From the NCBI GenBank assembly GCA_016748015.1, contig JAAOMT010000703.1, positions 618,255 to 682,254 of the forward strand: a stretch of DNA of 64,000 nt, read 5' to 3'. How positions within the stretch are numbered: the first letter of the stretch is position 1; every line of letters begins with the position of its first letter. The stretch comes from Geosiphon pyriformis uo1 (lineage: Eukaryota > Fungi > Glomeromycota). Both the position numbers and the translations under genes were made by a program. The notes below the pieces were generated by a model. That model saw only the letters and a program-made list of their open reading frames with translations, was not told the DNA's origin and did not search any database. Below are positions 1-64,000 of this stretch, piece by piece.

Positions 1-3000
1 AAGCAAAATACTGGTGAAACTGTCACCCAATACCTTGCTTGATTCAATCGAATTTGCCGTCAGATTGAAGCGATTGAACAAGGATACTACACTGATTCTC
101 AGGTTTTAAATCAGTTTATTAAAGGATTAAAAAGCAGCATTTTAGGAAGAGTACGCCCTGCCCACCCTAATTCCTTACCAGAAGCCATTACGCTTACCAG
201 AGCCCTTGAATTGGCTAAGAAAGAAGCTAATTATAGTCAAATAGTTAACATGGTAATGGAAGAAAATAAGACAGAAACATTAGAGAAAAGAGTAACGCAA
301 TTAGGAGAGAAACTCTCTAAGAAAATAGAAAGTTACCTCATCCCAGATCCGAGAAAAAATACATACCAACCACTCCAAAGACGCAGCCAAGAAGTCAGCG
401 ACAGTCGAAATAATCGCTCGTCACACCAGGAATTCAGAACAGAAACGTGTACCTGCTATTTTTGCAAATGTGTAGGACATTTGATTAGTCAATATCAAAC
501 GCAAATAATATAGGAAACATGCGAAAATAATTACTACGCGCCACCTCAAATGCCCAAAAACCAGTACACACCAATACTACGCCAATATCCTATCATGTAT
601 CAAAATCAAGGAGCTTACCAGCAACAGCCCATAATAACCAACCCAAATTGACATCCCGAGGCCTGAAATCAGCCCATGTGGAACCAGAATGTGTTGGTCT
701 AGAGAAATCCAAACTGCGCCGGAACCAATCAGCAAACCAATCCAAACTACCAAAATTATCAACAAACTTACCTTAATATACCAAAAAACCTGATCATCGG
801 AAACAATGACAGTAGAAACATAAACAGAACCAAGAATTCCTCCAAATTGAGCCAGACAATACCACCAGCAGTTGCTACCGAAGATAGCAGCCTCGCAGCT
901 ATTTTTCCTTTTGAATTAGAAAAAAATGAGGCTATGTTCAGTGGAGCAGCATTGGACGAAAAATGCTCAATCACTGCTATGTATACGGAAGCCACTGTAA
1001 ACAATACCCCAATTAAACTTATCTTAGACAGCAGATCCGCTGGAAGCATCGTAACACTTTAACTAGTAAACCAACTGGGTTTCAAAGTTGATCGTGTCAC
1101 GACGTCCCAAATAATAACAGCTGATGGAAGTACAAAGCTGCCTCATGGCGAAATTGACTCATTCCCTTTCAAAATTAACAGCATAGTAATACCTACAAAA
1201 GTATTAGTAATGGACGCTACACAATATCAAGCATTAGTAAGGAATGACTGGTTAACAAAAGCCAACGCCACCCTAGACTGGACCACCCAAGAGCTTCTGA
1301 TCAATTATAATGGCCACCAGGCCAAAATTTCAGCCACTTGTGGCCACTTCCAAAAACCCAGTGCCAACCAAAGACCTACCTTCGAATTTGAGGAAAATCC
1401 AGCACTACCAGCCATCGAAACCTATCAGCTCTCTTGGGCTGATGACCAAAAAACAGGACTACCAGTCGTACCAACGTGGACCAGTGAAGAAAGATCCGAA
1501 TGGAACCAGGTAAGTTCACAAAAAAACCACCAGTGATGCAAACCAAAGCTAGAATGCTTGGTTTGCAAGAAAAAACTCTCGTCTATGACTGCGTGCAGTG
1601 CACCGGACGAAGACCCAAGAAACCCCACCCACTACTATTGTAACTGTTGTAATAAAAAAAAATATGGTTATCCAGAAAGACACGGAAAATGGGACAAGGA
1701 ACCGTGCCTCGCTTGTGGAGAACTGTTACCAAGAGGGTGCGACTGGAACGACTTACCAGGTAGAGGAGGAATGTGTGATGCAACTTGCCAATACACGATC
1801 CTCATTTGTAACTGGGTAAAAGGAGGAATGCTGTTCAAAGCAGCGTTCAACAGAGCATTAAAAAGACTACAGCACTACCCACATGACGAGGACGAGTTAT
1901 ATAACACCGCACAAGCCAAAGTAAAAGAAGGAACCGCTGAAGAAATATGATGTTGGAAAGAGTCAGCCGAAGTAGCCGACAAAGTCGCCAGCTACAACAT
2001 GTTTGACCCAGTGGACAAATTCCAGGACTATTACCAACAACTATGTCCCACTCGACAAGAGCAAGAACAATACCTTGCCCAAATCAACACTTATTTCTGC
2101 GAAAACTGTCTCATCCCATGCCAAAATCAGTGCTGTGAAGAGTGTCAAGATGAAAGGGACTTAAAAAGAAAAATAGAAATTGAGAATCAGCAGTCTCAAA
2201 ATCAATCAATAAATTAACAAGACTCACCTGATGGTCCTGAGTCAGAAAAATTTGTAGCCTATACTGACCTAGAACAGGTGACCGACATCTGATACTTTGA
2301 CAATGGGCACTTAGAAATAATACCCGAAAGAGCTCATCCAACTGACGCCAGATTCGATCTACGTTATCCAGAAAACCAATCCACAACGTTACCACCCAGG
2401 AGCATCACCAAAATCAACCTAAAAATAGCGGTTGAAATTCCACCAGGAATAATGGTTCAAATGGCATCGCGATCAAACCTCGCGAAAAAAGGAATAAGCG
2501 TTCAAGGAGGAGTAATTGACTTTGGATACACTGGAAATTTGATGGTTTTGCTACAGAACAATTCAGAAAAGCCTTATACCATTGAATCTAAGGAAAAGAT
2601 TGCACAAGCAATTTTTCTACCATTGGTAAAAATTGGAAAATTCGTGCCAGTAAAAAATCATGAGGAATTGTCACAAACAACGAGAGGAACTTTTGGTTTC
2701 AGATTGACAGGAAAAGGAATTGAAGTGAATTTCGCTAAAACAATAGAGGAAAAAGGCGAAGTAATTAAAAATGAGCAGTCCATTATGCTCCTACCATATG
2801 GAAAATCAGAAATAAGAATAAAAAGGACAATTAAAGAAAAAGACCTAATATTTGAGCCCTACCCAGAAACTTGCCAACAGTTTTTCATAGGACTTACTAA
2901 CCTTTTTATTCCAGCAGATAAAGCTCAATGGATAAAAATTCCTATCACAAACACTATAGAAGAACCTGTCTACATTCCGGAAGATACCATCATTGGATAC

Positions 3001-4545
3001 CTCGGAACAGAGCTAGAAAACGCGTCAACACCACAAAAAATTCTAAATTTCTCAGAAATTGCCCTCTACTGTGAACTCACTTCAATAAATTGGCAACAAC
3101 CATTAGAATGCTATCAATTTACACCAGAAAAATTGGCCAAATTAAACATTGGAACAATGGATCCTGACCAACAACGACAATTAAAAGCATTAATTTTAAA
3201 ATATTCTGATATATTTTCAAGAAATGGCAAATTTGGAAGAACCAACTTGGTTCAACACCAAATCCCCACTGGAGACACCAGACCTAAAAAACAATGCACT
3301 TACCGTGTCCCACCAATGGAGCATAATTTTATCAGAAAAGAAGTCCAAAGCATGTTGGAAAAAGGAATAATACAACCATCAATGAACCCATGGTCCTCAC
3401 CAGTTGTTTTAGTAAGGAAAAAGAATGGAAAAATTAGATTTTGCGTCGACTATCGCAAACTAAACAGCAAAACAACCAAAGACTCATACCCAATACTGTA
3501 AATTGACAAAATCTTCGACGTTTTTGAAGGAGCAAAATGGTTTTCTACACTGAACTTGACCAGTGAGTACTGGCAAGTGGAAATGGACCCAAAGGACAGG
3601 CATAAAACAGCATTCACAACACAAAATGGCAATTATGAGTTCAATGTAATGCCATTTGGATTAACAAACGCTCCCGCGACATTCCAAAGACTAATGGACA
3701 TAATTTACTCTGGAATCCTGTGGCAATCCATTGTTGTCTACTTGGATGATACAAATGTTTTCTCGTCAAAATTCACAGATCATCTCCAACATTTACAACA
3801 AGTTTTTGAGAGATTGAGACACGCTGGACTTAAACTAAATCTAGAAAAATGTTTCTTTGGGAAAAATGAGCTAGCATTTTTAGGACACGTAGTTGGAAAA
3901 GATGAAATAAAACCAGATCCATCAAAAATAGACAAAGTGAAAAATTTTCCAGTACTTCGAAACGTTTTAGAAGTTAGAAGCTTTTTAGGACTCGCATCTT
4001 ACTACCACCGCTTTGTAGAAAACTTTTCAAACATCGCCAAACCCCTTAATTACCTACTATCTAAAAATGTGAAGTTTGAATGGACTAAAGCACAACAAAA
4101 AGCTTTTGAGTACCTTAGACAAAAGCTCATTGAATCACTAATAATGATTTATCCGAATTTCAACAAGAAATTCAGTTTGGCCACAGATGCCTTTGGAACT
4201 GGACTTGGAGCCATTCTGTCACAAAAAGATAATAATGGAAGAGAACGTGTAATTGCTTATGCCAGCAGAAGTCTCAGTACGGCAGAACAAAACTACGCAG
4301 CACATGAACTTGAATGCTTAGCAGTAGTCTGGAGTTGTGTTCACTTTGACACATATTTATGGTACCAACTCTTTGAGATTACAACAGATCATAGAGGTCT
4401 GGTCTGGTTAAATAACAAGAAAGTGCTAAAAAAAAAATACGCCAGATGGTCACAAATATTAGCACCATATGATTATATTATCAAATACAAAGAAGGTACC
4501 AAAAATGCTAATGCCGACTGTTTGTCAAGAATGAGACACACATAA
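1..4545 (+). pseudogene. Family A Gag-PR-Cys-rich-dUTPase-RT-RNaseH polyprotein with in-frame stops
   Basis: ORF fragments at 211, 847, 1210, 1558, 1999, 2452 and 3556 are all in one frame; motifs CYFCKCVGH, ASRSNL..GGVIDFGYTG..KIAQ, PWSSPVVLV, MPFGL, YLDD, NADCLSR*. Confidence 0.93.
2290..2715 (+). pseudogene. dut: dUTPase domain inside family A polyprotein
   Basis: All five trimeric dUTPase motifs visible (D-A-x-F-D-L, RS-N-L, GVIDxGYTG, KIAQ, RGTFGF). Confidence 0.9.
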
Positions 4546-4574
4546 AAATCACCAATCCACCCACCACAACAACA

Positions 4575-5954
4575 ATGAACAACCACCTTTACAAAAACCT
4601 CAGCCAATACTTGGAAACACTACAAATAGACAAAGAAATGCTAGTAAAAGAGCTAATTAAGCTCCAAAAATTAGCAAAACACTATTTCATCCAAAATTAC
4701 ATACTTTATTACCAGAATTGACAAAATCCAGATAATCCATTAAGAGTTATAACCACGGATGAAAAAGAAACTATCTTATTTAATATGCACTCAGATATTC
4801 ATTCAGGCCACTTTGGAAAAACAGCAACCATCCAACGTGCAACTAGCCATTACTATTGGCCAAAAATGAGTTCAGACATAATTCAATACATAAGAAATTG
4901 TGACTCATGCCAACAAAGAGGAGGAGCAAAAACAACAGAATTATTAAGACCAATAAAAGTTGGACAGCCATTTGACAGAATCAGAATTGATTTAGTTGGA
5001 CCCTTACCAATAACAACAAGAAACAACCATTATATTGCAGTAGCCATGGACTATCTCACCAAATGGCCAGAAGCTAGAGCTATTAAAACAGCTGATGCTA
5101 TTTCCGTAGCTTAATTCGTACATGAAAACTTAATTTGCCGACATGGATGTCCACAAAAATTACTATCAGATCAAGGCACACACTTCATAAACAGCACCTT
5201 AAAAAAACTTAGCCAAAAATTTGGAATCAAGCGACTACTGTCATCACCATACCACCCTCAAACAAATGGATTAGTTGAAAGATTTAATCGCACATTATGC
5301 AAATCACTGGCAAAAATTAGTAACAAACATAAAAAAGAATAGGATTTGTTCATACCAGCAGTACTACTAGCATATAGAACAGTAAAACAAGATACTACAC
5401 AATTCACACCGTTTGAACTAGTTTATGGAAGAAAAGCCACATTACCAGTTGAACTTACTATCCCAACTTATCTAAGTGACACTATCATGGAAGCAACATT
5501 TCAGGAAACACTACTTAGAAGAACATACGAATTAATGGGAACTTTAGAAAACAAAAGAAGAAAGGCAGCACAAAATATTGAACAATCACAAGAACAACAA
5601 AAAGTGAGACATAATAACCAATTACCAGATAATATAATTAGCTACAAAATTGGAGATAAAGTATTGTTGCATCGTACAAAAATGGAAAAACAGTGGAGTG
5701 GAAAATTTGATCACAAGTGGGATAGACCATTTTATATTCACAAAATACTTGGAAATGGAGCATACAAGCTAAAACTAGATGATAAAATATTAAGAAAAGC
5801 AGCACATGGTAACCGGCTGAAATTCTATTACAGTAAACCAGTAATAACAACAAAAACACCCAGAATTAGAACACAATTACCTTTAATTCTACCAAAACAA
5901 ATTCCACGAGATTTAGAACCAATAGTTTTAATTGAACATTATTCGAAAAGATAA
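4575..5954 (+). pseudogene. Family A integrase, separate ORF
   Basis: ATG at 4575, 29 nt after the RNaseH stop; HHCC (HSDIHSGH...CDSC), IDLVGP, SDQG, GLVERFNR, GPF-like module, tail DLEPIVLIE; no chromodomain. Confidence 0.92.
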
Positions 5955-5996
5955 TTAATCTTAGATCACAGCAAAAATGATTTAACAACCATAAAA

Positions 5997-6560
5997 ATGC
6001 ATGCAAAAGATTCCAAAATAACAGTCAAAATTAAAACAANNNNNNNNNNNNNNNNNNNNNNNNNNNNNNNNNNNNNNNNNNNNNNNNNNNNNNNNNNNNN
6101 NNNNNNNNNNNNNNNNNNNNNNNNNNNNNNNNNNNNNNNNNNNNNNNNNNNNNNNNNNNNNNNNNNNNNNNNNNNNNNNNNNNNNNNNNNNNNNNNNNNN
6201 NNNNNNNNNNNNNNNNNNNNNNNNNNNNNNNNNNNNNNNNNNNNNNNNNNNNNNNNNNNNNNNNNNNNNNNNNNNNNNNNNGACAAAACAACTATCCAAC
6301 TATTAGAACCTTTCATTGGAAAAACCAACACTACATTCCATTCAAAAACAGTTTACAGAATTTTCAAAGCATTTGAAAACTGTCACAAATTATTGTTGGA
6401 CCCAACCATGAACATAATAACAACCAACAGTATTAGACGACTTACCAACTTGCAATTTCAAGAATTACAACAACAAATTAATAACACAGTATTGAACCAC
6501 TATAGTAACTTAGAATTTAATGAAGAAATTAACTTCGATTTCGACGGAGCTCAATCTTGA
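5997..6560 (+). pseudogene. Family A ORF3, unknown function, partly in a gap
   Basis: Lies between IN stop and PPT; C-terminus aligns by eye with ORF3 of B, C and D; ends FDGAQS*. Confidence 0.65.
6040..6281. other. Assembly gap
   Basis: Run of N. Confidence 1.
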
Positions 6561-6570
6561 AAGGAGGAGA
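6559..6570 (+). promoter_or_regulatory. Polypurine tract of element A
   Basis: gaaaggaggaga, followed by taa and then the LTR TG. Confidence 0.9.
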
Positions 6571-6573
6571 TAA

Positions 6574-7440
6574 TGTTATGGTTTAAGAATTTAGCAAAAA
6601 GAATCATAAAAATAATACAAACTATTCAATCATAATATAGCACAGTAATAATCTTAGAAAGGTAATGATTAACATAGTAGCAAACACCATCTCGCAATAG
6701 TGGCAAGCACCAGTTCACAATAGCAGCCAACACCAACTGGTAATAGCAGCAAACACCAGATTGAAATATCAAAAAGAAAGTATTTTCTTGTAGAACTACA
6801 AACATGTATATATACAGTAGTTTTAATATTGGGAAATAATCAATCAAGTAATAAAAATCATAACTTATCAAGCAACAGATCCAATTTTATCCAACAAACT
6901 CCACTTTAAATCATACTTTCAAATTAAATATCTCAAAAAATCTTTAAAAATTAAAAAGAAATAAAAAAGAATATTTAAAACGGAACTATCACAACCCAAA
7001 GTATTAAGAAACTTACTTGTATTATTTATTGAATGAAACTATCATTCATCAACTGAATCCCTTGGAAGAATAATCCTTGATCAAGATTATTCACGTTGTT
7101 ACTAATTGATAAAAGCTTTATTGTGAGAATTAGAAAAGCACTAAAGACCATTAACATTCTGTGTTTCTAAATTAGAGAAACACATCAGGCAATTGCAAGG
7201 ATAGCCTCAGAGAAGACCCCAGACAGTGGGTAGATTTCAGTTCAGCCTCCTAGAAGAAGTACATAAACACACACAACAATCAAGAATTAAAGAATAACTT
7301 ACATCGCAACAGTAAAAAGAAAGTTTTCAGTGTAACAGTGACATTATCACACAAATAGAATTGAGGAACTCACAAAAGACTGATTGCAATTAAAGCGGGA
7401 TATCAGCAATTAAATATAACAAGAAAACCATCTTGTAACA
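6574..7440 (+). repeat. 3' LTR of element A (867 bp)
   Basis: TGTTA...TAACA ends; near-identical to 18975-19767; TATA-like gtatatatac near 6806. Confidence 0.95.
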
Positions 7441-8956
7441 ACAGCCACCAAACTTCATTCCAGATTTTCTACAGCTTTGCAGATATGTGGATATCATGTT
7501 ACAAACAATTTGCAGATGGAATAAATGTTATTTGCTCCAACCAAAACAATTGAAACAAATGAACATAGCAAACTTAGACCCACTTTAACATATGCAGCTC
7601 AAGATATTACTTAACAACTTTAATAATATTTTTGTTAGCAAAGATGAATTTGGCCATACTAATATTATCTAGCATCAGATTAAAACTGGAAATATGATGC
7701 CAATAAACAACAAGCATGCAGAGTACCACCAGCCAGCCATAAAATCATTTATCAAGAAATCAATCAGATGCTTGACAATAGGTTAATTCAGCCATTAATA
7801 AGCTCATAGTCATTACCAGTAGTACTAGTCCAAAAGAAAAATGGAAAAATCTGCTTTTGTGTAGATTACAGGAAACTGAATGGAGTAACAAAAGAAGATA
7901 ACTACCTGACTCCAAAAATCCAAAAACTGTTTGATGCTTTTGGAGGAAAGAATGGTTCTCAACTTTGAACTTAGACAGCAGTTACTGACAAGTAGCCATA
8001 AAATTGGAAGATAAAAAGAAAATGGCTTTTACAACACAAGAAGGGAATTTCAAATTTGAAGTAATGCTATTTGGTTTGATGAATGCACCAGCCATCTTTC
8101 AACAACTAATGGAAATTGTTTACACCAGACTACTATAGAAATTAGTAGTTGTTTACTTAGATAACACAAATGTGTTCTCCAAGACATTTGATGATTATTT
8201 ACATCATCTCCAACAAATGTTTGAAAGACTAAAAAAAGCCAGATTAAAATTAAATGCAACCAAGTATTTCTTTGAAAAAACTAAACTTAAGTTTTTGGGA
8301 CATTTTGTGAACAAAGGCAGTATTAAAACAAATTTAGACAAGATTAAGATAGTCAAAAACTTTTCAGTACCAACCAACTTGACAGAACTAAGAGCATTCT
8401 TGGAATTTGCTGAATACTATTATCACTTTATCAAAGACTTTTCTAAACTGGCCCAGCCATTATACCAGCTCCAATCAAAAAACATCAAGTATAAATGGAC
8501 AGAAAACCAGCAAAAAACTTTCAACATATTAAAAAGAAAACTTATTCAAGCTTTAGTGTTGATGTATTCAGATTACAGCAAATCATTTATCATCACCACT
8601 GATGCATTAGGCCAAGCATTGAGAGCAGTACTATCACAGAAAAGACTGGATGGAAGAGAACATCCAGTAGCATACACCAGCCAAAGTTTGAGTCCAGCTA
8701 AAAAAAACTATGAAACACCAATATTAGAATACTTAGCAATCTATTGGGCAGTTATGAAATGAAAAGAATACTTAAGCCAGAAGTTTGACATATATACTGA
8801 TCATAAAGAATTGACTTCAATTCAGAAGCAAGAATTTGAAGATGATTGTCATGCTCAATGGAAAATAGAACTTTCACCATTTAAATATACTGTATACTAT
8901 AAAAAAGGAAAAAAAACAGAAATGCCAATGGTTTATCATGAATGAAACAAATCTAA
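7441..8956 (+). pseudogene. Element B RT-RNaseH fragment
   Basis: CFCVDYRKLN, YLDN, ITTDA..GAVLSQ-like; ends MKQI*. Confidence 0.9.
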
Positions 8957-8986
8957 GGACACTTCAATCCAAAAATATAACAAAAG

Positions 8987-9970
8987 ATGAATATACAAAA
9001 ATATTAACAACTTCAACATTTTATAAATACTCAATGGTTTAAGGAGAAATTATCTCAAAAGGAACAAAACCATATCAAACAACAGTCCAAATATTTTATT
9101 ACTTACCAAAATATACTTTATTGGAAAAACAGAAAAAATCCAGATCAACCAACCAGAGTAATCACAAAACCAGAAAAAGAAACAATATTATTCAACATGT
9201 ACTCTGATTCAACAGCAAGACATTTTCACAAAGAAGCAATCATAAAAAGAACCAAAAATAAATACTATTGGCCATCCATGTACCCAAACATCATTCAATA
9301 CATGCAAAATTGTGATGCTTGTCAGAGAAAAGAAGAAACAAGATCCAGTGAGCCATTAAGACCAATCAAAGTAGAACAACCATTCAAGTATATTGAAATT
9401 GACTTAGTTAGACCATTAACAATAACTAACAGAGAGAACAGATACATCACAGTAGTCATGGATTATCTCACTAAATGGCCAGAAGCAAAAGCAATTCAAA
9501 GAGTAAATGCAGAATCCATTGTCAAATTCATTTATCAAGATCTGATTTGTTGACATGGATGTCCAAAAGAATTATTATTCGACCAAAAAACTCACTTTGT
9601 GAATAGAACATTAACAAAACTGAGTCAAAGATTCGAAATAAAGAGACTATTATCATTACCATATCACCCACAAACCAATGGATTAGTTGAAAGATTCAAT
9701 AGAACATTGTGCGAAACAATAGCCAAGATCAGCCAAAAAAACCAGAACAAATGAGATTTATTCATATCATCAATATTATTTGCTTATCAGACAATGAAGC
9801 AAGATACTACATAAGCAATACCATTTGAATTAGTATACAGTAGAACAGTAACATTACCAGTTGAGATAGAGATTAATACATATCTAATGGAACCAATAAC
9901 AGAAGACAATTTCCAAGAAACATTGCTAAGAAGAACATATAACTTAATGGAAATGCTAGAAAACAAATGA
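8987..9970 (+). pseudogene. Element B integrase, 5' part (3' part about 40163-40547)
   Basis: Own ATG at 8987; ORF 9197-9553 with CDAC and DYLTKWPEA; GLVERFNR. Confidence 0.88.
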
Positions 9971-10939
9971 CATTACCAGTAGAATTTTAGCTATTAATTA
10001 GCATAAAATTACCCTCATAATTTCTATTATTAATTAGCATTTATTATTATTATTTTAATTATTACTTATTATTTAATCAAATTATCAAATATCATTACTT
10101 AATCAATAATCCGATTTGTATTCTAGAAATTAAGATGATCAAATTACACAATACTCTGAACCATTTAACATAGTCAAAATTCGCCGAAATCAATGAAAAT
10201 TGGCCGAAATAATCAATAGTTCAGTGAAATAACTTGTAGTTTGCCGAAATTATCTTTAGTTTACCCAAATTGTAGCAAAAAGAAAAATGCAAGTTCAAAG
10301 ACTAGTACTACAACAGGTTGTATAAAAGAAGAGCTTTTCTCTTCAAGAAAATGTATCTTTTCATAATATCTTAACATAGTATCTTACTTTAGATATCTTA
10401 ATTGAAACAAATCATCTTTTACATATTTCAAATAAAAATTAAATATTCAAAAAACAAATTCTTTGATTATTACATTTGAAATTCCCTAAACACAACTAAT
10501 ATTTTGAAATTGATTAGCTACCAATTTCAATAAACTGTTAGTGACTCCAGGCATGAATAGAAAACGTTTCCCTTGACAGAATTCTATTTCTTTTACATTT
10601 CTTTTATTTTTCTTTTATTTCTTGTTACAATCATTAGAATAGCCTACAAACGAGATTCCTGTAGAAGAGTTGACTTTCACAGCAAAGTAACTACACATTT
10701 TAGTAAGCTTCCAGACAAGCAATTCCTGGGAAAGAGTTGATGTTTACTACAACATAATTACATAAAGTAACTGACAAAAAATTGGCCATTTCACTCATAA
10801 GTCCAGCAGTTCAAATTATAAGAGATAATTTGAAGATAAATTCAGTTACTGAAGGTCCAACTTCTTCCTGAAAACGTGAATTCACAGCAAATCAATATTA
10901 ACAACATTCAAGAAAAAAGACCAAAAACCTCCAGTAACA
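9971..10939 (+). repeat. C1 5' LTR (starts CA instead of TG)
   Basis: cattaccagtagaatttt...ccagtaaca; matches 39204-40162. Confidence 0.92.
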
Positions 10940-10951
10940 TTTGGTGCTCTT
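10940..10951 (+). promoter_or_regulatory. Primer-binding site (TT-TGGTGCTCT), also at 15072, 16638 and 49581
   Basis: TGG two nt after the LTR CA; complementary to a tRNA ending ...GAGCACCA. Elongator tRNA-Met or tRNA-Ile(UAU) are plausible but not verified. Confidence 0.8.
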
Positions 10952-10983
10952 CCACAGAAATAACACAGCAACAACAAATTCAA

Positions 10984-13900
10984 GGTAACAATCACACCAA
11001 ACACAACAACTCTAGAGTATTATTAGTCAATTTACACTTACTGCAAACAAAAATTCAACATCCAAAATGGAATTGAAATTTTCAAGAAATCACTATACCA
11101 ATACATTGAAAATTGTATCAACAACTATTTTTTTGGAAACTATAACATTTCAGAAATCAGAAACAACCTCTACAATAATTTAATGCACTATTCACAATTG
11201 GAAATAGAAGACCTGAACAGTGAAACACTTGCTACCTACTTCCAAAAACTTAATTTTAATATTATTGAGTATTGTGAAGAAAAATACCCAGTACAATTCA
11301 AATACTCTCTTAATTTTGAATCAGAAACAGAAACAAGCAACAAAGGCAAACAAAAAGTGGAACAACACTCAAAAACCACTTCAAATACTCCAATACTATC
11401 AAAGACAACTGCCAAACACTTGCAAACCCCAGAACAAGAAACCAGTACTAGATTCTTACTCTCAGTCATCCCCTTTTCAATTTCACTTGCTCGATTACAA
11501 ACACCAAATTCACTACTTAACCATTTCTTCAGACCAGAAGATTTTCAGTCACTGAGAAATCCTACTCAACAGCAGGAACTCATATCAACAAGCACCAATA
11601 TTATTGATTACTTACAGGAAAACGAAAGTAATCATTCAGAAAACTTGGAAAGTAAAGAAACTGAATCAGAACAAGAAAAAACCACAAAAAATGAAGAAGA
11701 AATGACCATGGCTTATATTGCAAAAGTCCCAGAATTCACTGGTGAAGATAATGATACCAGCCCTTAAGAATGGCTCGAAAAAGTCCAGAAAGCAGGAGAT
11801 ACAAATGGTTGGAATGCAGCAAAAATGCTCAAAGCAATTCCATACTTTCTCTAAAGAACTGCAGAAGAATGGTTTGAAAACTTAGAAGAACTATTTAGAG
11901 ACTGGCAAGCATTCAAAGATGCTTTCTTACAACAATTTACTGACAACAACACCTCTATTACTCTCCACAATTACTTTCACAATATCAAACAAGAAACATC
12001 TAAAACTGTCATGACCTATCTTGAGAGATTTAACAAACTTCTTTGACAAATTTGACAATTGGAAACCAATGAATACTATTCCAATACTCAGATTCTGGAT
12101 CAGTTTATAGCAGGATTAAAAGACAAATTGATTAAAAAAGTCTGTCCACATGCACTAGCAGACTTAGCAACTGTCATTAGACATGCAAAGAACTATGAAA
12201 TGGCAATGAAAGAAGCAAATCACACCAAACTTGTCAACCTAGCTATTAAAGAAACCAGCTCAGCAGCTAAAGAGAAGATAGACCAACTTACAAAGAAAGT
12301 TGAAAGCTACTTTACAAACCAACAACAACAGCAGCAACAACCACAAAGATATCTACCTCCACAATGACACAACCAAAACAATTTTGGATCACTATCCAAT
12401 AACCAAACTCAAAATTGTTATTATTGTGGAATTCCAAAACATTAGAAACAAGATTGCAGAAAATTACAGAGAGACCAGCAAAACAGGAATAATTAACATT
12501 ACTCTTCACTACAACAATCTTATTATCAATTACCACTACCAACTTATTACCCACCAAAACCACAAAATCAAAACAGTTACTATCAACCAGCTTTACAACC
12601 AATTTAGCAACAATATTAGAAACCTTTACCAATTTAGCAATATCAGACACCACCCACTCAACAATATCAAGTACCAGCCAGAAAATTAATCCAACAAAAC
12701 CAATTCACATCACAAAACCGTTTTTTAACAAACAACAACAGATTTAATCACAATAATTAATTAGTTCCTCGAAATTCTGTTCAACAAAAACCCACTTAGT
12801 TTCACACTCAACCCAGTTATTTAACAATGCAAGAAGAATCGGATTTTCAACAAACTGCACTTTCTGAAGATGAAATTGCAGCATCAAAATCAAACCCTTC
12901 TAACAATACTATTCTACCAGCTCAAATTACCCAAAATGCCAACCTTTCAGATATATTTCCATTCGAATTTGAAGCAAATAAATCACCATTCTTGCTTAGT
13001 AATACAACAGCTAATGAATAAAAAGTTATCACTGCCATGTACACTAAAGCTACAGTAGAAGGAAAACCCATCCGATTAATTCTAGACAGTGAATCAGCTG
13101 GGAGTATTATCATCTACCAGTTAATACAACAGCTTCAAAAAACTGTTAACAGACCAGCCCAAACAGTAATTGTTACAACAGATAATATGAAAAAGACACC
13201 AGTAAGAAAAATTGATAATTTCCCATTCACCATTAATAGAATCATCATTTTAGTCAAAGTTCTAGTCATGGATGCACCCCAATATCAAGCTTTGATTAGA
13301 AATAATTGGCTTCTTAAGACCAATACAAACTTAGACTGGAAAACTCAAGAACTAAAAATCTCATACCAAGGACAATACATCATAGTACTTGCTACTTGTA
13401 GAACTTTCAACAAATGATCAGAAAAAGCCCCAGTATTTGAATTTGAAGAGGAAAAAGAAATGCCACTCACTGAAACTTACATGGCTTTTGGATCAACATT
13501 TAATTGGACTGAAGAAACAGAACAAGAGATTTTTGAGAATGGAAGAAAGTTAGGCACTCTACACCAGAACCACAAAAAAACCTATTATACATCCCACTCA
13601 AATGCAAAGATTGCAATAAGAAACTTTCATCTATGAGAGCTTATATTTCTTCAGAAGAGGAATATAAAACTTGCACTTGCTACTTCTGTAAAGCATGTTA
13701 TAGAGAACGATTTGGATCCCCAAAAAGAAGTGAAAAATAAGACAACACTCTTTGTCTTACATGTAAAGATATGCTATCAGAAGAATACAACTGGATTGAT
13801 ATTGCAATAAGGAGAGGAGTATGTAACCAAACCTGTCAATATGCCCTATCAATTTTGGAAAAAGTGAAAAGAGGAATACCATTTAATGCAACATACAACA

Positions 13901-14127
13901 GTGCTTTCAACAAACTCTACCACTATTCTTATGATGCTGAAATAATCTTTGATTTAGCAATGGCTTTAATTAATGAAGCCACACAAAAAGATGTCTACCA
14001 AATGAAAGAAGCTGAGTACATTGAATATACAATGGAATTAGCTGAATTCAATTATAAAAATAAAGTAGAGACATACCACCAAATTGCAAGCCACACATAC
14101 CCAATCCAAGAAGCTCAAATTCAACAA
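10984..14127 (+). pseudogene. C1 Gag-PR-Cys-rich region
   Basis: YIAKVPEFTGED, ILDQFIAGL, CYYCGIPKH, LILDSESAG, Cys-rich domain. Confidence 0.9.
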
Positions 14128-14910
14128 NNNNNNNNNNNNNNNNNNNNNNNNNNNNNNNNNNNNNNNNNNNNNNNNNNNNNNNNNNNNNNNNNNNNNNNNN
14201 NNNNNNNNNNNNNNNNNNNNNNNNNNNNNNNNNNNNNNNNNNNNNNNNNNNNNNNNNNNNNNNNNNNNNNNNNNNNNNNNNNNNNNNNNNNNNNNNNNNN
14301 NNNNNNNNNNNNNNNNNNNNNNNNNNNNNNNNNNNNNNNNNNNNNNNNNNNNNNNNNNNNNNNNNNNNNNNNNNNNNNNNNNNNNNNNNNNNNNNNNNNN
14401 NNNNNNNNNNNNNNNNNNNNNNNNNNNNNNNNNNNNNNNNNNNNNNNNNNNNNNNNNNNNNNNNNNNNNNNNNNNNNNNNNNNNNNNNNNNNNNNNNNNN
14501 NNNNNNNNNNNNNNNNNNNNNNNNNNNNNNNNNNNNNNNNNNNNNNNNNNNNNNNNNNNNNNNNNNNNNNNNNNNNNNNNNNNNNNNNNNNNNNNNNNNN
14601 NNNNNNNNNNNNNNNNNNNNNNNNNNNNNNNNNNNNNNNNNNNNNNNNNNNNNNNNNNNNNNNNNNNNNNNNNNNNNNNNNNNNNNNNNNNNNNNNNNNN
14701 NNNNNNNNNNNNNNNNNNNNNNNNNNNNNNNNNNNNNNNNNNNNNNNNNNNNNNNNNNNNNNNNNNNNNNNNNNNNNNNNNNNNNNNNNNNNNNNNNNNN
14801 NNNNNNNNNNNNNNNNNNNNNNNNNNNNNNNNNNNNNNNNNNNNNNNNNNNNNNNNNNNNNNNNNNNNNNNNNNNNNNNNNNNNNNNNNNNNNNNNNNNN
14901 NNNNNNNNNN
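14128..14910. other. Assembly gap hiding the C1/D left junction
   Basis: N run; left side is C1 pol, right side is the 3' end of the D 5' LTR. Confidence 0.95.
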
Positions 14911-15071
14911 TACCATCAACCTTAAAGAATCTCTGTCCATTATACAAAAGACTCAACTCTAAAACCTTTAGATACAATTAATGTATTAGTATTACCAGTT
15001 TCGTCAAGATATTGAGCACCAAGTTATAAATTTGTTATTTGATTTGAGACCCCAAATAATCATCTGTAACA
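14911..15071 (+). repeat. D 5' LTR, visible 3' portion
   Basis: Matches about 34801-34960; ends catctgtaaca. Confidence 0.9.
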
Positions 15072-15647
15072 TTTGGTGCTCTCTGTAAAGTATAATCTTA
15101 CAGAGAACCAGCACCATCAACAATCATCCAAAAGTGGCAGAATTAGAAATCATAGAGACAAACCATTTAGGATTTGCCAAATTCTTATTTCAACAGTACA
15201 GTCAACAATTAGGATTGAACAATAATCATTTTCTAGCAGAATCAGTTATAAAATCACAGATTGCTTAGAAGAAACAGTTAACATTGAATCAGCAAGGGAA
15301 AACTTTTATACAAAATTATTTCAACATACCAGCTTACCAAGAAACTACAGTTTTGCACCAATTATTAGGGAAATTAATCAAGCTATTAAAAGGTATACAC
15401 AACAACAATTCCCTATCACCTATGTAGATAAAGGCAAAGGAAGATTGCAAACCCCAGTAGTAACACCAAAACAAATCCAACTACCCAATTGGAAGAAAAC
15501 TCAAGTTGAATTATCCACCAATCTATCATATCATTATATGCCCAGAAGTGCCATCAATATCTCATCAACAGACATGTCTACATCAATCTTTGGATGCTTC
15601 TCATTTCAAAGTAAACAACAAAAAACAGAGTTATTAAGATCATATGA

Positions 15648-16637
15648 TGTTACCAGTAGAATTTTAGCTATTAATTAGCATGAAATTACCCTTATAATTT
15701 CTATAATTAATTAGTATATTAATATTATTTCAAATTATCATTTATTATTTAATCAATTATTACATATCATGATTCAATTAAAATAATCTAATTAATATAA
15801 CAGAAAGTAGGATGATCAAATTACACAATACTCTGAACTTTGTAACATTCTAAAATTCGCCGAAATTTACAGAAATTCGCCGAAATTTATAAGAAATTCG
15901 CCGAAATTTATAGAAATTCACCAAAATTATGAATAGTTCAGCAAAATAACTTGTAGTTCATCAAAATGTATCTTTAATTCGCCAAATATTGAGCAAAGAG
16001 AAAAAGTGCAAGTTCATAGACTAGTACTACAACAAGTTGTATAAAAAAAGAGCTTTTTTTTTTAAGAAAATGTATCTTACTTTAGATTTATTACTTAGAA
16101 CCATTCCTATACACACAAAAAGAAATAAATATCAAATAATTCAAAAAACCAAATTCTTTAATTATTGCACTTGGAAAATTCTCAAAACCCAACTAACATT
16201 TTAAAATTGATTAGCTACCAATTTCAGTAAACTGTTAGTGACTCCAGGCCTGAATAAAAAACATTTTCCTTAATAAAATCCTATTTCTTTTACATTTCTT
16301 TTATTTTTCTTTCTTTTCTTATTACAATCATTAGGATAGCCTACAGACAAGATTCCTGTAAAAAAGTTGACTTTTACAGCAAAGTAACTACACATTTTTA
16401 GTGAGCTTCCAAACAAGCAATTTCTGGGAAAAAGTTGACGTTTACTACAATATAACTACATAAAGTAACTGGCAAAAAATTGGTTATTCCACTTATAAGC
16501 CCAGCAGTTCAAATTATAGGAGATAATTTGAAAATAAATTCAGTTATTGAAGGTTCAACTACTTCTAAAAGACGTGAATTTGCAACCAACAGACAGTTAC
16601 AACATTCAAGAAAAGAGACCAAAAACCTCCAGTAACA
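15648..16637 (+). repeat. C2 5' LTR (990 bp)
   Basis: tgttacc...agtaaca; one more 20-bp U3 repeat unit than the 3' LTR. Confidence 0.95.
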
Positions 16638-18974
16638 TTTAGTGCTCTTCCATAGAAATAACACAGCAACAACAAACTTCAAAGTGGTGACCACACCAGA
16701 CACAACAACTCTAAAGTATTATCAGCCAATTTACATCCATTGCAAGCAGAGATTCAACATCCCAGATGGAATTGAAATTGTTGAAAGAACACTCTACCAA
16801 TATATTGAAAACCATATCAACAATTATTTTCTTGGAAATTACAACATTTCAGAAGTGAGAAGCAACCTCTACAATAATTTAGTACACTATTTATGATTGA
16901 GAACTAAAGACCTTAATAGTGAAACACTTGCCACCTATTTTCAAGAACTCAATTACAACATTATCAAGTATTGTGAAAAAAAATACCCAGTACAGTCTAA
17001 ATACTCTTTTAACTTTAAATCAGAAACAGAAACAGATAACAAAGGCAAACAAAAAGTGAAACAACACTCAAAAACCACTCCAAACACTCCAATACTACCA
17101 AAAACAACTGCCAAACACTTGCAAACACCTGAACAAAAAACCAGTGTCAAATTACTACTTTCTATCACACCATTTCCAATTTCACTTGCTCAACCACAAA
17201 CACCAAATTCACCATCTAACCATTTCTCCAGACCAGAAGATTTTCAGTCACCTAGAAATCCTACTCAACAGCAGGAATCTATATCAACAAGCACTAATAT
17301 TATTGAATACTTGCAGAAAAATGAAAGTGATCATTCAGAAAATTTGAAAAGTGAAGAAACTGAATTAGAACAAAGAGAAGCCACAGAAAACAAAGAGGAA
17401 ATGACAACTGCTTACATTGCAAAGATTCCAGAATTCACAGATGAAGATAATGATACCAGTCCTCAAGAATGACTTGACAAAGTTCAAAAAGCAGGAAATG
17501 CAAATGGTTGAATTACAGCAAGAATGCTTAAAGCAATTCTCTACTTTCTCCAAAGAACAGCAGGAGAATGGTTTGAAAATTTAGAAGAACCATTTGAAAA
17601 CTGGCAAGCATTCAAAGATGCTTTTCTACAACAATTTACTAACAACAATATCTCTATCACTCTCAGAAACCATTTTCACAATATCAAACAAGAAACATCT
17701 AAAACTGTTATAACCTATCTTAGAAAATTTAACAAACTTCTCAAACAAATTCGACAATTGAAAACCAATAACTACTATTCTGATGCTCAAATTCTGGATC
17801 AATTTATAGCAGGGTTAAAAAACAAACTGATTAAAAAAGTCTGTTCACATGCTTTAGCAGACTTAGCAACTACCATTAGACATGCAAAGAATTATGAAAT
17901 GGCTATGAAAGAAGCAAACTACACCAAACTTGTTAACTTGGTTATTGGAAAAACCAGCTCAGCAGCTGAAGAAAAGATAGACCAACTCACAAAGAAGGTT
18001 GAAAGCTATTTTACAAACCAACAACAACAGCAGCAACAACCCCAAAAATATTAACTACCACAGTGATGTAACCAAAACAACTTTGAACTACCATCCAACA
18101 ACCAACCTCAAAATTGTTACTATTGTGGAATTCCAGGACACTGGAAACAAGATTGCAGAAAACTACAAAGAGACCAACAAAACAGAAGTAATTAACGTTA
18201 CTCTTTACTACAACAATCTTATTACCAACCCCTATCACCAACTTATTATTCACTGAGACCACAAATTCAAAACAGCTATTATCAACCAGCTTCACAACTA
18301 ATTTAACAACAATATCAGCAACCTTTACCAATTCAGCAATTTCAGACACCACTCACTCAACAATATCAAATACCAGCAAGAAGATTGGTTCAACATAACC
18401 AATTCACACCCCAAAATCAATTGCAGAGTAACAACAACAGAATCAATCTAAATAACCAGTTGGTTCCCCGAAATTTTGGTCAGCAAAGACCCAATCACTA
18501 TCACACTCAACCCAGTTATCTTACAATACCAGAGGAATCGGATTTTCAACAAACTGCACTTTCTAAAGATGAAGTTGCAGTACCAAAATCAAACCCTTCC
18601 AACCACATCATTCCACCAGCTCAAATTGCTCAAAATGCCAATCTGTTAGATATATTTCCATTTGAATTTGAAGCAAATAAATCACCATTTCTGCTTAGTA
18701 ATGCAGCAGTCAATGAACAGAAAGCAATTACTGCTATGTACACAGAAGCTACAGTGGAAAGAAAACCCATTTGCTTAATCTTAGATAGTGGATCAGCTGG
18801 AAGTATTATCACTTATCAGCTAATGCAACAACTCAAACGAAACATAGACAGACCAGGTCAAACAGTTATTGTCACAGCTGATGGTATGAAGAAGACTCCA
18901 GTAGGAGAAATTCATAATTTCTCCTTTTCAATTGATAAAATCATCATTCCAGTTAAAGTTCTTGTTATAGATGC

Positions 18975-19767
18975 TGTTACGGTTTAAGAATTTAGCAAAA
19001 AGAATCATAAAAATAATACAAACTATTCAATCATAATATAGCACAGTAATAATCTTAGAAAGATAATGATTAACATAGTAGCAAACACCATCTCGCGATA
19101 GTGGCAAGCACCAGTTCACAATAGCAGCCAACACCAACTGGTGATAGCAGCAAGCACCAGGTTGAAATATCAAAAAGAAAGTATTTTCTCGTAGAACTAC
19201 AAACATGTATATATACAGTAGTTTTAATATTGGGAAAGAATCAATCAAGTAATAAAAATCATAACTTATCAAGCAATAGATCCAATTTTATCCAACAAAC
19301 TCCANNNNNNNNNNNNNNNNNNNNNNNNNNNNNNNNNNNNNNNNNNNNNNNNNNNNNNNNNNNNNNNNNNNNNNNNNNNNNNNNNNNNNNNNNNNNNNNN
19401 NNNNNNNNNNNNNNNNNNNNNNNNNNNNNNNNNNNNNNNNNNNNNNNNNNNNNNNNNNNNNNNNNNNNNNNNNNNNNNNNNNNNNNNNNNNNNNNNNNNN
19501 NNNNNNNNNCATCAGGCAATTGCAAGGATAGCCTCAGAGAAGACCCCAGACAGTGGGTAGATTTCAGTTCAGCCTCTGAGAAGGAGTACATAAACACACA
19601 CAACAATCAAGAATTAAAGAATAACTTACATCACAACAGTAAAAAGAAAGCCTTCAGTGTAACAGTGACATTATCACACAAATAGAACTGAGGAACTCAC
19701 AAAAGACTGATTGCAATTAAAGCGGGATATCAGCAATTAAATATAACAAGAAAACCATCCCGTAACA
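18975..19767 (+). repeat. Apparent solo LTR of family A in the C2 protease
   Basis: tgttacgg...ccgtaaca with perfect ATGC TSD (18971-18974 / 19768-19771); the internal gap 19305-19509 could hide a collapsed full element. Confidence 0.85.
19305..19509. other. Assembly gap
   Basis: Run of N. Confidence 1.
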
Positions 19768-22700
19768 ATGCACTCCAATACCAAGCTGTAGTCAGAAATG
19801 ATTGGCTTCTCAAGGCCAATGCAAACCTGAACTGGAAAACTCAAGAACTTAAAATCTCATACCAAGGACAATATACCATAGTACCTGCAACCTGTGGTAT
19901 CTTTAACAAACAATCAGAAAAAGCTCCAGTATTTGAATTTGAAGAAGAGAAAGAAATGCCACTCACTAAAACTTACATGGCTCTTGAATCACCATTCAAT
20001 TGGGCTGAAGAAACAGAACAAGAGATTTTTGAAGAATTAAGAGAATAGAAAAAAGTTAGATATTCCACACCAGAACCATGAAAAGAACCACTATACATTC
20101 CACTAAAATGCAAAGATTGCAAAAAGAAGCTTTCATCTATGGGAGCCTGTATTTCTCCAGAAGAGGAATACGAAACTTGCACTTACTACTTCTGCAAAGC
20201 ATGCCATAGAAAACGATTTGGATCCCCAAAGAGAAGTGGAAAATGGGACAAAACTTCTTGTCTTACTTGTGGAAAAAGGCTACCAGAAGAATGCAATTGG
20301 ATTAATATAGCAATGAGAGAAGGAGTATGTGATCAGACCTGTTAATATGCTCTATCAATTTTGGAAAAAGTCAGAAGAAGAACACCATTTGATGCAGCAT
20401 ACAACAGTGCTTTCAATAAACTTTACCACTACCCTTATGATGCTAAAATAATTTTTGACTTAGCAATAGCATTGATCAATAAAGCCACCCAAGAAGATGG
20501 CTGCCAAATAAAAGAAGCTGAATACATTGAGTATATCATAGAATTAGCTGGATTTGATTATGAAGATGAAGTAAAAACCTACCACCAAATTGCAAGCCAC
20601 ACATATCTGACCAAAGAAGCTCAAATTCAATGATTAGAGCAAATAAACATTCAGTTGTGTGAAAAATGTGTTATGCCTTGTGATGACCAATGGTGTTTAG
20701 AATGTTATGCTCTCAGCATTCCTCTGCCAGATGAGAATAATGAAAATGAAATCGAATTTGGAGTATCTAAACTAGTAGAAAAACTACCAACCACCCCCAT
20801 CTATCTTCTTGAAAAGCAACCATCTCTACAACTTAAATATTTTGACAACCATGGCCAAGGAATCAGACCAAAAAAAACACACGAAATTGATGCTGGATAT
20901 GACCTAAGATACTCAGGAAAAGATACTTTGGTTCTCCAACCAAAGTCTTTGACAAAAATCAATCTCAAAATTGCTCTTGAAATTCCACCAGGAGCAATGG
21001 TTCAAATTGCCTTCAGATCATTATTGGCAAGCAAAAGAATCAATATTAGAGGAGAAGTTATAAATGCAGAATACACTGGAGACATTACCATCATGTTACA
21101 GAATAAGACAGACAAACCATTCAAAATTGAACATGCTGAAAAAAATTGCTCAAGCAATTTACTTACTCTTAATCAACATTTCGAGTTTACAATCAGTAAA
21201 CAACAGAGAACAATTGGAAAAAAGTGAAAGAAGAACTTAAGGTTTTGATTCAACTGGACAATTTACAGTTTCAGTAAACATAGCTCTTAATACACAAAAT
21301 GAATCTCACCAGATTCTTCAATTTTTCCAGCCAATTACCATTTCACCTTTTGGAGAACATCACGAAATTTACACTTGCTCAAAACCCACCACTACACAAC
21401 AAATCTTTGAATCCAATGAACAAATCTGTTTAAAGCATGAAATCTCAATTCCAAACGTTTATATTTCCAAAGAAATAAAAAAATTTTGAGTTATATTCTA
21501 CAATCCCAATAATTACTTTATTGTTTTATTAAACAAAGTGGAGATTGGAATCATACACAGCAATATTTTTCAAGATAAAAACCCTCATATTGTCTCTAAT
21601 TTTATCGAAATTGTAAAGCACACTCTATTCCCAAATTCAAATATCATTTTCACTACTGAAAACTACCACTTTTTGGAAGAAAAACTCTCTCGAATCAACA
21701 TGGATCTCTTAGAACCTTAACAACAAAGACAATTGAAACAATTGATAGCTAAATTTGCAGATATATTTGCAAAAGACAACAATGATCTGGGAAAAACAGA
21801 TATGGTTCAACATTAGATCCATACAGGAGATGCTCTACCAAAACATCAGCAAGCTTACAGAGTGCCATCTGTTAGCCACCAATTCATCAGAGAAGAAGTC
21901 CAGAGAATGCTCAATAATGGATTGATTCAACCATCAAGAAGTCCTTGGGTCTTATCAGTAGTTCTTGTCAAAAAGAAAAATGGAAAAATCAGATTTTGTG
22001 TTGACTATTGCCAAGTGAACAGTATGACAATTGAAGATGTCTACTTTCTTTTAAGAATTGATGACATGCTAGATGCTCTAGGAAAAGCCAAGTTTTTCTC
22101 AACTTTAGACTTGGAAAGTGGATACTGGCAAGTCGAAATGGACCCAAAAGACTAATCCAAAATAGCATTTACCACCCAAGGAAGAAACTATGAGTTCAAT
22201 GTTATGCCTTTTGAACTCTGCAATGTACCAACAACATTTCAGCGACTTATGAATGTTGTATATAAAGGGCTCTTGTGGCAATTAGTAGTTGTTTATCTTG
22301 ATAACACTGATGTATACTCACCAAGTTTTGAGACTTATTTTATCCACCTATGAGAAGTTTTTCAACAATTATGGAAAGCAGGATTGAAGTTAAACATTGA
22401 AAAATGTTACTTTGAAAAAACAAGCTTAATCTTTCTTGGACACATTGTTAGCAAAGATGGAGTCAAACCAAATCCAGAAACAATCAGTGCTGTCAAAAAC
22501 TTTCAAACCCCCAGAAATACCACAGAACTAAGAGGATTTGTAGGATTAGCCTCTTACTATCAAAAATTCATCAAAGGATTCTCAGAAATTGCCAAACCAC
22601 TCAATTATCTTACCAATAAAAATGTGCCATACAAATAGACTGAAGAACAACAAAAAGCATTTAAAACCCTCAAAACAAAGCTGACAACAGCCTCAGTTCT

Positions 22701-23164
22701 TGCTTACCCAGACTTCAACAAATGATTTCAACTAGCCACTGATGCTTTACACATAGCATTTGGTGCCATCTTATCACAAGTAGATGAAAATAGGCAAGAA
22801 CAAGTCATCACTTATGCTAATAGAACACTCAAACCAACAGAACTAAAATATGGCTCAACTGAATTAGAAGCTGCCGCAGTTATTTGGGCTTTTAAACATT
22901 TTCAACAATATCTGAAGAATGGAAAAGAATTTGACATAATAATGGACAATATTGGCCTCAAATGGCTTAATAAAAAGAAAACTGAACAAAGTGTCAAACA
23001 GTTTTGATGGAATAACTTCCTAGCAGACTACAGATATATTATACACCACAAACCAAGAAAACTACATACCAATGTTGATAGCCTCTCAAGAATGAGACAA
23101 AATTAATACCAACAACAAATTCCACCACAACTTACCAACCTACCAACAAAATAACCAAACAAGA

Positions 23165-24563
23165 ATAAATCCCAGAAATTACAGCAATCTTAAAAATTAT
23201 TTGAAGACTCTTACCATGCCAGAAAACTGGTTTCCAAGTAAAAAACATTATTTACAACACCAATCAAAACAATATTTCATACACCAGAACAAAATCTATT
23301 ATAAAAATTACAGAAACCCAAACCAACCACTCAGATTAGTACAAGAGAATGAAAAAGAAACAATTTTATACAACATGTACACAGATCTATCTTCAGCACA
23401 CTTGGGAAGAGATGAAACAATTCAAAGAATTCTTAAACATTATTTTTGGCCTCACATGCAAAAAGACATTTGACAATATGTAGAATCTTGTAATAGTTGT
23501 CAAAGAAGATGAGGAACTCACCTCACAGAATCTTTAAATCCAATCAAAGTTAGACAACCTTTTGACAGAGTTGGAATTGATTTAGTCGGACCATTATCTA
23601 TCACAACCCAAAGAAATCGCTATATTGCAGTAGCAGTAGATTATCTTACCAAATGGTCTGAAGCTAGAGCCATCCAAAGAGCAGATGCAAAATCAGTAGC
23701 AAATTTCATCTATAAAGACATTATTTGTAGATATGGATGCCCAATTAAACTTTTATCTGATCAAAGAACACATTTTGTGAACAACTTGATACAAAAAATT
23801 TGTAAACAGTTCAATGTCAAAAGACTTCTATCATTACCTTATTACTCTCAAACAAATAGACTTGTAGAACGTTTCAACAGAACATTGTGTGAATCTCTAG
23901 CCAAAGTCTCAACAGACTTTAAGCAGGAATGGGATATCTTTATTCTATCAGTGTTACTAGTATACAAAATGCTAAAACAAAATACTATGAAACACATATC
24001 ATTTGATTTTACTTATGGAAAGACAGCAATATTACCAATTAATTTCATAGTGGAAACATATCTAGTACAACCAATCAATAAAGAAAACTTTCAAGAAACA
24101 CTCCAAAGAAGGGCCTACACTCTTCTTAGTACACTGGAAAGAAAAAAAAGAATAGCAGCAACTCATATTGAACATTCCCAAGCTCAACAAAAAGAAAGAC
24201 ATAACAATAAATTACCACCTATTACCAACGAATTTAAAGTTGGAAATAAAGTTTTCTTACACAGAACTAAGACTGAAAAACAATGAAATGGAAAATTTGA
24301 AAACAAATGGGATGGACCATTTTATATTTATGAAATTCTAGGCAATGGATCATACAAGTTAAGACTTGATGACAAAATACTAGCAAAAGTTGCACATGGA
24401 AACAGATTGAAACATTATCATTCCAAAAACAATCCTGAAACATTAATTCCACAAATTGGTACACATTCCCTTTTAATTAATCCTGAAGATATTTCCCAAA
24501 ATTTAGAACCAATAATTATAATAGAACAACAACCAAACTTGAACACTAAAATTATACAATAAT
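23165..24563 (+). pseudogene. C2 integrase, separate ORF (start decayed to ATA)
   Basis: HHCC region, IDLVGP, LVERFNR, WDGPF, NLEPIIIIE. Confidence 0.88.
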
Positions 24564-24676
24564 TTTTTAATAAAAACACAAAAACAAAAATAGTAAATAA
24601 TTACAAAAAACACCCAAACCCAAAAACAAATAAAAACTCCATATCCAAAAAATAATTTTCTTTATTCTCTCTTTTC

Positions 24677-25384
24677 ATGATTATTCTCTGAAATATTCAA
24701 CAAATATCCCAAAAGTTAATGTTAGCCTTGAAAACATTTCTTGACTTATCCATAATGATTAATAGAAGTTAAATTAATTACATTCAGAAAGAAATCACAG
24801 CCCCAATAGCAAATCATTCACAGAACTATCATCTCTATAGAAGAAAAACAAGAAGCCACTCTGAAAATAAATTACCAAGACTTTTGAAGCAAGCACTAGA
24901 AGAAAATTTTTTAATTGCCCCTATGGACATTCCACCAAATACTACAATGCAACAAAAATTTTTACTACTTTTCAATGAACAGAACAATGAACACACCCTT
25001 ATCTATAAATACTTTCACATTGGAAAGACATTTTATGAACAAAAACTGAAACTTGAAGCAACAAATCTCACTCCTAAAGCTATACAAAAACAAATCTACA
25101 ATGAATTCAAAACAGCAACTGGACCAACAAACACTCACTACAAACTTAGAGCAGCTTTTAGACTCTATGATTTGTTTAATACTTGTGAAAATGTTCTACA
25201 AAATCCAATACTGCAACCAATGAAAGTCCAATACATTGGCAAACTCACAGAACTGAAATTTCAACAATTTTCAGATCAGATTACTTCAATTATTTTGGAT
25301 CACTATCTCAATATTACAAATAGTGCTTGGACTTCAATGGAGCTCAGTCTTGAGGAGAAGATTATGTTACCAGTAGAATTTTAG
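24677..25384 (+). pseudogene. C2 ORF3, unknown function
   Basis: 708 nt, same length and frame as C1 38516-39223; reads through the PPT into the LTR. Confidence 0.8.
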
Positions 25385-26334
25385 CTATTAATTAGCATGA
25401 AATTACTCTTATAATTCCTATAATTAATTAATATATTAATATCATTTCAAATTATCATTTATTATTTAATTAATTATTACATATCATGATTCAATTAAAA
25501 TAATCTAATTAGTATAACAAAAAGTAGGATGATCAAATTACACAATACTCTGAACTTTGTAACATTCTAAAATTCGCTGAAATTTATAAGAAATTCGCCG
25601 AAATTTATAGAAATTCACCGAAATTATGAATAGTTCAGCAAAATAACTTGTAGTTCATCAAAATGTATCTTTAGTTTGCCAAAATTTGAGCAAAAAGAAA
25701 AAGTGCAAGTTCATAGACTAGTACTACAACAAGTTGTATAAAAGAAAAGCTTTTTTCTTCAAAAAAATGTATCTTACTTTAGATTTATTACTTAGAACCA
25801 TTCCTACACACACAAAAAGAAATAAATATCAAATAATTCAAAAAACCAAATTCTTTAATTATTGCACTTGAAAAATTCTCAAAACTCAACTAACATTTTG
25901 AAATTGATTAACTACCAATTTCAGTAAACTGTTAATGACTCCAAGTCTGAATAGAAAACGTTTCCCTTGATAAAATCCTATTTCTTTTACATTTCTTTTA
26001 TTTTTCTTTCTTTTCTTATTACAATCATTAAGGTAACTTACAGACAAAATTTCTGTAGAAGAGTTAACTTTCACAGCAAAGTAACTACACATTTTTAGTG
26101 AGCTTTTAGATGAGCAATTCTTGAGAAAGAGTTAACATTTACTATAATGTAACTACATAAAGTAACTGGCAAGGAATTGGCCATTCCACTTATAAGCCCA
26201 GCAGTTCAAATTATAGGAGATAATTTGAAAATAAATTCAGTTATTGGAGGTTTAACTACTTCTAGAAAACGTGAATTTGCAACCAACAGATAGTTACAAC
26301 ATTCAAGAAAAGAGACCAAAAACCTTTGGTAACA
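25365..26334 (+). repeat. C2 3' LTR (970 bp)
   Basis: Preceded by PPT gaggagaaga; matches the 5' LTR. Confidence 0.95.
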
Positions 26335-26338
26335 ACGG

Positions 26339-29300
26339 TGATTATTTTGAAAGATTTAAATCATGATTGCCAATGCCATCAGGATTCTGATCACCACTAC
26401 CACAGCCAGATTTCAGAACCACAAGTTCCTGGAAATTAACAGAATCGGAAGAAAAACAGGAAGAAGAAGAAAAAGAATCTAAAGATCAAGAATTTACTTA
26501 CCAGAACCCAATCCCAGAAAACCCAGAAATTGAAACTCCGAATTTTCAAATGCAGCACAATCAGAATGATCAAAACTCCAACATTAATAATCAACAACAC
26601 TTACCTTCAGTAATCATGATCAATCCACCCCCAGCTCCACCAATTGACAAACAGCAACAACAGTCACTTCAACCATCTCAACTACCACAGCAGCCATTTC
26701 TACAGCCACAACAACAACTTCAACAACCAAACTTGTATTCAATGGTCTATGCTCCAATAGCAAAACTCGAGAAATTTACCAGTGAAGAGGACAATGCCCA
26801 AGTATGGCTTAATGACATAGAAAAAGCCATAGCAGCTAATGAATAGAATGATGCCAGAGCCATGTAAGCCATCCCATATTTTCTCCAGGATACTGTTAAT
26901 TCATGGTACCAAAGTCTGGTCAACAAACCCCAAGATTTCAATGCATTCAAAATAGAGTTCTTAAAATACTTCAGCAACAATAACAGCATTAACAGGTTAG
27001 CAAACACCTTTACTACTATTAAACAAGAAAAAAATGAAGCAGTCACTACTTACTTAGGACATTTCCATAGGAATCTGCACCAGATCCAAGCCATTGACCC
27101 CAATTATTTCACAGTAGCCCAGATTCTAAATTAGTTTATTTGTGGATTATGCAGTAGCATCCTACAATGCATACATCCAATGCATCCTATCAATCTGCAA
27201 ACAGCCGTCACAAATGCCAGAGATTTTGAAACCACTGAACTCGAAGCTAACTACACCTAAGCCATTAATCTAGTAATGAATGGATCATTTGAATTGGATT
27301 CCAAACTGAAACAATTTAGTAATTCCATCAATCAGAAATTAGAAAGATACTTAGCTGACAATTGTGCAATTTATCAATCACTACAACAATGCAATAATTC
27401 CAGAAATGCAAATCATTTCCAGAATCAGTCACGTCTATTATTGTTGACCAATCAACAGTGACAACAGAAAATACATGTTTGCCACTATTGTGATAAACAA
27501 GAACACCTATAAATCAATTGCCACCATCACTTAAATAACCAATGATTGGGAAATCAATATCAAAATCCTGATTGCCAGTTTCAAATTCCGAATAACCCAT
27601 TAAACTCCAAACCATATCATCAAAATTACTTACCTATGACACAGCAGACACCTTATCAACCACCAGTATATCAAATGCTGATTTATTAACCGACAACACC
27701 AGTAATTTATTAGCCACAGCCACAACCCATTTATCAGCTGCAGTTTTAGGTAATATATCAGCCCCAACAAATTCAAACACTGCCACAAAACTTACTTCAA
27801 AACAGAACCCAAAGACCAAGATTGACCCAACAAAGCTGAAAATCATCGATGGTAGTCCACCAACCAATCCCCAGTTCTTCCACACAACCAGGAGAATTTT
27901 GACAATGGAATTTGGGCACTGGGTACACCCAAAACCCGAATTCCCAGAACTATTTAAGTCTCCTGGTTACCCCAAAAGACACTACTTTGAACAAACTAGA
28001 ACCAAATCAACCAGCAAAACCTACCTACAACATCCCACCAACAACCATTACTGAAGATAAATCCCTAGCTGCCATCTTTCTCTTTGAACTCAAGGAAACC
28101 ACAATAGTACTACTGTTCAGTGGAACCGCTCTAAAAAAAACCCCATTACGGCTATGTACATTAATGCCAAAGTTGATGATCAGTCTATCAAACTGATCTT
28201 GGACAGTGGATCAGCTGGCAGCATCATCACAAGACAACTCATAGACCAATTAGGTCACCGGATTGATTAAGCTGCCAGCACATACATCATCACAGCTGAT
28301 AGAGTGACCAAAACTCCAATTGGCAAAATTGATAACTTCCCGATTGAGATCAATGGCATCATGATACTCATCAAAGTCCTTGTGATAGAAGCCACTCAGT
28401 ACTAAGCACTAGTTGGTAATAACTGGCTCACCAAAACAAATGTCATCCTTGATTGGACTACTCAGAAGTTGCAGTTCAGCCAAAACAGCCAACACACAAG
28501 GGTACCAGCAATGTGTGGCCATTTCAAACCCAGCAGCATTATGCCAGTCCCACTAATCAAGTTTAAGGAAGAGGAAAGGAAACCAACATGGGAGACATAT
28601 CAAGTCTCATGGGCTGACAAAAACCACAACAAGCTGCCACCAATACTATTATGGGATGACAATGGAAAGAAAAAACAAAGAGAAGAACTTACCTAAGAGA
28701 CTGATGATCTGACCTAGACCAACAATAACAAAAATGAGCTGACACCAAACTGGGAATAGAAAAAAGAAAACAATAAAGGAAAGAAAAAAGAGAAAAAAGA
28801 AGAAACAACAACCATCAACACCATTTCTTCTAACTTCTACACTTACATTATACCACCATGATCTACCTATCATCGACCAAAACTTATATGCATTGATTGT
28901 GGCAAGAAATTGTCGTCAATAGATACATGTTGTGGTGACGACGAGGAATATGCAACAGCAACCAAATTCTATTGCCATACATGTGTCATAGAAAGGTTTG
29001 GACGACCAAAGAGGCAAAGAAAATGAGACAACTAACCTTGTCTCACTTGTGAAAAAACTCTCTTGGATGAAGGAATGTGGAATGACATTCCAGAGTGAGG
29101 AGGAATGTGTAACAAATCGTGCCAATACACGATTCTAATTAGCGACTGGATAAGAAAAGGGACACTAATAGAAGCAGCCTGGAGAAGAGCAGTACAATGC
29201 TTGAACAGTTGTCCACATGATGATGACAAGATCTGGCGAATAGCACTTGCAAAAATAAAAGAAGTGACATCCGAAGAAATTAGGGAGATCAAAAACAGCC

Positions 29301-31986
29301 CACTGGAACCTATAGAACTCGACTGGAATGAAGAATCAACCATAAATTTTCTGGAACCAGAAGAATTTCATGAACACTATCAAACTTTGGCATCCACAAA
29401 AGAAGAACAAGAAGAGCATTTAGCACAGTTAAACACTTGATTATGTGACCACTGTTTGGTTTCATGTGACTTTCAATATTGTAATAAGTGTGACCTCATT
29501 TACAATCCACTACTGCACATGATCTACACAATTCCAGAGAAAGAAGAACCAATCAGCAGCTGCACATCAGAATTGGAATCAATGTTCAATTCCAATTCAA
29601 ACTTTAACAACAACAATGATAAAAACAATGGTTTCAGCTCCACTTCAAATAGCAACAAAAATTATAATGATTCAAACTCCAATTCAAATCCTGAAACATT
29701 TATTGTACTTCTTGATCTTTCAAAGAAACAGAAACTCAAATGGGTATAGTGATAATAATGAAGATATCATGCCAGAACACATATATGATACTGATGCAGG
29801 GTTTGATCTGAGATATTCAGGAAAAAAAGCCATCAAATTGGAACCAAATTCACGCATATGTATTGATCTCAAAATAGCTCTGGAAATTCCAGCAACAACC
29901 ATGGTCCAATTAGCATCTAGGAGTAGTTTAGCAAAAAAAAGAATCAACATCAGAGGAGGAATAATTGATGCGAAATACGTAGAAAATATCATTGTCATGC
30001 TACAAAATGACTCAGAAAAGACCTATATTATAGAACTAAATAAAAAGATAGCACAGGCAATATTCTTACCTCTGGTGAAAATAGCTCAGTTAGTTTCAGT
30101 AGGAAAGAGAGAAAAATTAGGTATAACAGCAACAGAAATTTGGATCAACAGGTAGAATAGATATATCAGTTAATATGGCAGAAGAAAAAATTGTTGACAA
30201 AGAAGAAATTATCTCAACTCATCAAACAATTTTCATTCCGCCATATGACCAGTATATGTTAGCCATAAAAAGAGAAGTAAGAGATCAAGCTCAATTGTTT
30301 GAAGCAAAAGCCACTATTTGTAAATTAGAAGAGATTGGACTCATTAATTTCTACATATCAGCCAAGAGCTCCAAAAACATCAAAATCCTCATATATAACA
30401 CAACGGGAAAAGTCATCAAAATACCAAAGAGAACTATCATTGAATATTTAACCACTGAAGTTGAGGATCAACCACTAAACCACATTCCAGATTTTCCACA
30501 GCTTTGTGAATATGTGGACATTACATCACAAACCATTTATGGAAGAAGTGAATGTTATCTGCTCCAACCAGAACAATTAAAACAGATAAACATGAGGAAT
30601 CTAGATCCATTTCAACAAATACAATTAAAGATATTACTCAGAAATTTTAATGACATCTTTGCCAGTGAAAATGAATTTGGCCACACCAACATCATCCAGC
30701 ATCAAATCAAGACTGGAGATGCAATGCTAATTAAACAATGAGCATACAGAGTATCACCAGCTAGCCATAAAATCATTTGTCAAGAAATCAACCAGATGCT
30801 TAACAATGGGCTAATTCAGTCATCAATGAATTCATGGTTGTCACCAGTAGTACTAGTCCATAAAAAAAATAGAAAAATCCATTTTTGTATAGACTACTGA
30901 AAACTGAATGGAGTAACTAAAGATGATAGCTATTCAACTCCAAAGATCCAAGAACTATATGATGCTTTTGGAGGAAATAAATGGTTCTCAACACTAGATT
31001 TAAATAGTAATTACTGGCAAGTAGCCATGGATCCAGCTGACAAAAAAAAAACAGTGTTCACCACAAGAGAAGAAAATTTTGAGTTTGAAGTCATACCATT
31101 TGGCTTGATGAATGCTCCAGCAACATTCCAACAGCTCATGGAAATTGTCTATATTAGATTACTATGGAAATTAGTAGTTATGTACTTGGATAACACCAAT
31201 GTGTTCTCAAAAACATTCGATGATCATTTGCATTATCTCCAACAAGTGTTTGAAAGATTGAGAAGAGCAGAATTGAAACTAAATGCAACCAAATGTTTCT
31301 TTGAAAAAACTGAATTCAAGTTTTTGGGACATGTAGTAAGCAAAGATGGAATCAAAACGGATCCAGACAAGATTAAAGTAGTTAAGAACTTTTCAGTACC
31401 AACTAACTTGACAGAACTAAGAGCATTTTTAGGTTTTACAGACTATTATTGCCATTTTATTAAAGACTTTTCAAAACTGGCTTAGCCATTTCACCATCTA
31501 TAGACCAAGAATGTAAAATATGAATGGACTGAAGCTCAACAAGAAGCATTTGACACATTAAGAAGAAAGCTTATCCAAGCTTCAGTATTGATGTATCCAG
31601 ATCACAGCAAACCATTTATAATTACCACTGATGTATCAGGTCAAGCATTGGAAGCAGTACTATCACAAAAAAGATCAGATGAAAGAGAACATCCAGTAGC
31701 TTATGCCAGTAGAAGCTTAAGTCCAGCTGAGAAGAACTATGGAACTCCAGCACTAGAACACTTAGCTATCTATTAGGCTGTCATCAAATAGAAGAAATAC
31801 TTGAGTCAAAAGTTTAAAGTATACACTGATTATAAAGAATTGACTTCAATCCAGAAACAAAAATTTGCAGATAACCACTATATCAGATGAAAAATAGAAC
31901 TTTCACTATTCAATTATACAGTACATTATAAAAAGAGAAAAGACAATTGAAATGCCGATGGACTGTTACAAATAAGACAAATCTAA
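26339..31986 (+). pseudogene. D Gag-PR-Cys-dUTPase-RT-RNaseH, 3' part
   Basis: YAPIAKLEKF, CHYC..H, LILDSGSAG, AGFDL/ASRSSL/GGIID/KIAQ, YLDN. Confidence 0.9.
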
Positions 31987-32016
31987 AAACATTTCAACCC
32001 AAAAATATAACAAAAG

Positions 32017-33393
32017 ATGAACACACAAAAATACCAACAACTTCAACATTATATAAATACTCAATTGTTCAAGGAGAAATTATCTCAAAAGGAACAAAAC
32101 AATATAAAACAACAATCAAAATATTTTATCAATTATCAAAATATACTCTACTAGAAGAACAGAAAAAATCTAGATCAACCAATTAGAGTAATCACAGAAC
32201 CAGAGAAAGAGACAATATTATTCAACATGTATTCAGATCCAACAGCAGGACATTTTTATAAAAAAGCAACTATAGAAAAAACCAGAAAAAGATATTATTG
32301 GCCATCAATATATCCAGATATTATCTAATATGTTCAAAATTATAATGCTTGTCAAAGAAGAAAAGGAACAAGATCAAGTGAATCATTAAGACCAATCAAA
32401 GTAAGACAACTATTTGATTGCATTAGAATTGACTTAGTCAGACTATTAACAATCACCAGTAAAGGCAACAGATATATTGCAGTAGCCATGAACTATCTCA
32501 CAAAATGGCCAGAAGCAAAAGCCATTCAAAGAGCAGATGCAGAATCTGTTGCCAAATTCGTCCATCAAGATTTGATATGTTGACATGGATGTCCAAAAAA
32601 ACTACTATCAGATCAAGAAACTCATTTTGTAAATAGAACATTAACAGAATTAAGTCAGAGATTTGGGATAAAAAGACCATTATCGTTACCATATCATCCA
32701 CAAACAAATGGACTAGTCAAAAAATTTAATAGAACACTATGTAAAGCAATTGCCAAAATCAGTCAAGAAAACCAAGATGAATGGGATTTGTTTATACTAT
32801 TAGTATTATTTGCTTATTGGACAATAAAACAAGATACTACACAAGCAACACTATTTGAATTGGTATATGGTAGGACAGCAACATTACCAGTTAAGAGAGA
32901 GGTCAGCACATATCCAACTGAACCAATAACAGAAGCTAATTTCCAAGAAACATTGTTGAGAAGAACATATGACCTAATGGAAACACTAGAAAACAGATGA
33001 CGAAAAGCAGCTGATAATATTCAAAAGTCTCAAGAAAAGCAAAAAAAATGACATGATAACTAATTATTAGATAAACCAGTTGAATTCAAGATTGGAGACA
33101 AAGTACTTTTACATCATACCAAAGTAGAAAAACAATGAAGTGAAAATTTTGATTCCAAATGGAATGGACCATTTTACATAGAAGAAATTCTTGAAAATAG
33201 AGCTTATAAACTAAGATAAAACAACAAAACCTTAGCCAAAGCAGCACATAGTGATTAACTCAAACCATATCACCAAATAACATTATCATCTACCAATAAT
33301 ATTTCACAATTAGGAGTACAACAAATACTAGTTCAACCAAATAAGATTTTATGAGATCTGAAACCAATTATAATCATTGAACCAAACATGTAA
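32017..33393 (+). pseudogene. D integrase, separate ORF
   Basis: ATG 30 nt after the ORF1 stop; DDE-region motifs; tail DLKPIIIIE. Confidence 0.87.
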
Positions 33394-33453
33394 AATCAAA
33401 CAATAAAAAAGTATATAAAGACACAGTATACATGACAAAGGCAACCAAGAAAA

Positions 33454-34080
33454 ATGGAAATACCAGATCATATTCACATCATAGCTCAACAATTATTTCA
33501 GGCCTTAAGTTAACAATTTTTAAACATGGAAATTATTGTTAACAACCAAACAATTTGCTATTGAAATACCAAAAGAAAAACAAAGAATACACCATATCAA
33601 CGGTTACCAAAAAATGATAAAAACTGGTCAAACAACATAATAAAAAAAGTAAAAAACACTTTTGGAAAAATGGCACCAACAGAAGAACTTACAAAAGAGA
33701 ATTGGAAGCAATGGACAGAACAACTTCCAATATTATACTGTTACTACCAGCTAGGCCGAAAGTTAAATATTCAGGAGTTGTATATCAACAAATCCAAGAG
33801 AATATTTAACCAAAACATAATACAGCAAATTGAAGAATTTATTGGAAAAAAAATGAACTTAACACTACATGTAAGAACAATTTATTGACTGCACAACATA
33901 TTTCAGAACTATCCAGAAATACTGTTACACTCTGACATGAAAACCATAACCATTAATCAATGGAGAAAAATGAACAATACACAAGTAGAAAATGTGAAGA
34001 ACAAAGTTGAACAAACAATACTTGAAAAGAAAGTATTAGAATTAATTCAAAATGAAGATTTTGATGGAGCTCAATATTAA
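33454..34080 (+). pseudogene. D ORF3, unknown function
   Basis: MEIPDHIHIIAQQLFQAL...EDFDGAQY*; N-terminus resembles B and C ORF3. Confidence 0.72.
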
Positions 34081-34093
34081 AAAGAGGAGATAA

Positions 34094-34960
34094 TGTTACT
34101 CATAAAAAGAAAACAGATATAGAAAATAGCAGACCAATAAGAGAATAGTATTTAGCATGTGAGCACATTGCTCAGCAATATAGAGCAATATCAGAAATTA
34201 TGGCACATTGTTTAGCAATGTAGAGCAATGTCAGAAAACATGACACATTGTTCAGCAATGTAAGTATTGCTTAGCAATATGAGCATTGCTCAAGAAATCA
34301 TAGCACATCGCTTGGAAATGTGAGCAATTTCATAGAACATCAATTATGTATATATAGCAATAGCATTAGAAGTAGAAAAAGCAGAATCCTTTAGTTAGAA
34401 ATCTTCCATCCACAAATATTAAATAAATAAATCATCTACTATTCAAATTCACTCTCCACTATCAACACTTCATGTTGATAGTAATTGATACTTAACTACA
34501 CTGGAACAATAGCTCTTGATTATGGTTATTGACAAGATACTAACTTGTATATTGTCTTGACTTTTTTTTTTATTTTTTTTTATTTTTCTTTTGTTTTTTT
34601 ATTTTTCTTGTTGAATACTAACTGATTAAGGATTAAAGTGCTAAGTAATTGACATCACAGATAGTCTGGTAAAAGACCCAGAAATAAGGGTAAAATTATA
34701 TATATATTATTAGATAGCTTACCAAAAAAGCACAAATGCCAGAATAAATCTGGCCACCAAGCTAAGAAAGAAATTGGGAAAACAACTTGAGAATACAACC
34801 ACCATCAATCTTAAAAGATCTCTGTCCATTATACAAAGAACTTAACTCTAAAACCTTTAGATACAATTAACATACTAGTATTACCAGCCTTATCAAGATA
34901 TTGAGCACCAAATTACGGATTTGTTATTTGATTTAAGACCCCAAATAATCATCTGTAACA
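34094..34960 (+). repeat. D 3' LTR (867 bp)
   Basis: PPT aaaagaggaga-taa, then tgttact...tgtaaca. Confidence 0.94.
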
Positions 34961-37900
34961 ATGCTAAAAAGATTGCCCAAGCAATTTACCTATCCTTAAT
35001 CAACATTTCAGGTCTACAATCAGTCAACAACAGAGAACAATTGGGAAAAAGTGAAAGAGGAATGCAAGGTTTTGGTTTAATTGGATGATTTACAGTATCA
35101 GTAAACATAGCTCTTAATACACAGAATAAATCTTACCAGATTCTTCAACTTCCCCAACCAATTACCATTTTATCTTTTGGTGAACATCACGAAATTTACA
35201 CTTGCTCAAAACCCACTACTACCTAACAAATCTTTAAATTCAATGAACAAATCTGTTTAAAGCATAAAATTTTAATCCCAAATGTTTATATTCTCAAAGG
35301 AATGAAAAAATTCCAAGTTATATTCTACAATTCCAATAATTACCCCATTGTTTTATTGAACAAACTAGAGATTAGAATCATACACAGTAACATCTTTCAA
35401 GATAAAAACCCTCAAATTGTCTCTAATTTCATCGAAATTATAAGACATACACTACTTTCAAATTCAAACATCATTTTTACTACTGAAAACTATCACCTGT
35501 TAAAAGAAAAACTCTCTTGAATTAACATAAGTCCCTTAGAACTCCAACAACAAAGACAATTGAAACAACTGATAGCTGAATTTGCAGATATATTTGCAAA
35601 AGACAACAATGACCTTGGAAAAACTAATATTGTTCAACATCAAATTCACACAGAAGATGCTCTACCAAAACAACAACAAGCCTATTGAGTTCTACCTGCT
35701 AACCACCAATTTATCAGAGAAAAGGTCCAAAAAATGCTCAATAATAGATTAATTCAACCATCAAGAAGTTTTTGGGCCTCACCAGTAGTTTTTGTCAAAA
35801 AGAAAAACAGAAAAATCAGATTTTGTGTTGACTATTAACAACTAAACAGTGTCACAATTAGAGATGCCTATCCTCTACCAAGAATTGATGACATATTAGA
35901 TGCTTTAGGAAAAGCCAAGTTTTTCTCAACTTTAGACTTAGAAAGTGGATACTGATAAGTCGAAATGGATCCAAAAGATCAACTCAAAACAGCATTTACC
36001 ACTCAAGGAGAAAACTATAAGTTCAATGTTATGCTTTTTGGACTCTGCAATGCACCAGCAACATTCCAATAACTCATGGATGTTATATATAAAGAACTCT
36101 TATAGCAAATCAGTAATTGTTTATCTTGATGACACTGATGTTTACTCACCAAACTTTGAAGCCCATCTTATTCACCTGTGAGAAGCTTTTCAATGATTAC
36201 GGAAAGCAGGATTAAAGTTAAACATTAAGAAATATTACTTTGGAAAAACAAGCCTAATTTTTCTTGGACACATTGTTAGCAAAAAAAGAGTCAAACCAAA
36301 CCCTAGAACAATCAGTGCTGTCAAGAACTTTCAAACTTCCAAAAATACCATAGAGCTATGAGGATTTGTAAGATTAGCCTTTTGCTATAAAAAATTCATA
36401 AAAAGATTCTCAGAAATTGCCAAACCACTCAACTATCTTACCAACAAAAACGTGCCATATTAATGAACTGAAAAACAACAAAAAGCTTTTAAAACTCTCA
36501 AAACAAAATTGACAACAGCTCCAGTTTTTGCTTATCCAGACTTTAACAAACAGTTTCAACTAGCTACTAATGCTTTACACATAGCTTTTGGTGTCATTCT
36601 ATCACAATTAGATAAAAATGGCCAGAAACAAGTCATTGCCTATGCCAGCAGAACACTCAAGCCAACAGAACTCAAATATGGCTCAACTGAATTAAAAGCT
36701 GCCACAGTCATTTGGGCTCTTAAACATTTTCAACAATATCTGAGGAATGGAAAAGAATTTGATATCATAACTGACAATATTGGCCTTAAATAGCTCAATA
36801 AAAAGAAAACTGAACAAAGTGCCAAACAGTCTTGATGGAATAACTTTCTAGCAGACTACAAATATATTGTATACTACAAACCAGGAAAACTACACACCAA
36901 TGTTAATAGCCTCTCAAGAATAAGACAAAATTAATAATACCAACAAATTCACTACAACTTACCAACCTACTAACAAATAACAAAACAACAATAGATTTCA
37001 GAAATTACAACAATCTTAAAAACTATTTAAAGACTCTTATTATGCCAGAAAATTAGTTTTCAAGTGAAAAACATCGATTACAACACCAATTCAAACAATA
37101 TTTCATACACTATAACAAAATTTATTACAAAAATTGTAGAAATCCAAACCAGACTAATACAGAAAAATGAAAAAGAAACAATCCTATACAACATGCATAC
37201 AGATCTTTCTTTAGCATACTTAAGAAGAGATGGAACAATTCAAAGAACTTTTGAACATTATTTTTGGCCTCACATGCAAAAAGACATTCGAAAATATGTA
37301 GAATCTTGTGATAGTTGTTAAAGAAAAGAAGAAATTCATCTCACAGAACCTTTAAATCCAATCAAAGTTGGACAACCTTTTGACAGAGTTGGAATTGATT
37401 TAGTCAGACCATTATCTATCACAACCCAAGAAAATTGTTATATTGTAATAACAGTAGATTATCTCACCAAATGGCTTGAAGTTAGAGCCATTCAAAGAGC
37501 AAATGCAAAATCAGTAGCAAATTTCATCTATGAAGACATTATTTGTAGACATGGATGCTCAATTAAACTTTTATCTGATTAAAAAACACATTTTATGAAC
37601 AACTTGATACAAAAAATCTGTGAACAATTTAATGTCAAAAGACCTCTATTATTATCTTATTACCCTTAAACAAATGGACTTGTAGAATAGTTCAAAAGAA
37701 CATTGTGTGAATTTTTAGCCAAAGTCTCAACAGACTTTAAGCAGGAATGAGATATCTTTATTCCATTAGTGTTACTAGCATACAGAACACTAAAACAAAA
37801 TACTACAAAACACATACCATTTAATCTTACTTATGGAAGGACAGCAACATTACCAATTAATTTTACAGTGGAAACGTATCCAGTACAACCAATCAATGAA

Positions 37901-39223
37901 GAAAACTTCTAAGAAACACTCCAAAAAAGAGCCTACACTTTCCTTAGTACATTGGAAGGAAAAAGACATATAGCAGCCACTCATATTGAACATTCCCAAG
38001 CCCTACAAAAAGAAAGACATGACAGCAAACTGCCACCAGTTACCAACAAATTTAAAGTTGGAAATAAAGTTCTCTTATACAGAACTAAGGCTGAAAAACA
38101 ATGGAGTGGAAAATTTGAACATAAATGAGATGAACCATTTTATATTCACGAAATTCTAGACAATGGATTATACAAGTTAAGACTTGATGACAAAGTACTA
38201 ACAAAAGTTGCACATGGAGATTGATTGAAACAATTCTGAATCATTAATTCTACAAATTGGTACACATTCCCCTTTAATTGATCCTAAAGATATTCCCCAA
38301 AATTTAGAACCAATAATTATAATAGAACAACAACCAAACTTGAACACTTAATTTAACATTTTTTACAAACTCCTTTAAAATACACAAAACAAATCAAAAA
38401 TAGTAAATAATTAGAAGAAATATTCAAACCCAAAAACAAATAAAAAAACCCTATACCCAAAAATAATTTTTTTTATTCTTTTTCAAATTTTGTTTATTAG
38501 TTAGTCATTTTTATTATGATTATTCCTTGAAACATTCAACAAATATCCCAAAAATTAATGTTAGCTTTGAAAACACTTTCTGACTTATCCATAACGATTA
38601 ATGGAAGTTAAATTAATTACATTCAGAAAAAAACTACAGCAACAGTAGTAAATAATTCTCAGAATTATCACTTCTATAGAAAAAAAACAAAAAGTTCCTC
38701 TGGAAATCAATTACCAGAACTTTTGAAACAAGCACTAAAAGAAAACTTTTTATCTGCCCCTATTAATATTCCACCAAATACCACAATGCAACAAAAACTT
38801 CTACTATTTCTTAATGAACAGAACAATAAACATACTCTTATATATAGATATTTTCATATTGGAAAAACACTTTATGAATGAAAACTAGAACTGGAAACAA
38901 CCAACATTACTCTTGAGGCTATACAAAAACAAATTTACAATGAATTCAAGACAGCAACTGAACCAACAAACACTCATTACAAACTTAGAGCAGCATTTAG
39001 ATTCTATGATTTATTGAACACTTGTGAAAACATCCTACAAAACCCAATACTTTATCCAATGAAGATTCAATATATTAGAAAGCTTACAGAACTGAAATTT
39101 CAACAATTTTCAGATCAGACCACTTCAATTATCTTGGACCATTATTTTAACATCACAGATAGTGCTTGGACTTTGATGGAGCTCAGTCTGGAGGAGGAGA
39201 TTATGTTACCAGTAGAATTTTAA
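34961..39223 (+). pseudogene. C1 3' part: dUTPase end, RT-RH (stop 36934), IN (36991-38351), ORF3 (38516-39223)
   Basis: Collinear with C2 21133-25384. Confidence 0.9.
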
Positions 39224-40162
39224 CTATTAATTAGCATGAAATTACCTTCATAATTCCTATTATTAATTAGCATATATTATTATTATTTCGATTATTACTT
39301 ATTATTTAATCTAATTATCAAATATTATTACTCAATTAATAATCTGATTTGTACTCTAAAAATTAAGATAATCAAATTACACAATACCCTGAACCATTTA
39401 ACATAGTCAAAATTCGCCAAAATCAATAAAAATTGGCTGAAATAATCAATAGTTCAGTGAAATAACTTGTAGTTTGCCAAAATGTATCTTTAGTTCACCC
39501 AAATTATAGCAAAAAGAAAAGTGCAAGTTCAAAGACTAGTACTACAACAAGTTGTATAAAAGAAGAACTTCTCTTTTTAAGAAAATGTATCTTCTCATAG
39601 TATTTTAATATAGTATCTTACTTTAGATATCTTAATTAAAACAAATCATCTTTTACATATTTCAAATAAAAATTAAATATTCGAAAAACAAATCTTTTGA
39701 TTATTACATTTAAAATTCCCTTAACACAACTAACATTTTGAAATTGATTAGCTACCAATTTCAATAAACTGTTAGTGACTCCAGGCCTGGATAGAAAACG
39801 TTTCCCTTAACAGAATTCTATTTTTTTTATTTTTTTTTTATTTTTTTTTTATTTTCTTGTTACAATCATTAAGGTAGTCTACAGACAAGATTCCTGTAGA
39901 AAATTTGACTTTTACAGCAAAGTAACTACACATTTTAGTGAGCTTCCAGACAAGCAATTCCTGGGAAAAAGTTGACATTTACTACATAAAGTAACTGGCA
40001 AGGAATTGGCCATTTCACTTATAAGCCCAGCAGTTCAAATTATAGAAAATAATTTAAAGATAAATTCAGTTACTGGAGGTCCAACTTTTTCCTAAGAACG
40101 TAAATTCACAGCAAATCAACATTAACAACATTCAAAAAAAAAGATCAAAATCTCTGGTAACA
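39204..40162 (+). repeat. C1 3' LTR
   Basis: tgttaccag...ctggtaaca after the PPT. Confidence 0.94.
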
Positions 40163-40627
40163 ATGGTGAAAAGCAGTTGATAACATTCAAAAATCACAAG
40201 AAAAACAAAAAGAAAGACACAATAACCAACTATCAGATAAACCAGTCGAATTCAGAATTGAAGACAAAGTACTGTTACATCATACCAAAGCAGAAAAACA
40301 GTGGAATGAAAAATTTGATTCAAAATGGGATAGATCATTTCACATACACAAAATTTTAGAAAATGGATCTTACAAGTTACAATTAAAAAACAGAATTTTG
40401 AAAAAGACAGCACATGGAAATCATTTAAAAATTTATCAAACACAAAGATCAACATCAGTGGAATCACAACTAAAAGCACAAATTCTATTAATCAGACCAG
40501 AAAATATACCACGAGATATAGAACCAATCATAATTATCAAGATGTAGCTACATATGTGCTGAAATCTAGATATTATGTGCATATAAGTCTCAAGACTACA
40601 AAGAAGGGAATAATAAAAATTTCAACC

Positions 40628-41399
40628 ATGAATCTTTCAGACAAAATTTTAAAATTATCTAAACAATTATTTAACAAAATTCAAAAATCTACATCTCAAA
40701 TAAAAATTATAATCAATAAAAAAGAGATAAGATATAGAGATAAAGGGAAAAGAGAGATGAGTAAGAGTTTAACTAAAACTAACTATTTTCATCTCTACAC
40801 TCCACCCAAAAAAGAAATTTTACAAAAAAAAATTAAATATACTTCTCAGGCAGGATGTGGAAAAAAAGGAGAAGAGAAAGAAAAAAGAGTGAAAAAATTA
40901 GATAAAAAACAAAAACAATTATATACAACATACTTAGCCCTTGAACTAGAAAAAATTAAAGAATCTTTAGCTCGTGAAACCAAACTCCCCAAAACAGGAG
41001 AGTGGACACCAAACAATGCCCAAGAGTAGAAAAAAAAAACTTCCTTCAACATATTGGTTTTACAAAATCAGAGAACAACTAGACTTAGAAAACCTATATG
41101 GAGACTACAACCAGAAAACTTTCAACAAAGAAGCAATGCGATAAGTAGAAAAATTCATAGGAAGGAGCAACCTGACACTATACTATAAGACAGTATGTTG
41201 ATTATATGTCACTTTTCAATATTGTTCAAATGTACTATTGAATGGATCTTTGAAAAAGATAACAGTTAACAACATAGAACAAATAATCAATTAACAGTTC
41301 AAAGATCTACAAAAAGCCATACTCAACATAACCATTGAAAATTACATAAACAAAGTTCTATTAACAGACATAACCAACTTTGCAGAAGCTCAATATTAA
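40628..41399 (+). pseudogene. B ORF3, unknown function
   Basis: MNLSDKILKLSKQLF...NFAEAQY*; same position as, and similar ends to, D ORF3. Confidence 0.7.
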
Positions 41400-41414
41400 A
41401 AAAAAAAGAGATAA

Positions 41415-42332
41415 TGTTACTTGAAAAAAGAAAGCCTATCAAAGAAAAAAGGAAAAATGTGACTTAAAAAAAAATGTGATGAAATGTAAAAGGACACAGA
41501 ATAGCATGCAATAATGTTGGATAACATGTTATAATATAGAATAATGCGTTATAACATGGGATAATGTGTTATAATGCAGAATAACACAGAATAATGTGTA
41601 ATAATATCAAATAACATGTTATAACATAAAATAATTAGTTATAATGTAAGAAAATAAAGTAATAGCTAGCAAGAACAAACAATTCAAAGCAATTCTGTAA
41701 AACTAGAAAATACATATATTTAGCAGTAGTATTAAAAGCAGAAAAGACAGAATCCCCAGACAGAAATTCATTAGTTATCATTTCCCAGTTAGAAATCATA
41801 TCATTCCAAAATATTAATAAATATACTTATTCAGCATCTCAAATCCAATTGTTTATTATCAACTCTAAATGTTGATAGTAATTGATACTTAAAATATGTA
41901 AGAACAATAGCCCTTAATTATGGTTATTAACAGGATACTAACTTATATTGCCTTGGCTTATTGTCATTATTTTTTTCTTATCTTTTTATTTTTGCTTTAT
42001 TTTGTTGTATATACTAATTAATTGAGGATTAAGCACTAAGTATTGACATTAAGGATTGCCTGGTAAAAGACCCCTGCAAGTGGGTAGAACACATAAGAAT
42101 TATGGATTGCTTACTAGAGAATTGCCAGCTATCACGCTAAGAAAAAAATTGACAAAATTGTGATTCCAGAAAGCTATAAATAAAATAACATAAGAATTTC
42201 TGTCCATTATACAAAAAACTCCAATCAAAACCTTCAGATTAAAATACTTTCAAACATTACTAATATTATCAATTGAGCACCAAGTTATGGGTTTGTTATT
42301 TGCTTTGAGACTCCAAATAATCACTTTTAACA
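41415..42332 (+). repeat. B 3' LTR
   Basis: After A-rich PPT plus taa; tgttact...taaca; 3' half homologous to the D LTR, U3 different. Confidence 0.88.
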
Positions 42333-45300
42333 ACATATTATCAGAATTTATATTATTATCAACAGCAAAACCTACTATTATCAAAGTTCTATTCTAAAAT
42401 AATCAAAAAAAATTCAAACTAATAAGAATCTATGGCAATTATTTTAAAGAATATAAGTTATAATTAATGATATTATAAAAACTTTAATTATTATTACTTC
42501 AACCTAATTTTGGATTTATTAGTAATTAGGCAAACACCAATTCAAAAAAAAAAGACAGTGATCAAAAAAATAATAGGCAAAATCTAATTCCAAATAAACT
42601 GAAAATACAAGCTCCAATTGTTTAAACTCAGCAAAATTCAAACAATCTAAACTCTGCTGTTATCTAATAAAAATTAACAAAAATTAAAAATAATATTATT
42701 ATAATATATTAACTAATTATTAAATAATAGTATAAATAGTACAGATCAATAAATAAAATTAAAAAATGTGATATATACATGATAGTATGCAAAATATGTA
42801 CAAATATATCTAATTTAATGCAATCACAAACAAATAAACCAAAAGCACTTATAGTCAAACAGAAGATTTAATAGCTTAATAATTATTTATTAATTAGTTA
42901 AAATAAACATAATTATATATATAATAATTTTTTAATTAGAAAAAAAACAGACAAAGAAAAAAAATAATAAAGAATAAAAAATTAATTAAATAAAATAAAA
43001 TAAAATAAAAGTAAAAAAATTAGATTATAATTTAAAAAAAACTAAAAAATATGTTCTTTAAGCTTTGTATTATAATATTTACTAATATTAAGATTAGTAA
43101 AATTAAAAATTTTCTATTTTTATAATTAGGTCTTCTACAAATAACTGAAAGAGCCATTATTTTCTTTTATTATCACTTTTCCATTAATAAAAAACAGTGG
43201 TAAAAACATTTAATACACTAATAAAAACATAAATAAAATCCAAGCTTAACAAAATTAAAAACACATTAAAAGAATATTAAATACATGAAATTATCTAAAA
43301 ATTACTTGTAATAATATTTTGGCCAAAATTAACAGTCAACTTAAAAATCTGAAACAAATTTTTTATATTTTTGAAAAATAATTTTTAATTAAAATTATTT
43401 TACAAATACTAAATTTGTTGAATTTTACTTTTTATTTTAATCTTTTTTGAATTTATTAAAAATAAAATACTGCTTTATTGCAAGCAAAAAAATACAGATA
43501 TTTGGTATTAATATAAGATAAAAAAAGTATTTTCACAAAAAGCTTAAAGAAAGACACAATTAGAAATATAAAAATACAACAAAAATTCTTCTTGAAAGAT
43601 TAGTATAGCAGTAACTACTAACAATTTTAACAGAAACATTATGTTACACACCAAATTTAATAACAAAGACATTTATCAAAAAAATTTATTTAATATCTAT
43701 TAGAAAGTTAAAAAAAACTCACTGAATTAACTTTTAGATTCTTAAATAAAAAAATAATAGTAATATATTAAATAAAAATTCAGCAAAAATTAAAAATGAC
43801 ACTAATTAAAACTAATATACTTATTCTCATATCAAAATTAGATAATTCATTATATTATTGCTTAATCTAAAAAACCATAGAAATTAATTATAGTACAATT
43901 ATTAAGAAGAAAATAATCTGTAATATTTGGTATTTACTTCAAGATTCAATTTTAAACTATCTAAGCTACTTAAATTTTAGCAATAATTAATTGCATAAAT
44001 TAGTAGATTAAAGTAGCAAAACTAATAATAATTACTAATTTTTTTAGCCAAAACTTATATTATCAATGTTAAAAAAGATTGAAATTACTTAATAATTATT
44101 TTTTAACTGAATTAATTTTTAATTATTATGTGCATTATTAAATTCAATATTTACTTGGGCAAAGTTCAGAATCCCAAGAACAAAAATAAAGCTTATATCA
44201 AGAATTAATCTAACATATTATACTATTTAATACACAATTATTCCCAATAACTTTAATATAAATACATTAAGAAATTAAGAAATACATTTAGCAAAGTTTT
44301 CCATTCATCTTTAACAAAAACAAGAAAGATAGTAGTAATTAAAATAACTAACAAAAACCAAAAACTCCAGTATAAATACCCTAATATAAACACTTTATTA
44401 AGGAATTGTAAATTAACAACAAACCTTAATTTTATTATATAAAAAACTTTAAATTATATTATTAGAAGCCTTATTTTATTATTTGTTATTGAATAATTAA
44501 ATTAATATACTGCTAAGAGCTGCATTTTTATTTACCACAAAAATAACTTTCCAAATTTTTAACTATGTTCATATTTTATTTAGAAAAAAACTCTTTAAAA
44601 AATCTATTTTAGGAGAATATTTATTGTGATTTTTAAACCTATTTTCTCTACACCCAAACTTTCAGATTGCTTAAGAACCTAAACCTAAACCTAAATTTGA
44701 GTTTAAACTTAATCCAAAAAACAGAGTGCCAAAAAAAAAATTTTCAAGTAAATTGAAACCAAAATTCATAGTTTTTTCTGTTCAAATATCTGTAAATTCT
44801 CAAAAAATAATTGTTCTCTATATCACAAAATTAACCAATTTTACTAAAAAAAAAAAAAATGCTTATATTTAAATTGAAGAAGCATAAAAAGCAATTCTAG
44901 CAAATAATTAAAATAAGACTTGTAGTCTTTAGACTTTATTATTCTTCTTAAAAAACATAGTTAAATCTTGATATTAGAATTTAAATTCTAAACCTAACAC
45001 TTTTACATAGTTTTAAGACACATTTTTAGAATATTTCTGCAATTTCAATACTATTATCAAACTTCAAAATAAATTTAATACTAATAAACAACAGTCCAGT
45101 AAAACAATAACTAAATATTTTGATAGGTTTAATCATATTTTATGACAGATTAGAATCATAAAAGACAACTATTATAGCTTCTCAAATTCTTAATCAATTT
45201 GTAAAAAAATTAAGAAGTAGTATCTTAAAATGAGTAAGACTATAATACTTAAAAGATTTATTTCAAGCTGTTATATTAGCTTAAAATATTAAATTAGTCA

Positions 45301-47698
45301 AAAAAGAAGCTAATCACAATAAAATAATAAACTTGGTAATAAATAATAATAATACCAAAAAATTAGAAAACAAAATTACTCAACTCAAAGAGAAATTATC
45401 TTAGAAGATGAAAAATTATCTTGTTAATATTAAGTCTCAAATACCAAACTAATATTAATTATAATAACAATAAAACTAAACACTCTTTTAAGATTACAGC
45501 TATTAAAATCCAAATAGAAACCAATAAAATATACTAATGTATTATTATTATTAAAAGTACAAATATATTAAAGCCAAATGCTGATTACTATAGTTTCATT
45601 AAAATTCATATGAAAAAAATTCATAAAACCCACTTTTTAGCAATTAATACATAATACTTTAAAATTAATATTTAGTATTAATTTAATAGTATTCTTAGCA
45701 ATAATTATTATAGCAACCAAATTCAGCTCAGCCATAATACTTATCTCTATTACAACAATTATAACAATTACCAACTCCCAGATCATATTCTTAAAACTTA
45801 AATTAAAGAAAAAATTATCCACTTTTAAATTCAAACTTTTTGGATTAATCAACAACAAACACAATAATATTACAAAATTCTAATCAAAATAGATAATATA
45901 ATATTTTTATATATCATCAACAAAAATTTTTTAACTTATTCAAACCACAAAATTTCTATAATATAATGTCTTATAAAGATCAAAACATATACAATATTAA
46001 AAGTATTATTAATATTAATAAAAGTACTAGCATGATTTCCCTTATAATCATTACCAATAATAAAATATTAACTGTTATATTTTTTTTTAAACTTAAGAAA
46101 AAAAAATCCATTCCTATCTTGTTTAATAGAATTGTTTTAAATAAAAATAAACCAATTACTATTATGTACACTAAGATAAAAACAGATAATAAACTTATTA
46201 AACTAGTCTTAAATAGCAAATTAATAAAAAACATTATTATTTTTTAATTTATAAACCAATTAGGTCATTAAATTAACAAAAACATTAACACTTTTATTAT
46301 TATTATTAATAGAACCAAAAAAATACTAATCGAAAAAATTAACTTTTTTCTCTTCAACATAAATAGAATAATCATCTTTACTAAAATATTATTTATGGTA
46401 TTACTTATAGAAATTTAGGAATTCTTAATAAGAAGATAAAGTAGTCAATTAAAACTAAACATAGTAAAAGAGAAATTTTAGGATTTCTCTTAAAAAATTA
46501 CAAGATTCCAGAAATTCCAAAATTTCTGGCTAAAAAAATTAAAAAATTCAAGAAATCTTATATAACATTAATTATATATATATAGTAAGAGTATTAGAAG
46601 CAGAAAAGTTAAAATACATTTCAAAATTCAGTTCAAAATTAATATTTACAATAAATTAATTATCCAATATCCCTTTTTTTAAAAAGTAATTTTCTACAAC
46701 TTAAAGTAGAATCAATTTACACATCAATAAAAATATCAATTATTACTTAAACTCATGTTATTGTTGTTTGATTAAGAAATAATTAATTGCTTTTATTCTA
46801 TCAATATTCTATGTTGATAGAATCTAATATTTAATTATATTGAACTAATAATTCTTAATCATGGTTATTGACAAGATACTAATTTTTTATTTTTTTTTAT
46901 TTTTTTTTTATTTTTATTTTTATTTTTATTTTGTTGTTTTACTAACTAATTAAAAAAATCAAGTACTGAGTAATTTAACATCAAGAATAGTCTGGTAAAA
47001 AACCCAAAAATAAGAATAGAAATTTAAGAATAGCTTATTAAAAGAACATAACTTTTAGAATAAATTAACTATCATGCTAAAAAAAAAATTCATAGAATAA
47101 ACTTTTGAAAAAGTACTAAAACAACTATTAAATCTCTGTCTATTATACAAAAAACTTAACCAAAACCTTCAGATCACAAAATTTTTTAGATATTGTCACT
47201 ATTAACAAGCTATTAAGCACCAAATTATAGGTTTGTTATTTGTATTAACACTCCAAATAATTATTTATAATAATGAATACAACTCAATACTAAGCACTAA
47301 TTAAAAATAATTGATTAGAAAAAGCAAATGCTATTTTGGATTAATTAACTCAAAAGTTATAACTAATATATCAAAAACAATATACACAAGCACTTATTAT
47401 GTGTAAATATTTTAAAAGAGATTTTTACACAAACAATTTATCTTAATTTAAATTTGAAAAAATATTGAAAACAAAAAGCCATTAAAGCATATTAAGCTAA
47501 GTGGAATAAAAACAATCATAAAAAACTATTACTTGTTTCTATGTGGACTAATAAAATCTCTAACTTTATACTATCTTACTTTTCTTGTTTCTAATATCAC
47601 CAAAGTTATTAACCAAGATTACAATATTTAGTTTGCTAGAAAAAACTATCTTTTATAATGACTTGTGTTATTTTATACAAGAATAATCAATAAACTAC
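42333..47698 (+). mobile_element. Highly decayed LTR retrotransposon relic(s) E
   Basis: Gag-like traces near 42420 (YGNYFK) and 44850-45420 (ILNQFVK, KKEANH); protease trace near 46190; Cys-domain trace near 47630; possible decayed LTR end plus PBS at 43918-43935. May be more than one element. Confidence 0.65.
46399..47272 (+). repeat. Old solo LTR (B/D-related) in the relic protease
   Basis: Decayed ends tattact...tataata; R/U5 homologous to B/D LTRs; TSD atgg(46395-46398)/atga(47273-47276); host VM-D-x-TQY-x-AL restored on removal. Confidence 0.8.
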
Positions 47699-48593
47699 TG
47701 TTATCAAAAGTTTTTGGTTTTTTTTGAATGTTGTTAATGTCTTGTTTGTTATAAATTCATGTTTTCTGAAAGTAGTTAAACCTCCAATAACTGAATTTAT
47801 CTTTAAATTATCTTTTATAATTTGAACTGCTGGACTTATAAGTACAATAGCCAATTCTGTATTAATTACTTTGTGTAGTTATATTGTAGTAAATATCAAC
47901 TTTTTTTCAGAAATTGCTTATCTGAAAGCTTATTAAAAAGGCATAGTTACTTTGCTGTAAAAATCAACTCTTCTACAGAAATTTTATTTATAGACTATCC
48001 TAATAATTATAATAAGAAAAAAATAAAAAAATAAAAAAAATGTAAAAGAAATAGAATTCTGTCAAGAGAAACGTTTTCTATCCAAGTCTGGAGTTACTAG
48101 CAGATTATTGAAATTGGTAGCTAATCAATTTCAAAATGTTAGTTGTGTTGAGAAAATTCCAAGTGTAATAATTAAGGATTTGGTTTTTAAATATTTAATT
48201 TTTTTTATTGATTTTGTAAAAATATGTAAAAAATGATTTGTTTTAATTAAAATATCTAAAAATAAGATAAAATACTATAATAAGATATATTTTCTTGAAA
48301 AAAAAAGCTTTTCTTTTATACAACTTGTTGTAGTATTAGTTTTTGAACTTGCACTTTTTTCTTTGCTCTAATTTCAGTGAACTAAAGATACATTTCAGCA
48401 AACTACAAGTTATTTCTACAAACTATTAATTATTTCGGCCAATTTTTATCAATTTCGGCGAATTTTAACTATATTAAATGGTTCAGAGTATTGTGTAATT
48501 TAATCATCTTAATTTCTATGATATAAATCAGATTATTAATTGAATGATAATATTTAATAATTTGGTTAAATAATAAGTAATAATAATATATGC

Positions 48594-49580
48594 TGTTACC
48601 AGACAAAATTAGAGATATTATTTAGCATGAAATTATCGTTATAATTCTCATCATTAATTAACATATATTATTGTTTCAAATTATCACTTATTACATTAGC
48701 AAAATGTCCAAATTATCATTTAATTAATAACCCAATTTGTATATGACACAAATGTAACCTAATTGTGATGATCAATCATACAATACCCCGAACTATGTAA
48801 CATTCAAAAAGTTTGCTGAAATTTGTAGAAATTTGCCGAAATAATTGATAGTTCACCAAAATATCTAATAGTTCGTAGAAATAACTTGTAGTTTGCCGAA
48901 ATGTATCTTTAGTTCAGCGAAATTGTAGAAAATAGCAAAGTTCGAGTTCATAAAATAGTGTTACAACAAGTTGTATAAAAAAAAAGTGTTTCTCTTTGAG
49001 AAAATGTATCTTACTTCAGATTAAAAACAATTAGAATAACCCTTTACACCCAAAAGACAAATAAATATCAAATAATTTGAAAAGCCAAATTCTTAAATTA
49101 TTTCCCTTGAAATTAACCAATTCCTACTAACAGTTTGAAATTGACTAGCTACTAATTTCGGTAAACTGTTAAAGCACTTCCAGACCTGGATCCGAAATGA
49201 CTTCCATAAATTATCAGTTTTACTTTTTTTTTTACATTTCTTTTATTCTCTTTCTTTTCTTATTATAAATCATTTAGGTAGCCTACAGACAAGAATTCCT
49301 GTAGAAAAGTTGACTTTCACAGCAAAGTAACTATACATTTTTAGTGAGCTTCCAGATGAGCAATTCCTGGAAAAGAGTTGACGTTTACTACAACATAACT
49401 ATACAAAGTAACTAGCACGGAATTGGCCATTCCACTTATAAACCCAGCAGTTCAAATTATAAGAGATAATTTGAAGATAAATTTAGTTACTGGAGGTTTA
49501 ACCACATCCAGAAAACGAGAATCCACAGCAAACAGACATCAACAACATTTAAGAAAAGAGACCAAAAACCTCTGGTAACA
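48594..49580 (+). repeat. C3 5' LTR
   Basis: tgttacc...ggtaaca; TATA-like gtataaaa near 48973. Confidence 0.96.
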
Positions 49581-49624
49581 TTTGGTGCTCTCCCACAGAA
49601 ACAATACAGCAAAACAACTTCAAA

Positions 49625-52600
49625 GTGGCAACCACACCAGACACAACAACTCTAGAGTATTACCAATCAATTTACACCCACTGCAAGCAAAGATTCAACA
49701 TTCCAGACGGAATTGAAGTTGTCAAGAAATCAGTATACCAATACATTGAAAACCAAATCAACAATTATTTTTTTGGAAATTACAATATCTCAGAAGTTAG
49801 AAGCAACCTTTACAACAATTTAGCACATTATTCACAGTTGAAAACTGAAGACCTTAACAGTGAAACACTTGCCACTTACTTTCAAGAACTAAATTTTAAC
49901 ATTATCAAGTACTGTGAAGAAACATATTCAGTGCAGTTTCAATACTCTATTAATTTTAAATCAGAGACAGAAACAAGCAACAAAGGCAAACAAAAATTGA
50001 AGCAATACTCAAAAACCACCCCAAATACCCTAATACTACCAAAAACAACTGCCAAACACTTACAAACACTTGAACAAAGAACCAGTTCAAAACTTCTATT
50101 TACTATCACACCTTTTTCAGCTTTACTTGCACAAACACAAACACTTAATTTACCCTTGAATTGATTTGCAAGACCAGAAAATTTTACATCACTCAGAAGT
50201 CCCACCAGACAGCAAAAACTCCTTTAAACTAGTTCCAATCTTCTTGATTTTCTAGCTAAAAATCAAAGTGAACACTTTGAGACAACAGCAAACGAAGAAA
50301 ATGACTCTAAAATAACTGAAAAAAAATCAATAGACAGTGAAAACAAAGAAAACAAAATGACAGTATACATTGCAAAAATCCCTGAATTTAATGGAGAAGA
50401 TATTGAGACCAGTTCCCAAGAATGACTCGACCAAGTTACTAAAGCTGAAGATGTAAATGGATGGAATGTTACCAGAATGTTAAGAACAATTTCCTACTTT
50501 CTCAAAGGAACAGCAGGAGAATGTTTTGAAAACTTGGCCACTTCATTCAATGATTGAGACACTTTCAAAGCAGCCTTCTTTAAACAGTTCACCGACAATA
50601 ATATCTCCATCACCCTTCGAAATCATTTTCGCAATATCAAACAAGAACCCTCCAAATCTGTTATGACTTATATTGGGAAATTTAACAAACTTCTCAGACA
50701 AATTTGCCAACTTGAAACTAATGATTATTATTCTGATGCTCAAATCTTGGATCAATTTATCACTGGTTTAAAGGATAAACTGATTAAAAAGGTTCGCCCA
50801 CATGCACCAGAAGATTTAAACTCTGCCATTTAGCATGCAAAGAGATATGAAATGGCCATAGAAGAAGCCAATCGTACAAAACTCGTGAATTTAGCCATTG
50901 GAGAAACCAGCTCAGCAGCTGAAAAAAAAATTGACCAACTTACAAAGAAAGTTGAAAACTATTTCACCAACCAACAACAACAGCAACCCCAAAGATATCA
51001 ACCACCCCAAAGACAGAATCAAAACAACTTCACATCACTTTCTAATAACCAGCCTCAGAGTTGCCATTACTGTGAAATTTCTGGCCACTGGAAAAAAGAT
51101 TGCAGAAAGCTACAATGAAACCAACAAAATAAGAGTAATCAATATTACTCTTTACCACAGTAATTTTATTATCAACTACCACCACCAGCTTACTATTCAC
51201 CAAGACCCCAATATCAAAGTAACTATTATCAGCCTGCCCCACAGCCAATTCAACAGCAATACCAACAACTACCCACACAACATTATCAAGTGCCTGCTCG
51301 AAGATTAATCCTGTAAAATCAATTTACACCACAAAACCAATACCAAGTAAACAACAATAGAATCAATTCAAACAACCAATTAGTTTCCCAAAATCCAGCT
51401 CAGCCAAGACCCACTTATTATCATACTCAACCTAGCTATTTTACAATACCTGAAAAACAGGATTTTCACCATACTGCACTCTCAGAAGGTAGAGTTGCAG
51501 CATGACAACAAAACTCTTCCTATATTCTTACCACAATCTCACCAGCCAGAATTGCTGAAAACACCAATCTTTCAGACATATTTTCTTTTAAGTTTGAAGC
51601 AAATGAGTCACCATTTCTGCTCAGCAATGTGGCCGCCAACAAACAAAAAGCAATCACTGCTATATACACTGAAGCAAAAGTCGAAGGAAAGGCAATTCGC
51701 TTGATCCTAGACAGTGGATCTGCTGAAAGCATCATTACCTACCAGTTAATGCAACAGTTAAAGAGAAATGTTGACTGACCAGCTCAAACAGTAATTGTTA
51801 CTGCCAATGGCATCAAAAAGACTCCAGTAGGAGAAATTGACAATTTTCTGTTTACTCTTGATAGAATCACCATTTCAGTCAAAGTTCTTGTAATAGATGC
51901 GCCCCAGTACTAAGCTCTCATCGGAAATGATTGGCTTCAAAAAGCCAATGCTAATCTGAATTGGGAGATACAAGAGTTAACAATCTCCTACCAAGGACAA
52001 CATGCCCGGGTACCTGCCACTTGTAGTACATTCAACAAATATTCCAAAAAAGCCCCGGCTTTTGAATTTGAACTGGAAGAAGAACAGCCCATCATTGAAA
52101 CATTTGTGGCACTTGGATCAACCTCCAATTGGGCCGATGAAACTAAACAACAGTACTTTTCAACAAATGATTTTCTTGAAACAGAAGAACCAGTAACAAC
52201 TGGATGGAATGTCTCCTATTCAAAACCAGAACCACGAAAACAACGCCCCTACATTCCACTCAAATGCAAAGACTGCCACAAGAAACTCTCTTCAATGGAA
52301 GCCTGCATTTCACCTGAAAAAGAATATGAAAATCATACTTGTTATTACTGCAAGGCTTGTCATAAAGAATGATAGGGCCATCTAATAAAAAGAAGCAGAA
52401 AATGGGATAACACCCCTTGTTTGACTTGTGGAGATATGCTACTAGAAGAATGCAATTGGATTGATTTAGCAATGAAAGGAGGAGTCTGCGATCAGACCTG
52501 CCAATATGCTTTATCAATTTCAGAAAAAGTAAAAAGAGGAACACTCTTTGATGCAGTATACAACAGTGCTCTCAACAAACTGTACTATTATCCTCATGAT

Positions 52601-55257
52601 GCCGAAATGATTTTCGACCTAGCAATGGCTTTAATTAACAGAGCCACTCAAGAAAATGTTCGTCAAATGAAAGAATCAGAATACATTGCATACACTTTTG
52701 AAATCGCTGGATACAACTACAAAGATGAAATAGAAGTATATTATCAAATTGCCAGTCACACTTATCTGACCAAAGAAGCTCAAGCTCAATGGCTAGAGCA
52801 AATAAACGTTAAATTGTGTAAAGAATGCATAATGCCCTGCGATAAGCAATGGTGCTCTGAATGCTATGCTCTTAGCATTTTTCTGTCCAGTGAAAATGAT
52901 GAAAGCGAAATTGAATTTGGAGAACCTGAAGCAACAGAAGAAATTGAAACAACACCCATCTATTTTATTAAAAGTCAGTCTGCCTTACAACTCAAATACT
53001 TTAACAACAATAGACAAGGAATAAAACCTGAAAAAGCACATGAAATTGATGCTGGATATGACCTAAGATATCCAGACAAGAATACTCTTGTTCTCAAACC
53101 CAAATCTCTCACAAAAATCAACCTCAAAATTGCACTCAAAATCTCGCCAGGAGCAATGGTTCAAATCGCCTCCCGGTCCTCTCTGGCAAGCAAAGGAATC
53201 AATGTCAGAAGAGGAATAATCGATTCTGGATATACGGGAGACATTACAGTAATGCTTCAAAATGAAACTGACAAACCATTCAAGATCGACCATGCTGAAA
53301 AAATTGTCCAAGCTATTTACCTACCCCTAATCAACATTTCGAGTTTGCAACTAGTCAATCAAAGAGAACAATTAAGAAAAAACAATAGAAGAACCCAAGA
53401 TTTTGGTTCAACTGGACGATTCACAGTTTTAGTTAATATAGCTCTTAACACACAGAATGAATCCTACCAGATTTTCAGATTTCCACAACCAATTACCATC
53501 TCACCCTTTAGAGAACATCCAGAAATTTACACCTGTCCAAAGCCAACAACCACACAACAAATTTTTGAGCCCAATGAACAAATTTGCTTGGAACATAATA
53601 TTTTGATCCCAAACATTTATATTCCAGAAGGAACAAAAAAAGTCTGAGTTACTTTTTACAATACCAACAATTACCCTATAGTTCTATTAAATAACTTAGA
53701 AATTGGAGTCATTTACAGTAACATTTTTCAACAAGAACTACTCTAGACAGTTCCCAATTTTTCGGAAATTATTAGACATTCACTACCAAAAATCAACCCA
53801 AATCCTAGCTCTGAAAACTACCATGTTGTCATAGAAAAACTATTTTGAATCAACATAGGACAACTTGAACCACAACAACAAAACCAGCTCAAAGAGCTAA
53901 TTGTAGAATTTGCCAATATCTTTGCCAAAAACAACAATAACTTAGAAAGAACCAATTTGGTCCAACACAAAATTTACACAGGAGATGCCAAACCAAGAAG
54001 ACAACAAGCATATCGAGTTGCTCCAGAAAGCCACCAATTTATTCATGAAAAAGTACAACGAATGCTTAACAATGAGCTTATCCAACTCTTTATGAGTCCT
54101 TGGGCTTTACCTGTAGTACTAGTTAAAAAAAAAATGGAAAGATATAATTTTGTGTTGACTATTAACAACTCAACAGTATTACAATTGGAGATGCCTACCC
54201 CCTTCCCTAAATTGATGACATGTTAGATGCCCTTGGAAAATCTAAATACTTTTCAACACTAGATTTAGAAAGCAGTTACTGGCAAGTTGCTATAGATCCC
54301 AAAGATCGCCCCAAAACAGCATTAACCACTTAAGGTGGATATTATGAGTTCAATGTAATGCCCTTCAGATTATGCAATGCACCAGCAACGTTTCAGAGAT
54401 TAATGGATGTTGTATATCAAAGGCTTCTTTGGAAGTCAGTAGTCGTTTATCTTGATGATACTGATGTTTATTCTTCATTGTTTAAATTATACTTAAAACA
54501 CCTACGAGAAGTTTTTCAATAATTATGAAAAGCAGGACTAAAACTCAACATCGAAAAATGCTACTTTGGAAAAACAAGCTTGGCCTTTCTTGGTCATATT
54601 GTTAGTAAAGATGGAATCAAACCGGACCCTGGAAAAATTAGCACTGTTAAAAACTTTAAAACTCCTCAAAACACTACAGAACTAAGAGGATTTATAGAGT
54701 TAGCCTCCTATTATTGGAAGTTTATCAAAGGATTTTCAGAAATTGCAAAACCTCTCAACCAGCTTACCACCAAAAATGTCGAATACAAATGGACTGCTGA
54801 ATGCCAAAATGTATTTGAAATCCTCAAAGAAAAACTAATGACAGCTCCAATTCTCGCCTACTCAGATTTCAGCAACTGATTCCGATTAACAACAGATGCC
54901 TCTTATATTGCCTTTGGTGTCATCTTATCACAATTAGATAACAACAAAAATGAGCGAGTAATCACTTATGCTAGCAGAACATTAAAACCAGTCAAGAAAA
55001 ACTATTCTGCCACAGAACTAGAAACAGCAGCCATAATCTGAGTTCTACACCACTTCAACCTTTATCTTAGGCCTAAAGAATTCGATATTATTACTGATAA
55101 TATTGGACTCAAATGGCTTCAGAACAAAAATACTCAGCTAAACGCAAAACAAACCTAATGGACAAGATTTCTAGCAAACTATCGATACATAGTACATCAC
55201 AAACCAGGAAAACTCCACATCAATGTTGATTGTCTCTCCAAAATAAGACAAGATTAG
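49625..55257 (+). pseudogene. C3 Gag-CCHC-PR-Cys-dUTPase-RT-RNaseH
   Basis: Fragments at 49625, 50852, 52106, 52421 and 53957 share one frame; CHYCEISGHWKKDC, LILDSGSA, AGYDL/ASRSSL/IIDSGYTGDI/FGSTG, YLDD; one frameshift at the A-run near 54130. Confidence 0.94.
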
Positions 55258-55308
55258 AAAACACAAAAACCAACACTCAACTTAACCAACCAAAACAGCC
55301 AACAAACA

Positions 55309-56694
55309 ATGAATTCGAAAAACTACAACAATCTCAAACAATATTTGGAAATATTAACAATCCCAACAGATTGGTCTCCAGATAAAAAACATCGACTACA
55401 ACAACAAGCCAAACAATATTTTCTACACAACAACATTATTTATCATCGAAATTTCAAAAACCCAGACAAACCACTCAGATTAATACAAGAACAGGAAAAA
55501 GAGACTATATTATACAACATACACTCAGATCTTTTATTAGCACACTTTGGAAAAAACAGCACCATCCAAAGAACACTAGAATACTACTTTTGGCCTCGAA
55601 TGAGAAAAAACATTCATGAATATGTCGAATCTTATGATAGTTGTCAAAGAAGAGGAGGAACACGCCCTACTGAATCATTAAATCCAATCAAAGTTGGACA
55701 ACCCTTCGACTGAGTTGATATTAATTTAGTCGGACCACTATCTATCACCACTTAAGGAAACCGTTATATTGCAGTAGCTGTAGACTATCTTATTAAATGG
55801 CCCAAAGCCAGAGCCATTCAATGAGCAGATGCGAAATTAGTAGCAAATTTCATCTATGAAAACATCATTTGTAGACATAGATGTCCAATTGAACTTTTAT
55901 CTGATCAGAGAACACACTTTGTAAACAACCTGATATAAGAAATTTGCGAATGATTCAATGTCAAAAGACCTCTGTCTTTGCCCTATTATCCACAAACAAA
56001 CAGACTTGTAGAATGTTTTAACAGAACATTGTGTGAGTTATTAGCCAAAGTCTCAACCGATTTTGAGCAAGAATGAGATATCTTTATTCTATCAGTGTTA
56101 CTAGCATATAGAACACTAAAACAAGATACCACAAAACACATATCATTTGATTTAACTTATGGAAGGACAGCAACATTACCAATTAGTTTTACAGTGGAAA
56201 CATACCCAACACAACCAATCGATAAAAACAATTTCCAGAAAACACTACAACGAAGAGCTTACACTCTGCTTAGTACATTGGAAGGAAAATGATGAATAGC
56301 AGCAACTTATATTAAACATTCTCAAGCTCAACAAAAAAAAAGACATGACAACAAATTACCACCTATTACCAATGAATTTAAAGTTGGAAATAAAGTTCTC
56401 TTACACAGAACTAAAGCTGAAAAACAATGGAGTAGAAAATTTGAAAATAAATGGGATGGACCATTCTTTATTCATGAAATTCTAGACAATGGATCATATA
56501 AGCTAAGATTTGATGACAAAATCCTAGCAAAAGTTGCATATGGAGATCATTTGAAACACTATAATTCCAGAAACAATTCTGAACCATTAATTCCACAAAT
56601 TGGCACACATACCCCTTTAATCAATCCCGAAGATATTCCCTGGAATTTAGAACCAATAGTTGTTATTGAACAATTTCCCAACTTAAACACTTAA
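55309..56694 (+). pseudogene. C3 integrase, separate ORF
   Basis: ATG 51 nt after TAG; MNSKNYNNLKQYL.., HSD...H, WDGPF, NLEPIVVIE. Confidence 0.92.
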
Positions 56695-56816
56695 TTTAAA
56701 TTTATTATTATAGTTATCTTCTTATAATTTAGAAACAATCTTACAAAAACAAAACAAAAATAACATAAAAACTCATACACCAAAAATAATTTTCTTTTAT
56801 TTTCAAATCTTTTATA

Positions 56817-57533
56817 ATGACTATTCCTCAAAACATTTAACAATTATCCCAAAAACTAATGTTAGCTTTAAAAACAATATCCGAATTATCTATTACTGTT
56901 ACTGAAAACCACATTAATTATATCCAAACAAAAGTAGTCACAAATTTAGCCCCAAATTCACGAAAATATCACCCATATAAGAAGAACACAAGAAGTTATT
57001 CTGGAATTCACCTGCCAGAACTTTTAAAGCTTGCTTTAAGAGAAAACTTAATGCTCACTCCTATTAGTATTCCACCAAATGCTACTATTTAACAAAAACT
57101 TCAACTGTGTTTTAATAAAGAAAACTATGACTATACTCCAATATATAGATATTTCTACATTGGAAAAACACTTCATGAACAAAAATGGGAGCTTACAGTA
57201 GCAAACCTCACAAAAGAAGCTATTCGGAAACAACTCCACAATAAATTCAAGACAACAACTAGACCTACAAACAGTCATTATAAATTAAGAGCTGCTCTTA
57301 GACTTTATGACCTATTTCACTGTAAAAACGTTCTACAAAACCCAATTTTACAACCTTTGAAGATTCAATACATTGAAAAGCTTACAAAACTGAAATTTCA
57401 ACAATTTTTAGACCAAATCTCTTCAATAATTTTGGATTATTATCTGGAAATTACAGACAGTACTTGGACTTCGACAGAGCTCAGTCTTGAGGAGGAGGTT
57501 ATGTTACCAAACAAAATTAGAGATATTATTTAG
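56817..57533 (+). pseudogene. C3 ORF3, unknown function
   Basis: Homologous to C1/C2 ORF3; ends inside the LTR. Confidence 0.8.
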
Positions 57534-58489
57534 CATGAAATTATTGTTATAATTCCCATCATTAATTAACATATATTATTGTTTCAAATTATCACTTATT
57601 ACATTAGCAAAATGTTCGAAATTATCATTTAATTAATAACCCAATTTGTATATAACACAAATGTAACCTAATTGCAATGATCAATCATGCAATACCCCGA
57701 ACTATGTAACATTCAAAAAGTTTGCCAAAATTTGTAGAAATTTGCCAAAATAATTGATAGTTCACTGAAATATTTAATAGTTCACAGAAATAACTTGTAG
57801 TTTGCTGAAATATATCTTTAGTTCAGCAAAATTGTAGAAAATAGCAAAGTTCGAGTTTATAGAATAGTATTACAACAAGTTGTATAAAAGAAAAACTTCT
57901 CTCTTTGAGAAAATGTATCTTACTTCAGATTAAAAACAATTAGAATAACCCTTTACACCCAAAAGACAAATAAATATCAAATAATTTGAAAAGCCAAATT
58001 CTTAAATTATTTCCCTTGAAATTAACCAATTCCTACTAACAGTTTGAAATTGACTAGCTACCAATTTCGGTAAACTGTTAAAGCACTTCCAAACCTGGAT
58101 CTGAAACAATTTCTATAAATCATCAGTTTTACTTTTTCTTTTACATTTCTTTTATTCTCTTTCTTTTCTTATTATAAATCATTTGGGTAGCTTACAGACG
58201 AGAATTCCTGTAGAAGAGTTGACTTTCACAGCAAAGTAACTATACATTTTTAGTAAGCTTCTAAATAAGCAATTCCTGGGAAAGAGTTGACATTTACTAC
58301 AACGTAACTATACAAAGTAACTGGCATGGAATTGGCCATTCCACTTATAAGCCCAACAGTTCAAATTATAGGAGATAATTTGAAGATAAATTCAGTTACT
58401 GAAGGTTCAACCACATTCAGAAAACAGGAATCCACAGCAAACAGACATCAACAACATTTAAGAAAAGAGACCAAAAACCTCCAGTAACA
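57502..58489 (+). repeat. C3 3' LTR
   Basis: Matches the 5' LTR. Confidence 0.96.
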
Positions 58490-58559
58490 ATGCTAATTAA
58501 TAATAGAAATTATGAAGATAATTTTATGCTAATTAATAGCTAAAATTCTACTAATAACA

Positions 58560-59820
58560 GCATTAAAAGCTATATTTACTGAAACTGTAAATTGTTCAGT
58601 TGAACCAAAACCTTGAGTTTCTCTTTCACTTTTCCCTAATTGTTCTTTGTTATTAATTAATTGTAAACTCAAAATGTTGATTAGAGGTAGATAAATAGTT
58701 TAAGCAATTTTTTCAGCATGTTCTATTCTGTATGGTTTTTTGGTTTCATTTTGTAATATGATGATAATATCTCCTATATATCCTGCATCTATAATTTTTC
58801 CTCTAACATTGATTCTTTTGCTTGCCAATAATAATTAGAAAGCAATTTGTACCATTGGTTTTAATGGTATTTTAAGAGCAATTCTGAGATTGATTTTGGT
58901 AAGAAATTTTGGTTAAAAAATCAAGGTATCTTTGCCAGGATATTGTAGAATATATTTTGCACCAATTTTATAAGCTTTTTCAGACTTGATTTTTTGACTA
59001 TTGTTGTCGAAATATTTGGGTTGTAGGGCAGGTTAATTCTCAATAAGATAAATTAGAGTTGTTGTAATTTCTTTTTCTGGCTTATGCTCTTCAAACTCAA
59101 TTTTTTTTTGGTTATTTTTACTAGGCAAGGAAGTGCTAAAAACATAACATTCTGAACATTATTTATTATTACAAAACATGATGTATTTTTTACACAATTG
59201 AATGTTTATTTGCTCTAATTATTAAATTTGAGCTTATTGGGTTGGATAAGTGTAACTTGCAATTTGGTAATATGTTTCTACTTTATCTTCATAGTTGAAT
59301 CTAGCTAATTCTATAGTGTATTCAATGTATTCAGTTTTTTTCATTTGGTAGACATTTTTTTGTATGGCTCTATTGATTAAAGCCATTGCTAAGTCAAAAA
59401 TTATTTGAGCATCATAAGAGTAATAGTAGAATTTGTTAAAAGCACTGTTGTATGTTGCATCAAAGGGTGTTCTTCTTTTGATTTTTTTCGAAATTGATAG
59501 GGCATATTGTCAAGTTTGATCATATATTCCTCTTCTCATTACAATATTAATTCAGTTGTATTCTTCTAATAACATATTTTTACATATAATACAAGGAGTG
59601 TTGTCCTATTTTCCACTTTGTTTAGAGTATTCAAATCGTTTTCTATAGTATGTTTTACAGTAATAACAAGTGTGTGTTTTATATTCTTCTTTTGAGAATA
59701 TATATGCTCTTATTGACAAAAGTTTTTTCTTGCAATCTTTATATTTAAGTGAGATATAAGATAGTTGTTTCCATAATTTTGGTGTAAAGTATTGAACAAT
59801 ATTCTATTTTCTGGTTTTTT
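58560..59820 (-). pseudogene. C4 internal fragment (Cys-rich domain plus dUTPase), antisense
   Basis: Reverse complement matches C2 about 20040-21290 (QGFGSTEQFTVSVNIAFN, IDAGYIGDI). Confidence 0.88.
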
Positions 59821-62640
59821 TATATTGCATCCAAATCTGAAAGCTTTCTAGACACAACAAATTTATTTAAAAACATAGCAGCATTGGCTGTCATAGTATC
59901 TTTAAACTCACACTACTTCATTTTATTAGTGTTTTTGATATCAAACTTCCAACAATTCCTATTAGTCTGTTTGTGCAGCAAATTCAGTCACACATCTAAC
60001 AATTTATCCAAACTCACAAATACAGAAACAGCTTTGTAATTAGTATCAAAATAATCCTCAACATCAGCCACACTATGACCTACTATCATATTGACCAAGT
60101 TTAAAAAAACAAACACATAATCAATTGTTTTAGCAACACTTTAAGAATTGTTCCACATAGGCATTTTTGTAAATAAGCTCTCACCCAAAAAATTGACTAA
60201 ACCCAAATCAAGGCACTTTTTAAAACTGGCACACTTATGAAAACTATCTTCATTAAAATTACCACTTAAGATGACAAAAGAAAATTTATTCACAGCTTTG
60301 GCAATCAAAGAGTTAATATTATTTACTTGAAAAAAATAAACTACTAAGGACACCCCAGTATAAAACCCCAAAATCGACACAGAAAGTTTGTTTTTAAAAA
60401 GTAATTTGATAGAAAGAAGTCAGTTAGGAATGTCCAATACTCTATACACATGCTTTACCAAAGAATTGTTTATGATAATTACAATGTTAGAACTCAGATA
60501 ACCAGAATTCAAACCAAAAGTAAAAATATGGACATCTTCAAACTTGTTCACAATTCATGGATAGATTTTGTCTCTTAACTTAGTTTTAGTAACAATAGAA
60601 ATCAAATTGTCCATATCTCTATGCCAACATATTATATCATCTTGTTTTGCAGGATTGTTTATTTCTCTGATATTACACATAACAATTTTCTAAACTAGAC
60701 TGGTCATTAAGAAAAATGTTGAAAAAACACACTATTTGCAAGAACCAAACCATCAAACTGAGCTGATAAACTGAACACTAAGACTAAAAGACCCTCCAAC
60801 ATGGTTTTTAATTTGACAATGACAGAAGTAATTGGATCTGAGAATATGGCAGTCTTATTACAAGTAATATTACTCAAGTCCTCTTTTATCACTATATTAC
60901 CTACTTAATCTTGTAATGAAAAAATTATCAGCAGCTAACATCCAAGATTAGACTGAAAAACTGCCAGCACAAGTGATTCCAACCTCTTAGCCAACTCACT
61001 AATTTGTTTCACAAGGCTGGTAAAACTACTCTCAATACTAACCAAATGTAATTTCAAATCACCCATAACAGGCAGAAAAAGTTTCATCTTTGAAAAAGAA
61101 CCAGATTTAGCCAAAACATTACCCATAGGAAAAAAAGAGAAAAAAGACTCACCAACAACTTTTATCTAAGAAACACCATTAAAAGAAACAAGACAAACTA
61201 CTGGTGCCAAACATTTGGTATAAGTGGTAGCCAACCTGTTTTTATCTGTATCTGAAAAGATCTAACATGGAAAAATACCAGAAAGAGGCTTTCTATTAGC
61301 TGTATAGCCCAAAGATATATAACTAGAGTTCCTATACTTAACACACTTAACAGGAACTAAATAAGACCAGTACAAGTTGGTGTACTTTAAAACTGGTATA
61401 GTTTCTATGACAATATCTAATAACTTAGCCGAGTCACAGCAAACAGTAGTACATCTGGCTCAAGTATATGAAACCAGATAACAATTAATAACACATGTTT
61501 TACCACTTACAGAACCAATAAAATTCCATATGTCATAAGCATTTGTTTCCACAGGCAGAGTATACAACAATGTCTTATGTTGATCCTTTTTGTTTCAAGA
61601 TTCTTTGTCCAAATCCAATCTAACAACATGAACTGTATCTTTTTTGATCAGAATGGACCACTTTGCTGTGACCAAATCAGCATAATTTGATTGCTTAAAT
61701 TCAACTATAGTCTTCTGCCAAAGTTCTACCAACTGTATTTTAATTAAATTAATTATTCCAAACTCAGACAGTACAGCATACACAGTCTTAGCCAATATTT
61801 TAACAGGAATTTTCTTAATCACTACAGTCTGATTTGAATGACCAATGAATTTTTTAAGATTGGTGTTAACTAAAATATTTACAGCTCTTGTCTTTTCTGT
61901 GGCCTGTGCCAAACTCAATTCAGAAGTAAAAGAGACACAGATAATCTTAACAAATTTTAAGAGAATAGAGATTTCTCTAAAACTATTAACTTTTGAAAAC
62001 AATTTTTTAACAATCACAAGCTTCTCTTGAGATGTTTTCTCAACAACTTTATTTAAACCAATATCCAGAGCAAATAATTTCCTAACAGACACATTAACCA
62101 GATTTTGTAGCAGAAGAGAAAGAATCATAGGAGCATTCAAAAAAATGTTATTATTATTAACATCATCTAAAAAATTAATCTTCTCTAACAGTATATCCAG
62201 AGTCTTTTTTATTACCAATCTTGGACTTTTTGGCATCTGATTGGAATCACTCTTATTGAACAAACTTCTTTTACTATAGTTTATACTGGTCTTCTTTACA
62301 AGACACTTTTCTTTTATATCAACACTATTAGATTTGGTAGTATCATCTGTTTTAAACTTCCAAGAGCCATCAACTGCTGTTTTAGACAAGACTATTTCAT
62401 GAACAATACCATCTTTCAAAACACCACTTTTTCTCTTTTTTCTAGAAACAATATCTTTTTCATTACTATTAATACCAGAGTCTTTAACAGACTTCTTCAT
62501 TACAGCAATACTACAGCCAATAGTGGCCTTGTAATCAAGCAAAAAAAATTTGGATTTATGATACTGAATTGTAGAAACTTTTTCAAAAAACTTTTTAACT
62601 CTTTTTTGAGAATTTTGAATGAAGAAGAGAAAGAAGTTTT
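59821..62640 (-). mobile_element. Non-LTR (LINE-like) retrotransposon, 3'-truncated: ORF1 plus APE endonuclease part of ORF2
   Basis: ORF1 fragments 62542 to 60707 with a degenerate zinc knuckle near 61340; ORF2 from 60707 with CNIR..N, ILSGNFNE (GDFN), TIDYVF and DTNY (SDH-like); no RT seen. Confidence 0.82.
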
Positions 62641-62847
62641 TTAATTTTATTATTATTTTAACTATAATTAATCTTAGCTAATTTAAAAATTTTAATAAAT
62701 ATAATAGTTTTTTATAAAAAATTAAAATAAATAGAACATATTTTTTAAAATATTGTTTTTAAGATCTTAAATAAATTAATTTAAAATTTATAATATTTTG
62801 TATTAATAACTTTGATTAATAATAAAACCCTTTGTCTCCTTAATTTT

Positions 62848-64000
62848 ATGATCATAACTAGAATAAAGAGTAAAAAAACTGTACCTGATATCTTTCTTAA
62901 GATATTTTATAAAATTTCAACCAGAAAAGCTCTCTCTGTTGTAGAAGCAATTAAGCAGAATGTTTTAAAAGCCTTCCCTTTACTTAGTAATCATGAAAAG
63001 CTGCCTTTGGTAGCTACTAAAGCAACTTTTTCATCTTTGGCTGGTTTTTTACTAGTCAAAGTTTCTTTAAAAAGACACACTTGGGTTAGTTCTAGTGTTG
63101 TCTTTATCCCAACTAAGAGCCCAAAAGTTTTTAATAATAAATCTGTAAACAAGCTGGTCTTCCTTTTTCTTGCTTCAACACCTAGTGCTACTAATACTAC
63201 TTCTTCAAAAAATATGGTCAAAAAGACCAAAAGTTTAGGAAAGTGAGAACAGTTGCTTGCCTCTGCTATTGTTACACTGAATCTTTTTATGATTTCCAAT
63301 AAGATCTTAGATAAGATCTCTATAGCATTATTTGGCACATTATTTAAGATGGGCCAAAATTAACTACTGGCTGTATTGCCTAATATGGTGTCTTTTGATA
63401 GATTATTGCCAGTTTTAGAAGCAAAACAATCATCTCTTGTGATGTTATTTGTTCTTAAGAATAGGGCTGACCAAATAGAAACTAAATCATCTCCTCCTTT
63501 GGTTTTTGGTGCTGTTACTAGTGGTGCTTGGGAAACTATTACTAGTTGTCAAAAGTTTGCTGGATGGATGGTCTCTATTCTGGTGCCTGGTGCTATTTTT
63601 AAGATTAAATTGGCTTATGTTAAAGCTGTTTTTCAGTTAGTACATGTTTTCTTGAGTGCAAAGTCAGTATTAAAAGACAATATAAAGCTGTTTTGTATGG
63701 AGTTTGCTTCTTAAGTGTCTTTGGAAGCTGTATTTTTGGTTGAACTTACAAGCTCTGTATATTTGGCCACCCTCAAAATTGCCAAGTCTTTGGTAATTTC
63801 TGAGTTTGGTTCCTCTTTTGCTGCTGTTGTGCTGCATGATGTGCCTTTAAGTGTGTTTGCTACTGATATTAAAACAGCTCTTAGTGTGTTTGGTGGTGTT
63901 ATTTATGTTGTGCTGAAGTCTGCTGGCATTTGACAGTATGTAATGGTTTATTTTAAGAAGTTGGACTTTGCTGTATCTGCTTTGAGTTATTGGTTAGTCT
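62848..64000 (+). mobile_element. Second LINE-like element, ORF1 5' part (runs off window)
   Basis: In-frame fragments 62812, 63376 and 63715; LHDVPL...ALSVFG..V..V.F resembles the IKKIPV...VLSEFG..IVEF (RRM-like) block of the opposite ORF1; T/G-rich sense strand. Confidence 0.65.

Follow-up and report, generated by a model that had tools for sequence, protein, structure and literature searches.

Host element and its setting

The window, that is, the whole 64,000-nucleotide stretch of Geosiphon pyriformis DNA that was analysed, is 30% G+C and consists of a nest of decayed Ty3/gypsy elements, which can be recognised as such by their LTRs and by the order gag-PR-RT-RH-INT. In this species LTR elements account for 41.2% of the genome (PMC11952901, available text). 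LTR pairs and interrupted genes reveal the order of nesting: element B holds C1, which holds D, which holds C2, which in turn holds a solo A-type LTR, and C3 is inserted within the LTR following C4. Element A, at the left end, carries the following features:

43..513, + strand: Gag (Ty3 capsid-like), cut by the window start and in the module's frame (Pfam Ty3_capsid, E 6.8e-5, below the curated cutoff)
904..1380, + strand: aspartic protease region, upstream of the module (weak RVP_2 match, E 0.017)
2293..2712, + strand: dUTPase, downstream of the module (Pfam dUTPase, E 5.6e-22)
3151..4545, + strand: RT and RNase H, the frame being stopped after RNase H (Pfam RVT_1 and RT_RNaseH)
4600..5954, + strand: integrase, in a frame other than that of Gag to RNase H (Integrase_H2C2, E 2.9e-16 on the C3 counterpart)

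The protease region of an intact homolog, P0158, matches Asp_protease_2 at E 2.7e-9. The Gag-Pol frame stops after RNase H at 4543-4545 in element A and at 766 in the intact metagenome copy L010, with the integrase in another frame in both. No chromodomain was seen by eye in the translation that follows the integrase of the window element.

Several other features of these elements were recorded in passing. The 146-aa segment after the dUTPase (2713-3150) has a faint dUTPase likeness in P0158 (E 0.0009) and D (E 0.002) and none in A or C2; it is possibly a degenerate second dUTPase copy. A conserved extra ORF of ~200 aa lies between the integrase and the 3' LTR (24773-25381 in C2, 38612-39220 in C1, 56913-57509 in C3, and 6318-6512 in A) and has no Pfam match. 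Four 5' LTRs are followed by a primer-binding-site-like sequence starting TGGTGCTCT (16639-16660, 10941-10962, 49581-49602, and 15071-15090). On the minus strand, 59900-62677 holds a 360-aa ORF and its decayed continuation, without a Pfam match, which by eye we take to resemble the ORF1 and endonuclease of a LINE.

The 3' flanks of eight LTRs (at 7441, 19767, 26334, 34959, 40162, 42330, 47699, and 58489) read ATGC three times and ACGG, ATGG, ACAG, ACAT, and GTAG once each. Five of the eight begin with A(C/T)G, against a background of 1.7%, and two more fit a decayed CpG; CpG is depleted in the window (observed/expected 0.24). A perfect ATGC duplication is seen at two insertions, the assignment of B's LTR being tentative.

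A cysteine-rich module between protease and dUTPase

Between the protease and the dUTPase of element A lies a cysteine-rich module of ~200 aa, in the same reading frame as gag, protease, dUTPase, RT, and RNase H. The sequence-only reading had described Cys-rich motifs at this position, and these are indeed present on the + strand, from the first Cys codon at 1555, through GKWD (1684), PCLACG (1702), and YPHD (1876), to the last Cys, which ends at 2145. The size of about 250 aa that it proposed proved too large, the conserved part being ~200 aa within a protease-to-dUTPase gap of ~300 aa that includes variable linkers. Likewise, the single Cys after the first CxxC (C19), which had been taken as a general part of the motif, is confined to certain subfamilies. 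The window holds five further copies and a relic of 29 codons:

13588..14127, + strand: copy C1 (tblastn 13597-14082), cut by an N gap at 14128
20094..20717, + strand: copy C2 (tblastn 20133-20705; tblastn and profile)
28874..29497, + strand: copy D (tblastn 28874-29491; tblastn and profile)
52250..52876, + strand: copy C3 (tblastn 52259-52864; tblastn and profile)
59135..59758, - strand: copy C4, the most decayed (tblastn 59734-59147; tblastn and profile)
47611..47696, + strand: relic E, the first ~29 codons, ending at an LTR (profile iE 0.19; blastn E 0.003)

With copy A alone as query, tblastn recovered C1, C2, D, C3, and C4 at E 3e-24 to 1e-50, and the conservation claimed for A, C1-C4, and D stands; relic E, said to be traceable, amounts to ~29 codons at iE 0.19 and is credible mainly because E's protease remnant precedes it. 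The window copies score 299-356 bits against a profile that was built from those same copies, and the best score in 10 shuffled windows was 5.7 bits. All six copies contain in-frame stops (1, 1, 2, 4, 2, and 7).

Thirteen cysteines are common to all subfamilies, at positions 6, 9, 34, and 37 (finger F1), 56, 59, 79, and 83 (F2), and 187, 190, 194, 199, and 202 (F3). They are kept across subfamilies of 28-44% identity: A, C2, C3, and D retain 13/13, the gap-cut C1 8/8, and C4 8/13. Over the 13 columns, Cys makes up 1996 of 2228 aligned residues and Tyr 146, the latter arising in dead copies through a single G-to-A change. The cysteines at 19 and 67 are subfamily-specific and fall outside this core.

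Purifying selection has kept the module. Pairwise comparison of the window copies gives a dN/dS of 0.11-0.39 for 14 of the 15 pairs (dS is saturated in the other), as compared with 0.12-0.32 for the dUTPase and 0.16-0.32 for the integrase; in the less saturated C-type pairs it is 0.13-0.29 for the module and 0.18-0.32 for the dUTPase. The modules of two metagenome copies, L010 and L013, differ with pS 0.78 and pN 0.25. The low dN/dS indicates that the module was preserved during the period in which the subfamilies were active. It is acidic in all four intact copies (pI 4.7-5.5, net charge -6 to -14), F1 by itself being neutral to basic (0 to +6).

Architecture and predicted fold

In copy A, the module can be sub-divided into three putative fingers and a helical part:

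1555..1650, + strand: F1, CxxC-x24-CxxC, predicted treble-clef zinc finger, residues 6-37 (pLDDT 79-88)
1705..1788, + strand: F2, CxxC-x19-CxxxC, second putative zinc finger, residues 56-83 (four Cys in all subfamilies; pLDDT 57-70)
1789..2097, + strand: helical core, a three-helix bundle (81-129) and acidic helices (139-182) in the AlphaFold2 model
2098..2145, + strand: F3, CxxC-x3-C-x4-CxxC, five-cysteine knuckle (pLDDT 50-65)

The stop of copy A at codon 137 falls within the helical core. F3 is the best conserved part across lineages, and the spacing of F2 in the metagenome lineage is CxxC-x20-C-x5-C. From these cysteine patterns the module very probably binds zinc, and three ions are likely.

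AlphaFold2 model 1, from a 90-row alignment, reached pLDDT 75 and pTM 0.46, with the bundle helices (81-129) at 87-91; model 2, of the ORF on metagenome contig L023, reached pLDDT 74 and pTM 0.41, with F3 at 50-59. Strands are predicted in F1 at 18-20 and 32-34 and a helix at 35-42, which gives the treble-clef layout of a knuckle CxxC, a hairpin, and a CxxC at the start of the helix. When model residues 1-45 were compared with treble clefs using VIA, the families were tied at Z 2.5-4.4 and rmsd 1.6-3.7: Ada2 ZZ 4.4 (rmsd 2.4, 40 aligned), LIM 3.8 (rmsd 1.6-2.1), p62 ZZ 3.8, ClpX 3.5, IRF2BP2 RING 3.4, GATA 3.2, Pygo PHD 3.0, and MYM TRASH 2.7. F1 is thus predicted to be a treble clef, tied among ZZ, LIM, ClpX, GATA, RING, and TRASH. 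The helical parts gave generic helical matches (best Z 5.3 for model 1 and 6.0 for model 2).

Searches for a catalogued domain

The proposal of an unassigned multi-zinc domain outside canonical gypsy Pol holds, since the libraries searched gave no confident match. Pfam searches with pieces of copy A, eight aligned members, and the metagenome copies gave a best E of 0.009, PHROGs with five proteins 0.023, and an 8-row profile against PDB sequences 1.2; a profile that included the dUTPase and RT gave at least 60 listed matches, all of them to dUTPase or RT only. The structure prediction and Foldseek check suggested earlier was also run, and returned no confident match to a domain catalogued at this position: model 1 had no match at E<=0.001 in PDB and BFVD, and the best E for model 2 in PDB was 6.2. 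In the wide VIA comparison, none of 48161 chains reached Z>=8 with either model, and the matches covered helical parts only; they say little about F2 and F3, and the module may yet have a known fold. The best ESM Atlas values, 0.87 and 0.82, should be regarded as leads only. The full-text literature, outside of which lie most subscription papers, Repbase, and GyDB, yielded no published description of the module.

Named zinc-finger families were also compared site by site. A PHD finger is rejected because its C4HC3 ligand pattern is not conserved and Pfam gives no match. For a LIM domain, the two-residue spacer is absent, F1 and F2 being separated by 18 residues in A and by 10 in L010, and the fold match covers one finger. 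A ZZ domain would need a second CxxC inside F1 and a conserved His pair; both are absent, and the Z of 4.4 covers the first site. MYND is an interleaved two-zinc pattern; here the spacing differs and F1 is predicted to be self-contained. A His-Me finger nuclease (Endo VII/HNH) would need a catalytic His on the first strand and an Asn after the second CxxC; in the module, strand 18-20 carries no conserved His, the residue at position 38 differs between subfamilies, and the BFVD matches are weak (E 0.2 or worse). The spacing of TRASH/zf-FCS/MYM fingers is CxxC-x19-22-CxxxC, which F2 fits in Geosiphon-type copies; Pfam gives no match, the MYM structure 2das reaches Z 2.7 on F1, and F2 itself is modelled at pLDDT 57-70.

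Relatives and range

A search for homologs gave 297 matches, the best 120 of which are all Geosiphon pyriformis gene models, as are the matches listed by a further search (at least 29); among the matches listed, the closest are up to 88% identical to copy A over near full length. Hundreds of gene models in this species carry the module under the name 'hypothetical protein', and naming it would clean the annotation. A profile search of 1.84 billion representatives gave 378 matches at E<=0.001, the best 150 of which were considered; additional lineages may be present among the rest of these and of the 297. Sixteen were traced to source, 13 to G. pyriformis and three to ENA records; in one of the latter, P0158, protease, module, dUTPase, and RT lie in a single unbroken ORF, and none of the 13 Cys is missing.

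Scanning metagenome contigs for the motif yielded 28 matches, five of them true homologs and 23 due to chance. Contigs L001, L008, L010, and L013 carry a version of the module ~22% identical to copy A, and all 13 Cys are kept in the three that span the whole module (L008, L010, and L013); the profile-profile match to this lineage has a probability of 97.6% (E 3.7e-12, 150 columns). L010 contains a single uninterrupted Gag-to-RNase H ORF (6159-766), the Gag of which already carries a CCHC knuckle.

In L023, a single 2071-base contig, the C-terminal half (helices and F3) ends an ORF with a stop right after F3 (profile iE 9.5e-19). The next ORF on the same strand (1391-294, minus) encodes an integrase with rve (E 7.5e-6, below the cutoff) and Chromo (E 2e-15); neither dUTPase, RT, nor PolB is in view on the contig. 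The element is a candidate Maverick-like or Ginger-like one. Since the C-terminal half lies here beside an rve-chromodomain integrase, part of the module may be shared between element classes. Adintovirus/Maverick integrases have a predicted chromodomain, and related polymerase sequences have been reported in Rhizophagus (PMC8502044, available text); Mavericks are expanded in Glomerales (PMC11952901, available text). Protein and motif scans of viral contigs found no relative of the module. The sole locus from prokaryote genomes, L031, was discarded, since the pattern had forced the match and the frame is riddled with stops.

The protease-RT interval in the clade

For the RT-RNase H comparison, 95 of the 120 best relatives had a long match and at least 46% identity, and P0158 brought the set to 96. 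Judged by motif, the protease-RT interval contains a small finger in 27 of these, a dUTPase alone in four, the module with dUTPase in two, and none of these in 63. The small finger, WKGP-x3-CWC-x10-CxxC plus a helix, was located by motif in P0312-P0404, at 3846-3750 of L010, and at 1503-1400 of L013; its carriers include Rhizophagus clarus proteins. It co-occurs with the module in L010 and L013, where Pfam gave no match for it, and the motif was not found within the window. The module thus shows the protease-RT interval of this gypsy clade to be a slot for selected accessory fingers. In two of the RT relatives, P0367 and P0404, which have no dUTPase, a NUDIX domain (PF00293) represents a further nucleotide-pool enzyme of the clade.

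The RT tree gives strong support to each of the two module-bearing lineages but does not join them, the backbone being open; a single clade of module bearers is not rejected (p-AU 0.427), and the dUTPase tree is likewise without resolution. These trees are compatible with a single gain as well as with a cassette transfer.

Proposed role and alternatives

We tentatively favour the module as an unnamed zinc-dependent protein-binding accessory module, or adaptor, belonging to a Ty3/gypsy lineage of fungi; that it binds protein, in some broad sense, is likely. Gag, protease, module, dUTPase, RT, and RNase H appear to form one ORF, and the module would therefore be made one-to-one with the capsid and packaged. 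The element's protease would then free it or leave it attached to the dUTPase, and a basic protein would be bound by the fingers together with the acidic helices. This partner would most likely be a host factor by which the element is restricted or silenced; retroviral accessory proteins grip host factors of this kind. Structurally, F1 comes closest to ZZ (Z 4.4) and LIM (Z 3.8) fingers, at rmsd 1.6-2.4, and fingers of these types bind peptides or proteins. It should be kept in mind, however, that all structural Z values are below 6.1 and tied, that the tied set includes DNA binders such as GATA (Z 3.2), and that a shared fold by itself shows no function. The C-terminal half in L023, which ends an ORF without a dUTPase behind it, is as would be expected of a portable accessory, and the presence of the module in only two of 96 RT relatives indicates that it is dispensable for retrotransposition.

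The sequence-only reading had offered a nucleic-acid-binding, a ligase-like, or a reader function, and each has lost ground. A nucleic-acid helper, that is, a second nucleocapsid-like or cDNA-binding module active in packaging or reverse transcription beside the dUTPase, is rather unlikely. It would suit a module that is in the Gag frame and adjoins the dUTPase, a loose motif for which lies behind an F3-like motif in 63 of 75 collected proteins with a long tail; treble clefs include DNA/RNA binders, some of the weak matches to the helical parts are winged-helix or transposase domains (Z 4.8-5.0), and Juno elements have an extra knuckle after the dUTPase (PMC5408684, available text). Against it stand the net acidic charge of every intact copy, the acidic run (DEDE in copy A) that opens the last predicted bundle helix, and the CCHC knuckle already present in the L010 Gag. 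A RING-like cross-brace, whether ubiquitin ligase or substrate-binding RING, is clearly improbable. Its ligands would be C6, C9, C19, H/C31, C34, C37, C56, and C59, a spacing that is present in subfamilies A and C (C19 in 29/35 and 89/97 rows; Cys or His at position 31 in 32/36 and 80/99), and IRF2BP2 RING occupies the top Foldseek rows (E 0.4, probability 0.85). Ligands 3 and 4 coexist, however, in only these two of six lineages, and D, D2, F, and the metagenome lineage each lack at least one of them: position 31 is Cys or His in 0/36 D and 0/3 F rows, position 19 provides a ligand in 0/6 D2 rows, and the metagenome lineage has neither. The eight ligands of C3HC4 or C4C4 are therefore absent as a conserved set, the invariant C79 and C83 would be left orphaned, and the Foldseek match has an rmsd of 10 over 63 columns, VIA limiting it to residues 3-45 (Z 3.4).

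A chromatin or CpG reader that steers integration would account for the non-random flanks and could be fitted to the CpG depletion of the window; the tied folds include those of ZZ and PHD readers, and the acidity suits histone tails. We find it distinctly unlikely, as in both A and L010 a stop and a change of frame separate the integrase from the Gag-to-RNase H part, so that a fused tether would need recoding, the PHD ligand pattern is absent, and a 4-bp target preference is normally set by the integrase itself. A structural or enzymatic module in which F3 binds an iron-sulfur cluster, or provides a shared metal site for oligomerisation, is suggested by five conserved Cys instead of four in all lineages, including L023, and by the trimeric state of dUTPases of this class; it is very unlikely given that the F3 spacing is not known as an Fe-S motif and that, Cys apart, the cross-lineage alignment shows no conspicuous invariant residue of a catalytic type. 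The broken state of all six window copies might suggest a captured fragment that rides along neutrally without a role in the element. This is extremely improbable and already largely refuted by the low dN/dS between subfamilies whose synonymous sites are close to saturated and by the intact in-frame copies in a distant lineage.

The protein-binding accessory reading can be addressed directly, as the intact natural copies in L010 (3010-3579, minus strand) and P0158 (342-549) make the function of the module testable. If it counters host silencing, this would bear on the expansion of elements in a CpG-depleted genome. A bolder version, which we consider unlikely, would have a host-countering family shared across the mobilome of glomeromycotan fungi, exchanged between gypsy and Maverick-like elements, packaged at capsid stoichiometry, and binding a host silencing or restriction protein. 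If true, the module would be to elements of fungi what accessory proteins are to retroviruses, and would become a candidate driver of the Geosiphon LTR expansion.

Comparison with known systems

Among treble-clef families, ZZ (Ada2, p62), LIM, the ClpX ZBD, GATA, and TRASH/MYM superpose on model residues 1-45 (rmsd 1.6-3.6, Z 2.5-4.4), but F1 alone matches, and the module conserves none of the second zinc sites found in ZZ, LIM, RING, and PHD. The second Cys-rich motif of badnaviruses, CX2CX11CX2CX4CX2C, is likewise an additional Cys cluster in a retroelement polyprotein, but it lies before the protease, and by-eye comparison finds its six-Cys spacing in none of F1-F3.

Gypsy elements of fungi, rotifers, and planarians are already known to carry a dUTPase between protease and RT (PMC2864245, PMC5408684, PMC6431247). 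The available text of a fungal LTR survey (PMC3248453) makes no mention of dUTPase, zinc, or PHD. PosPlaTy3-5 of Postia placenta and elements of Phanerochaete and Tuber have the dUTPase in this place, as the window element does; they are chromoviruses, with no Cys module mentioned in the available text (PMC2864245), whereas the window element has a 200-aa, 13-Cys module before the dUTPase and no chromodomain seen after the integrase. The planarian giant gypsy element Burro shares in-frame accessory domains and a dUTPase-like domain between protease and RT, but its extras are MATH, SUMO-like, BCL-2, and env-like, and the available text mentions no such Cys module (PMC6431247). Juno, of bdelloid rotifers, shares an extra Pol zinc-binding motif next to the dUTPase, between protease and RT; it has one small knuckle after the dUTPase, as opposed to the three-finger helical module that precedes it here (PMC5408684, available text). 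The module is a real, uncatalogued domain in an already known kind of element.

Follow-up and report, generated by a model that had tools for sequence, protein, structure and literature searches.

How does an LTR retrotransposon supply its integrase (IN) when a stop codon closes the upstream reading frame shortly after RNase H? In LTR elements and orthoretroviruses, integrase enters the particle within a polyprotein. Ty3/Gypsy elements normally encode IN at the end of their pol polyprotein (PMC3248453). The question is raised by a 64,000-nucleotide stretch of Geosiphon pyriformis DNA (hereafter the window), which harbours six element copies with such a stop. An earlier note, drawn from this DNA by itself, had read the integrase as a stand-alone open reading frame produced by termination-reinitiation, an IRES-like leader or a subgenomic RNA. 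Here we examine the junction in the six copies and in their relatives, and weigh the ways in which the enzyme might be made.

The six window copies

The window has a GC content of about 30% and consists of nested, decayed Ty3/Gypsy LTR retrotransposons, almost all on the + strand. Across it, Pfam searches detected Gag, protease (PR), dUTPase, reverse transcriptase (RT), RNase H (RH) and integrase domains, with matches to RVT_1, RT_RNaseH, Integrase_H2C2 and rve and weak matches to Ty3_capsid and SH3_Tf2-1; the order Gag, PR, RT, RNase H, IN is that of Ty3/Gypsy. The LTRs have TG...CA ends; a TGGT motif resembling a primer-binding site (PBS) follows the 5' LTR, and the 3' LTR is preceded by a purine tract. 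By their domain make-up, the window elements are Ty3/Gypsy (Metaviridae) of a non-chromovirus type with dUTPase. The chromodomain PF00385 was not found in the 120 near-length IN matches listed (see below), nor in the IN of two metagenome loci, L036 and L048.

Local searches located six RT-RH-IN copies (A, B, C1, C2, C3 and D) and three pairs of LTRs whose members are 90-94% identical. Element C1 (9973..40162, + strand) is bounded by LTRs at 9973-10939 and 39206-40162 that are 90% identical, and both C2 and D are inserted within it. Element C2 (15642..26334, + strand; LTRs 15642-16637 and 25361-26334, 91% identical) has TG...CA ends and a purine tract before its 3' LTR, and element C3 (48594..58489, + strand; LTRs 48594-49580 and 57502-58489, 94% identical) has the TGGT PBS-like motif and a purine tract. 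In a tree of RT-RH sequences the six copies form one clade (SH-aLRT 99). With B and D about 80% identical and C1 and C2 about 84%, they represent about four lineages.

In copy A, the 3' part of RT and RNase H occupy 3502..4545 (+ strand; Pfam RVT_1 and RT_RNaseH, and translation) at the end of ORF1 (Gag-PR-dUTPase-RT-RH), whose gag, PR, dUTPase and RT share one frame and which closes with TAA at 4543-4545. A 29-nt spacer follows (4546..4574, + strand) comprising 14 A, 13 C and 2 T, with no G and no AUG, and predicted to be unstructured (MFE 0.0). ORF2 (4575..5954, + strand; 459 codons) then encodes a stand-alone integrase with HHCC, DDE and an SH3-like end, interrupted by three decay stops. 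When 2525 DNA contigs of run X1 were aligned to copy A, none of the 40 differences listed (of 90) fell at the stop or the ATG and none was an indel, a result that covers the listed rows and is not proof of invariance. One contig of run X2 skips 4404-4564 of copy A with TG..CA ends, which is not an intron signature.

The same anatomy recurs in the remaining copies, all on the + strand. In copy B (8954..9967) the stop is TAA at 8954-8956, the spacer is 30 nt long with a second in-frame TAA, and the IN ATG lies at 8987; the RNase H end of this copy is frameshifted, and its IN is interrupted near 9970 by the C1 insertion, with a likely continuation at 40159-40538. Copy D (31984..33393) has TAA at 31984-31986, a 30-nt spacer again with a second in-frame TAA, and an ATG at 32017. 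In copy C2 (23104..24562) TAA at 23104-23106 is followed by a 58-nt spacer and a decayed start, ATA, at 23165, and in copy C1 (36932..38230, where the match ends) TAA at 36932-36934 is followed by a 56-nt spacer and ATA at 36991. Indels account for the length difference between the C1 and C2 spacers. Copy C3 (55255..56694) has TAG at 55255-55257, a 51-nt spacer and an ATG at 55309. Relative to ORF1, the IN frame is +2 in A and C1, +1 in C2 and 0 in B, C3 and D.

Thus the earlier note was right in placing a stop a few codons past the RNase H end motif in all six copies, at coordinates that are all correct, and its account of the spacer lengths (29, 30, 58, 30, 56 and 51 nt in A, B, C2, D, C1 and C3), of their different frames and of the starts beyond them (ATG in A, B, D and C3, ATA in C1 and C2) was borne out. 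The canonical Ty3/Gypsy arrangement, a Pol continuous from RNase H into IN, was found in none of the six. The double in-frame TAA to which the note had drawn attention is present in B and D; it does not amount to two independent cases, because B and D belong to one lineage, and it counts as a single event.

Could the stop be a product of decay, or an old lesion in elements that no longer make IN? All six window copies are broken, with 3-10 decay stops per IN. The junction stop is nevertheless present in six of six copies, as against none of the 50 other stop positions in the RT-RH and IN alignments of the copies that occurs in more than four, and 36 of those 50 are private to one copy. IN has been under purifying selection between the window lineages, with dN/dS values of 0.16-0.31 (0.61 for the close C1-C2 pair); those of RT are 0.13-0.27. 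These are crude Nei-Gojobori estimates, and several RT pairs are saturated. The decay reading is further opposed by dN/dS of about 0.25, by relatives with an intact IN of 400-450 residues and by intact elements with near-identical LTRs that share the split. We therefore reject random decay, as the earlier note had done, and regard an IN that is no longer made as scarcely credible. Since the six copies form one clade of about four lineages, the split layout predates their divergence.

Relatives of the window elements

The IN of copy A, with decay stops read as X, was used to search for relatives. The best 120 of 1993 near-length matches are proteins of 396-453 residues, 42-52% identical to the query, that contain IN domains only. 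Among them, 118 start with Met, 103 doing so in the column of the window ATG (the register of Met1 of the copy A IN), and HHCC and DDE are kept in all 120. As a search confined to near-length proteins is unable to return fusions, longer proteins were searched as a control; just six of the best 120 of 1268 matches reach 40% identity, namely five NCBI gene models and one metagenome protein, P0126, all taken up below. A reciprocal search with RT-RH (7965 candidates scored; best 120 of 7663 considered) gave 82 proteins of at least 50% identity, 78 of which are without IN: 56 end no more than 32 residues past the RNase H end and 22 have a non-IN tail of 61-395 residues. A few of the IN-less proteins may be contig-end cuts. 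IN is present in the other four, three of which fall outside the split clade.

Metagenome loci gave the same picture. Forty of 80 reach the RNase H end and none of the 40 is fused to IN. Several are complete, with an ORF1 of 1480-1850 codons, an IN of about 415 and a third frame (ORF3) of about 140, and L036 is intact with LTRs that are 97.7% identical. Named close homologues come from Rhizophagus irregularis, R. clarus, Cetraspora pellucida and Entrophospora sp., all of them Glomeromycota; no protein-level relatives were found in viral_contigs. The comparison of many copies at this junction, for which the earlier note had called, thus finds that intact relatives keep the stop, and its view of IN as a stand-alone ORF by descent holds. 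Judged by these sequences, the stand-alone IN is confirmed as lineage-wide, reaching beyond the window, and the split layout of this Ty3/Gypsy clade is near certain. The clade is likely to be one of Glomeromycota elements.

The RT-RH tree (66 rows chosen from 154; quick method with SH-aLRT and no bootstrap) separates its 45 split rows from the rest by a branch with SH-aLRT 96; grouped with them are P0126, the gene model P0125 and P0132, a fused row on a long branch. Outside this group lie 17 fused rows and the IN-less row P0352. P0126, a continuous RT-RH-IN-ORF3 frame from a metagenome, is the sole true fused ORF seen, and may represent either the ancestral fusion or a re-fusion.

P0126 is one reason to ask whether an RH-IN fusion might be restored by splicing, readthrough or frameshifting to give a normal polyprotein. 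Others are five NCBI gene models (P0124, P0125, P0127, P0128 and P0129; 42-51% IN identity) that join IN to upstream domains, and the 10 of 35 strictly selected metagenome junctions (see below) at which the gap is in frame. However, P0124, P0125 and P0127 skip the conserved RNase H end, joining at differing places, and P0128 has no RT domain; one of the five models keeps the RNase H end with an unusually long linker. The joins in these models are probably false introns. Across loci the gaps occupy all three frames, such that no single frameshift or readthrough event serves all of them, B and D have a second in-frame stop, and both Met1 and an A at -3 of the start are conserved. The copy A spacer, having no G, offers neither GT nor AG. 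Together with overlapping junctions and the want of a conserved YAG described below, this G-free spacer argues against a fusion-restoring intron, and junction anatomy contradicts the idea of an intron whose removal would take out the spacer and undo the stand-alone IN. A restored polyprotein is consequently very unlikely.

Junctions and start codons

A strict set of 35 metagenome loci was assembled in which IN is intact or cut by the contig end and the upstream ORF has at least 140 codons; clustering by IN identity reduces these to 28 groups at 90% and 14 at 70%. A wider table holds 57 loci, 23 of the 80 having been left out as too short or without an IN start. A few decayed loci in this table (L002, L029, L044, L053 and L073), all absent from the strict set, were automatically assigned the wrong upstream ORF. 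The loci are related by descent, so that the counts below overstate independence.

In the strict set the gap between ORF1 stop and IN start ranges from -145 to +141 nt, with frames 0, +1 and +2 in 10, 11 and 14 loci; 5 junctions are overlaps, 8 are plain spacers and 22 are spacers with an RNA motif (see below). Overlap junctions take the forms TAATG (L025, L026), ATGA (L004) and a -8 overlap of the ATGnnTRA type (L003, L023, L063, L071), and L068 has an overlap of 145 nt. In L048 an intact IN follows a 30-nt, G-free A/C spacer, the type seen in the window.

Stop-start junctions of the first three forms are known from termination-reinitiation: UAAUG, AUGA and AUGnnUGA occur in CHV1, SART1 and caliciviruses, and CHV1, a fungal hypovirus, achieves about 4% restart in a fungus (PMC2699510). 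Restart dependent on a TURBS falls off beyond about 30 nt, and SART1 needs RNA structure downstream of the ORF1 stop, as given in a review (PMC10275272). A TURBS-like range (-11 to +30) embraces 5 of the 35 strict loci and window copies A, B and D; the other 30 and C1-C3 lie outside it, with gaps of 61-141 nt in 29 of the 35 and 51-58 nt in the C copies. That most gaps exceed the limit of about 30 nt counts against a TURBS-type mechanism. UGGGA upstream of the stop is the TURBS motif. Within 120 nt upstream of the stop it was present in just 4 of 35 strict loci and none of the six window copies, and was rejected as the signal here.

The start codon itself carries a signature. An A at -3 is found at 41 of 45 distinct IN starts and in all six window copies, compared with 101 of 317 internal Met codons. 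Outside the RNA motif, spacers contain 2 AUGs where 12.2 are expected, and none of 500 dinucleotide shuffles was as low; a control region 3' of ORF3 has 51 against 52.1 expected, and the spacers between IN and ORF3 are also without depletion (5 observed, 6.0 expected). CAT is depleted too, in spacers and control alike. For the window's own spacers the expectation is 0, which leaves the test no power there. Further than 75 nt upstream of the ORF1 stop there are 2.4-3.9 AUGs per 100 nt; the figure falls to 1.3 between -75 and -25 and to 0.25 over the 25 nt that precede the stop, and is 0.22 in the spacers, a roughly tenfold drop. This fall is what would be expected of 40S subunits scanning from near the stop, and fits a subgenomic RNA starting there equally.

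A subgenomic mRNA for IN might arise from an internal promoter, by a splice from the 5' leader, or as a nuclease-protected fragment ended by the RNA motif. AUG-free spacers and -3A are as expected of a short 5' leader, gaps of 61-141 nt lie beyond TURBS limits, foamy-virus Pol provides a precedent in a spliced mRNA (PMC3705302), and the commonest YAG position before the IN start, a CAG at -5, occurs at 11 of 50 starts. Yet no conserved splice acceptor (YAG) precedes the IN AUG among these 50 starts, 14 of the 57 loci have no YAG between the stop and ATG+30, and copy D has none in the 150 nt after its stop. The -5 CAG sits in a paired stem of the RNA motif and is replaced in L013 by CGG with a compensating partner, and was rejected as a splice acceptor. 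Moreover, several sublineages have their overlaps fixed at -1, -4 or -8, which coupling would lead one to expect and a separate transcript would not, and in overlap-type loci AUGs are still present 25-50 nt upstream of the stop. An independent mRNA for IN is thus conceivable but unlikely.

The RNA motif and spacer composition

In a sister subclade an RNA element of about 40 nt lies just upstream of the IN AUG. Twenty-four distinct copies support a structure of 12 pairs: 97.6% of cells are paired, with 8 pairs changed on both sides, and none of 500 shuffles scored as high; slid-alignment controls gave 23-51% paired. A covariance model of the element matches 40 times among the 80 loci; the window yields no match at E up to 1, and the motif is absent from 13 of the 35 strict loci. 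In 18 of 33 loci the motif stops 3 nt short of the AUG (overall range 0-32 nt). Plain scanning does not typically involve a stable hairpin so near its start codon. Searches of Rfam with 10 motif loci returned no match at E up to 1, a threshold that short motifs can miss, and exact searches with the motif pattern found nothing among viral contigs and prokaryote genomes. Likeness to hammerhead, twister and flavivirus xrRNA was rejected on comparison with their consensus by eye. The element might signal restart, be bound by IN or Gag, or act as a barrier that fixes the end of an RNA.

The window spacers have no such structure, and their composition had suggested a CAA-rich, IRES-like leader. As claimed, they are nearly free of G: 6 of 254 nt, compared with 13.1% for the window overall (P 1.6e-9); the contrast is weak against the gaps between IN and ORF3 in C2 (5.0% G, P 0.03) and C3 (3.8% G, P 0.15), and 12.6% of all 30-nt stretches in the window have at most one G. 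As these other inter-ORF gaps are also G-poor, composition by itself is no mark of an IRES, and most relatives have other junction types. The CAA-rich IRES thus found no specific support and was rejected as a special feature. Internal ribosome entry in a broader sense, on the A/C-rich leader in the window lineage and on the covarying RNA in the sister subclade, would suit the G-poor, unfolded window spacers and the strong covariation of a motif ending exactly 3 nt before so many AUGs. It sits badly with a motif of just 40 nt or so, lacking from the window and from more than a third of the strict loci and without an Rfam match, and with overlap junctions that have no leader at all, and we consider it improbable.

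A third reading frame

A third frame lies between IN and the 3' LTR of C2 (24956..25297, + strand), recognised as a weak match to a profile built from the relatives' ORF3. Further weak matches occur at 38786-39133, 41112-41345 and 57144-57431 (+ strand), all four having E values of 1e-5 to 7e-3 within the window. In relatives ORF3 encodes 137-163 residues and is all-helical in the predicted model. It matched no Pfam family above its cut-off and had no usable Atlas match, and Foldseek returned nothing at E 0.001 in PDB or BFVD. Its best VIA match has Z 4.4 and rmsd 3.3 over 69 aligned residues; the fold searches do not establish a new fold. Junctions between IN and ORF3 include TAATG (L061) and a -8 overlap (L013), and two gaps exceed 1 kb.

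Discussion

The evidence that IN is separate raises the matter of its synthesis. We lean, by a modest degree, towards termination-reinitiation on the genomic RNA, favouring it over a subgenomic RNA and an IRES because spacers avoid AUG and starts have -3A. ORF1 (Gag-PR-RT-RNase H) would end at its stop, with IN as ORF2 under its own AUG on the same RNA, and part of the ribosomes finishing ORF1 would stay on the RNA and restart, either at an overlapping AUG (TAATG, ATGA, ATGnnTRA) or after scanning across a short unstructured spacer, as in the window. Restart would yield IN below the level of RT. In the sister subclade, the covarying RNA would likely assist restart or bind IN or Gag. ORF3 would follow IN, in some elements across the same kinds of stop-start overlap. 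The reinitiation proposed in the earlier note thus gains indirect support from overlap junctions, -3A and an AUG-free zone beginning near the stop; gaps mostly beyond TURBS range and the dearth of UGGGA tell against it. Further points on that side are the great length of ORF1, gaps of 61-141 nt, the L068 overlap, the stable hairpin so near the AUG, the undepleted spacers before ORF3 (two of them longer than 1 kb), the absence of the RNA motif from the window and the fused P0126 and P0132 within the clade.

A free IN would need its own route to the new DNA copy. In what is the weaker step of the proposal, IN, synthesised next to Gag from a shared RNA, would enter the particle by cis binding to RNA or Gag; such uptake, resembling that of foamy-virus Pol, is the simplest inference by analogy. 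The earlier note held that IN must be packaged without a Gag-Pol fusion; this is a presumption, and an encounter between IN and cDNA away from the particle is also conceivable. A bolder reading, which we offer tentatively and hold to be more doubtful than reinitiation as such, is that a tricistronic RNA (Gag-PR-RT-RH, IN and ORF3) is read by serial restart throughout the clade and free IN is recruited through RNA, and that in one branch the new RNA of about 40 nt at the IN start drives restart after an ORF of 1500-1850 codons or captures nascent IN for packaging.

No prior description of an LTR element with a separate IN was found in the literature outside most subscription journals and Repbase reports. 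The accessible parts of bioRxiv 10.64898/2026.05.21.726589 and PMC8647823 do not describe one, the latter reporting recently expanded Gypsy elements in R. irregularis. The RNA motif and the conserved ORF3 are new here. Foamy virus, the known exception to polyprotein delivery, still makes RT and IN as a single precursor. The present clade, large and apparently successful although its integrase is free, shows another solution, in which the dose of IN is uncoupled from that of RT. Besides many natural variants of a stop-start junction, it supplies a new RNA with covariation, and R. irregularis, a model mycorrhizal fungus, has IN-only genes that are intact. Should the serial-restart reading be true, intact copies in that fungus would open two questions to experiment: by what means ribosomes of eukaryotes resume after ORFs of such length, and whether co-packaging of integrase is necessary. 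For annotation, the results suggest that such genomes hold 'integrase-only' genes, and fused models with probable false introns.

How do these elements compare with known systems? With Ty3/Gypsy (Metaviridae) they share LTR ends, PBS-like and purine-tract motifs, domain order, a Ty3-type capsid and an HHCC/DDE/SH3 integrase; what sets them apart is an IN encoded on its own behind a dedicated AUG, with a third frame of no matched family after it. ORF3, set beside errantivirus env, has 137-163 residues, a predicted all-helical model and no Pfam match above cut-off. Human L1 has a short inter-ORF spacer with extra stops before ORF2, a likeness in the spacer, but L1 is a non-LTR element. Ginger DNA transposons encode a Gypsy-like integrase alone, without RT or LTRs, whereas here IN lies behind RT-RH inside LTR-flanked elements.

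CHV1, SART1 (a non-LTR retrotransposon), caliciviruses and influenza B have the same kinds of junction that recur here between RH and IN and between IN and ORF3. In contrast to them, it is the Pol of an LTR element that is split, as read from sequence, many gaps are of 30-140 nt, there is no conserved UGGGA, and structured RNA lies between stop and start. Foamy-virus Pol and the hepatitis B polymerase are enzymes produced without fusion to the capsid protein, which have to be recruited and are packaged through RNA (PMC3705302). In foamy virus the whole PR-RT-IN precursor is split off by splicing and the precursor only is packaged; in the present clade RT-RH stays attached to Gag in many intact elements, and IN alone is separate, with no conserved acceptor found before it.

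A structured RNA precedes the integrase start codon

Comparison of the metagenome loci related to the window elements revealed an RNA motif of approximately 40 nt lying immediately upstream of the integrase (IN) AUG in a sister subclade of the window's lineage. The motif, exemplified by L008:4461-4503, was matched a further 39 times in loci L007-L080, including a candidate match at the far end of the L079 contig. It comprises GGUGAAAGC-NNAA-G, a 6-bp stem, a CANNGUGA loop, the returning stem strand and GCC, with 0-32 nt separating its 3' end from the IN AUG. Pairing was maintained in 97.6% of alignment cells, and compensatory changes were found at 8 of the 12 base pairs. A search of 10 loci against Rfam (E up to 1) returned nothing matching the motif, and it is absent from the 64-kb window.

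A second kind of spacer sequence, differing from this motif, was found in a separate subclade (L001:1027-1100; common to L005, L006 and L072). This spacer is 74-75 nt long, contains ACTGGACAA once or twice and folds weakly.

An IN of the split-IN clade, P0384 (in the cluster of P0118), is labelled as belonging to an Acidobacteria MAG; the label, on a 2.5-kb contig, probably reflects fungal contamination.

A conserved third open reading frame

Downstream of IN lies ORF3, a conserved frame of approximately 140 aa (L013:1596-2042), with weak profile matches on the plus strand of the window at 24956-25297, 38786-39133, 41112-41345 and 57144-57431. It is represented by 452 clusters at 50% identity. 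The predicted structure is all-helical and confident (pLDDT 92.8). The ORF3 protein matched no family at Pfam cut-offs, and its model matched no fold in PDB or BFVD (Foldseek, E 0.001). IN and ORF3 are fused in the continuous ORF P0126 and the gene model P0124. In two loci the intervening gap exceeds 1 kb (L039:6987-8224; L062:2599-3693) with normal AUG content, and thus simple scanning from the IN stop cannot reach ORF3 there.

Element arrangement and ORF1 domains

Insertions are nested across window positions 7442-40538: C1 interrupts B, while C2 and D sit inside C1. A 96-97% copy of the 3' LTR of A (6568-7441) lies within C2 at 18969-19768, spanning an N gap; this copy could be a solo LTR or a product of misassembly. 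Inverted fragments, derived from a C-type LTR and from the region upstream of the dUTPase, occupy 47699-48584 and 58562-59812 on the minus strand.

ORF1 of the motif-bearing subclade extends approximately 220-400 aa beyond RNase H (L008, L010, L036, L037, L047 and L052); Pfam gave no match to this extension in L010 and L036. Between the protease and reverse transcriptase (RT), a dUTPase domain is found in A (2293-2700), C2 (20838-21170), D (29745-30131) and C3 (52997-53400). Of the best 120 of 7663 RT-RNase H protein matches, only 5 contain this domain.

Follow-up and report, generated by a model that had tools for sequence, protein, structure and literature searches.

The window, a 64,000-nucleotide stretch of the Geosiphon pyriformis genome, is a nest of decayed Ty3/Gypsy LTR retrotransposons, as revealed by self-comparison and reading of the junctions. 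Element B contains C1, which contains D, which contains C2, which in turn contains a solo A LTR; one A element is inserted in B, and C3 lies further on. The elements code for gag with a zinc knuckle, protease, a cysteine-rich region, dUTPase, reverse transcriptase (RT), RNase H, and integrase, with gag, protease, RT, RNase H, and integrase in the Gypsy order. The Pfam families matched are Retrotrans_gag, Ty3_capsid, Asp_protease_2, dUTPase, RVT_1, RT_RNaseH, Integrase_H2C2, and rve, and the elements are further characterized by TG...CA LTRs, a polypurine tract (PPT), and the primer binding site TGGTGCTC. Downstream of the C2 integrase lies ORF3 (Table 1), a decayed copy of a third gene of this dUTPase-bearing Ty3/Gypsy element that is conserved by selection.

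Several other features of the nest were observed. All five nested insertions (A in B, C1 in B, D in C1, C2 in D, and solo A in C2; window 1-42340) are on the strand of their host element. The target-site duplications at six sites are alike, 4 bp of the form A-Y-R-N (ATGC, ATGA/ATGG, ATGA/ACGG, and ACAG), and at least two of the six sites could derive from A-CG-G by CpG decay, hinting at CpG-centred targeting. The 5' LTR of C1 begins with CA rather than TG (window 9969-9972). Between protease and dUTPase, A, C2, and C3 encode a cysteine-rich region of about 200 aa with several CxxC pairs, for which no Pfam match was found. In C3, about 250 codons precede the capsid domain, and the first 177 of these (window 49631-50161) are without a Pfam match above the cut-off; an open frame of 360 aa on the minus strand (61595-62677) likewise has no Pfam match. 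Immediately upstream of the PPT, a GATGGAGCTCA-like DNA word is conserved in several lineages; because its reading frame differs between lineages, it is probably a cis-element.

Table 1 ORF3 and associated features of the nested elements (window positions unless marked L001)
Feature	Position	Strand	Basis or remark
ORF3 of C2, 235 codons, decayed	24677..25384	+	ATG at 24677, stop ends 25384
N-terminal module of C2 ORF3, predicted helix plus two-strand hairpin, residues 1-38	24677..24790	+	P0011 model, pLDDT 56-71
C-terminal seven-helix domain of C2 ORF3 (predicted), residues 87-214	24935..25318	+	model and alignment column table
AT-rich spacer, integrase stop to ORF3 ATG, C2	24563..24676	+	sequence
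Polypurine tract of C2, overlapped by ORF3	25352..25364	+	sequence
Integrase of C2, own frame	23165..24562	+	58 nt past RNase H stop; start codon reads ATA
5' LTR of C2	15648..16637	+	LTR comparison
3' LTR of C2 (TG...CA)	25365..26334	+	93% identity to 5' LTR
ORF3 of C1	38516..39223	+	three internal stops; 81% aa identity to C2
ORF3 of C3	56817..57533	+	two internal stops; 62% aa identity to C2
ORF3 of D, 208 codons	33454..34080	+	three internal stops; full-length relative P0123
ORF3 of B	40628..41399	+	frameshift near 41030 plus stops
ORF3 of A, visible C-terminal 92 codons	6282..6560	+	remainder in N run
C-lineage U3 array, TTCGCCGAA-type palindromic units, ~20-bp period	25572..25683	+	TATA-like site ~25736
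A-lineage U3 array, 4 units, 23-bp period	6680..6758	+	
D-lineage U3 array, CATTGCTCAGCAAT-type palindromes, 40- and 19-bp period	34166..34290	+	
B-lineage U3 array, ATAAYRYRTTAT palindromes, 10- and 20-bp period	41521..41644	+	
RNase H-integrase junctions	4545-4575, 23106-23165, 31986-32017, 36934-36991, 55257-55309; L001 774-799		
Target-site duplications	7441, 9967-9970/40163, 15644-15647/26335, 18974-18977/19768, 34962, 48590-48593/58490		
Cysteine-rich region	52260-52900 (C3); also ~20100-20720, ~1540-2250		
GATGGAGCTCA-like word	6540-6573, 25330-25364, 34055-34093, 41380-41414		

The ORF3 of C2 is interrupted by stops at codons 5 and 32, and its longest stop-free frame (24773-25384) spans 203 aa; P0011 and P0027 are full-length relatives. 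The ATG sits 114 nt past the integrase stop, and at its other end the gene overlaps the PPT and extends 20 nt into the 3' LTR. The initial annotation had placed an ORF between integrase and PPT in every family. A homologue indeed follows the integrase at each of the six 3' ends of elements in the window, but it stops just before the PPT in A, B, and D only, whereas in the C lineages it crosses the PPT and runs 20 nt (C1 and C2) or 32 nt (C3) into the LTR. ORF3 also runs into the LTR in L001, a metagenome locus described below. None of the six window copies is shown intact: five contain stops or a frameshift, and that of A is cut by a run of Ns. The start proposed earlier for the A copy, at 5997, finds no support: database proteins of the A type (P0134) begin differently, about 130 residues upstream of the visible part, and the A start therefore probably lies within the N run at 6040-6281. 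For D, P0123 represents the full-length version. The N-terminal and C-terminal blocks described as shared in the initial annotation both align across lineages.

A separate integrase ORF is unusual for Gypsy elements. In all six elements examined, a stop codon follows RNase H and the integrase is a separate ORF, in varying frames, so that the elements have three separate coding units. The spacers between RNase H and integrase are 24-58 nt long and A/C-rich, with at most one G, and three of the six lack any AG; the integrase starts with ATG in four elements and with ATA in two decayed copies. No conserved splice acceptor was found before the ORF3 ATG, the last AG being located at -6 to -86, and TATA-like sites occur upstream of ORF3 in three of seven copies (background, 8 of 83 pol windows). 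In the C2 spacer, there is no AG in the final 83 nt and no TATA-like site. Altogether, neither a conserved splice acceptor nor a promoter that would account for ORF3 expression was found.

Possibly, ORF3 is a partner of the integrase or of the particle, which would help nuclear entry or steer insertion into older elements in place of a chromodomain. Pfam searches with two integrases (A and L001) returned no chromodomain family among the matches, and the five same-strand nested insertions in kin elements, with their 4-bp A-Y-R-N target sites, fit such a role. However, the target sites are alike in A, C, and D despite ORF3 identity of only 21-39%, and nesting is expected in a genome of which LTR elements make up 41.2% (PMC11952901). 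We consider this explanation unlikely.

A database search for ORF3 gave 187 relatives at E <= 0.001, and all 120 listed are G. pyriformis proteins annotated as hypothetical, so that more than 100 annotated 'hypothetical proteins' of this fungus (120 of the 120 listed matches) are reassigned to transposons; 20 of these 120 run from the start motif to the end motif and are full-length versions. A profile search of 1.84 billion representatives yielded 84 ORF3 matches; among the ten that were looked up, eight come from G. pyriformis and two are metagenome proteins. The metagenome locus L001 has the order RT-RNase H, integrase, a spacer of about 315 nt, ORF3, PPT, and LTR. Its ORF3 is intact, 230 aa long, occupies the same place as in the window, and shares 27-32% identity with the C copies. 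The ORF3 family is thus present beyond a single species. The metagenome scan gave no locus other than L001 among at least 597 pattern matches listed, the viral contigs searched contained no relative of P0169, and a literature search conducted mostly outside subscription journals and supplements found no report of this ORF3 family.

In the Atlas search, the C-terminal domain of P0176 resembles Mucoromycota protein clusters without a name (scores 0.95 and 0.94), and 25 of the 30 Atlas matches lack a Pfam family. Coming from Atlas scores rather than from alignments, the likeness to the Mucoromycota clusters is a lead only. It would fit a captured host gene hitch-hiking on the element. Against such an origin stand the fixed position of ORF3 at the six window ends and in L001, the purifying selection described below, and the many gene models, among the 75 profile matches listed, that are fused to integrase, gag, or LTR sequence; we consider capture of a host gene quite improbable.

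The ORF3 gene is kept by purifying selection. Comparison of C1 with C2 gave a dN/dS of 0.21 (bootstrap CI 0.12-0.33), and the other two C-lineage pairs gave 0.22 (0.14-0.33) and 0.30 (0.21-0.44). Substitutions at the first, second, and third codon positions number 33/17/56, 69/36/93, and 62/39/81 in the three pairs, with a third-position bias in each (p <= 7e-4), and the alignment gaps between the C-lineage genes, 3 and 12 nt, are multiples of three. Because the LTR pairs have diverged by 6-9%, these dN/dS values include neutral decay after insertion, and the constraint in active lineages is therefore probably stronger. For the same C1-C2 pair, the integrase yields 0.76, a near-neutral value that mostly reflects decay. 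Between lineages, the ORF3 dN/dS is weak evidence because synonymous sites are close to being saturated and several of the intervals extend to 1. In contigs that we guess to be DNA, the depth of ORF3 is of the same order as that of the integrase, depth here not being a measure of copy number.

Between lineages, protein identity is 21-39% for ORF3 versus 52-63% for the integrase (comparisons with A cover the C-terminal 92 codons only), in agreement with the earlier claim that ORF3 diverges faster than pol. Separately, dS between C1 and C2 is 0.14 in the integrase and 0.48 in ORF3 (24677-25384 vs 38516-39223), a mismatch that suggests recombination between the integrase and the ORF3-LTR module.

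The window bears signs of methylation. The CpG observed/expected ratio across the window is 0.24, and 199 of the 208 substitutions between LTR pairs (9971/39204, 15648/25365, and 48594/57502) are transitions, found in all dinucleotide contexts; the CpG depletion and the excess of transitions match the expectation under methylation. In related fungi, transposons are methylated and are a source of small RNAs (10.1101/2021.03.30.436303). These strong signs of methylation, along with fast divergence under purifying selection, would suit a sequence-independent silencing antagonist that binds a host RNAi or methylation protein. Yet, ORF3 showed no similarity to any known suppressor, and such an antagonist leaves the lineage-specific U3 arrays described below unexplained, so that this role, too, appears unlikely.

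The AlphaFold2 model of the full-length protein consists of an N-terminal helix and hairpin, for which the confidence is modest, a basic linker predicted to be disordered, and a confidently predicted helical domain. The N-terminal module aligns in all lineages with a visible N-terminus. Modelled alone, the C-terminal domain is predicted to form seven helices (pLDDT 87.4, pTM 0.79); its conserved positions are Y.Y/F.IG, G.TN, R/Q-L-Y..F, LL, and N.IG.LT. The maximum hydropathy over 19 residues is 1.25 in the C2 ORF3 and 1.37 among the 20 full-length relatives, none of which reaches 1.6. Judged by hydropathy alone, ORF3 has neither the transmembrane anchor nor the hydrophobic leader of an env protein, and, because there is no membrane segment, the product is not env. 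The initial annotation, which anticipated a soluble, mainly helical, non-env accessory protein without a signal peptide or transmembrane segment, agrees with the hydropathy and the predicted fold. A remnant of env, or a factor for movement between nuclei or cells, is therefore an extremely improbable identity for ORF3, and env is largely refuted: the gene does occupy the env position, but the full-length copies are free of membrane segments by hydropathy, the protein has one or two cysteines, the predicted fold is soluble and helical, there is no match among viral structures, and nothing was found in support of a movement role.

No search gave a significant match to a named family. Pfam gave nothing at the curated cut-off for the ORF3 members, the best PHROGs match has E 0.0012 in one of 15 members, and the PDB sequence search returned a single match, with E 0.87. 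Foldseek, proposed earlier as a check, found nothing at E <= 0.001 for the full model against the PDB or for the full and C-terminal-domain models against viral models, and the best VIA structure comparisons (Z 6.0, 5.8, and 4.2) are in the background range for helical domains (Z up to 6.0). These structure searches bear mainly on the C-terminal domain and barely cover the N-terminal module. Neither observation that would have spoken against the accessory protein, namely a lack of purifying selection between families or a clear match to a known env or host gene, was made. According to the models, the ORF3 product appears to represent a defined, foldable family without a named relative.

One candidate relationship was pursued and, at the level of profiles, rejected. 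The helix-turn-helix (HTH) domains of ParB and KorB and DUF1016_N have a helix order similar to that of ORF3 and look-alike motifs; DUF1016_N is a weak Pfam match (E 0.037 in 2 of 53 members), the Atlas row for this type scores 0.85, and the few structural rows spanning the whole domain include Spo0J (Z 4.3, rmsd 4.3, 93 aligned) and KorB (Z 4.0, rmsd 4.6, 95 aligned), both with Z at background; further rows are Raf1 (Z 4.0-4.2) and P1 ParB (Z 3.0). However, profile-profile comparison of ORF3 with ParB (a profile of 29 sequences from 29 of 30 loci) gave a probability of 0.33%, a level that 20 of 40 shuffled profiles also attained, and comparison with DUF1016_N gave about 1%, with one of 40 shuffles as high, whereas the positive control, ParB against DUF1016_N, reached 94%. 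The would-be recognition helix is conserved at 15 of 19 positions between the C2 and C3 types, compared with 20 of 23 and 23 of 27 in its neighbours, and so is no more conserved than these.

Alternatively, ORF3 could act on the element RNA, as a Rev- or CERV-like export factor or as a re-initiation factor for integrase and ORF3 on a polycistronic RNA. Such a function would be consistent with the invariable stop after RNase H, the short, G-poor spacers, half of which lack AG, and a basic patch at residues 51-62 (median net charge +3); minor Atlas rows point to a closterovirus coat protein (0.93) and a phage translation repressor family (0.90), and the CERV protein of Cer1 sets a precedent (PMC10309623). 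Nevertheless, ORF3 matches no RNA-binding family in sequence or fold, the closterovirus coat protein (PF01785) is absent from the structural rows listed and no coat-protein family is among the 25 Pfam families listed for 53 members, and a general translation factor would do little to explain the fast, lineage-specific divergence. On balance, an RNA-directed role seems rather unlikely.

Each of the five lineages (A, B, C, D, and L001) carries its own U3 array of short motifs upstream of a TATA-like site. The units of B, C, and D are palindromic, with a phasing of about 10-20 bp that widens to 40 bp in part of D, and the U3 of L001 has a looser motif set; the B unit presumably resembles the fungal MCB box. 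Each motif occurs three to six times in its own LTRs, and one of the 28 cross-lineage cells is non-zero; because the patterns were drawn from the same LTRs, chance counts are circular and only this exclusiveness is informative. No U3 motif was detected ahead of ORF3 in the window.

We propose, with a probability of roughly 0.35, that the ORF3 product is an element-specific LTR regulator that binds the U3 array of its own lineage. This is our best guess because the repeat array ahead of the LTR TATA box differs from lineage to lineage. The protein would be expressed from the 3' end of the element, enter the nucleus, bind the phased U3 units of its own lineage, probably as a dimer formed through the N-terminal module, and then either promote LTR transcription or shield the LTR from methylation silencing. 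The lineage-exclusive arrays ahead of a TATA-like site in five lineages lend circumstantial support to such a transactivator or sequence-specific anti-silencing role, and ORF3 changes between lineages much faster than the integrase, as a specificity factor would. The failed HTH profile test, the background Z scores, the variable charge of the protein (pI 5.4-9.3, that is, not consistently basic), and the ordinary conservation of the would-be recognition helix argue against it. LTRs often contain repeat arrays, which may serve as sites for host factors. If binding between the five ORF3 types and the five U3 motif types proves cognate, a fungal retrotransposon would be seen to encode its own means of countering silencing or of activating itself.

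A broader, more doubtful possibility is that these elements represent a Glomeromycotina Ty3/Gypsy lineage with a design akin to that of complex retroviruses, comprising gag-pol, a separate integrase, and a self-encoded, sequence-specific LTR regulator; the latter would then belong to a new protein family evolving in step with the U3 repeats of each element family. If so, VANC and Tas would have their equivalent in a retrotransposon, and the design could help to explain how LTR elements have come to occupy about 40% of the Geosiphon genome.

Additional ORFs on the sense strand (aORF-3S), located between pol and the 3' LTR, are a described category (PMC7264820), elements with a dUTPase are known from fungi and some fungal Gypsy elements are drawn with an extra ORF whose function is unknown (PMC2864245), and dUTPase-bearing bdelloid elements possess varied ORF3s (PMC5408684); for the terms searched, the accessible text of a survey of fungal LTR elements (PMC3248453) has no passage on such an ORF. 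The Geosiphon ORF3 resembles these ORFs in position, sense strand, family-wide presence, conservation, and unknown or varied function (PMC7264820, PMC2864245, PMC5408684): it lies on the sense strand between pol and the 3' LTR in the six window elements and L001, and both the dN/dS values and the 187 relatives indicate that it is kept in most copies under purifying selection. As far as the accessible descriptions go, the aORF-3S and bdelloid ORF3s are env-like with membrane segments or are enzymes (GDSL, DEDDy), unlike the Geosiphon protein, which is predicted to be soluble and helical, belongs to no named family, and in some lineages is encoded across the PPT and into the LTR.

VANC, Tas, and CERV can be regarded as functional analogues only. 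A precedent for the proposed regulator is the binding of VANC, the anti-silencing protein of the VANDAL DNA transposons of Arabidopsis, to tandem motifs specific to each family (PMC5735166), and the analogy is with a fast-evolving element protein, signs of methylation, and family-specific tandem motifs in non-coding DNA of the element, here the distinct U3 arrays of five lineages. In contrast to ORF3, for which binding is proposed here, VANC has been demonstrated to bind, its host element is a DNA transposon, and the protein contains DUF1985 and DUF287 domains, neither of which is among the Pfam families listed for ORF3 (11 members; 53 members, 25 of 62 weak families). Foamy virus Tas/Bel1 is likewise the product of an accessory gene near a retroelement 3' LTR and binds its own LTR (PMC517496, PMC4929722); it differs in belonging to a retrovirus, with the gene after env and an internal promoter, and no sequence or fold link to ORF3 was found. 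CERV of the C. elegans element Cer1 is a non-env accessory protein of an LTR retrotransposon but is translated from a spliced mRNA and exports genomic RNA (PMC10309623). Extra ORFs of LTR retrotransposons are a known category, yet almost none outside env has a function assigned. Against this background, ORF3 is a real, conserved accessory gene of a fungal Gypsy lineage, without a named family and with a proposed function, and it adds a defined protein family in an abundant group of elements of a symbiotic fungus.

Follow-up and report, generated by a model that had tools for sequence, protein, structure and literature searches.

A Ty3/gypsy-type LTR element lineage from Geosiphon pyriformis with integrase in a separate open reading frame

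LTR retroelements are thought to carry integrase (IN) into the particle within Pol, and Tf1 is a single-ORF Ty3/gypsy element. DGLT-A is likewise described as a single-ORF Ty3/gypsy (Metaviridae) element (PMC5911963). Elements of this kind share with the one analysed here, hereafter C3, their LTRs, primer-binding site (PBS), polypurine tract (PPT), protease-reverse transcriptase-RNase H-IN (PR-RT-RH-IN) order and a single Gag-Pol ORF without a frameshift; their IN, however, is cut from the polyprotein, whereas in the C3 lineage RNase H is the last part of the polyprotein, IN begins at its own ATG and a third ORF (ORF3) follows it. Gypsy elements bearing a dUTPase include PosPlaTy3-5 of Postia, elements of Phanerochaete and Tmt1 of Tuber (PMC2864245), and the bdelloid elements Juno, Vesta and TelKA combine dUTPase with an ORF3 (PMC5408684). 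As portrayed in these two sources, these elements place dUTPase between PR and RT, as C3 does, and the bdelloid elements also share a third ORF, which is variable in rotifers; unlike the C3 lineage, the dUTPase-bearing elements portrayed there keep IN in pol, and the third ORFs of rotifers encode proteins of env-like, GDSL or DEDDy type, none of which C3 ORF3 matches. For IN itself, the YPYY-type enzymes of Athila/Tat, Cer1, Gypsy-1-I_RO and DGLT-A1 are described together with Ginger1 transposases (PMC2836005). Like C3 IN, Ginger1 is a free integrase of the Gypsy type, some 400 residues long, in which a short N-terminal module is combined with H2C2, DDE and GPY/F, but C3 IN lies inside an LTR element beside RT and is accompanied by no inverted repeats and no OTU or Ulp1 domain.

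Expression of a downstream cistron by stop-restart translation is familiar from LINE-1 ORF2, SART1, victorivirus CP/RdRp and calicivirus VP2, where, as in C3, a long first ORF terminates shortly before the second cistron. These systems are not LTR elements and their stop and start codons mostly overlap, whereas none of the 11 junctions compared here shows overlapping codons and only one has a spacer within 18 nt. Foamy virus Pol is made apart from Gag by splicing and packaged in trans, and MLV glyco-Gag is a longer Gag translated from an upstream non-AUG start; both are retroviruses, and foamy virus separates the whole of Pol by splicing, whereas the C3 lineage separates only IN.

Structure of the element at 48594-58489

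Within a 64,000-nucleotide stretch of Geosiphon pyriformis DNA (the window), C3 occupies positions 48594-58489 on the forward strand, to which all coordinates refer, and is a structurally complete Ty3/gypsy-type LTR element but a dead copy. The original prediction that it is complete therefore holds for its structure and fails for its coding capacity, given 34 premature stops (16 and 8 in Gag-Pol, 8 in IN, 2 in ORF3) and a single frameshift within an A-run (54125-54134). The element is flanked on both sides by a 4-bp ATGC target-site duplication (TSD; 48590-48593 and 58490-58493), and its 5' LTR (48594-49580, 987 nt, TG...CA) aligns to the 3' LTR (57502-58489, 988 nt) with 928 of 985 bases identical (93.8%), 55 of the 57 differences being transitions. 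The C3 LTR also matches those of three sibling elements at 72-78% over nearly or all of its length and shows no match to the LTRs at 6568-7441 and from 34096, so that the U3 regions, previously put forward as unrelated, are so only between the more distant families. A PBS-like site beginning with TGG lies 2 nt past the 5' LTR (49583-49594), its motif recurring at 10942 and 15074; no tRNA gene was found within the 64-kb window.

The Pfam order of C3 is Retrotrans_gag, zf-CCHC, aspartyl protease, dUTPase, RVT_1, RT_RNaseH and Integrase_H2C2. Behind an N-terminal Gag extension (49625-50356), the capsid domain starts at the first in-frame ATG (50357-50900, Retrotrans_gag E 2e-10), followed by a CCHC zinc knuckle (51059-51109, zf-CCHC E 0.0014) and an aspartic protease with a DSG motif (51620-52040, Asp_protease_2 E 0.001), both of which score under the curated cut-offs with their motifs visible. 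A Cys-rich domain found in six window copies (52250-52900) and a dUTPase (52985-53419; Pfam E 1.8e-19, PDB dUTPases to E 6e-12) precede the RT (53849-54759), which is interrupted by the A-run frameshift and by stops and matches RVT_1 at E 6e-8 in a stop-free piece. RNase H (54760-55257, RT_RNaseH E 9e-16) closes with the Gag-Pol stop, TAG at 55255-55257. An A/C-rich spacer of 51 nt (55258-55308) leads to the 461-codon IN ORF with its own ATG, HHCC, DDE core and GPY/F-type module (55309-56694), and a 122-nt A/T-rich spacer (56695-56816) to ORF3 (238 codons, 56817-57533). The predicted third ORF at the PPT is present, and in C3 runs through the tract into the 3' LTR; the PPT itself (57489-57498) is preceded by a conserved hexamer (together 57477-57498), an arrangement recurring at 6547, 25340, 34067 and 39179 and in the relative L094.

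The Gag extension is headed by GTG and holds no in-frame ATG. The GTG stands in an A(-3)/G(+4) context, as it does in three of the four copies showing the region, and the extension diverges in a coding-type pattern, features that make this codon the likely start of a long Gag isoform. In intact relatives the extension is furthermore nearly free of Met, with 5 in 3037 residues against about 49 expected among 15 proteins that are mutually related rather than independent; in L094 no ATG occurs in any frame across 540 nt where 5.7 are expected, the exceptions being L100 and the gene model P0243, which do have Met there. This scarcity suggests that two Gag-Pol isoforms, one long and one short, would arise by leaky scanning, with some ribosomes passing over a first start that is weak (GUG in the window families).

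Integrase has a reading frame of its own

In C3 the IN ORF shares the frame of RNase H behind a single TAG, and this copy alone is therefore insufficient to establish a separate ORF. The evidence comes from the other window copies; in all six copies, C3 included, the RNase H-terminal stop falls at the same codon. Stop, spacer and IN start are found at 8954-8989 and 31984-32019 in sibling copies (30-nt spacers, IN ATG), out of frame in a sibling family at 4543-4577 (29 nt, IN ATG), and out of frame with decayed IN starts in sibling copies at 23104-23167 (58 nt) and 36932-36993 (56 nt). The layout had been proposed to extend to copies A, B, C1, C2 and D, and, with our own assignment of these labels to window copies, it does. 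Across 347 RT-RH columns in five aligned copies, a stop occurs in one copy at 11 columns, in two at five and in three at one, and the terminal column is the only one with a stop common to all five; the same stop also stands in intact ORFs of relatives. Decay does not account for this stop. Upstream of it, Gag to RNase H had been read as one frame, and the copy at 1-4545 indeed stays in a single frame from capsid as far as the RNase H stop, the frame of C3 being broken by its one frameshift.

The layout is conserved well outside the window. Among 82 close relatives, taken as those with at least 50% RT-RH identity among the 120 matches listed, 51 proteins end within 8 residues of the RNase H stop point and 5 at 9-30 residues, 22 carry a non-IN tail after RNase H and 4 carry IN; the RT-RH search took proteins of 609-2000 residues and the search for longer IN proteins 749-2135, ranges that very long fusions may escape. 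Conversely, 83 of 120 IN homologues begin exactly at a Met aligned to that of C3 IN and 97 start within 12 residues of it, none more than 6 residues earlier. A stop-spacer-ATG junction is also present in DNA from other hosts (L007, L012, L094 and L100), as well as in L095, where the upstream ORF is without assigned identity. The 11 spacers measure 4-117 nt, the shortest being that of L012 and three being A/T-rich and 94-117 nt long; six are out of frame, with both other phases represented, and five, C3 among them, are in frame. All 11 IN starts have A at -3, and the spacers of L007 and L100 contain an additional ATG. Finally, L094 is an intact relative with the same three cistrons as C3, in the order IN, ORF3, PPT, LTR, PBS, Gag and with IN and ORF3 free of stops; the IN-ORF3 spacers are 122-131 nt long and T- or A-rich.

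Lineage membership, ORF3 and family-specific domains

The free INs form a clade, in which all 37 group with one fused ORF (SH-aLRT 96), a clustering that is partly by construction because the free INs were picked by similarity to the query. An RT-RH tree holding the 36 split rows together lies 45 log-likelihood units above the free tree (p-AU 0.865); support for the split clade in RT-RH is only moderate (89), and four to six fused rows fall in or beside it. With no Copia, BEL or retrovirus outgroup included, RT-RH of the lineage sits within a set of gypsy-type Pol fusions from animals, plants and metagenomes. The next group in the IN tree, whose alignment was made without named references for Ginger1, Athila or Tat, includes two Tanacetum second-RNase-H elements together with an IN-peptidase protein from a sea urchin (SH-aLRT 95, on long branches); an N-terminal module is seen in C3 IN before the zinc finger, at the position of the YPYY motif. 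The proposal of a distinct lineage in which one ORF spans Gag to RNase H, another encodes IN and ORF3 lies at the PPT is supported, and the lineage extends far beyond the window. Its named relatives are all Glomeromycota, the nearest being Geosiphon gene models. A metagenome search with generic RT patterns returned mostly unrelated gypsy elements, only L004, L007, L009, L012, L024 and L033 among the 80 sequences kept being members, and the viral contigs scanned contained none.

C3 works like a gypsy element yet departs from the canonical gene layout: direct TG...CA LTRs, TSD, PBS, PPT, PR-RT-RH-IN order, an RVT_1-type RT and an HHCC-DDE-GPY/F integrase are all present, and IN within the Pol polyprotein, canonical for Metaviridae, is not. 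We rejected a chromovirus assignment, including the basidiomycete dUTPase families, as a chromodomain is absent from the C-terminal piece of C3 IN and from the precomputed Pfam lists of all 120 IN homologues. A Gmr1-like assignment (IN upstream of RT) was rejected since C3 IN follows RNase H and IN-first elements branch separately, and a Ginger1 DNA transposon since the neighbours of IN are RT-RH and direct LTRs in the window copies, and RNase H, ORF3 and an LTR in L094. Among openly licensed papers, a scope that excludes subscription papers, supplements and Repbase, GyDB and REXdb, we found no description of a separate integrase ORF in gypsy elements.

ORF3 diverges as coding sequence does, with third codon positions changing more than first and first more than second in all three pairwise comparisons. 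The protein is predicted to be soluble and mostly helical; its peak 19-residue hydropathy is 0.68-1.29, with no transmembrane segment, in six of six proteins. This lack of a hydrophobic segment, together with the absence of any Pfam env match, led us to reject an errantivirus or env-bearing element, and, with no viral fold match either, the virus-like character once suggested for the lineage finds no backing in ORF3. The sole Pfam match is DUF1016_N (E 0.037, one of six proteins). With the structural model (mean pLDDT 55, about 85 in the core at residues 79-175) as query, Foldseek finds nothing at E<=0.001 in either PDB or BFVD; the model's best VIA Z is 5.6, several helix-turn-helix DNA-binding domains reach Z 4-5, which is chance-level for helical models, and Atlas returned a 0.92 tie between a closterovirus coat cluster and a Mucoromycota cluster with low recognition. 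Alignment of L094 ORF3 to the C-family ORF3 by hhalign gave no link (E 0.11), and a wider profile scored it at 10.8 bits, over all 500 shuffles (best 7.5), which hints weakly at homology. We infer that ORF3 is a soluble accessory protein, possibly binding nucleic acid.

Two domains proposed as part of the lineage's plan do not serve as its markers. Only 5 of the 82 close relatives have a dUTPase, one of them after RNase H, and the Cys-rich domain had just four matches among the fetched proteins, all via the ORF3 search. The latter domain has no Pfam match at E<0.05 and a poor predicted structure (pTM 0.33), and the region following dUTPase does not align to dUTPase. We count the dUTPase and the Cys-rich domain, along with acidic tails and a NUDIX domain, as cargo specific to individual families.

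Synthesis of the free integrase and its implications

We propose, at a probability of about one half and from sequence features, that IN is made by reinitiation: ribosomes would terminate at the Gag-Pol stop and restart at the IN ATG, which lies between a few and roughly 100 bases beyond it. In none of four copies is RNase H poor in ATGs, which puts IN out of reach of plain scanning that starts at the 5' end. Counting against restart are the absence of overlapping stop and start codons, the lone junction within 18 nt and the additional ATGs in the L007 and L100 spacers. A somewhat less probable alternative, which we nevertheless regard as a serious contender, is that IN and ORF3 are translated from subgenomic RNAs arising by splicing or from an internal promoter at the RNase H end or spacer. 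The three long A/T-rich spacers fit such RNAs at least equally well, the A at -3 of every IN start is what short-leader scanning would lead one to expect, the IN-ORF3 spacers count in the same direction, and ORF3s of LTR elements are described as typically coming from spliced messages (PMC5408684). However, the spacers hold no conserved AG, and two window spacers lack G altogether and hence have no splice acceptor inside them; the L012 spacer offers only its 4 nt; and upstream ATGs 16-162 nt before the IN start at all 11 junctions mean that a subgenomic RNA would have to begin very near that start.

A-rich internal ribosome entry exists in yeast, and the window spacers, at 73-93% A+C, could act as unstructured entry sites independent of upstream translation; we consider this improbable, as in other families the spacer is rich in T or spans just 4 nt. 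Least probable by far is that readthrough or a frameshift bypass of the stop yields a low-level Pol-IN fusion, or that the stop is a decay artefact. The five in-frame junctions would allow it, P0114, a protein from the ORF caller, truly fuses RH to IN and branches within the free INs, and IN is linked to upstream domains in five annotated gene models from fungi. Yet three of these five models miss 18-57 residues at the junction, the RNase H end included, as expected if an intron had been called over the stop, and in the other two RT is partial or absent; moreover, the IN Met is kept in the 83 homologues noted above and the stop stands in intact ORFs. The variation of frame, with six junctions in both other phases, largely refutes this reading.

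Under reinitiation, restart on genomic RNA would yield less IN than Gag-Pol, and this would replace the usual gag/pol frameshift as a control of enzyme dose. The free IN would have to enter the particle, or join the cDNA, as a separate protein. A clade making integrase separately needs another route to produce, dose and package the enzyme. More tentatively, at odds we put clearly below even, the lineage may be an old, undescribed clade, abundant in Glomeromycota, with two Gag-Pol isoforms produced when scanning ribosomes leak past a GUG or weak AUG, a restart-made free IN that is recruited in trans, and an ORF3 that is conserved and soluble, in which translational control replaces polyprotein control throughout. 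If so, Ginger1-type DNA transposons could have an intermediate of this free-integrase kind as their origin. The natural short junctions are usable to test whether fungal ribosomes reinitiate after a very long ORF, and the split layout explains why so many 'integrase' gene models in these genomes stand alone and why fusions that look spliced occur there. In Geosiphon, LTR elements make up 41.2% of the genome and are described, in the portion of the account available to us, at superfamily level (PMC11952901); a split-integrase lineage would put structure on this load.

Architecture and decay of C3

C3 occupies 48594-58489 on the forward strand and is delimited by an LTR pair (48594-49580 and 57502-58489; 928 of 985 aligned bases identical) with an ATGC target-site duplication on both flanks, a PBS-like TGG 2 nt 3' of the 5' LTR and a purine tract at 57489-57498. 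Its Pfam matches run in the order Retrotrans_gag, zf-CCHC, aspartyl protease, dUTPase, RVT_1, RT_RNaseH and Integrase_H2C2. The original prediction of a complete three-cistron element holds for LTRs and domain order, but the copy is dead: Gag-Pol is broken by one frameshift and 24 premature stops, the integrase (IN) by 8 stops and ORF3 by 2. Pairwise alignment of the LTRs shows 55 of 57 differences to be transitions, and these C-to-T type changes fall mainly at CpA (26), CpT (14) and CpG (11), so that decay is not confined to CpG. The proposed single frame from Gag to RNase H is borne out by a sibling copy at 1-4545, which stays in one frame between the capsid and the stop after RNase H, and by intact relatives, in which gag, zinc knuckle, protease, RT and RNase H lie within one protein.

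C3 is directly flanked by an inverted Cys-dUTPase fragment (58490-59812) and an inverted sibling LTR (47700-48584), both on the reverse strand. Elsewhere in the window nested insertions are stacked (6568-7441, 9971-40162, 15648-26334, 18969-19768): the copy at 15648-26334 sits within the LTR pair 9973-10939/39206-40162, and its protease is interrupted by an LTR resembling 6568-7441. A different decayed element at 61595-63714 (reverse strand) contains a 360-codon open frame with no Pfam match, and similar sequence is fused into two ORF3-containing gene models (P0437, P0438). In families with unrelated LTRs, sequence comparison reveals that the polypurine tract is preceded, at a distance of 5-8 nt, by a conserved hexamer (window 6547, 25340, 34067, 39179 and 57477; just before 3064 in L094, a relative from other-host DNA). 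The hexamer is partly complementary to the PBS region and may act as a signal for pairing or priming.

A conserved stop and a separate integrase ORF

The IN of C3 lies in frame behind a single TAG, and C3 by itself is therefore no proof of a separate ORF. Across the window, all six copies with a visible junction have their stop at the same codon position after RNase H, with spacers of 29, 30, 58, 30, 56 and 51 nt leading to a Met-Asn start whose initiation codon has decayed to ATA in two of them. When 347 RT-RH columns from five copies are aligned, all five carry a stop in the terminal column and nowhere else; the other stop columns hold one (11 columns), two (5) or three (1). Using the intact RT-RH stretch of the first copy as query (proteins of 609-2000 residues), the best 120 matches listed include 82 close relatives of at least 50% identity whose sequence extends to the end of RNase H. 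The protein terminates within 8 residues of that point in 51 of them and within 9-30 residues in 5, while 22 continue into a longer IN-less tail and 4 carry IN. Conversely, among 120 homologues listed for the C3 integrase (253-807 residues), the first residue is the aligned IN Met in 83 and lies within 12 residues of it in 97, and none begins more than 6 residues before it.

A search for longer forms listed 120 proteins, 6 of them with at least 44% identity. In three fungal fused gene models, 18-57 residues are missing at the RNase H-IN junction, as expected from an intron called over the stop, and two further joined models contain a partial RT or no RT. P0114 is a genuine RNase H-IN fusion with a 2-residue linker. 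The junction is also seen directly in DNA from other hosts (L007, L012, L094, L100) and probably in L095; over all 11 junctions the spacer measures 4-117 nt, 6 are out of frame, A occupies -3 in every case, stop and start codons never overlap, and one spacer lies within 18 nt. The shared stop, the aligned Met and the out-of-frame spacers all uphold the predicted separate IN ORF, and we consider the split layout real and old with a probability of about 95%.

Expression of integrase and Gag

Readthrough and frameshifting are excluded as a general rule because spacer frame varies and the IN Met is conserved, and the normal ATG content of RNase H rules out plain scanning from the 5' end. Three routes are left: ribosomes restarting after termination, a subgenomic RNA, or internal entry. 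Comparison systems are LINE-1 ORF2 for restart, yeast A-rich sites for internal entry, foamy virus Pol for an enzyme made apart from Gag, MLV glyco-Gag for a longer Gag begun at an upstream non-AUG codon, and Tf1 for the single-ORF Ty3/gypsy layout. Restart after Gag-Pol termination may well produce IN, being favoured by spacers as short as 4 nt and by the absence of a conserved splice acceptor, the same two features that count against a subgenomic RNA. The latter, a more tentative candidate, would fit those spacers that are long and A/T-rich and the A found at -3 throughout, while internal entry appears improbable. Under restart as under either alternative, IN would have to reach the particle or cDNA as a free protein.

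Upstream of the capsid ATG, C3 has about 244 in-frame codons (49625-50356, forward strand) with coding-type divergence and no in-frame ATG, and in three of four window copies this extension is headed by a GTG in A(-3)/G(+4) context. Fifteen intact relatives with extensions of at least 140 residues (140-290 before the capsid Met; for example the proteins P0034, P0051, P0054 and P0064) hold 5 Met in 3037 extension residues, and a single spliced gene model accounts for four of these; the Met frequency elsewhere in the proteins predicts about 49, that of the post-knuckle linker 52. The L094 extension (3511-4053) has no ATG in any frame over 540 nt, where 5.7 are expected; ATG counts are low in the decayed window copies, with p<0.05 in only two of four, and L100 is an exception. 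The simplest reading of this pattern suggests leaky scanning to the capsid AUG, yielding long and short Gag-Pol.

ORF3, cargo domains and extent of the lineage

The predicted third ORF is substantiated by coding-type divergence and by homology across window families (49-76 bits against a profile built without the tested families). Among 1.84 billion representatives we found 33 homologues, two of which are intact metagenome proteins with about 25% identity. L094, whose examined stretch lacks a dUTPase, has a shorter ORF3 at the corresponding place, scoring 10.8 bits against a wider profile (above 500/500 shuffles) with no homology detected by hhalign; its homology to the C-family ORF3 is weak. 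ORF3 proteins contain no membrane segment and their model has no convincing fold match; ORF3 is thus not an env, and the suggested virus-like character is not supported. A DUF1016_N match (Pfam E 0.037) offers only a lead towards nucleic-acid binding.

The dUTPase, proposed as a lineage mark, is carried by 5 of the 82 close relatives listed (after RNase H in one, P0083), and the Cys-rich domain was seen in six copies of the window and otherwise only in four proteins, all of them matches to ORF3, so neither is lineage-wide. One sub-family has a NUDIX domain after RNase H (L033 1247-1510, Pfam E 4e-10; L009), a second nucleotide-sanitising cargo. The IN-less tails are acidic, partly Cys/His-rich and mostly 220-390 residues long (P0051, P0054, P0064, P0065, P0080, P0081, P0099; L094 2-1146), with no Pfam match in those scanned.

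Named close homologues come from Rhizophagus irregularis, R. clarus, Entrophospora candida and Cetraspora pellucida, and most intact relatives are metagenome proteins; the closest matches listed belong to Geosiphon pyriformis, whose gene models match an IN piece at 75% and make up 8 of 10 looked-up ORF3 matches, which points to Geosiphon or a near relative as the host of the window. L094, L095, L096 and L100 are contigs of fungal-type retroelement in four prokaryotic genome records, one a Gigaspora endobacterium, probably through binning contamination. In trees built without named reference clades, FastTree on 241 RT-RH rows gives a group of 104 (support 89) holding 72 of 73 RNase H-ending proteins, 28 of 34 tailed and 4 fused ones, and IQ-TREE on 73 of these rows gives similarly moderate support. 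Constraining 36 split rows together scores 45 log-likelihood units above the free tree (p-AU 0.865), which does not reject a single origin, without proving it. The IN tree (84 rows) places all 37 free INs and P0114 in one clade (SH-aLRT 96), a clustering partly by construction as rows were picked by similarity; P0114 nests inside, paired with P0164 (SH-aLRT 99), and looks like a secondary re-fusion.

By LTRs, domain order and RT, the C3 lineage is of Ty3/gypsy type and works like such an element, but its IN lies outside Pol, whereas the canonical IN lies inside; assignments as chromovirus, IN-first, Ginger1 or env-bearing element were each rejected. In the accessible text of the sources, dUTPase between PR and RT, as in C3, is described for Postia, Phanerochaete and Tuber (PMC2864245), rotifer (PMC5408684) and planarian (PMC6431247) elements, a single-ORF Gag-Pol like that of C3 for DGLT-A (PMC5911963), and Ginger1 transposases as free Gypsy-type integrases of open origin (PMC2836005; PMC6839031), while transposon papers on these fungi treat gypsy at superfamily level (10.1101/2021.03.30.436303, PMC11952901, PMC3248453). 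The open-licence literature searched does not describe this split layout, which may already have an entry in a curated library such as Repbase, GyDB or REXdb. The distinct lineage of the original prediction thus stands in a wider form, reaching other fungi and metagenomes: a split-IN lineage not defined by dUTPase, whose mode of integrase expression we infer.

Follow-up and report, generated by a model that had tools for sequence, protein, structure and literature searches.

A conserved GTG codon as the candidate start of a longer Gag in Ty3/gypsy retrotransposons of Geosiphon pyriformis

Described non-AUG starts and the Geosiphon elements

Gag translation from a non-AUG codon has been described in a retrovirus and in the domesticated gene PEG10. 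MLV makes a longer glyco-Gag from an upstream in-frame CUG beside the AUG-started Gag, according to passages in PMC3542737, which also describe non-AUG starts as usually weak and part of leaky scanning, and GUG as capable of appreciable initiation that depends on A or G at -3 and G at +4. In PEG10, a mammalian host gene derived from a domesticated gag-pol, mutagenesis showed that an upstream CUG and an AUG are both used, the CUG adding 34 aa (passages in PMC2800197). Rice tungro bacilliform virus (RTBV) is a looser parallel: the weak AUU start of its ORF I is followed by about 900 nt of leaky scanning through an AUG-free stretch to the capsid ORF (passages in PMC5902531). The LTR retrotransposon Ty1 also makes a short form of Gag, p22, which corresponds to the C-terminal half of the protein and restricts transposition, and does so with a second transcript and AUGs (passages in PMC5408680). 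In filamentous fungi, conserved near-cognate codons serve to start N-terminal extensions (passages in PMC5487733). Our literature search, which covered only a minority of subscription journals and whose terms also missed known cases such as the glyco-gag CUG, listed no report of Gag starting at a non-AUG codon in a mobile LTR retrotransposon.

The window, by which we mean the whole 64,000-nucleotide stretch of Geosiphon pyriformis DNA that was analysed, contains decayed Ty3/gypsy LTR retrotransposons inserted within one another; almost all of them lie on the + strand, the nested elements mostly sharing one strand. Three copies of one family, C1, C2 and C3, supply all DNA statistics given below, which are not independent because the copies are related and decayed; C1 and C2 are 74-82% identical to C3. 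A second family, D, is represented by an element into which C2 has inserted and whose Gag picks up again at 26335. The third, A, was detected inside protein P0031, and the first part of the window holds its capsid region. C3 (48594-58489, flanked by a 4-bp ATGC duplication) encodes capsid, zinc knuckle, protease, dUTPase, RT, RNase H and integrase, with Pol in frame with Gag up to the start of RT. It is a dead copy, having in-frame stops at 50162 and 50225, where the family's commonest residues are Arg and Gln. The features that concern us, all on the + strand, are as follows.

48594..49580, +, 5' LTR of C3, 93.8% identical to 57502-58489, with TGTTAC...GTAACA ends
49004..49006, +, last ATG common to family C LTRs (ATG in 6 of 7 copies, ATA in the seventh), opening a 6-codon frame
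49007..50356, +, stretch free of stable ATGs in every frame of the three-copy alignment (3' LTR part, leader and extension)
49581..49594, +, primer-binding-site-like TGG motif directly after the LTR, the same in C1, C2, C3 and D
49625..49627, +, GTG at which long Gag putatively starts; A at -3, G at +4
49625..49924, +, N-terminal helical domain of about 100 aa, common to the three families by alignment and shuffles; helices from the predicted structure
49925..50356, +, low-complexity linker (P/Q/S/T about 40%), predicted disordered from pLDDT, with the stops at 50162 and 50225
50357..50359, +, first stable ATG (a Met/Ile-only column), at the start of the capsid domain; putative start of short Gag
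50360..51115, +, capsid domain and CCHC zinc knuckle (PF03732, PF19259, PF00098), broken by decay stops
51506..56540, +, protease, dUTPase, RT, RNase H and integrase, from profile matches; broken
57502..58489, +, 3' LTR of C3, from LTR identity, ends and duplication
16684..17403, +, C2 extension, with GTG at 16684 and capsid ATG at 17401
10985..11704, +, C1 extension, with GTA at 10985 and capsid ATG at 11702
15134..15641, +, 5' part of the D extension, with GTG at 15134, interrupted by the C2 insertion
26335..26744, +, 3' part of the D extension in the resumed frame, with capsid ATG at 26742

As read from their sequence, the Geosiphon elements appear to combine a non-AUG start upstream of an in-frame AUG start, as in glyco-Gag and PEG10, with an AUG-free stretch like that of RTBV. 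We favor a model, to which we assign a probability of about 0.7, in which initiation at the GUG together with leaky scanning would yield a long and a short Gag. The signature itself, a feature of sequence, is real, well supported in dead copies and conserved across three divergent families. The initial annotation had cited MLV and RTBV as precedents for two isoforms. The MLV parallel stands for the manner of starting only; that with RTBV fails on this point, since its AUU opens a separate ORF rather than a longer isoform and it relies on separate ORFs and a ribosome shunt (passages in PMC5902531). Unlike MLV, the Geosiphon elements have GUG in place of CUG and are fungal Ty3/gypsy elements rather than a gammaretrovirus; their extension of 240-320 aa has its own helical domain, and the AUG product begins at the capsid. 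The extension is not a glyco-Gag, as it lacks the hydrophobic signal segment of that protein: no signal or transmembrane segment was found in six proteins, whose best 19-residue hydropathy was 0.43-1.25. PEG10 differs in being a single host gene with a short, CUG-started extension, whereas the Geosiphon case involves multi-copy mobile families and a whole extra domain.

Assignment to Ty3/gypsy is supported by paired LTRs with TG...CA ends and a target-site duplication, by the order Gag, protease, RT, RNase H, integrase, and by a Ty3-type capsid and RT (PF19259, PF03732); among solved structures, that of Ty3 RT is nearest to the RT of a related element in the window (E 5e-75). No chromodomain was found in the ORF pieces scanned. 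The order protease-dUTPase-RT-RNase H-integrase is shared with Postia PosPlaTy3-5, and dUTPase also occurs in Tuber and Phanerochaete Ty3/gypsy elements (passages in PMC2864245, in which the term 'start codon' does not appear). Between protease and RT, C3 has a Cys/His-rich stretch at 52250-52900, without a Pfam match, followed by the dUTPase at 53027-53416; an element at 2293-3498 has a weak second protease-like match after its dUTPase. Between integrase and the 3' LTR, families C, D and A have an additional + strand ORF, some 170-200 codons long (24773-25384, and about 56800-57500, 38500-39200, 33400-34080 and 6282-6555). It ends at or across the purine tract and occupies the position of env, and its C2 copy has no Pfam match. 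At 60000-64000 the - strand holds a different decayed element, non-LTR-like by eye, with a 360-codon open frame at 61595-62677 that has no Pfam match. All four 4-bp target duplications have the form A-Y-G-N (ATGC, ATGA/ACGG, ATGA/ATGG and ATGC, flanking 48594-58489, 15648-26334, 9971-40162 and 18975-19767, respectively), which suggests a preferred insertion target, possibly containing ACG.

LTR elements have expanded in the Geosiphonaceae (passages in PMC11952901), and families C, D and A may already be present in the element tables of Geosiphon genome papers. All 316 proteins among the matches listed by three homology searches are Geosiphon pyriformis hypothetical proteins, one of them identical to element D across the query; these are models that gene finders built on dead copies, in many cases by splicing past stops. 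A profile search of 1.84 billion proteins gave 399 matches. Among the 150 listed, 54 were already in our set and 96 were new, and 93 of the new ones fit the N-terminal domain of C or D (three do not). Searches of viral contigs and metagenome contigs returned no relatives, and a search with the leader pattern returned seven metagenome loci, none of them related by tblastn or blastn.

Decay in these copies had been described as running G>A. Such changes are indeed present, but C>T changes are equally so, and the two together make up 191 of 200 LTR-LTR differences. In the paired LTRs of C1, C2 and C3, C/T and G/A differences occur in all cytosine dinucleotide contexts, beyond CpG. The pattern suggests heavy cytosine decay on both strands, RIP-like or methylation-driven. 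Its end state is seen at 43000-47300, where a far more decayed copy of a Gag-protease region has a G+C content of 17-20%. With decay running C>T and G>A, A is the derived state wherever G and A alternate.

The GTG codon as a family state

The motif AAAGTGG, reported initially in three copies, is present at 49625 in C3, 16684 in C2 and 15134 in D, and the first in-frame ATG that follows in C3 is, as had been stated, 244 codons on at 50357, at the start of the capsid. In C1, a fourth copy, the codon is GTA, at 10985. The reading frame does not open at the GTG as originally described: it remains open for a further 24, 16, 7 and 15 codons upstream in C3, C2, C1 and D. However, the spacing between LTR and GTG is 44, 45 and 46 nt in C3, C1 and C2, and because these spacers differ by single bases the three copies have no upstream frame in common. 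Translation should thus start at or near the GTG.

Proteins of all three families place Val at this site. The counts are Val 100, Met 10, Leu 3 and Ile 1 in family C (114 aligned of 120 listed), Val 34, Met 11 and Leu 3 in family D (48 matched of 76), and Val 61, Met 4, Leu 4 and Ser 1 in family A (70 matched of 120 listed), a Val majority that holds despite the preference of gene finders for Met. In family C the genomic pair is K-V 99 times and never K-M; five of the ten Met residues follow a residue other than Lys and mark gene-model junctions, and the other five begin the model. At a 2% threshold, the contigs of one sequencing run have no A at 49625, with A at 5.5% at 49627 and 2.7% at 49628; these percentages are summed contig depth rather than copy counts, and the contigs are possibly the window's own source. 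In all three families Lys is the usual residue before Val, and Ala comes after it (K-V-A). In D the preceding residue is Lys, Asn or Thr, all with codons that begin with A, such that the A at -3 is kept while -2 and -1 vary. With A at -3 and G at +4, the site is a conserved near-cognate codon, in frame and in strong context.

The initial annotation had argued that a shared GTG is unlikely to be a mutated ATG, and the proteins and contigs bear this out, the family state being G rather than A. Met at the site in 10 of 114 (C), 11 of 48 (D) and 4 of 70 (A) proteins is what could be expected if the original start were ATG and the GTG copies mutant, or if the extension were non-coding. Against this, decay runs G>A, contig A is below 2%, the Met copies are scattered and the extension is under coding constraint (see below). 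In a tree of 48 D domains, Val and Met copies are sisters and Met needs 9 changes versus 9.9 with shuffled labels, in a tree that is poorly resolved (3 of 45 branches starred). We regard an ancestral ATG, or a non-coding extension, as barely credible.

Insect gypsy elements make start codons for env by splicing, and this precedent invites another reading of the same bases, in which AAAG/TG serves as a 3' splice site. Joined to an upstream exon whose last base is A, it would yield A/TG, and the unspliced RNA would give short Gag from the capsid AUG. Such a junction accounts for both the conserved G-T-G-G and the ATG-free zone, gene finders do use the site (in five models of family C the Met comes after a residue that is not Lys, and three models have Leu), and a conserved A/GTGAGC near 49343 could be a donor. 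However, 10 of the 48 D proteins have Asn before Val or Met, continuous with the genomic leader sequence, and since Asn-Val codons hold no AG these copies have no splice acceptor there. AAG is moreover a poor acceptor, with which two CAG just upstream in C3 would compete. At the LTR end, the base before the donor is G in the inferred original state (CTGG and CCAG variants), so that joining would again produce GTG. Taken together, these data make a spliced start quite improbable. A GUG start would also account for many of the odd N-termini among the hypothetical proteins annotated over these elements, as gene finders add upstream exons to supply a Met.

Coding constraint and a helical domain in the extension

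The extension is under coding constraint, as judged from transversions by codon position, from indels and from alignment across families. We used transversions because decay does not make them. Between C1 and C2, the extension has 2, 2 and 12 transversions at codon positions 1, 2 and 3 (P 8e-4), compared with 2, 1 and 10 in the capsid and a flat 18, 15 and 18 in the LTR. Comparisons of C3 with C1 and C2 point in the same direction and are not significant (Fisher p 0.12-0.14 for the extension and 0.48-0.49 for the linker). The extension has a single indel, of 12 nt, whereas the LTR and leader have many that are not triplets. Constraint is looser in the linker than in the N-terminal domain. Neither of the two outcomes that the initial annotation had set against its own reading, an ATG consensus at the site or an unconstrained extension, was found.

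Across the three families the N-terminal domain is 23-29% identical, with z scores of 5.9-11.8 against shuffles, and homology begins at the Val; capsid identity is 40-48%, and the linkers are unalike. The extension occupies 240-320 codons before the capsid. Between start motif and capsid motif, distances of 244 and 240 are the most frequent in C and 294 in A; in D the distance is variable, reaching 337. The predicted structure has five helices over residues 1-100 (block pLDDT 66-94), the first at residues 7-24, followed by predicted disorder (pLDDT <50) between residue 104 and residue 179, where the model stops. Fold searches, the Atlas and a PDB sequence search revealed no relatives of the domain: Foldseek gave no match with E <0.001, Pfam gave nothing at its cut-offs, and the best VIA-align hit, a designed protein with Z 7.1 (rmsd 3.0, 99 aligned), lies within the helical-bundle background. 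The absence of an identified relative does not make the fold new.

We tentatively extend the model to a whole lineage of autonomous fungal LTR retrotransposons that would set the ratio of its Gag and Gag-Pol forms by a conserved GUG, with a minor long form that would supply the particle with a hitherto undescribed helical domain, used for instance to target membranes or chromatin. This extension of the model is doubtful. If it is true, these elements are an independently arisen retrotransposon counterpart of the long-Gag strategies of retroviruses, and their activity is tied to the start-codon stringency of the host.

The ATG-free zone and two forms of Gag

The stretch 49581-50300 of C3 had been described as free of ATG in any frame, and we indeed count none, versus 5.9 expected from 1000 dinucleotide shuffles (P ~0.001, the end of the stretch having been chosen post hoc); from 49581 up to 50356 there is one versus 7.1 expected. 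The only ATGs of C3 in 49100-50356 are at 49197, 49356 and 50301, leaving none in 49357-50300. These had been attributed to decay of ACG, an explanation that holds for 49197 (ACG in four of the six other LTR copies) and that the other two fit in part. At 49356 the column reads ACA/ATG/ATA, consistent with an original ACG that no copy has kept. The ATG at 50301 spans an Asn-Asp junction whose Asp column reads Asp 28 to Asn 32, a ratio well above that of most Asp columns, pointing to a decayed CpG as its probable source.

The three-copy alignment has no stable ATG in 49007-50353 (1,347 nt) versus 24 in 50354-51890 (1,537 nt). In the 729-nt extension alone there are none, versus the same 24 downstream (P 9e-5), and for stable out-of-frame ATGs the counts are 0 and 15 (P 0.003). 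Raw counts over C1-C3 are 7 in ~2,300 nt of extension versus 48 in ~2,320 nt of capsid. After 49004, the seven LTR copies have nine ATG columns, each with ATG in at most two copies, and eight of the nine show ACG, GTG or ACA in other copies; in the 3' LTR part alone, two ATGs versus 4.5 by shuffling is not significant (P 0.13). Met columns in the extension are of the types Thr/Met, Val/Met or Ala/Thr/Met, as decay of ACG, GTG and GCG would yield, and those at the capsid start show Met/Ile variation only, by subfamily. The first stable Met precedes the capsid motif by 3-4 residues in all three families; in D the match to the Ty3_capsid profile starts, at profile position 9, three residues after this Met. 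The absence of an intervening AUG is read from DNA in C, and mainly from in-frame protein columns in D and A. The D copy in the window is not itself ATG-poor (9 ATGs in 976 nt versus ~12 expected); seven of the nine are at columns with a non-ATG family residue and two are unexplained. Two extension columns of family A are rich in Met (Met 49, Thr 33, Ile 3; Thr 45, Met 26) and can be read as probable CpG decay.

Composition bears on a further alternative, in which the GTG is an ordinary Val codon within a motif conserved for its role in the RNA, beside the primer site, the long form starts at another near-cognate codon or several, and base composition accounts for part of the ATG deficit. The region has much A and little G, CAT and TAA fall short in the pooled extension about as far as ATG does (dinucleotide shuffles), and further in-frame near-cognate codons lie within 30 codons of the GTG. 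Yet in the capsid region of the same elements CAT is again depleted and ATG is not (68 versus 58.6 expected). Near-cognates upstream of the GTG are not in a shared frame, and those downstream have a pyrimidine or a weak context or would cut into the first helix. We consider a start elsewhere very unlikely.

How two forms of Gag could arise from one RNA follows from the model we favor. Scanning ribosomes would start at the conserved GUG part of the time, giving a long Gag composed of helical domain, linker and capsid, and the remainder would scan on to the capsid AUG and give short Gag. Given the usual weakness of non-AUG starts, short Gag would be the more abundant form. Ribosomes that have to reach the capsid AUG by scanning would make the loss of out-of-frame ATGs matter, and because Gag and Pol share one frame both starts would also give Gag-Pol. 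We speculate that the extra domain, present in a minority of capsid subunits, could act like a matrix protein or in targeting. A stimulating hairpin just downstream of a non-AUG start is common and is not required; the 80 nt after the GTG in these decayed copies contain no stable one (-1 to -6 kcal/mol). If the model is right, it adds another way for LTR elements to make two capsid forms and names a new Gag domain.

Long Gag could also start at the GUG without any leaky scanning, with short Gag coming from an internally started RNA, as in Ty1 p22, or not being made at all, and the capsid Met being incidental. Ty1 does make its truncated Gag from an internally initiated RNA (passages in PMC5408680), and the gene DAP5 can be started solely from a GUG (passages in PMC5666671). 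Such an arrangement needs no purge of out-of-frame ATGs over 730 nt (0 versus 15), and it poorly explains why the first stable Met lies at the same place before the capsid motif in three families. We thus think it unlikely, and prefer GUG initiation with leaky scanning.

The 3' ~400 nt of the family D and A LTRs (34523-34960 and 7034-7440) also lack stable ATGs, and their 5' parts have several. The ATG-free part may mark the transcribed leader.

Follow-up and report, generated by a model that had tools for sequence, protein, structure and literature searches.

A Gypsy LTR retrotransposon lineage with a free-standing integrase cistron in Geosiphon pyriformis, a cousin of the Ginger1 transposons

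Introduction

The kinship between Gypsy elements and the DNA transposon Ginger1 was published in 2010, with Ginger1 regarded as perhaps derived from Gypsy and the reverse left open; Ginger1 fell near Athila/Tat with no significant support, no sister lineage was supported, and the chain of events was called unclear (Bao et al., 2010, PMC2836005). The question is raised again by a 64-kb window (the whole stretch of DNA analysed here) of the Geosiphon pyriformis genome, in which an LTR element carries its integrase (IN) as a cistron of its own: is this a Ginger, an intermediate between Gypsy and Ginger, or a Gypsy element in which pol has been divided? We consider it probable that it is a dead Gypsy copy whose IN is a separate gene, likely translated by a restart on the same RNA, and that it belongs to a fungal lineage grouping with Ginger1 and Athila/Tat.

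Within the literature covered, Repbase and most subscription papers lying outside that scope, no Gypsy lineage in which IN forms a separate cistron was found, nor was an IN-only Gypsy cistron met with in the accessible parts of PMC2864245, PMC6839031, PMC5751038, PMC8647823, PMC3248453, PMC5006619, PMC11943222, PMC12863088 and PMC12440569. An LTR lineage which lies in the clade of Ginger1 and has its own IN start codon removes one step, and the Gypsy-to-Ginger1 question becomes testable with existing genomes. It would also suggest that a Gypsy integrase can function without having been cleaved out of Pol, and its translation and packaging then call for an explanation.

A complete but decayed Gypsy element

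Six related elements are nested in the window. The focal one (48594-58489) is a complete but dead Gypsy LTR retrotransposon, decayed, of 9.9 kb, in which gag-PR-dUTPase-RT-RH, a stop, IN and an accessory ORF (ORF-X) follow one another between direct LTRs. Its features are:

48590..48593, plus strand: 5' target site duplication (TSD) ATGC, matching the 3' copy
48594..49580, plus strand: 5' LTR, 987 bp, TGTTAC...GTAACA, 93.8% identical to the 3' LTR
49583..49594, plus strand: primer binding site (PBS)-like TGGTGCTCTCCC, just past the 5' LTR; tRNA not identified
49553..51310, plus strand: gag region, broken, with a long N-terminal part (ORF 49553-50164)
about 50489-50773, plus strand: gag capsid domain (Pfam Retrotrans_gag, E 6e-11)
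about 51059-51109, plus strand: gag CCHC knuckle (Pfam zf-CCHC, weak)
51640..52000, plus strand: aspartic protease (PR), broken, LILDSG with the Asp codon at 51710, as read from the sequence
53027..53416, plus strand: dUTPase, between protease and RT (Pfam dUTPase, E 2.5e-19)
54130..55257, plus strand: RT and RNase H (RH), ending ...LSKIRQD-TAG, 9 internal stops
55258..55308, plus strand: intercistronic spacer, 51 nt, A/C-rich with one G
55309..56694, plus strand: free integrase cistron, 461 aa, 8 internal stops
56817..57509, plus strand: ORF-X, beyond IN, 2 internal stops
57487..57501, plus strand: polypurine tract (PPT), preceding the 3' LTR
57502..58489, plus strand: 3' LTR, TGTTAC...GTAACA
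58490..58493, plus strand: 3' TSD ATGC, matching the 5' copy

The features by which a Gypsy element is recognised are present, namely direct LTRs with TG...CA ends, a PBS, a PPT, a TSD and the order gag-PR-RT-RH-IN; the one that is absent, IN as part of the Pol polyprotein, is usual without being strictly defining. The TGGTGCTCTCCC motif also lies downstream of three other 5' LTRs, and a dUTPase has been reported for some Gypsy elements of basidiomycetes and truffles. Among named proteins the closest is itself from Geosiphon pyriformis (75%, for a part of the query), other named matches being from Rhizophagus and Entrophospora. Between protease and dUTPase lies a Cys-rich stretch (52270-52870) with several CxxC pairs and without a Pfam match.

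The sequence-only reading of the window had described TGTTAC...GTAACA ends and 4-bp TSDs, and these were borne out by the focal LTR pair, where the TSD (ATGC/ATGC) cannot be extended to 5 bp and the inverted part of the ends is limited to the 6-bp TGTTAC/GTAACA, with no terminal inverted repeats (TIRs). An LTR-like insertion at 18975-19767 is also flanked by ATGC/ATGC, and ATGC adjoins the 3' LTR at 34960, so that a target preference is suggested; two other elements of the window have mismatched flanks, atga/atgg and atga/acgg.

IN starts at ATG 55309 with MNSKNYNNLKQYLEILTIPTDWSPDKKHRLQQQAKQYFLHNNIIY and comprises a YPYY-type motif (aa 1-45), Integrase_H2C2 (aa 60-115, E 2e-15), an rve/DDE core and a GPF module. 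The sequence-only reading had singled out 55309..55560, which corresponds to the first 84 codons of this IN. The motif positions (Y12, P19, Y37/F38, Y45; consensus Y/F-P-Y/F-Y/F) align with Ginger1-type proteins. Pfam recognised H2C2 and then rve only, with no chromodomain and no Ulp1 or OTU domain. The H2C2, DDE and GPY/F residues are partly mutated in the focal copy and intact in relatives; the first Cys of the finger has become Tyr and the first catalytic Asp has become Asn, the latter as read by eye from the alignment.

The integrase is a separate cistron across the lineage

TAG 55255-55257 closes the RT-RNase H frame, and the ATG of IN follows 51 nt downstream; the spacer (55258..55308) was searched for a predicted fold and for an upstream ATG, and neither was found. 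In a dead copy such a stop could be one more decay mutation, given the further internal stops of RT-RH (9) and IN (8), 17 in all, and a spacer that is in frame, yet this reading is hardly credible. All six copies in the window, which represent several families, stop at the same position past RNase H and restart after 29-58 nt, four with ATG and two with ATA. The five junctions other than the focal one are:

4543..4577, plus strand: split junction of another family, TAA, 29 nt, ATG
8954..8989, plus strand: split junction, TAA, 30 nt, ATG
23104..23167, plus strand: split junction, TAA, 58 nt, ATA at the start position
31984..32019, plus strand: split junction, TAA, 30 nt, ATG
36932..36993, plus strand: split junction, TAA, 56 nt, ATA at the start position

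Intact relatives are split as well, in other frames, and L010 and L019, with their long open ORFs and terminal direct repeats, refute decay by retaining the split. The recurrence of the stop in the window copies, taken with the intact relatives, therefore shows that the focal stop is not a product of chance or decay. In metagenomes, every locus of the close group that showed the end of RNase H as well as the start of IN was split (16/16); these were drawn from 80 loci, those without an RNase H end being left uncounted, as were six frameshifted or degenerate ones (L055, L060, L061, L065, L066 and L070). A stop thus precedes IN at all 22 junctions, with spacers of -11 to 727 nt (110 nt or less in 18), and two further loci, L092 and L097, appear split outside this count. 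Aligned homologous IN proteins (n=47) are 417-453 aa long and nearly all start at one column.

The proposal that the integrase forms its own cistron was accordingly real, with a stop and a separate start at each of the 22 junctions, and the free IN is a lineage-wide variant of Gypsy. The split is not universal, as a search for longer proteins recovered one fused RT-RH-IN (P0404, on a single 3.6-kb contig) within the core free-IN clade, a candidate re-fusion. Four NCBI gene models (P0400, P0401, P0402, P0406) also join RH to IN, each dropping a different stretch, and we read these joins as predicted introns spanning the stop, differing between models in the way of predictor artefacts. Free integrases of about 420 aa are prone to such mis-annotation, and surveys which call Ginger from the rve domain, as the accessible part of Muszewska (2017) indicates, could conceivably count them as DNA transposons.

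In some loci (L007:2-4438, L019:3361-6702, L092:2-940) the RNase H frame runs on for 270-580 codons past RNase H, an extension without a Pfam match in L007 and L019. At L015 an ORF resembling Mrr_cat_2 restriction endonucleases (L015:509-1234) overlaps the IN start (ATGA); no RT lies within 1.2 kb upstream of it and no TIRs were found there.

How the integrase may be translated

A fused protein made by readthrough or frameshifting was ruled out, since the IN frame relative to pol is variable (frames 0/1/2 at 6/5/11 of the junctions), so that no single readthrough or frameshift rule applies, and spacer lengths vary too. Four of the 22 junctions are stop-start overlaps such as TAATG and ATGA. 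The window spacers are poor in G (6/254 nt, against 12.7% in the flanking coding DNA), and A stands at -3 in 19 of 29 IN starts, compared with 66 of 178 internal ATGs. The overlaps, the short spacers, the poverty in G and the A at -3 fit re-initiation after the pol stop, and on these sequence features IN would be made free by ribosomes re-initiating past that stop across a short, G-poor spacer. Long spacers of 163-727 nt occur at four of the 22 junctions, and in three of these 7-12 ATGs intervene, so that simple re-initiation is no explanation there.

In one subclade, a conserved structured RNA of about 45 nt lies just 5' of the IN ATG (e.g., L007:4455-4506) and might be used for starting IN. 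It was recorded at L004, L005, L006, L007, L013, L021, L032, L042, L046 and L093, two of which (L046 and L093) were further cases found by a search with the RNA model, both before IN starts, the only setting in which it was met; the model had no match within the window. Eight of 13 predicted pairs vary on both sides among eight sequences, a figure that relatedness can inflate, and Rfam, compared with 14 loci, had nothing at E<=1. A second upstream motif, TTTAGA.TTTCAACGA, is common to L035:420-494 and L054:141-215, and four rows of it (L035, L054, L026, L019) gave no consensus fold.

Could IN come instead from a spliced or internally promoted subgenomic RNA, as for env or foamy-virus pol? The long spacers, the covarying structure ahead of the AUG in one subclade and the gene models that bridge the stop from RH to IN would all be accommodated. 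However, no splice acceptor is conserved ahead of IN (YAG occurs in the last 40 nt at only 5 of the 22 junctions), the stop-start overlaps indicate coupling, and the gene-model joins each fall at a different place, as predictor artefacts would; a subgenomic RNA is therefore unlikely. Under the preferred reading of re-initiation, IN would then be packaged without release by the protease. The element probably moved by ordinary reverse transcription and integration with a 4-bp TSD, ATGC being preferred.

Phylogenetic position of the free integrase

The IN tree was built from 71 of 397 usable IN regions, picked from a 210-row FastTree, with the N-terminal motif excluded and without named rows for 412/mdg1, Ginger2, Ylt1, SN_1006 or Gypsy-1_RO. 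Ginger1-type rows, so labelled from their Ulp1/OTU/PHD domains together with two fish proteins named GIN-like and not from Repbase elements, form one clade (100/99), which does not contain the focal IN. Their sister group (96/85, on a short branch of 0.059) consists of the free integrases, six Athila/Tat-type rows and seven others, six of which are fused; jointly the two are supported at 99/99, and FastTree runs of 210 and 109 rows gave the same superclade. Within the sister group, the core free-IN clade that includes the focal element (95/89) is distinct from the Athila/Tat rows, which form clades of their own in both the IN tree (99/95) and the RT tree (100/99). Outside the 99/99 clade lie other Gypsy elements, the IN-before-RT rows (L074, L080) and four chromodomain-bearing outgroup rows.

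The phylogeny called for by the sequence-only reading thus places the focal IN in one well-supported clade with Ginger1, but in a clade that also includes Athila/Tat, and in the best tree Ginger1 does not have the free integrases alone as its sister. A constraint that unites the 17 core free integrases with Ginger1 was 6.5 lnL worse and not rejected at 0.05 (p-AU 0.284). A place among the fungal chromoviruses had been named as the finding that would speak against a link to Ginger; the best IN and RT trees separate the two, core identity to chromoviruses is 22%, and Ty3 scores 173 bits on the free-IN profile, against 457 for the Ulp1-bearing IN-only protein P0152, but forcing them together (34.9 lnL worse, p-AU 0.062) gave no rejection at 0.05 either. 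The same reading counted congruence of IN with RT against the link. The RT tree does have the same shallow groups as the IN tree, with the focal element away from chromoviruses and the deep branches unsupported, but such agreement is expected whether or not Ginger1 derived from an element of this kind; it therefore refutes nothing and does not discriminate.

Mean core identity of the focal IN is 42% to the near fused rows, 37% to Ginger1, 36% to Athila/Tat and 35% to other Gypsy elements. Ulp1-bearing IN-only proteins, which have the Ginger1 architecture as given by Bao et al. (2010), are among the best 150 matches to the free-IN profile (P0193, at 394 bits, besides P0152), the reverse search, started from a Ginger1-type protein of an animal, brought up OTU/Ulp1/PHD proteins interleaved with fungal free integrases, and the Atlas search listed Mucoromycota clusters first and GIN1 clusters soon after.

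Comparison with Ginger and other elements

The focal element is not a Ginger, as it has LTRs and an RT, lacks TIRs and Ulp1/OTU domains, has an ATGC TSD and lies outside the Ginger1-type clade. TGT termini, 4-bp TSDs and the YPYY motif had been offered as the link to Ginger, and these proved not to be specific to it: TGTNR ends are common to Ginger and Gypsy, and YPYY also occurs in Athila/Tat, Cer1, DGLT-A1 and Rhizopus Gypsy-1-I_RO (Bao et al., 2010, PMC2836005). YPYY-like stretches are present in many fused pols as well. What survives of the link is the 99/99 clade and a match in start position (see below), whilst core identity does not set Ginger1 apart from other Gypsy elements (37% against 35%).

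With Ginger1 and GIN1/GIN2 the element shares a free-standing integrase with YPYY, H2C2, DDE and GPY/F, and with Ginger1 in particular the TGTNR ends and a TSD of 4 bp. It differs in having LTRs, PBS, PPT, gag and RT, where Ginger1 has TIRs of 40-270 bp, and in having no Ulp1/OTU/PHD tail. In Ginger1 the TSD reads CCGG or CCGT/ACGG (Bao et al., 2010, PMC2836005), whereas both clean pairs here are ATGC; one mismatched flank in the window reads acgg. Ginger2/Tdd, compared by description, has TIRs and an RTATAY target and is without YPYY and GPY/F, both of which the focal element has.

Athila/Tat, Cer1, Gypsy-1-I_RO and DGLT-A1 are likewise LTR retrotransposons with YPYY; Athila/Tat rows fall in the same 96/85 group, but their IN is fused to RT-RH in the rows checked, whereas here it is free. 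Ylt1 and SN_1006, which could be compared by description from the accessible part of Novikova (2010, PMC2864245), are also fungal and non-chromoviral and are described there with one or two ORFs; in the accessible supplementary tree of Bao et al. (2010, PMC2836005) the Ylt1 label adjoins Ginger1 in label order. Fungal chromoviruses of the Ty3 and Tf1 type share the domain order PR-RT-RH-IN with the focal element, which lacks their chromodomain and does not have IN fused. In Gmr1-like elements IN lies upstream of RT, whereas here it lies downstream.

No TIR pair was found around IN of the free clade when 14 loci, of which 13 are free-IN and one is Ginger1-type, were scanned for repeats, or among the matches listed by a TGT...ACA scan of seven loci and of new loci with an IN score >120; as most contigs scanned were 1-10 kb, this absence is a weak result. 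L139, whose IN best matches Ginger1-type rows, is flanked by long inverted repeats, which provides a partial check on that label.

Start position shared with Ginger1 and the origin of the free cistron

Starts were scored by taking the Tyr of the motif's YL as an anchor and looking for a Met 10-12 residues upstream. Such a Met was found in 71 of 73 free integrases, 13 of 27 Ginger1-type proteins and 2 of 60 fused ones. Eight Ginger1-type proteins have it at exactly 11, most of them with M-[DE]-xxx-Y as in the free integrases; nine more lack a residue at the anchor, and 14 of the 27 start elsewhere. Relatives inherit a start together, so the eight matches amount to little more than a single event, and the sites at which a start can arise are few at the edge of a domain; with shared descent this makes the match suggestive only. 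The shared start position, a feature of the sequences, nevertheless appears to be the best new link between free IN and Ginger1.

The sequence-only reading saw the element as the expected intermediate between Gypsy and Ginger. A free cistron with a Ginger1-like start agrees with this, but exclusive sisterhood with Ginger1 was not recovered, and, inside the YPYY group already known, the lineage is a close cousin of Ginger1 but no proven intermediate, ancestor or descendant. As a cousin, it may keep the gene boundary that a step from Gypsy to Ginger1 would need, without polarity, and it is a likely, though unproven, model of how a retrotransposon enzyme becomes a DNA transposon. The free or fused state changes three times on the tree, with no direction assignable.

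We give a nearly even chance to convergence, in which pol was split in fungi independently of Ginger1 and the likeness reflects the known YPYY kinship only. The best tree, in which free integrases share a group with Athila/Tat and fused lineages whilst Ginger1 stands outside it, the YPYY-like stretches of fused pols and the difference in TSD all favour it, whilst the same start position would be required twice, possibly with several splits in the sister group.

Alternatively, and more tentatively, a free cistron may have been ancestral to the whole YPYY group, from which Ginger1 arose by loss of gag-pol and gain of inverted ends, whilst Athila/Tat and the other fused members re-fused. This would account for the eight Ginger1-type proteins with Met at 11, for the free-start proteins in several deep branches of the sister group (including Paraglomus proteins) and, with P0404 as a precedent, for re-fusion; the AU test also tolerates an exclusive clade of free IN and Ginger1. 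It is weakened by the lack of polarity in the three state changes, by the few start sites that a domain edge allows, by the 14 Ginger1-type proteins that start elsewhere and the near-single event behind the eight matches, by the lack of DNA context for most deep free rows and by the failure to find a TIR-bounded member on the short contigs scanned. It is possible, if speculative, that the Glomeromycota keep a living polycistronic Gypsy lineage whose IN gene and the transposase gene of Ginger1 are homologous down to the start codon, split pol being ancestral to Ginger1, GIN1 and Athila/Tat and IN in one subclade being driven by an undescribed structured RNA. If true, this split-pol ancestry would be the missing step from an LTR retrotransposon to a cut-and-paste transposon.

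The reverse, in which a Ginger1-like transposase gene was taken up, start codon and all, by an element with an RT, leaving the split pol as a relic of the capture, seems improbable. Ginger1-type rows are sister to the Gypsy YPYY group and not nested within it, and the direction was left open in 2010 (PMC2836005); yet the YPYY group and Ginger1 together are nested among fused Gypsy integrases in the chromovirus-rooted tree, and the shallow agreement of RT and IN trees speaks against a recent swap.

ORF-X and further observations

ORF-X belongs to a family of conserved accessory ORFs that follow IN throughout the clade (at L001:2284-2712, L005:1915-2364 and nine further loci), predicted to be all-helical with a confident model (pLDDT 89.5); the focal ORF-X was assigned to it by alignment alone (21% to the first row). 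ORF-X had no Pfam match, Atlas matches shared few features with it, Foldseek against PDB and viral libraries gave no match at E<=0.001, and the best VIA Z was 5.0. A role as a re-initiation factor was considered and found no support. A search of the viral contig collection recovered no close relative of the element.

Eukaryotic retroelement or Ginger-like DNA was also met with in bacterial-titled records (L092, L093, L094, L097, L139), including a Glomeribacter assembly, and is probably host contamination. Within the window, an element at 9971-40162 is inserted in the IN of another (split 9970/40163) and has a second element within it. Three assembly gaps (N runs at 6040-6281, 14128-14910 and 19305-19509) fall in the window, two of them inside LTRs, and one TSD is hidden. 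Minus-strand fragments of related elements lie at 58563-59783 (a PR-dUTPase piece) and 47699-48584 (a truncated LTR).
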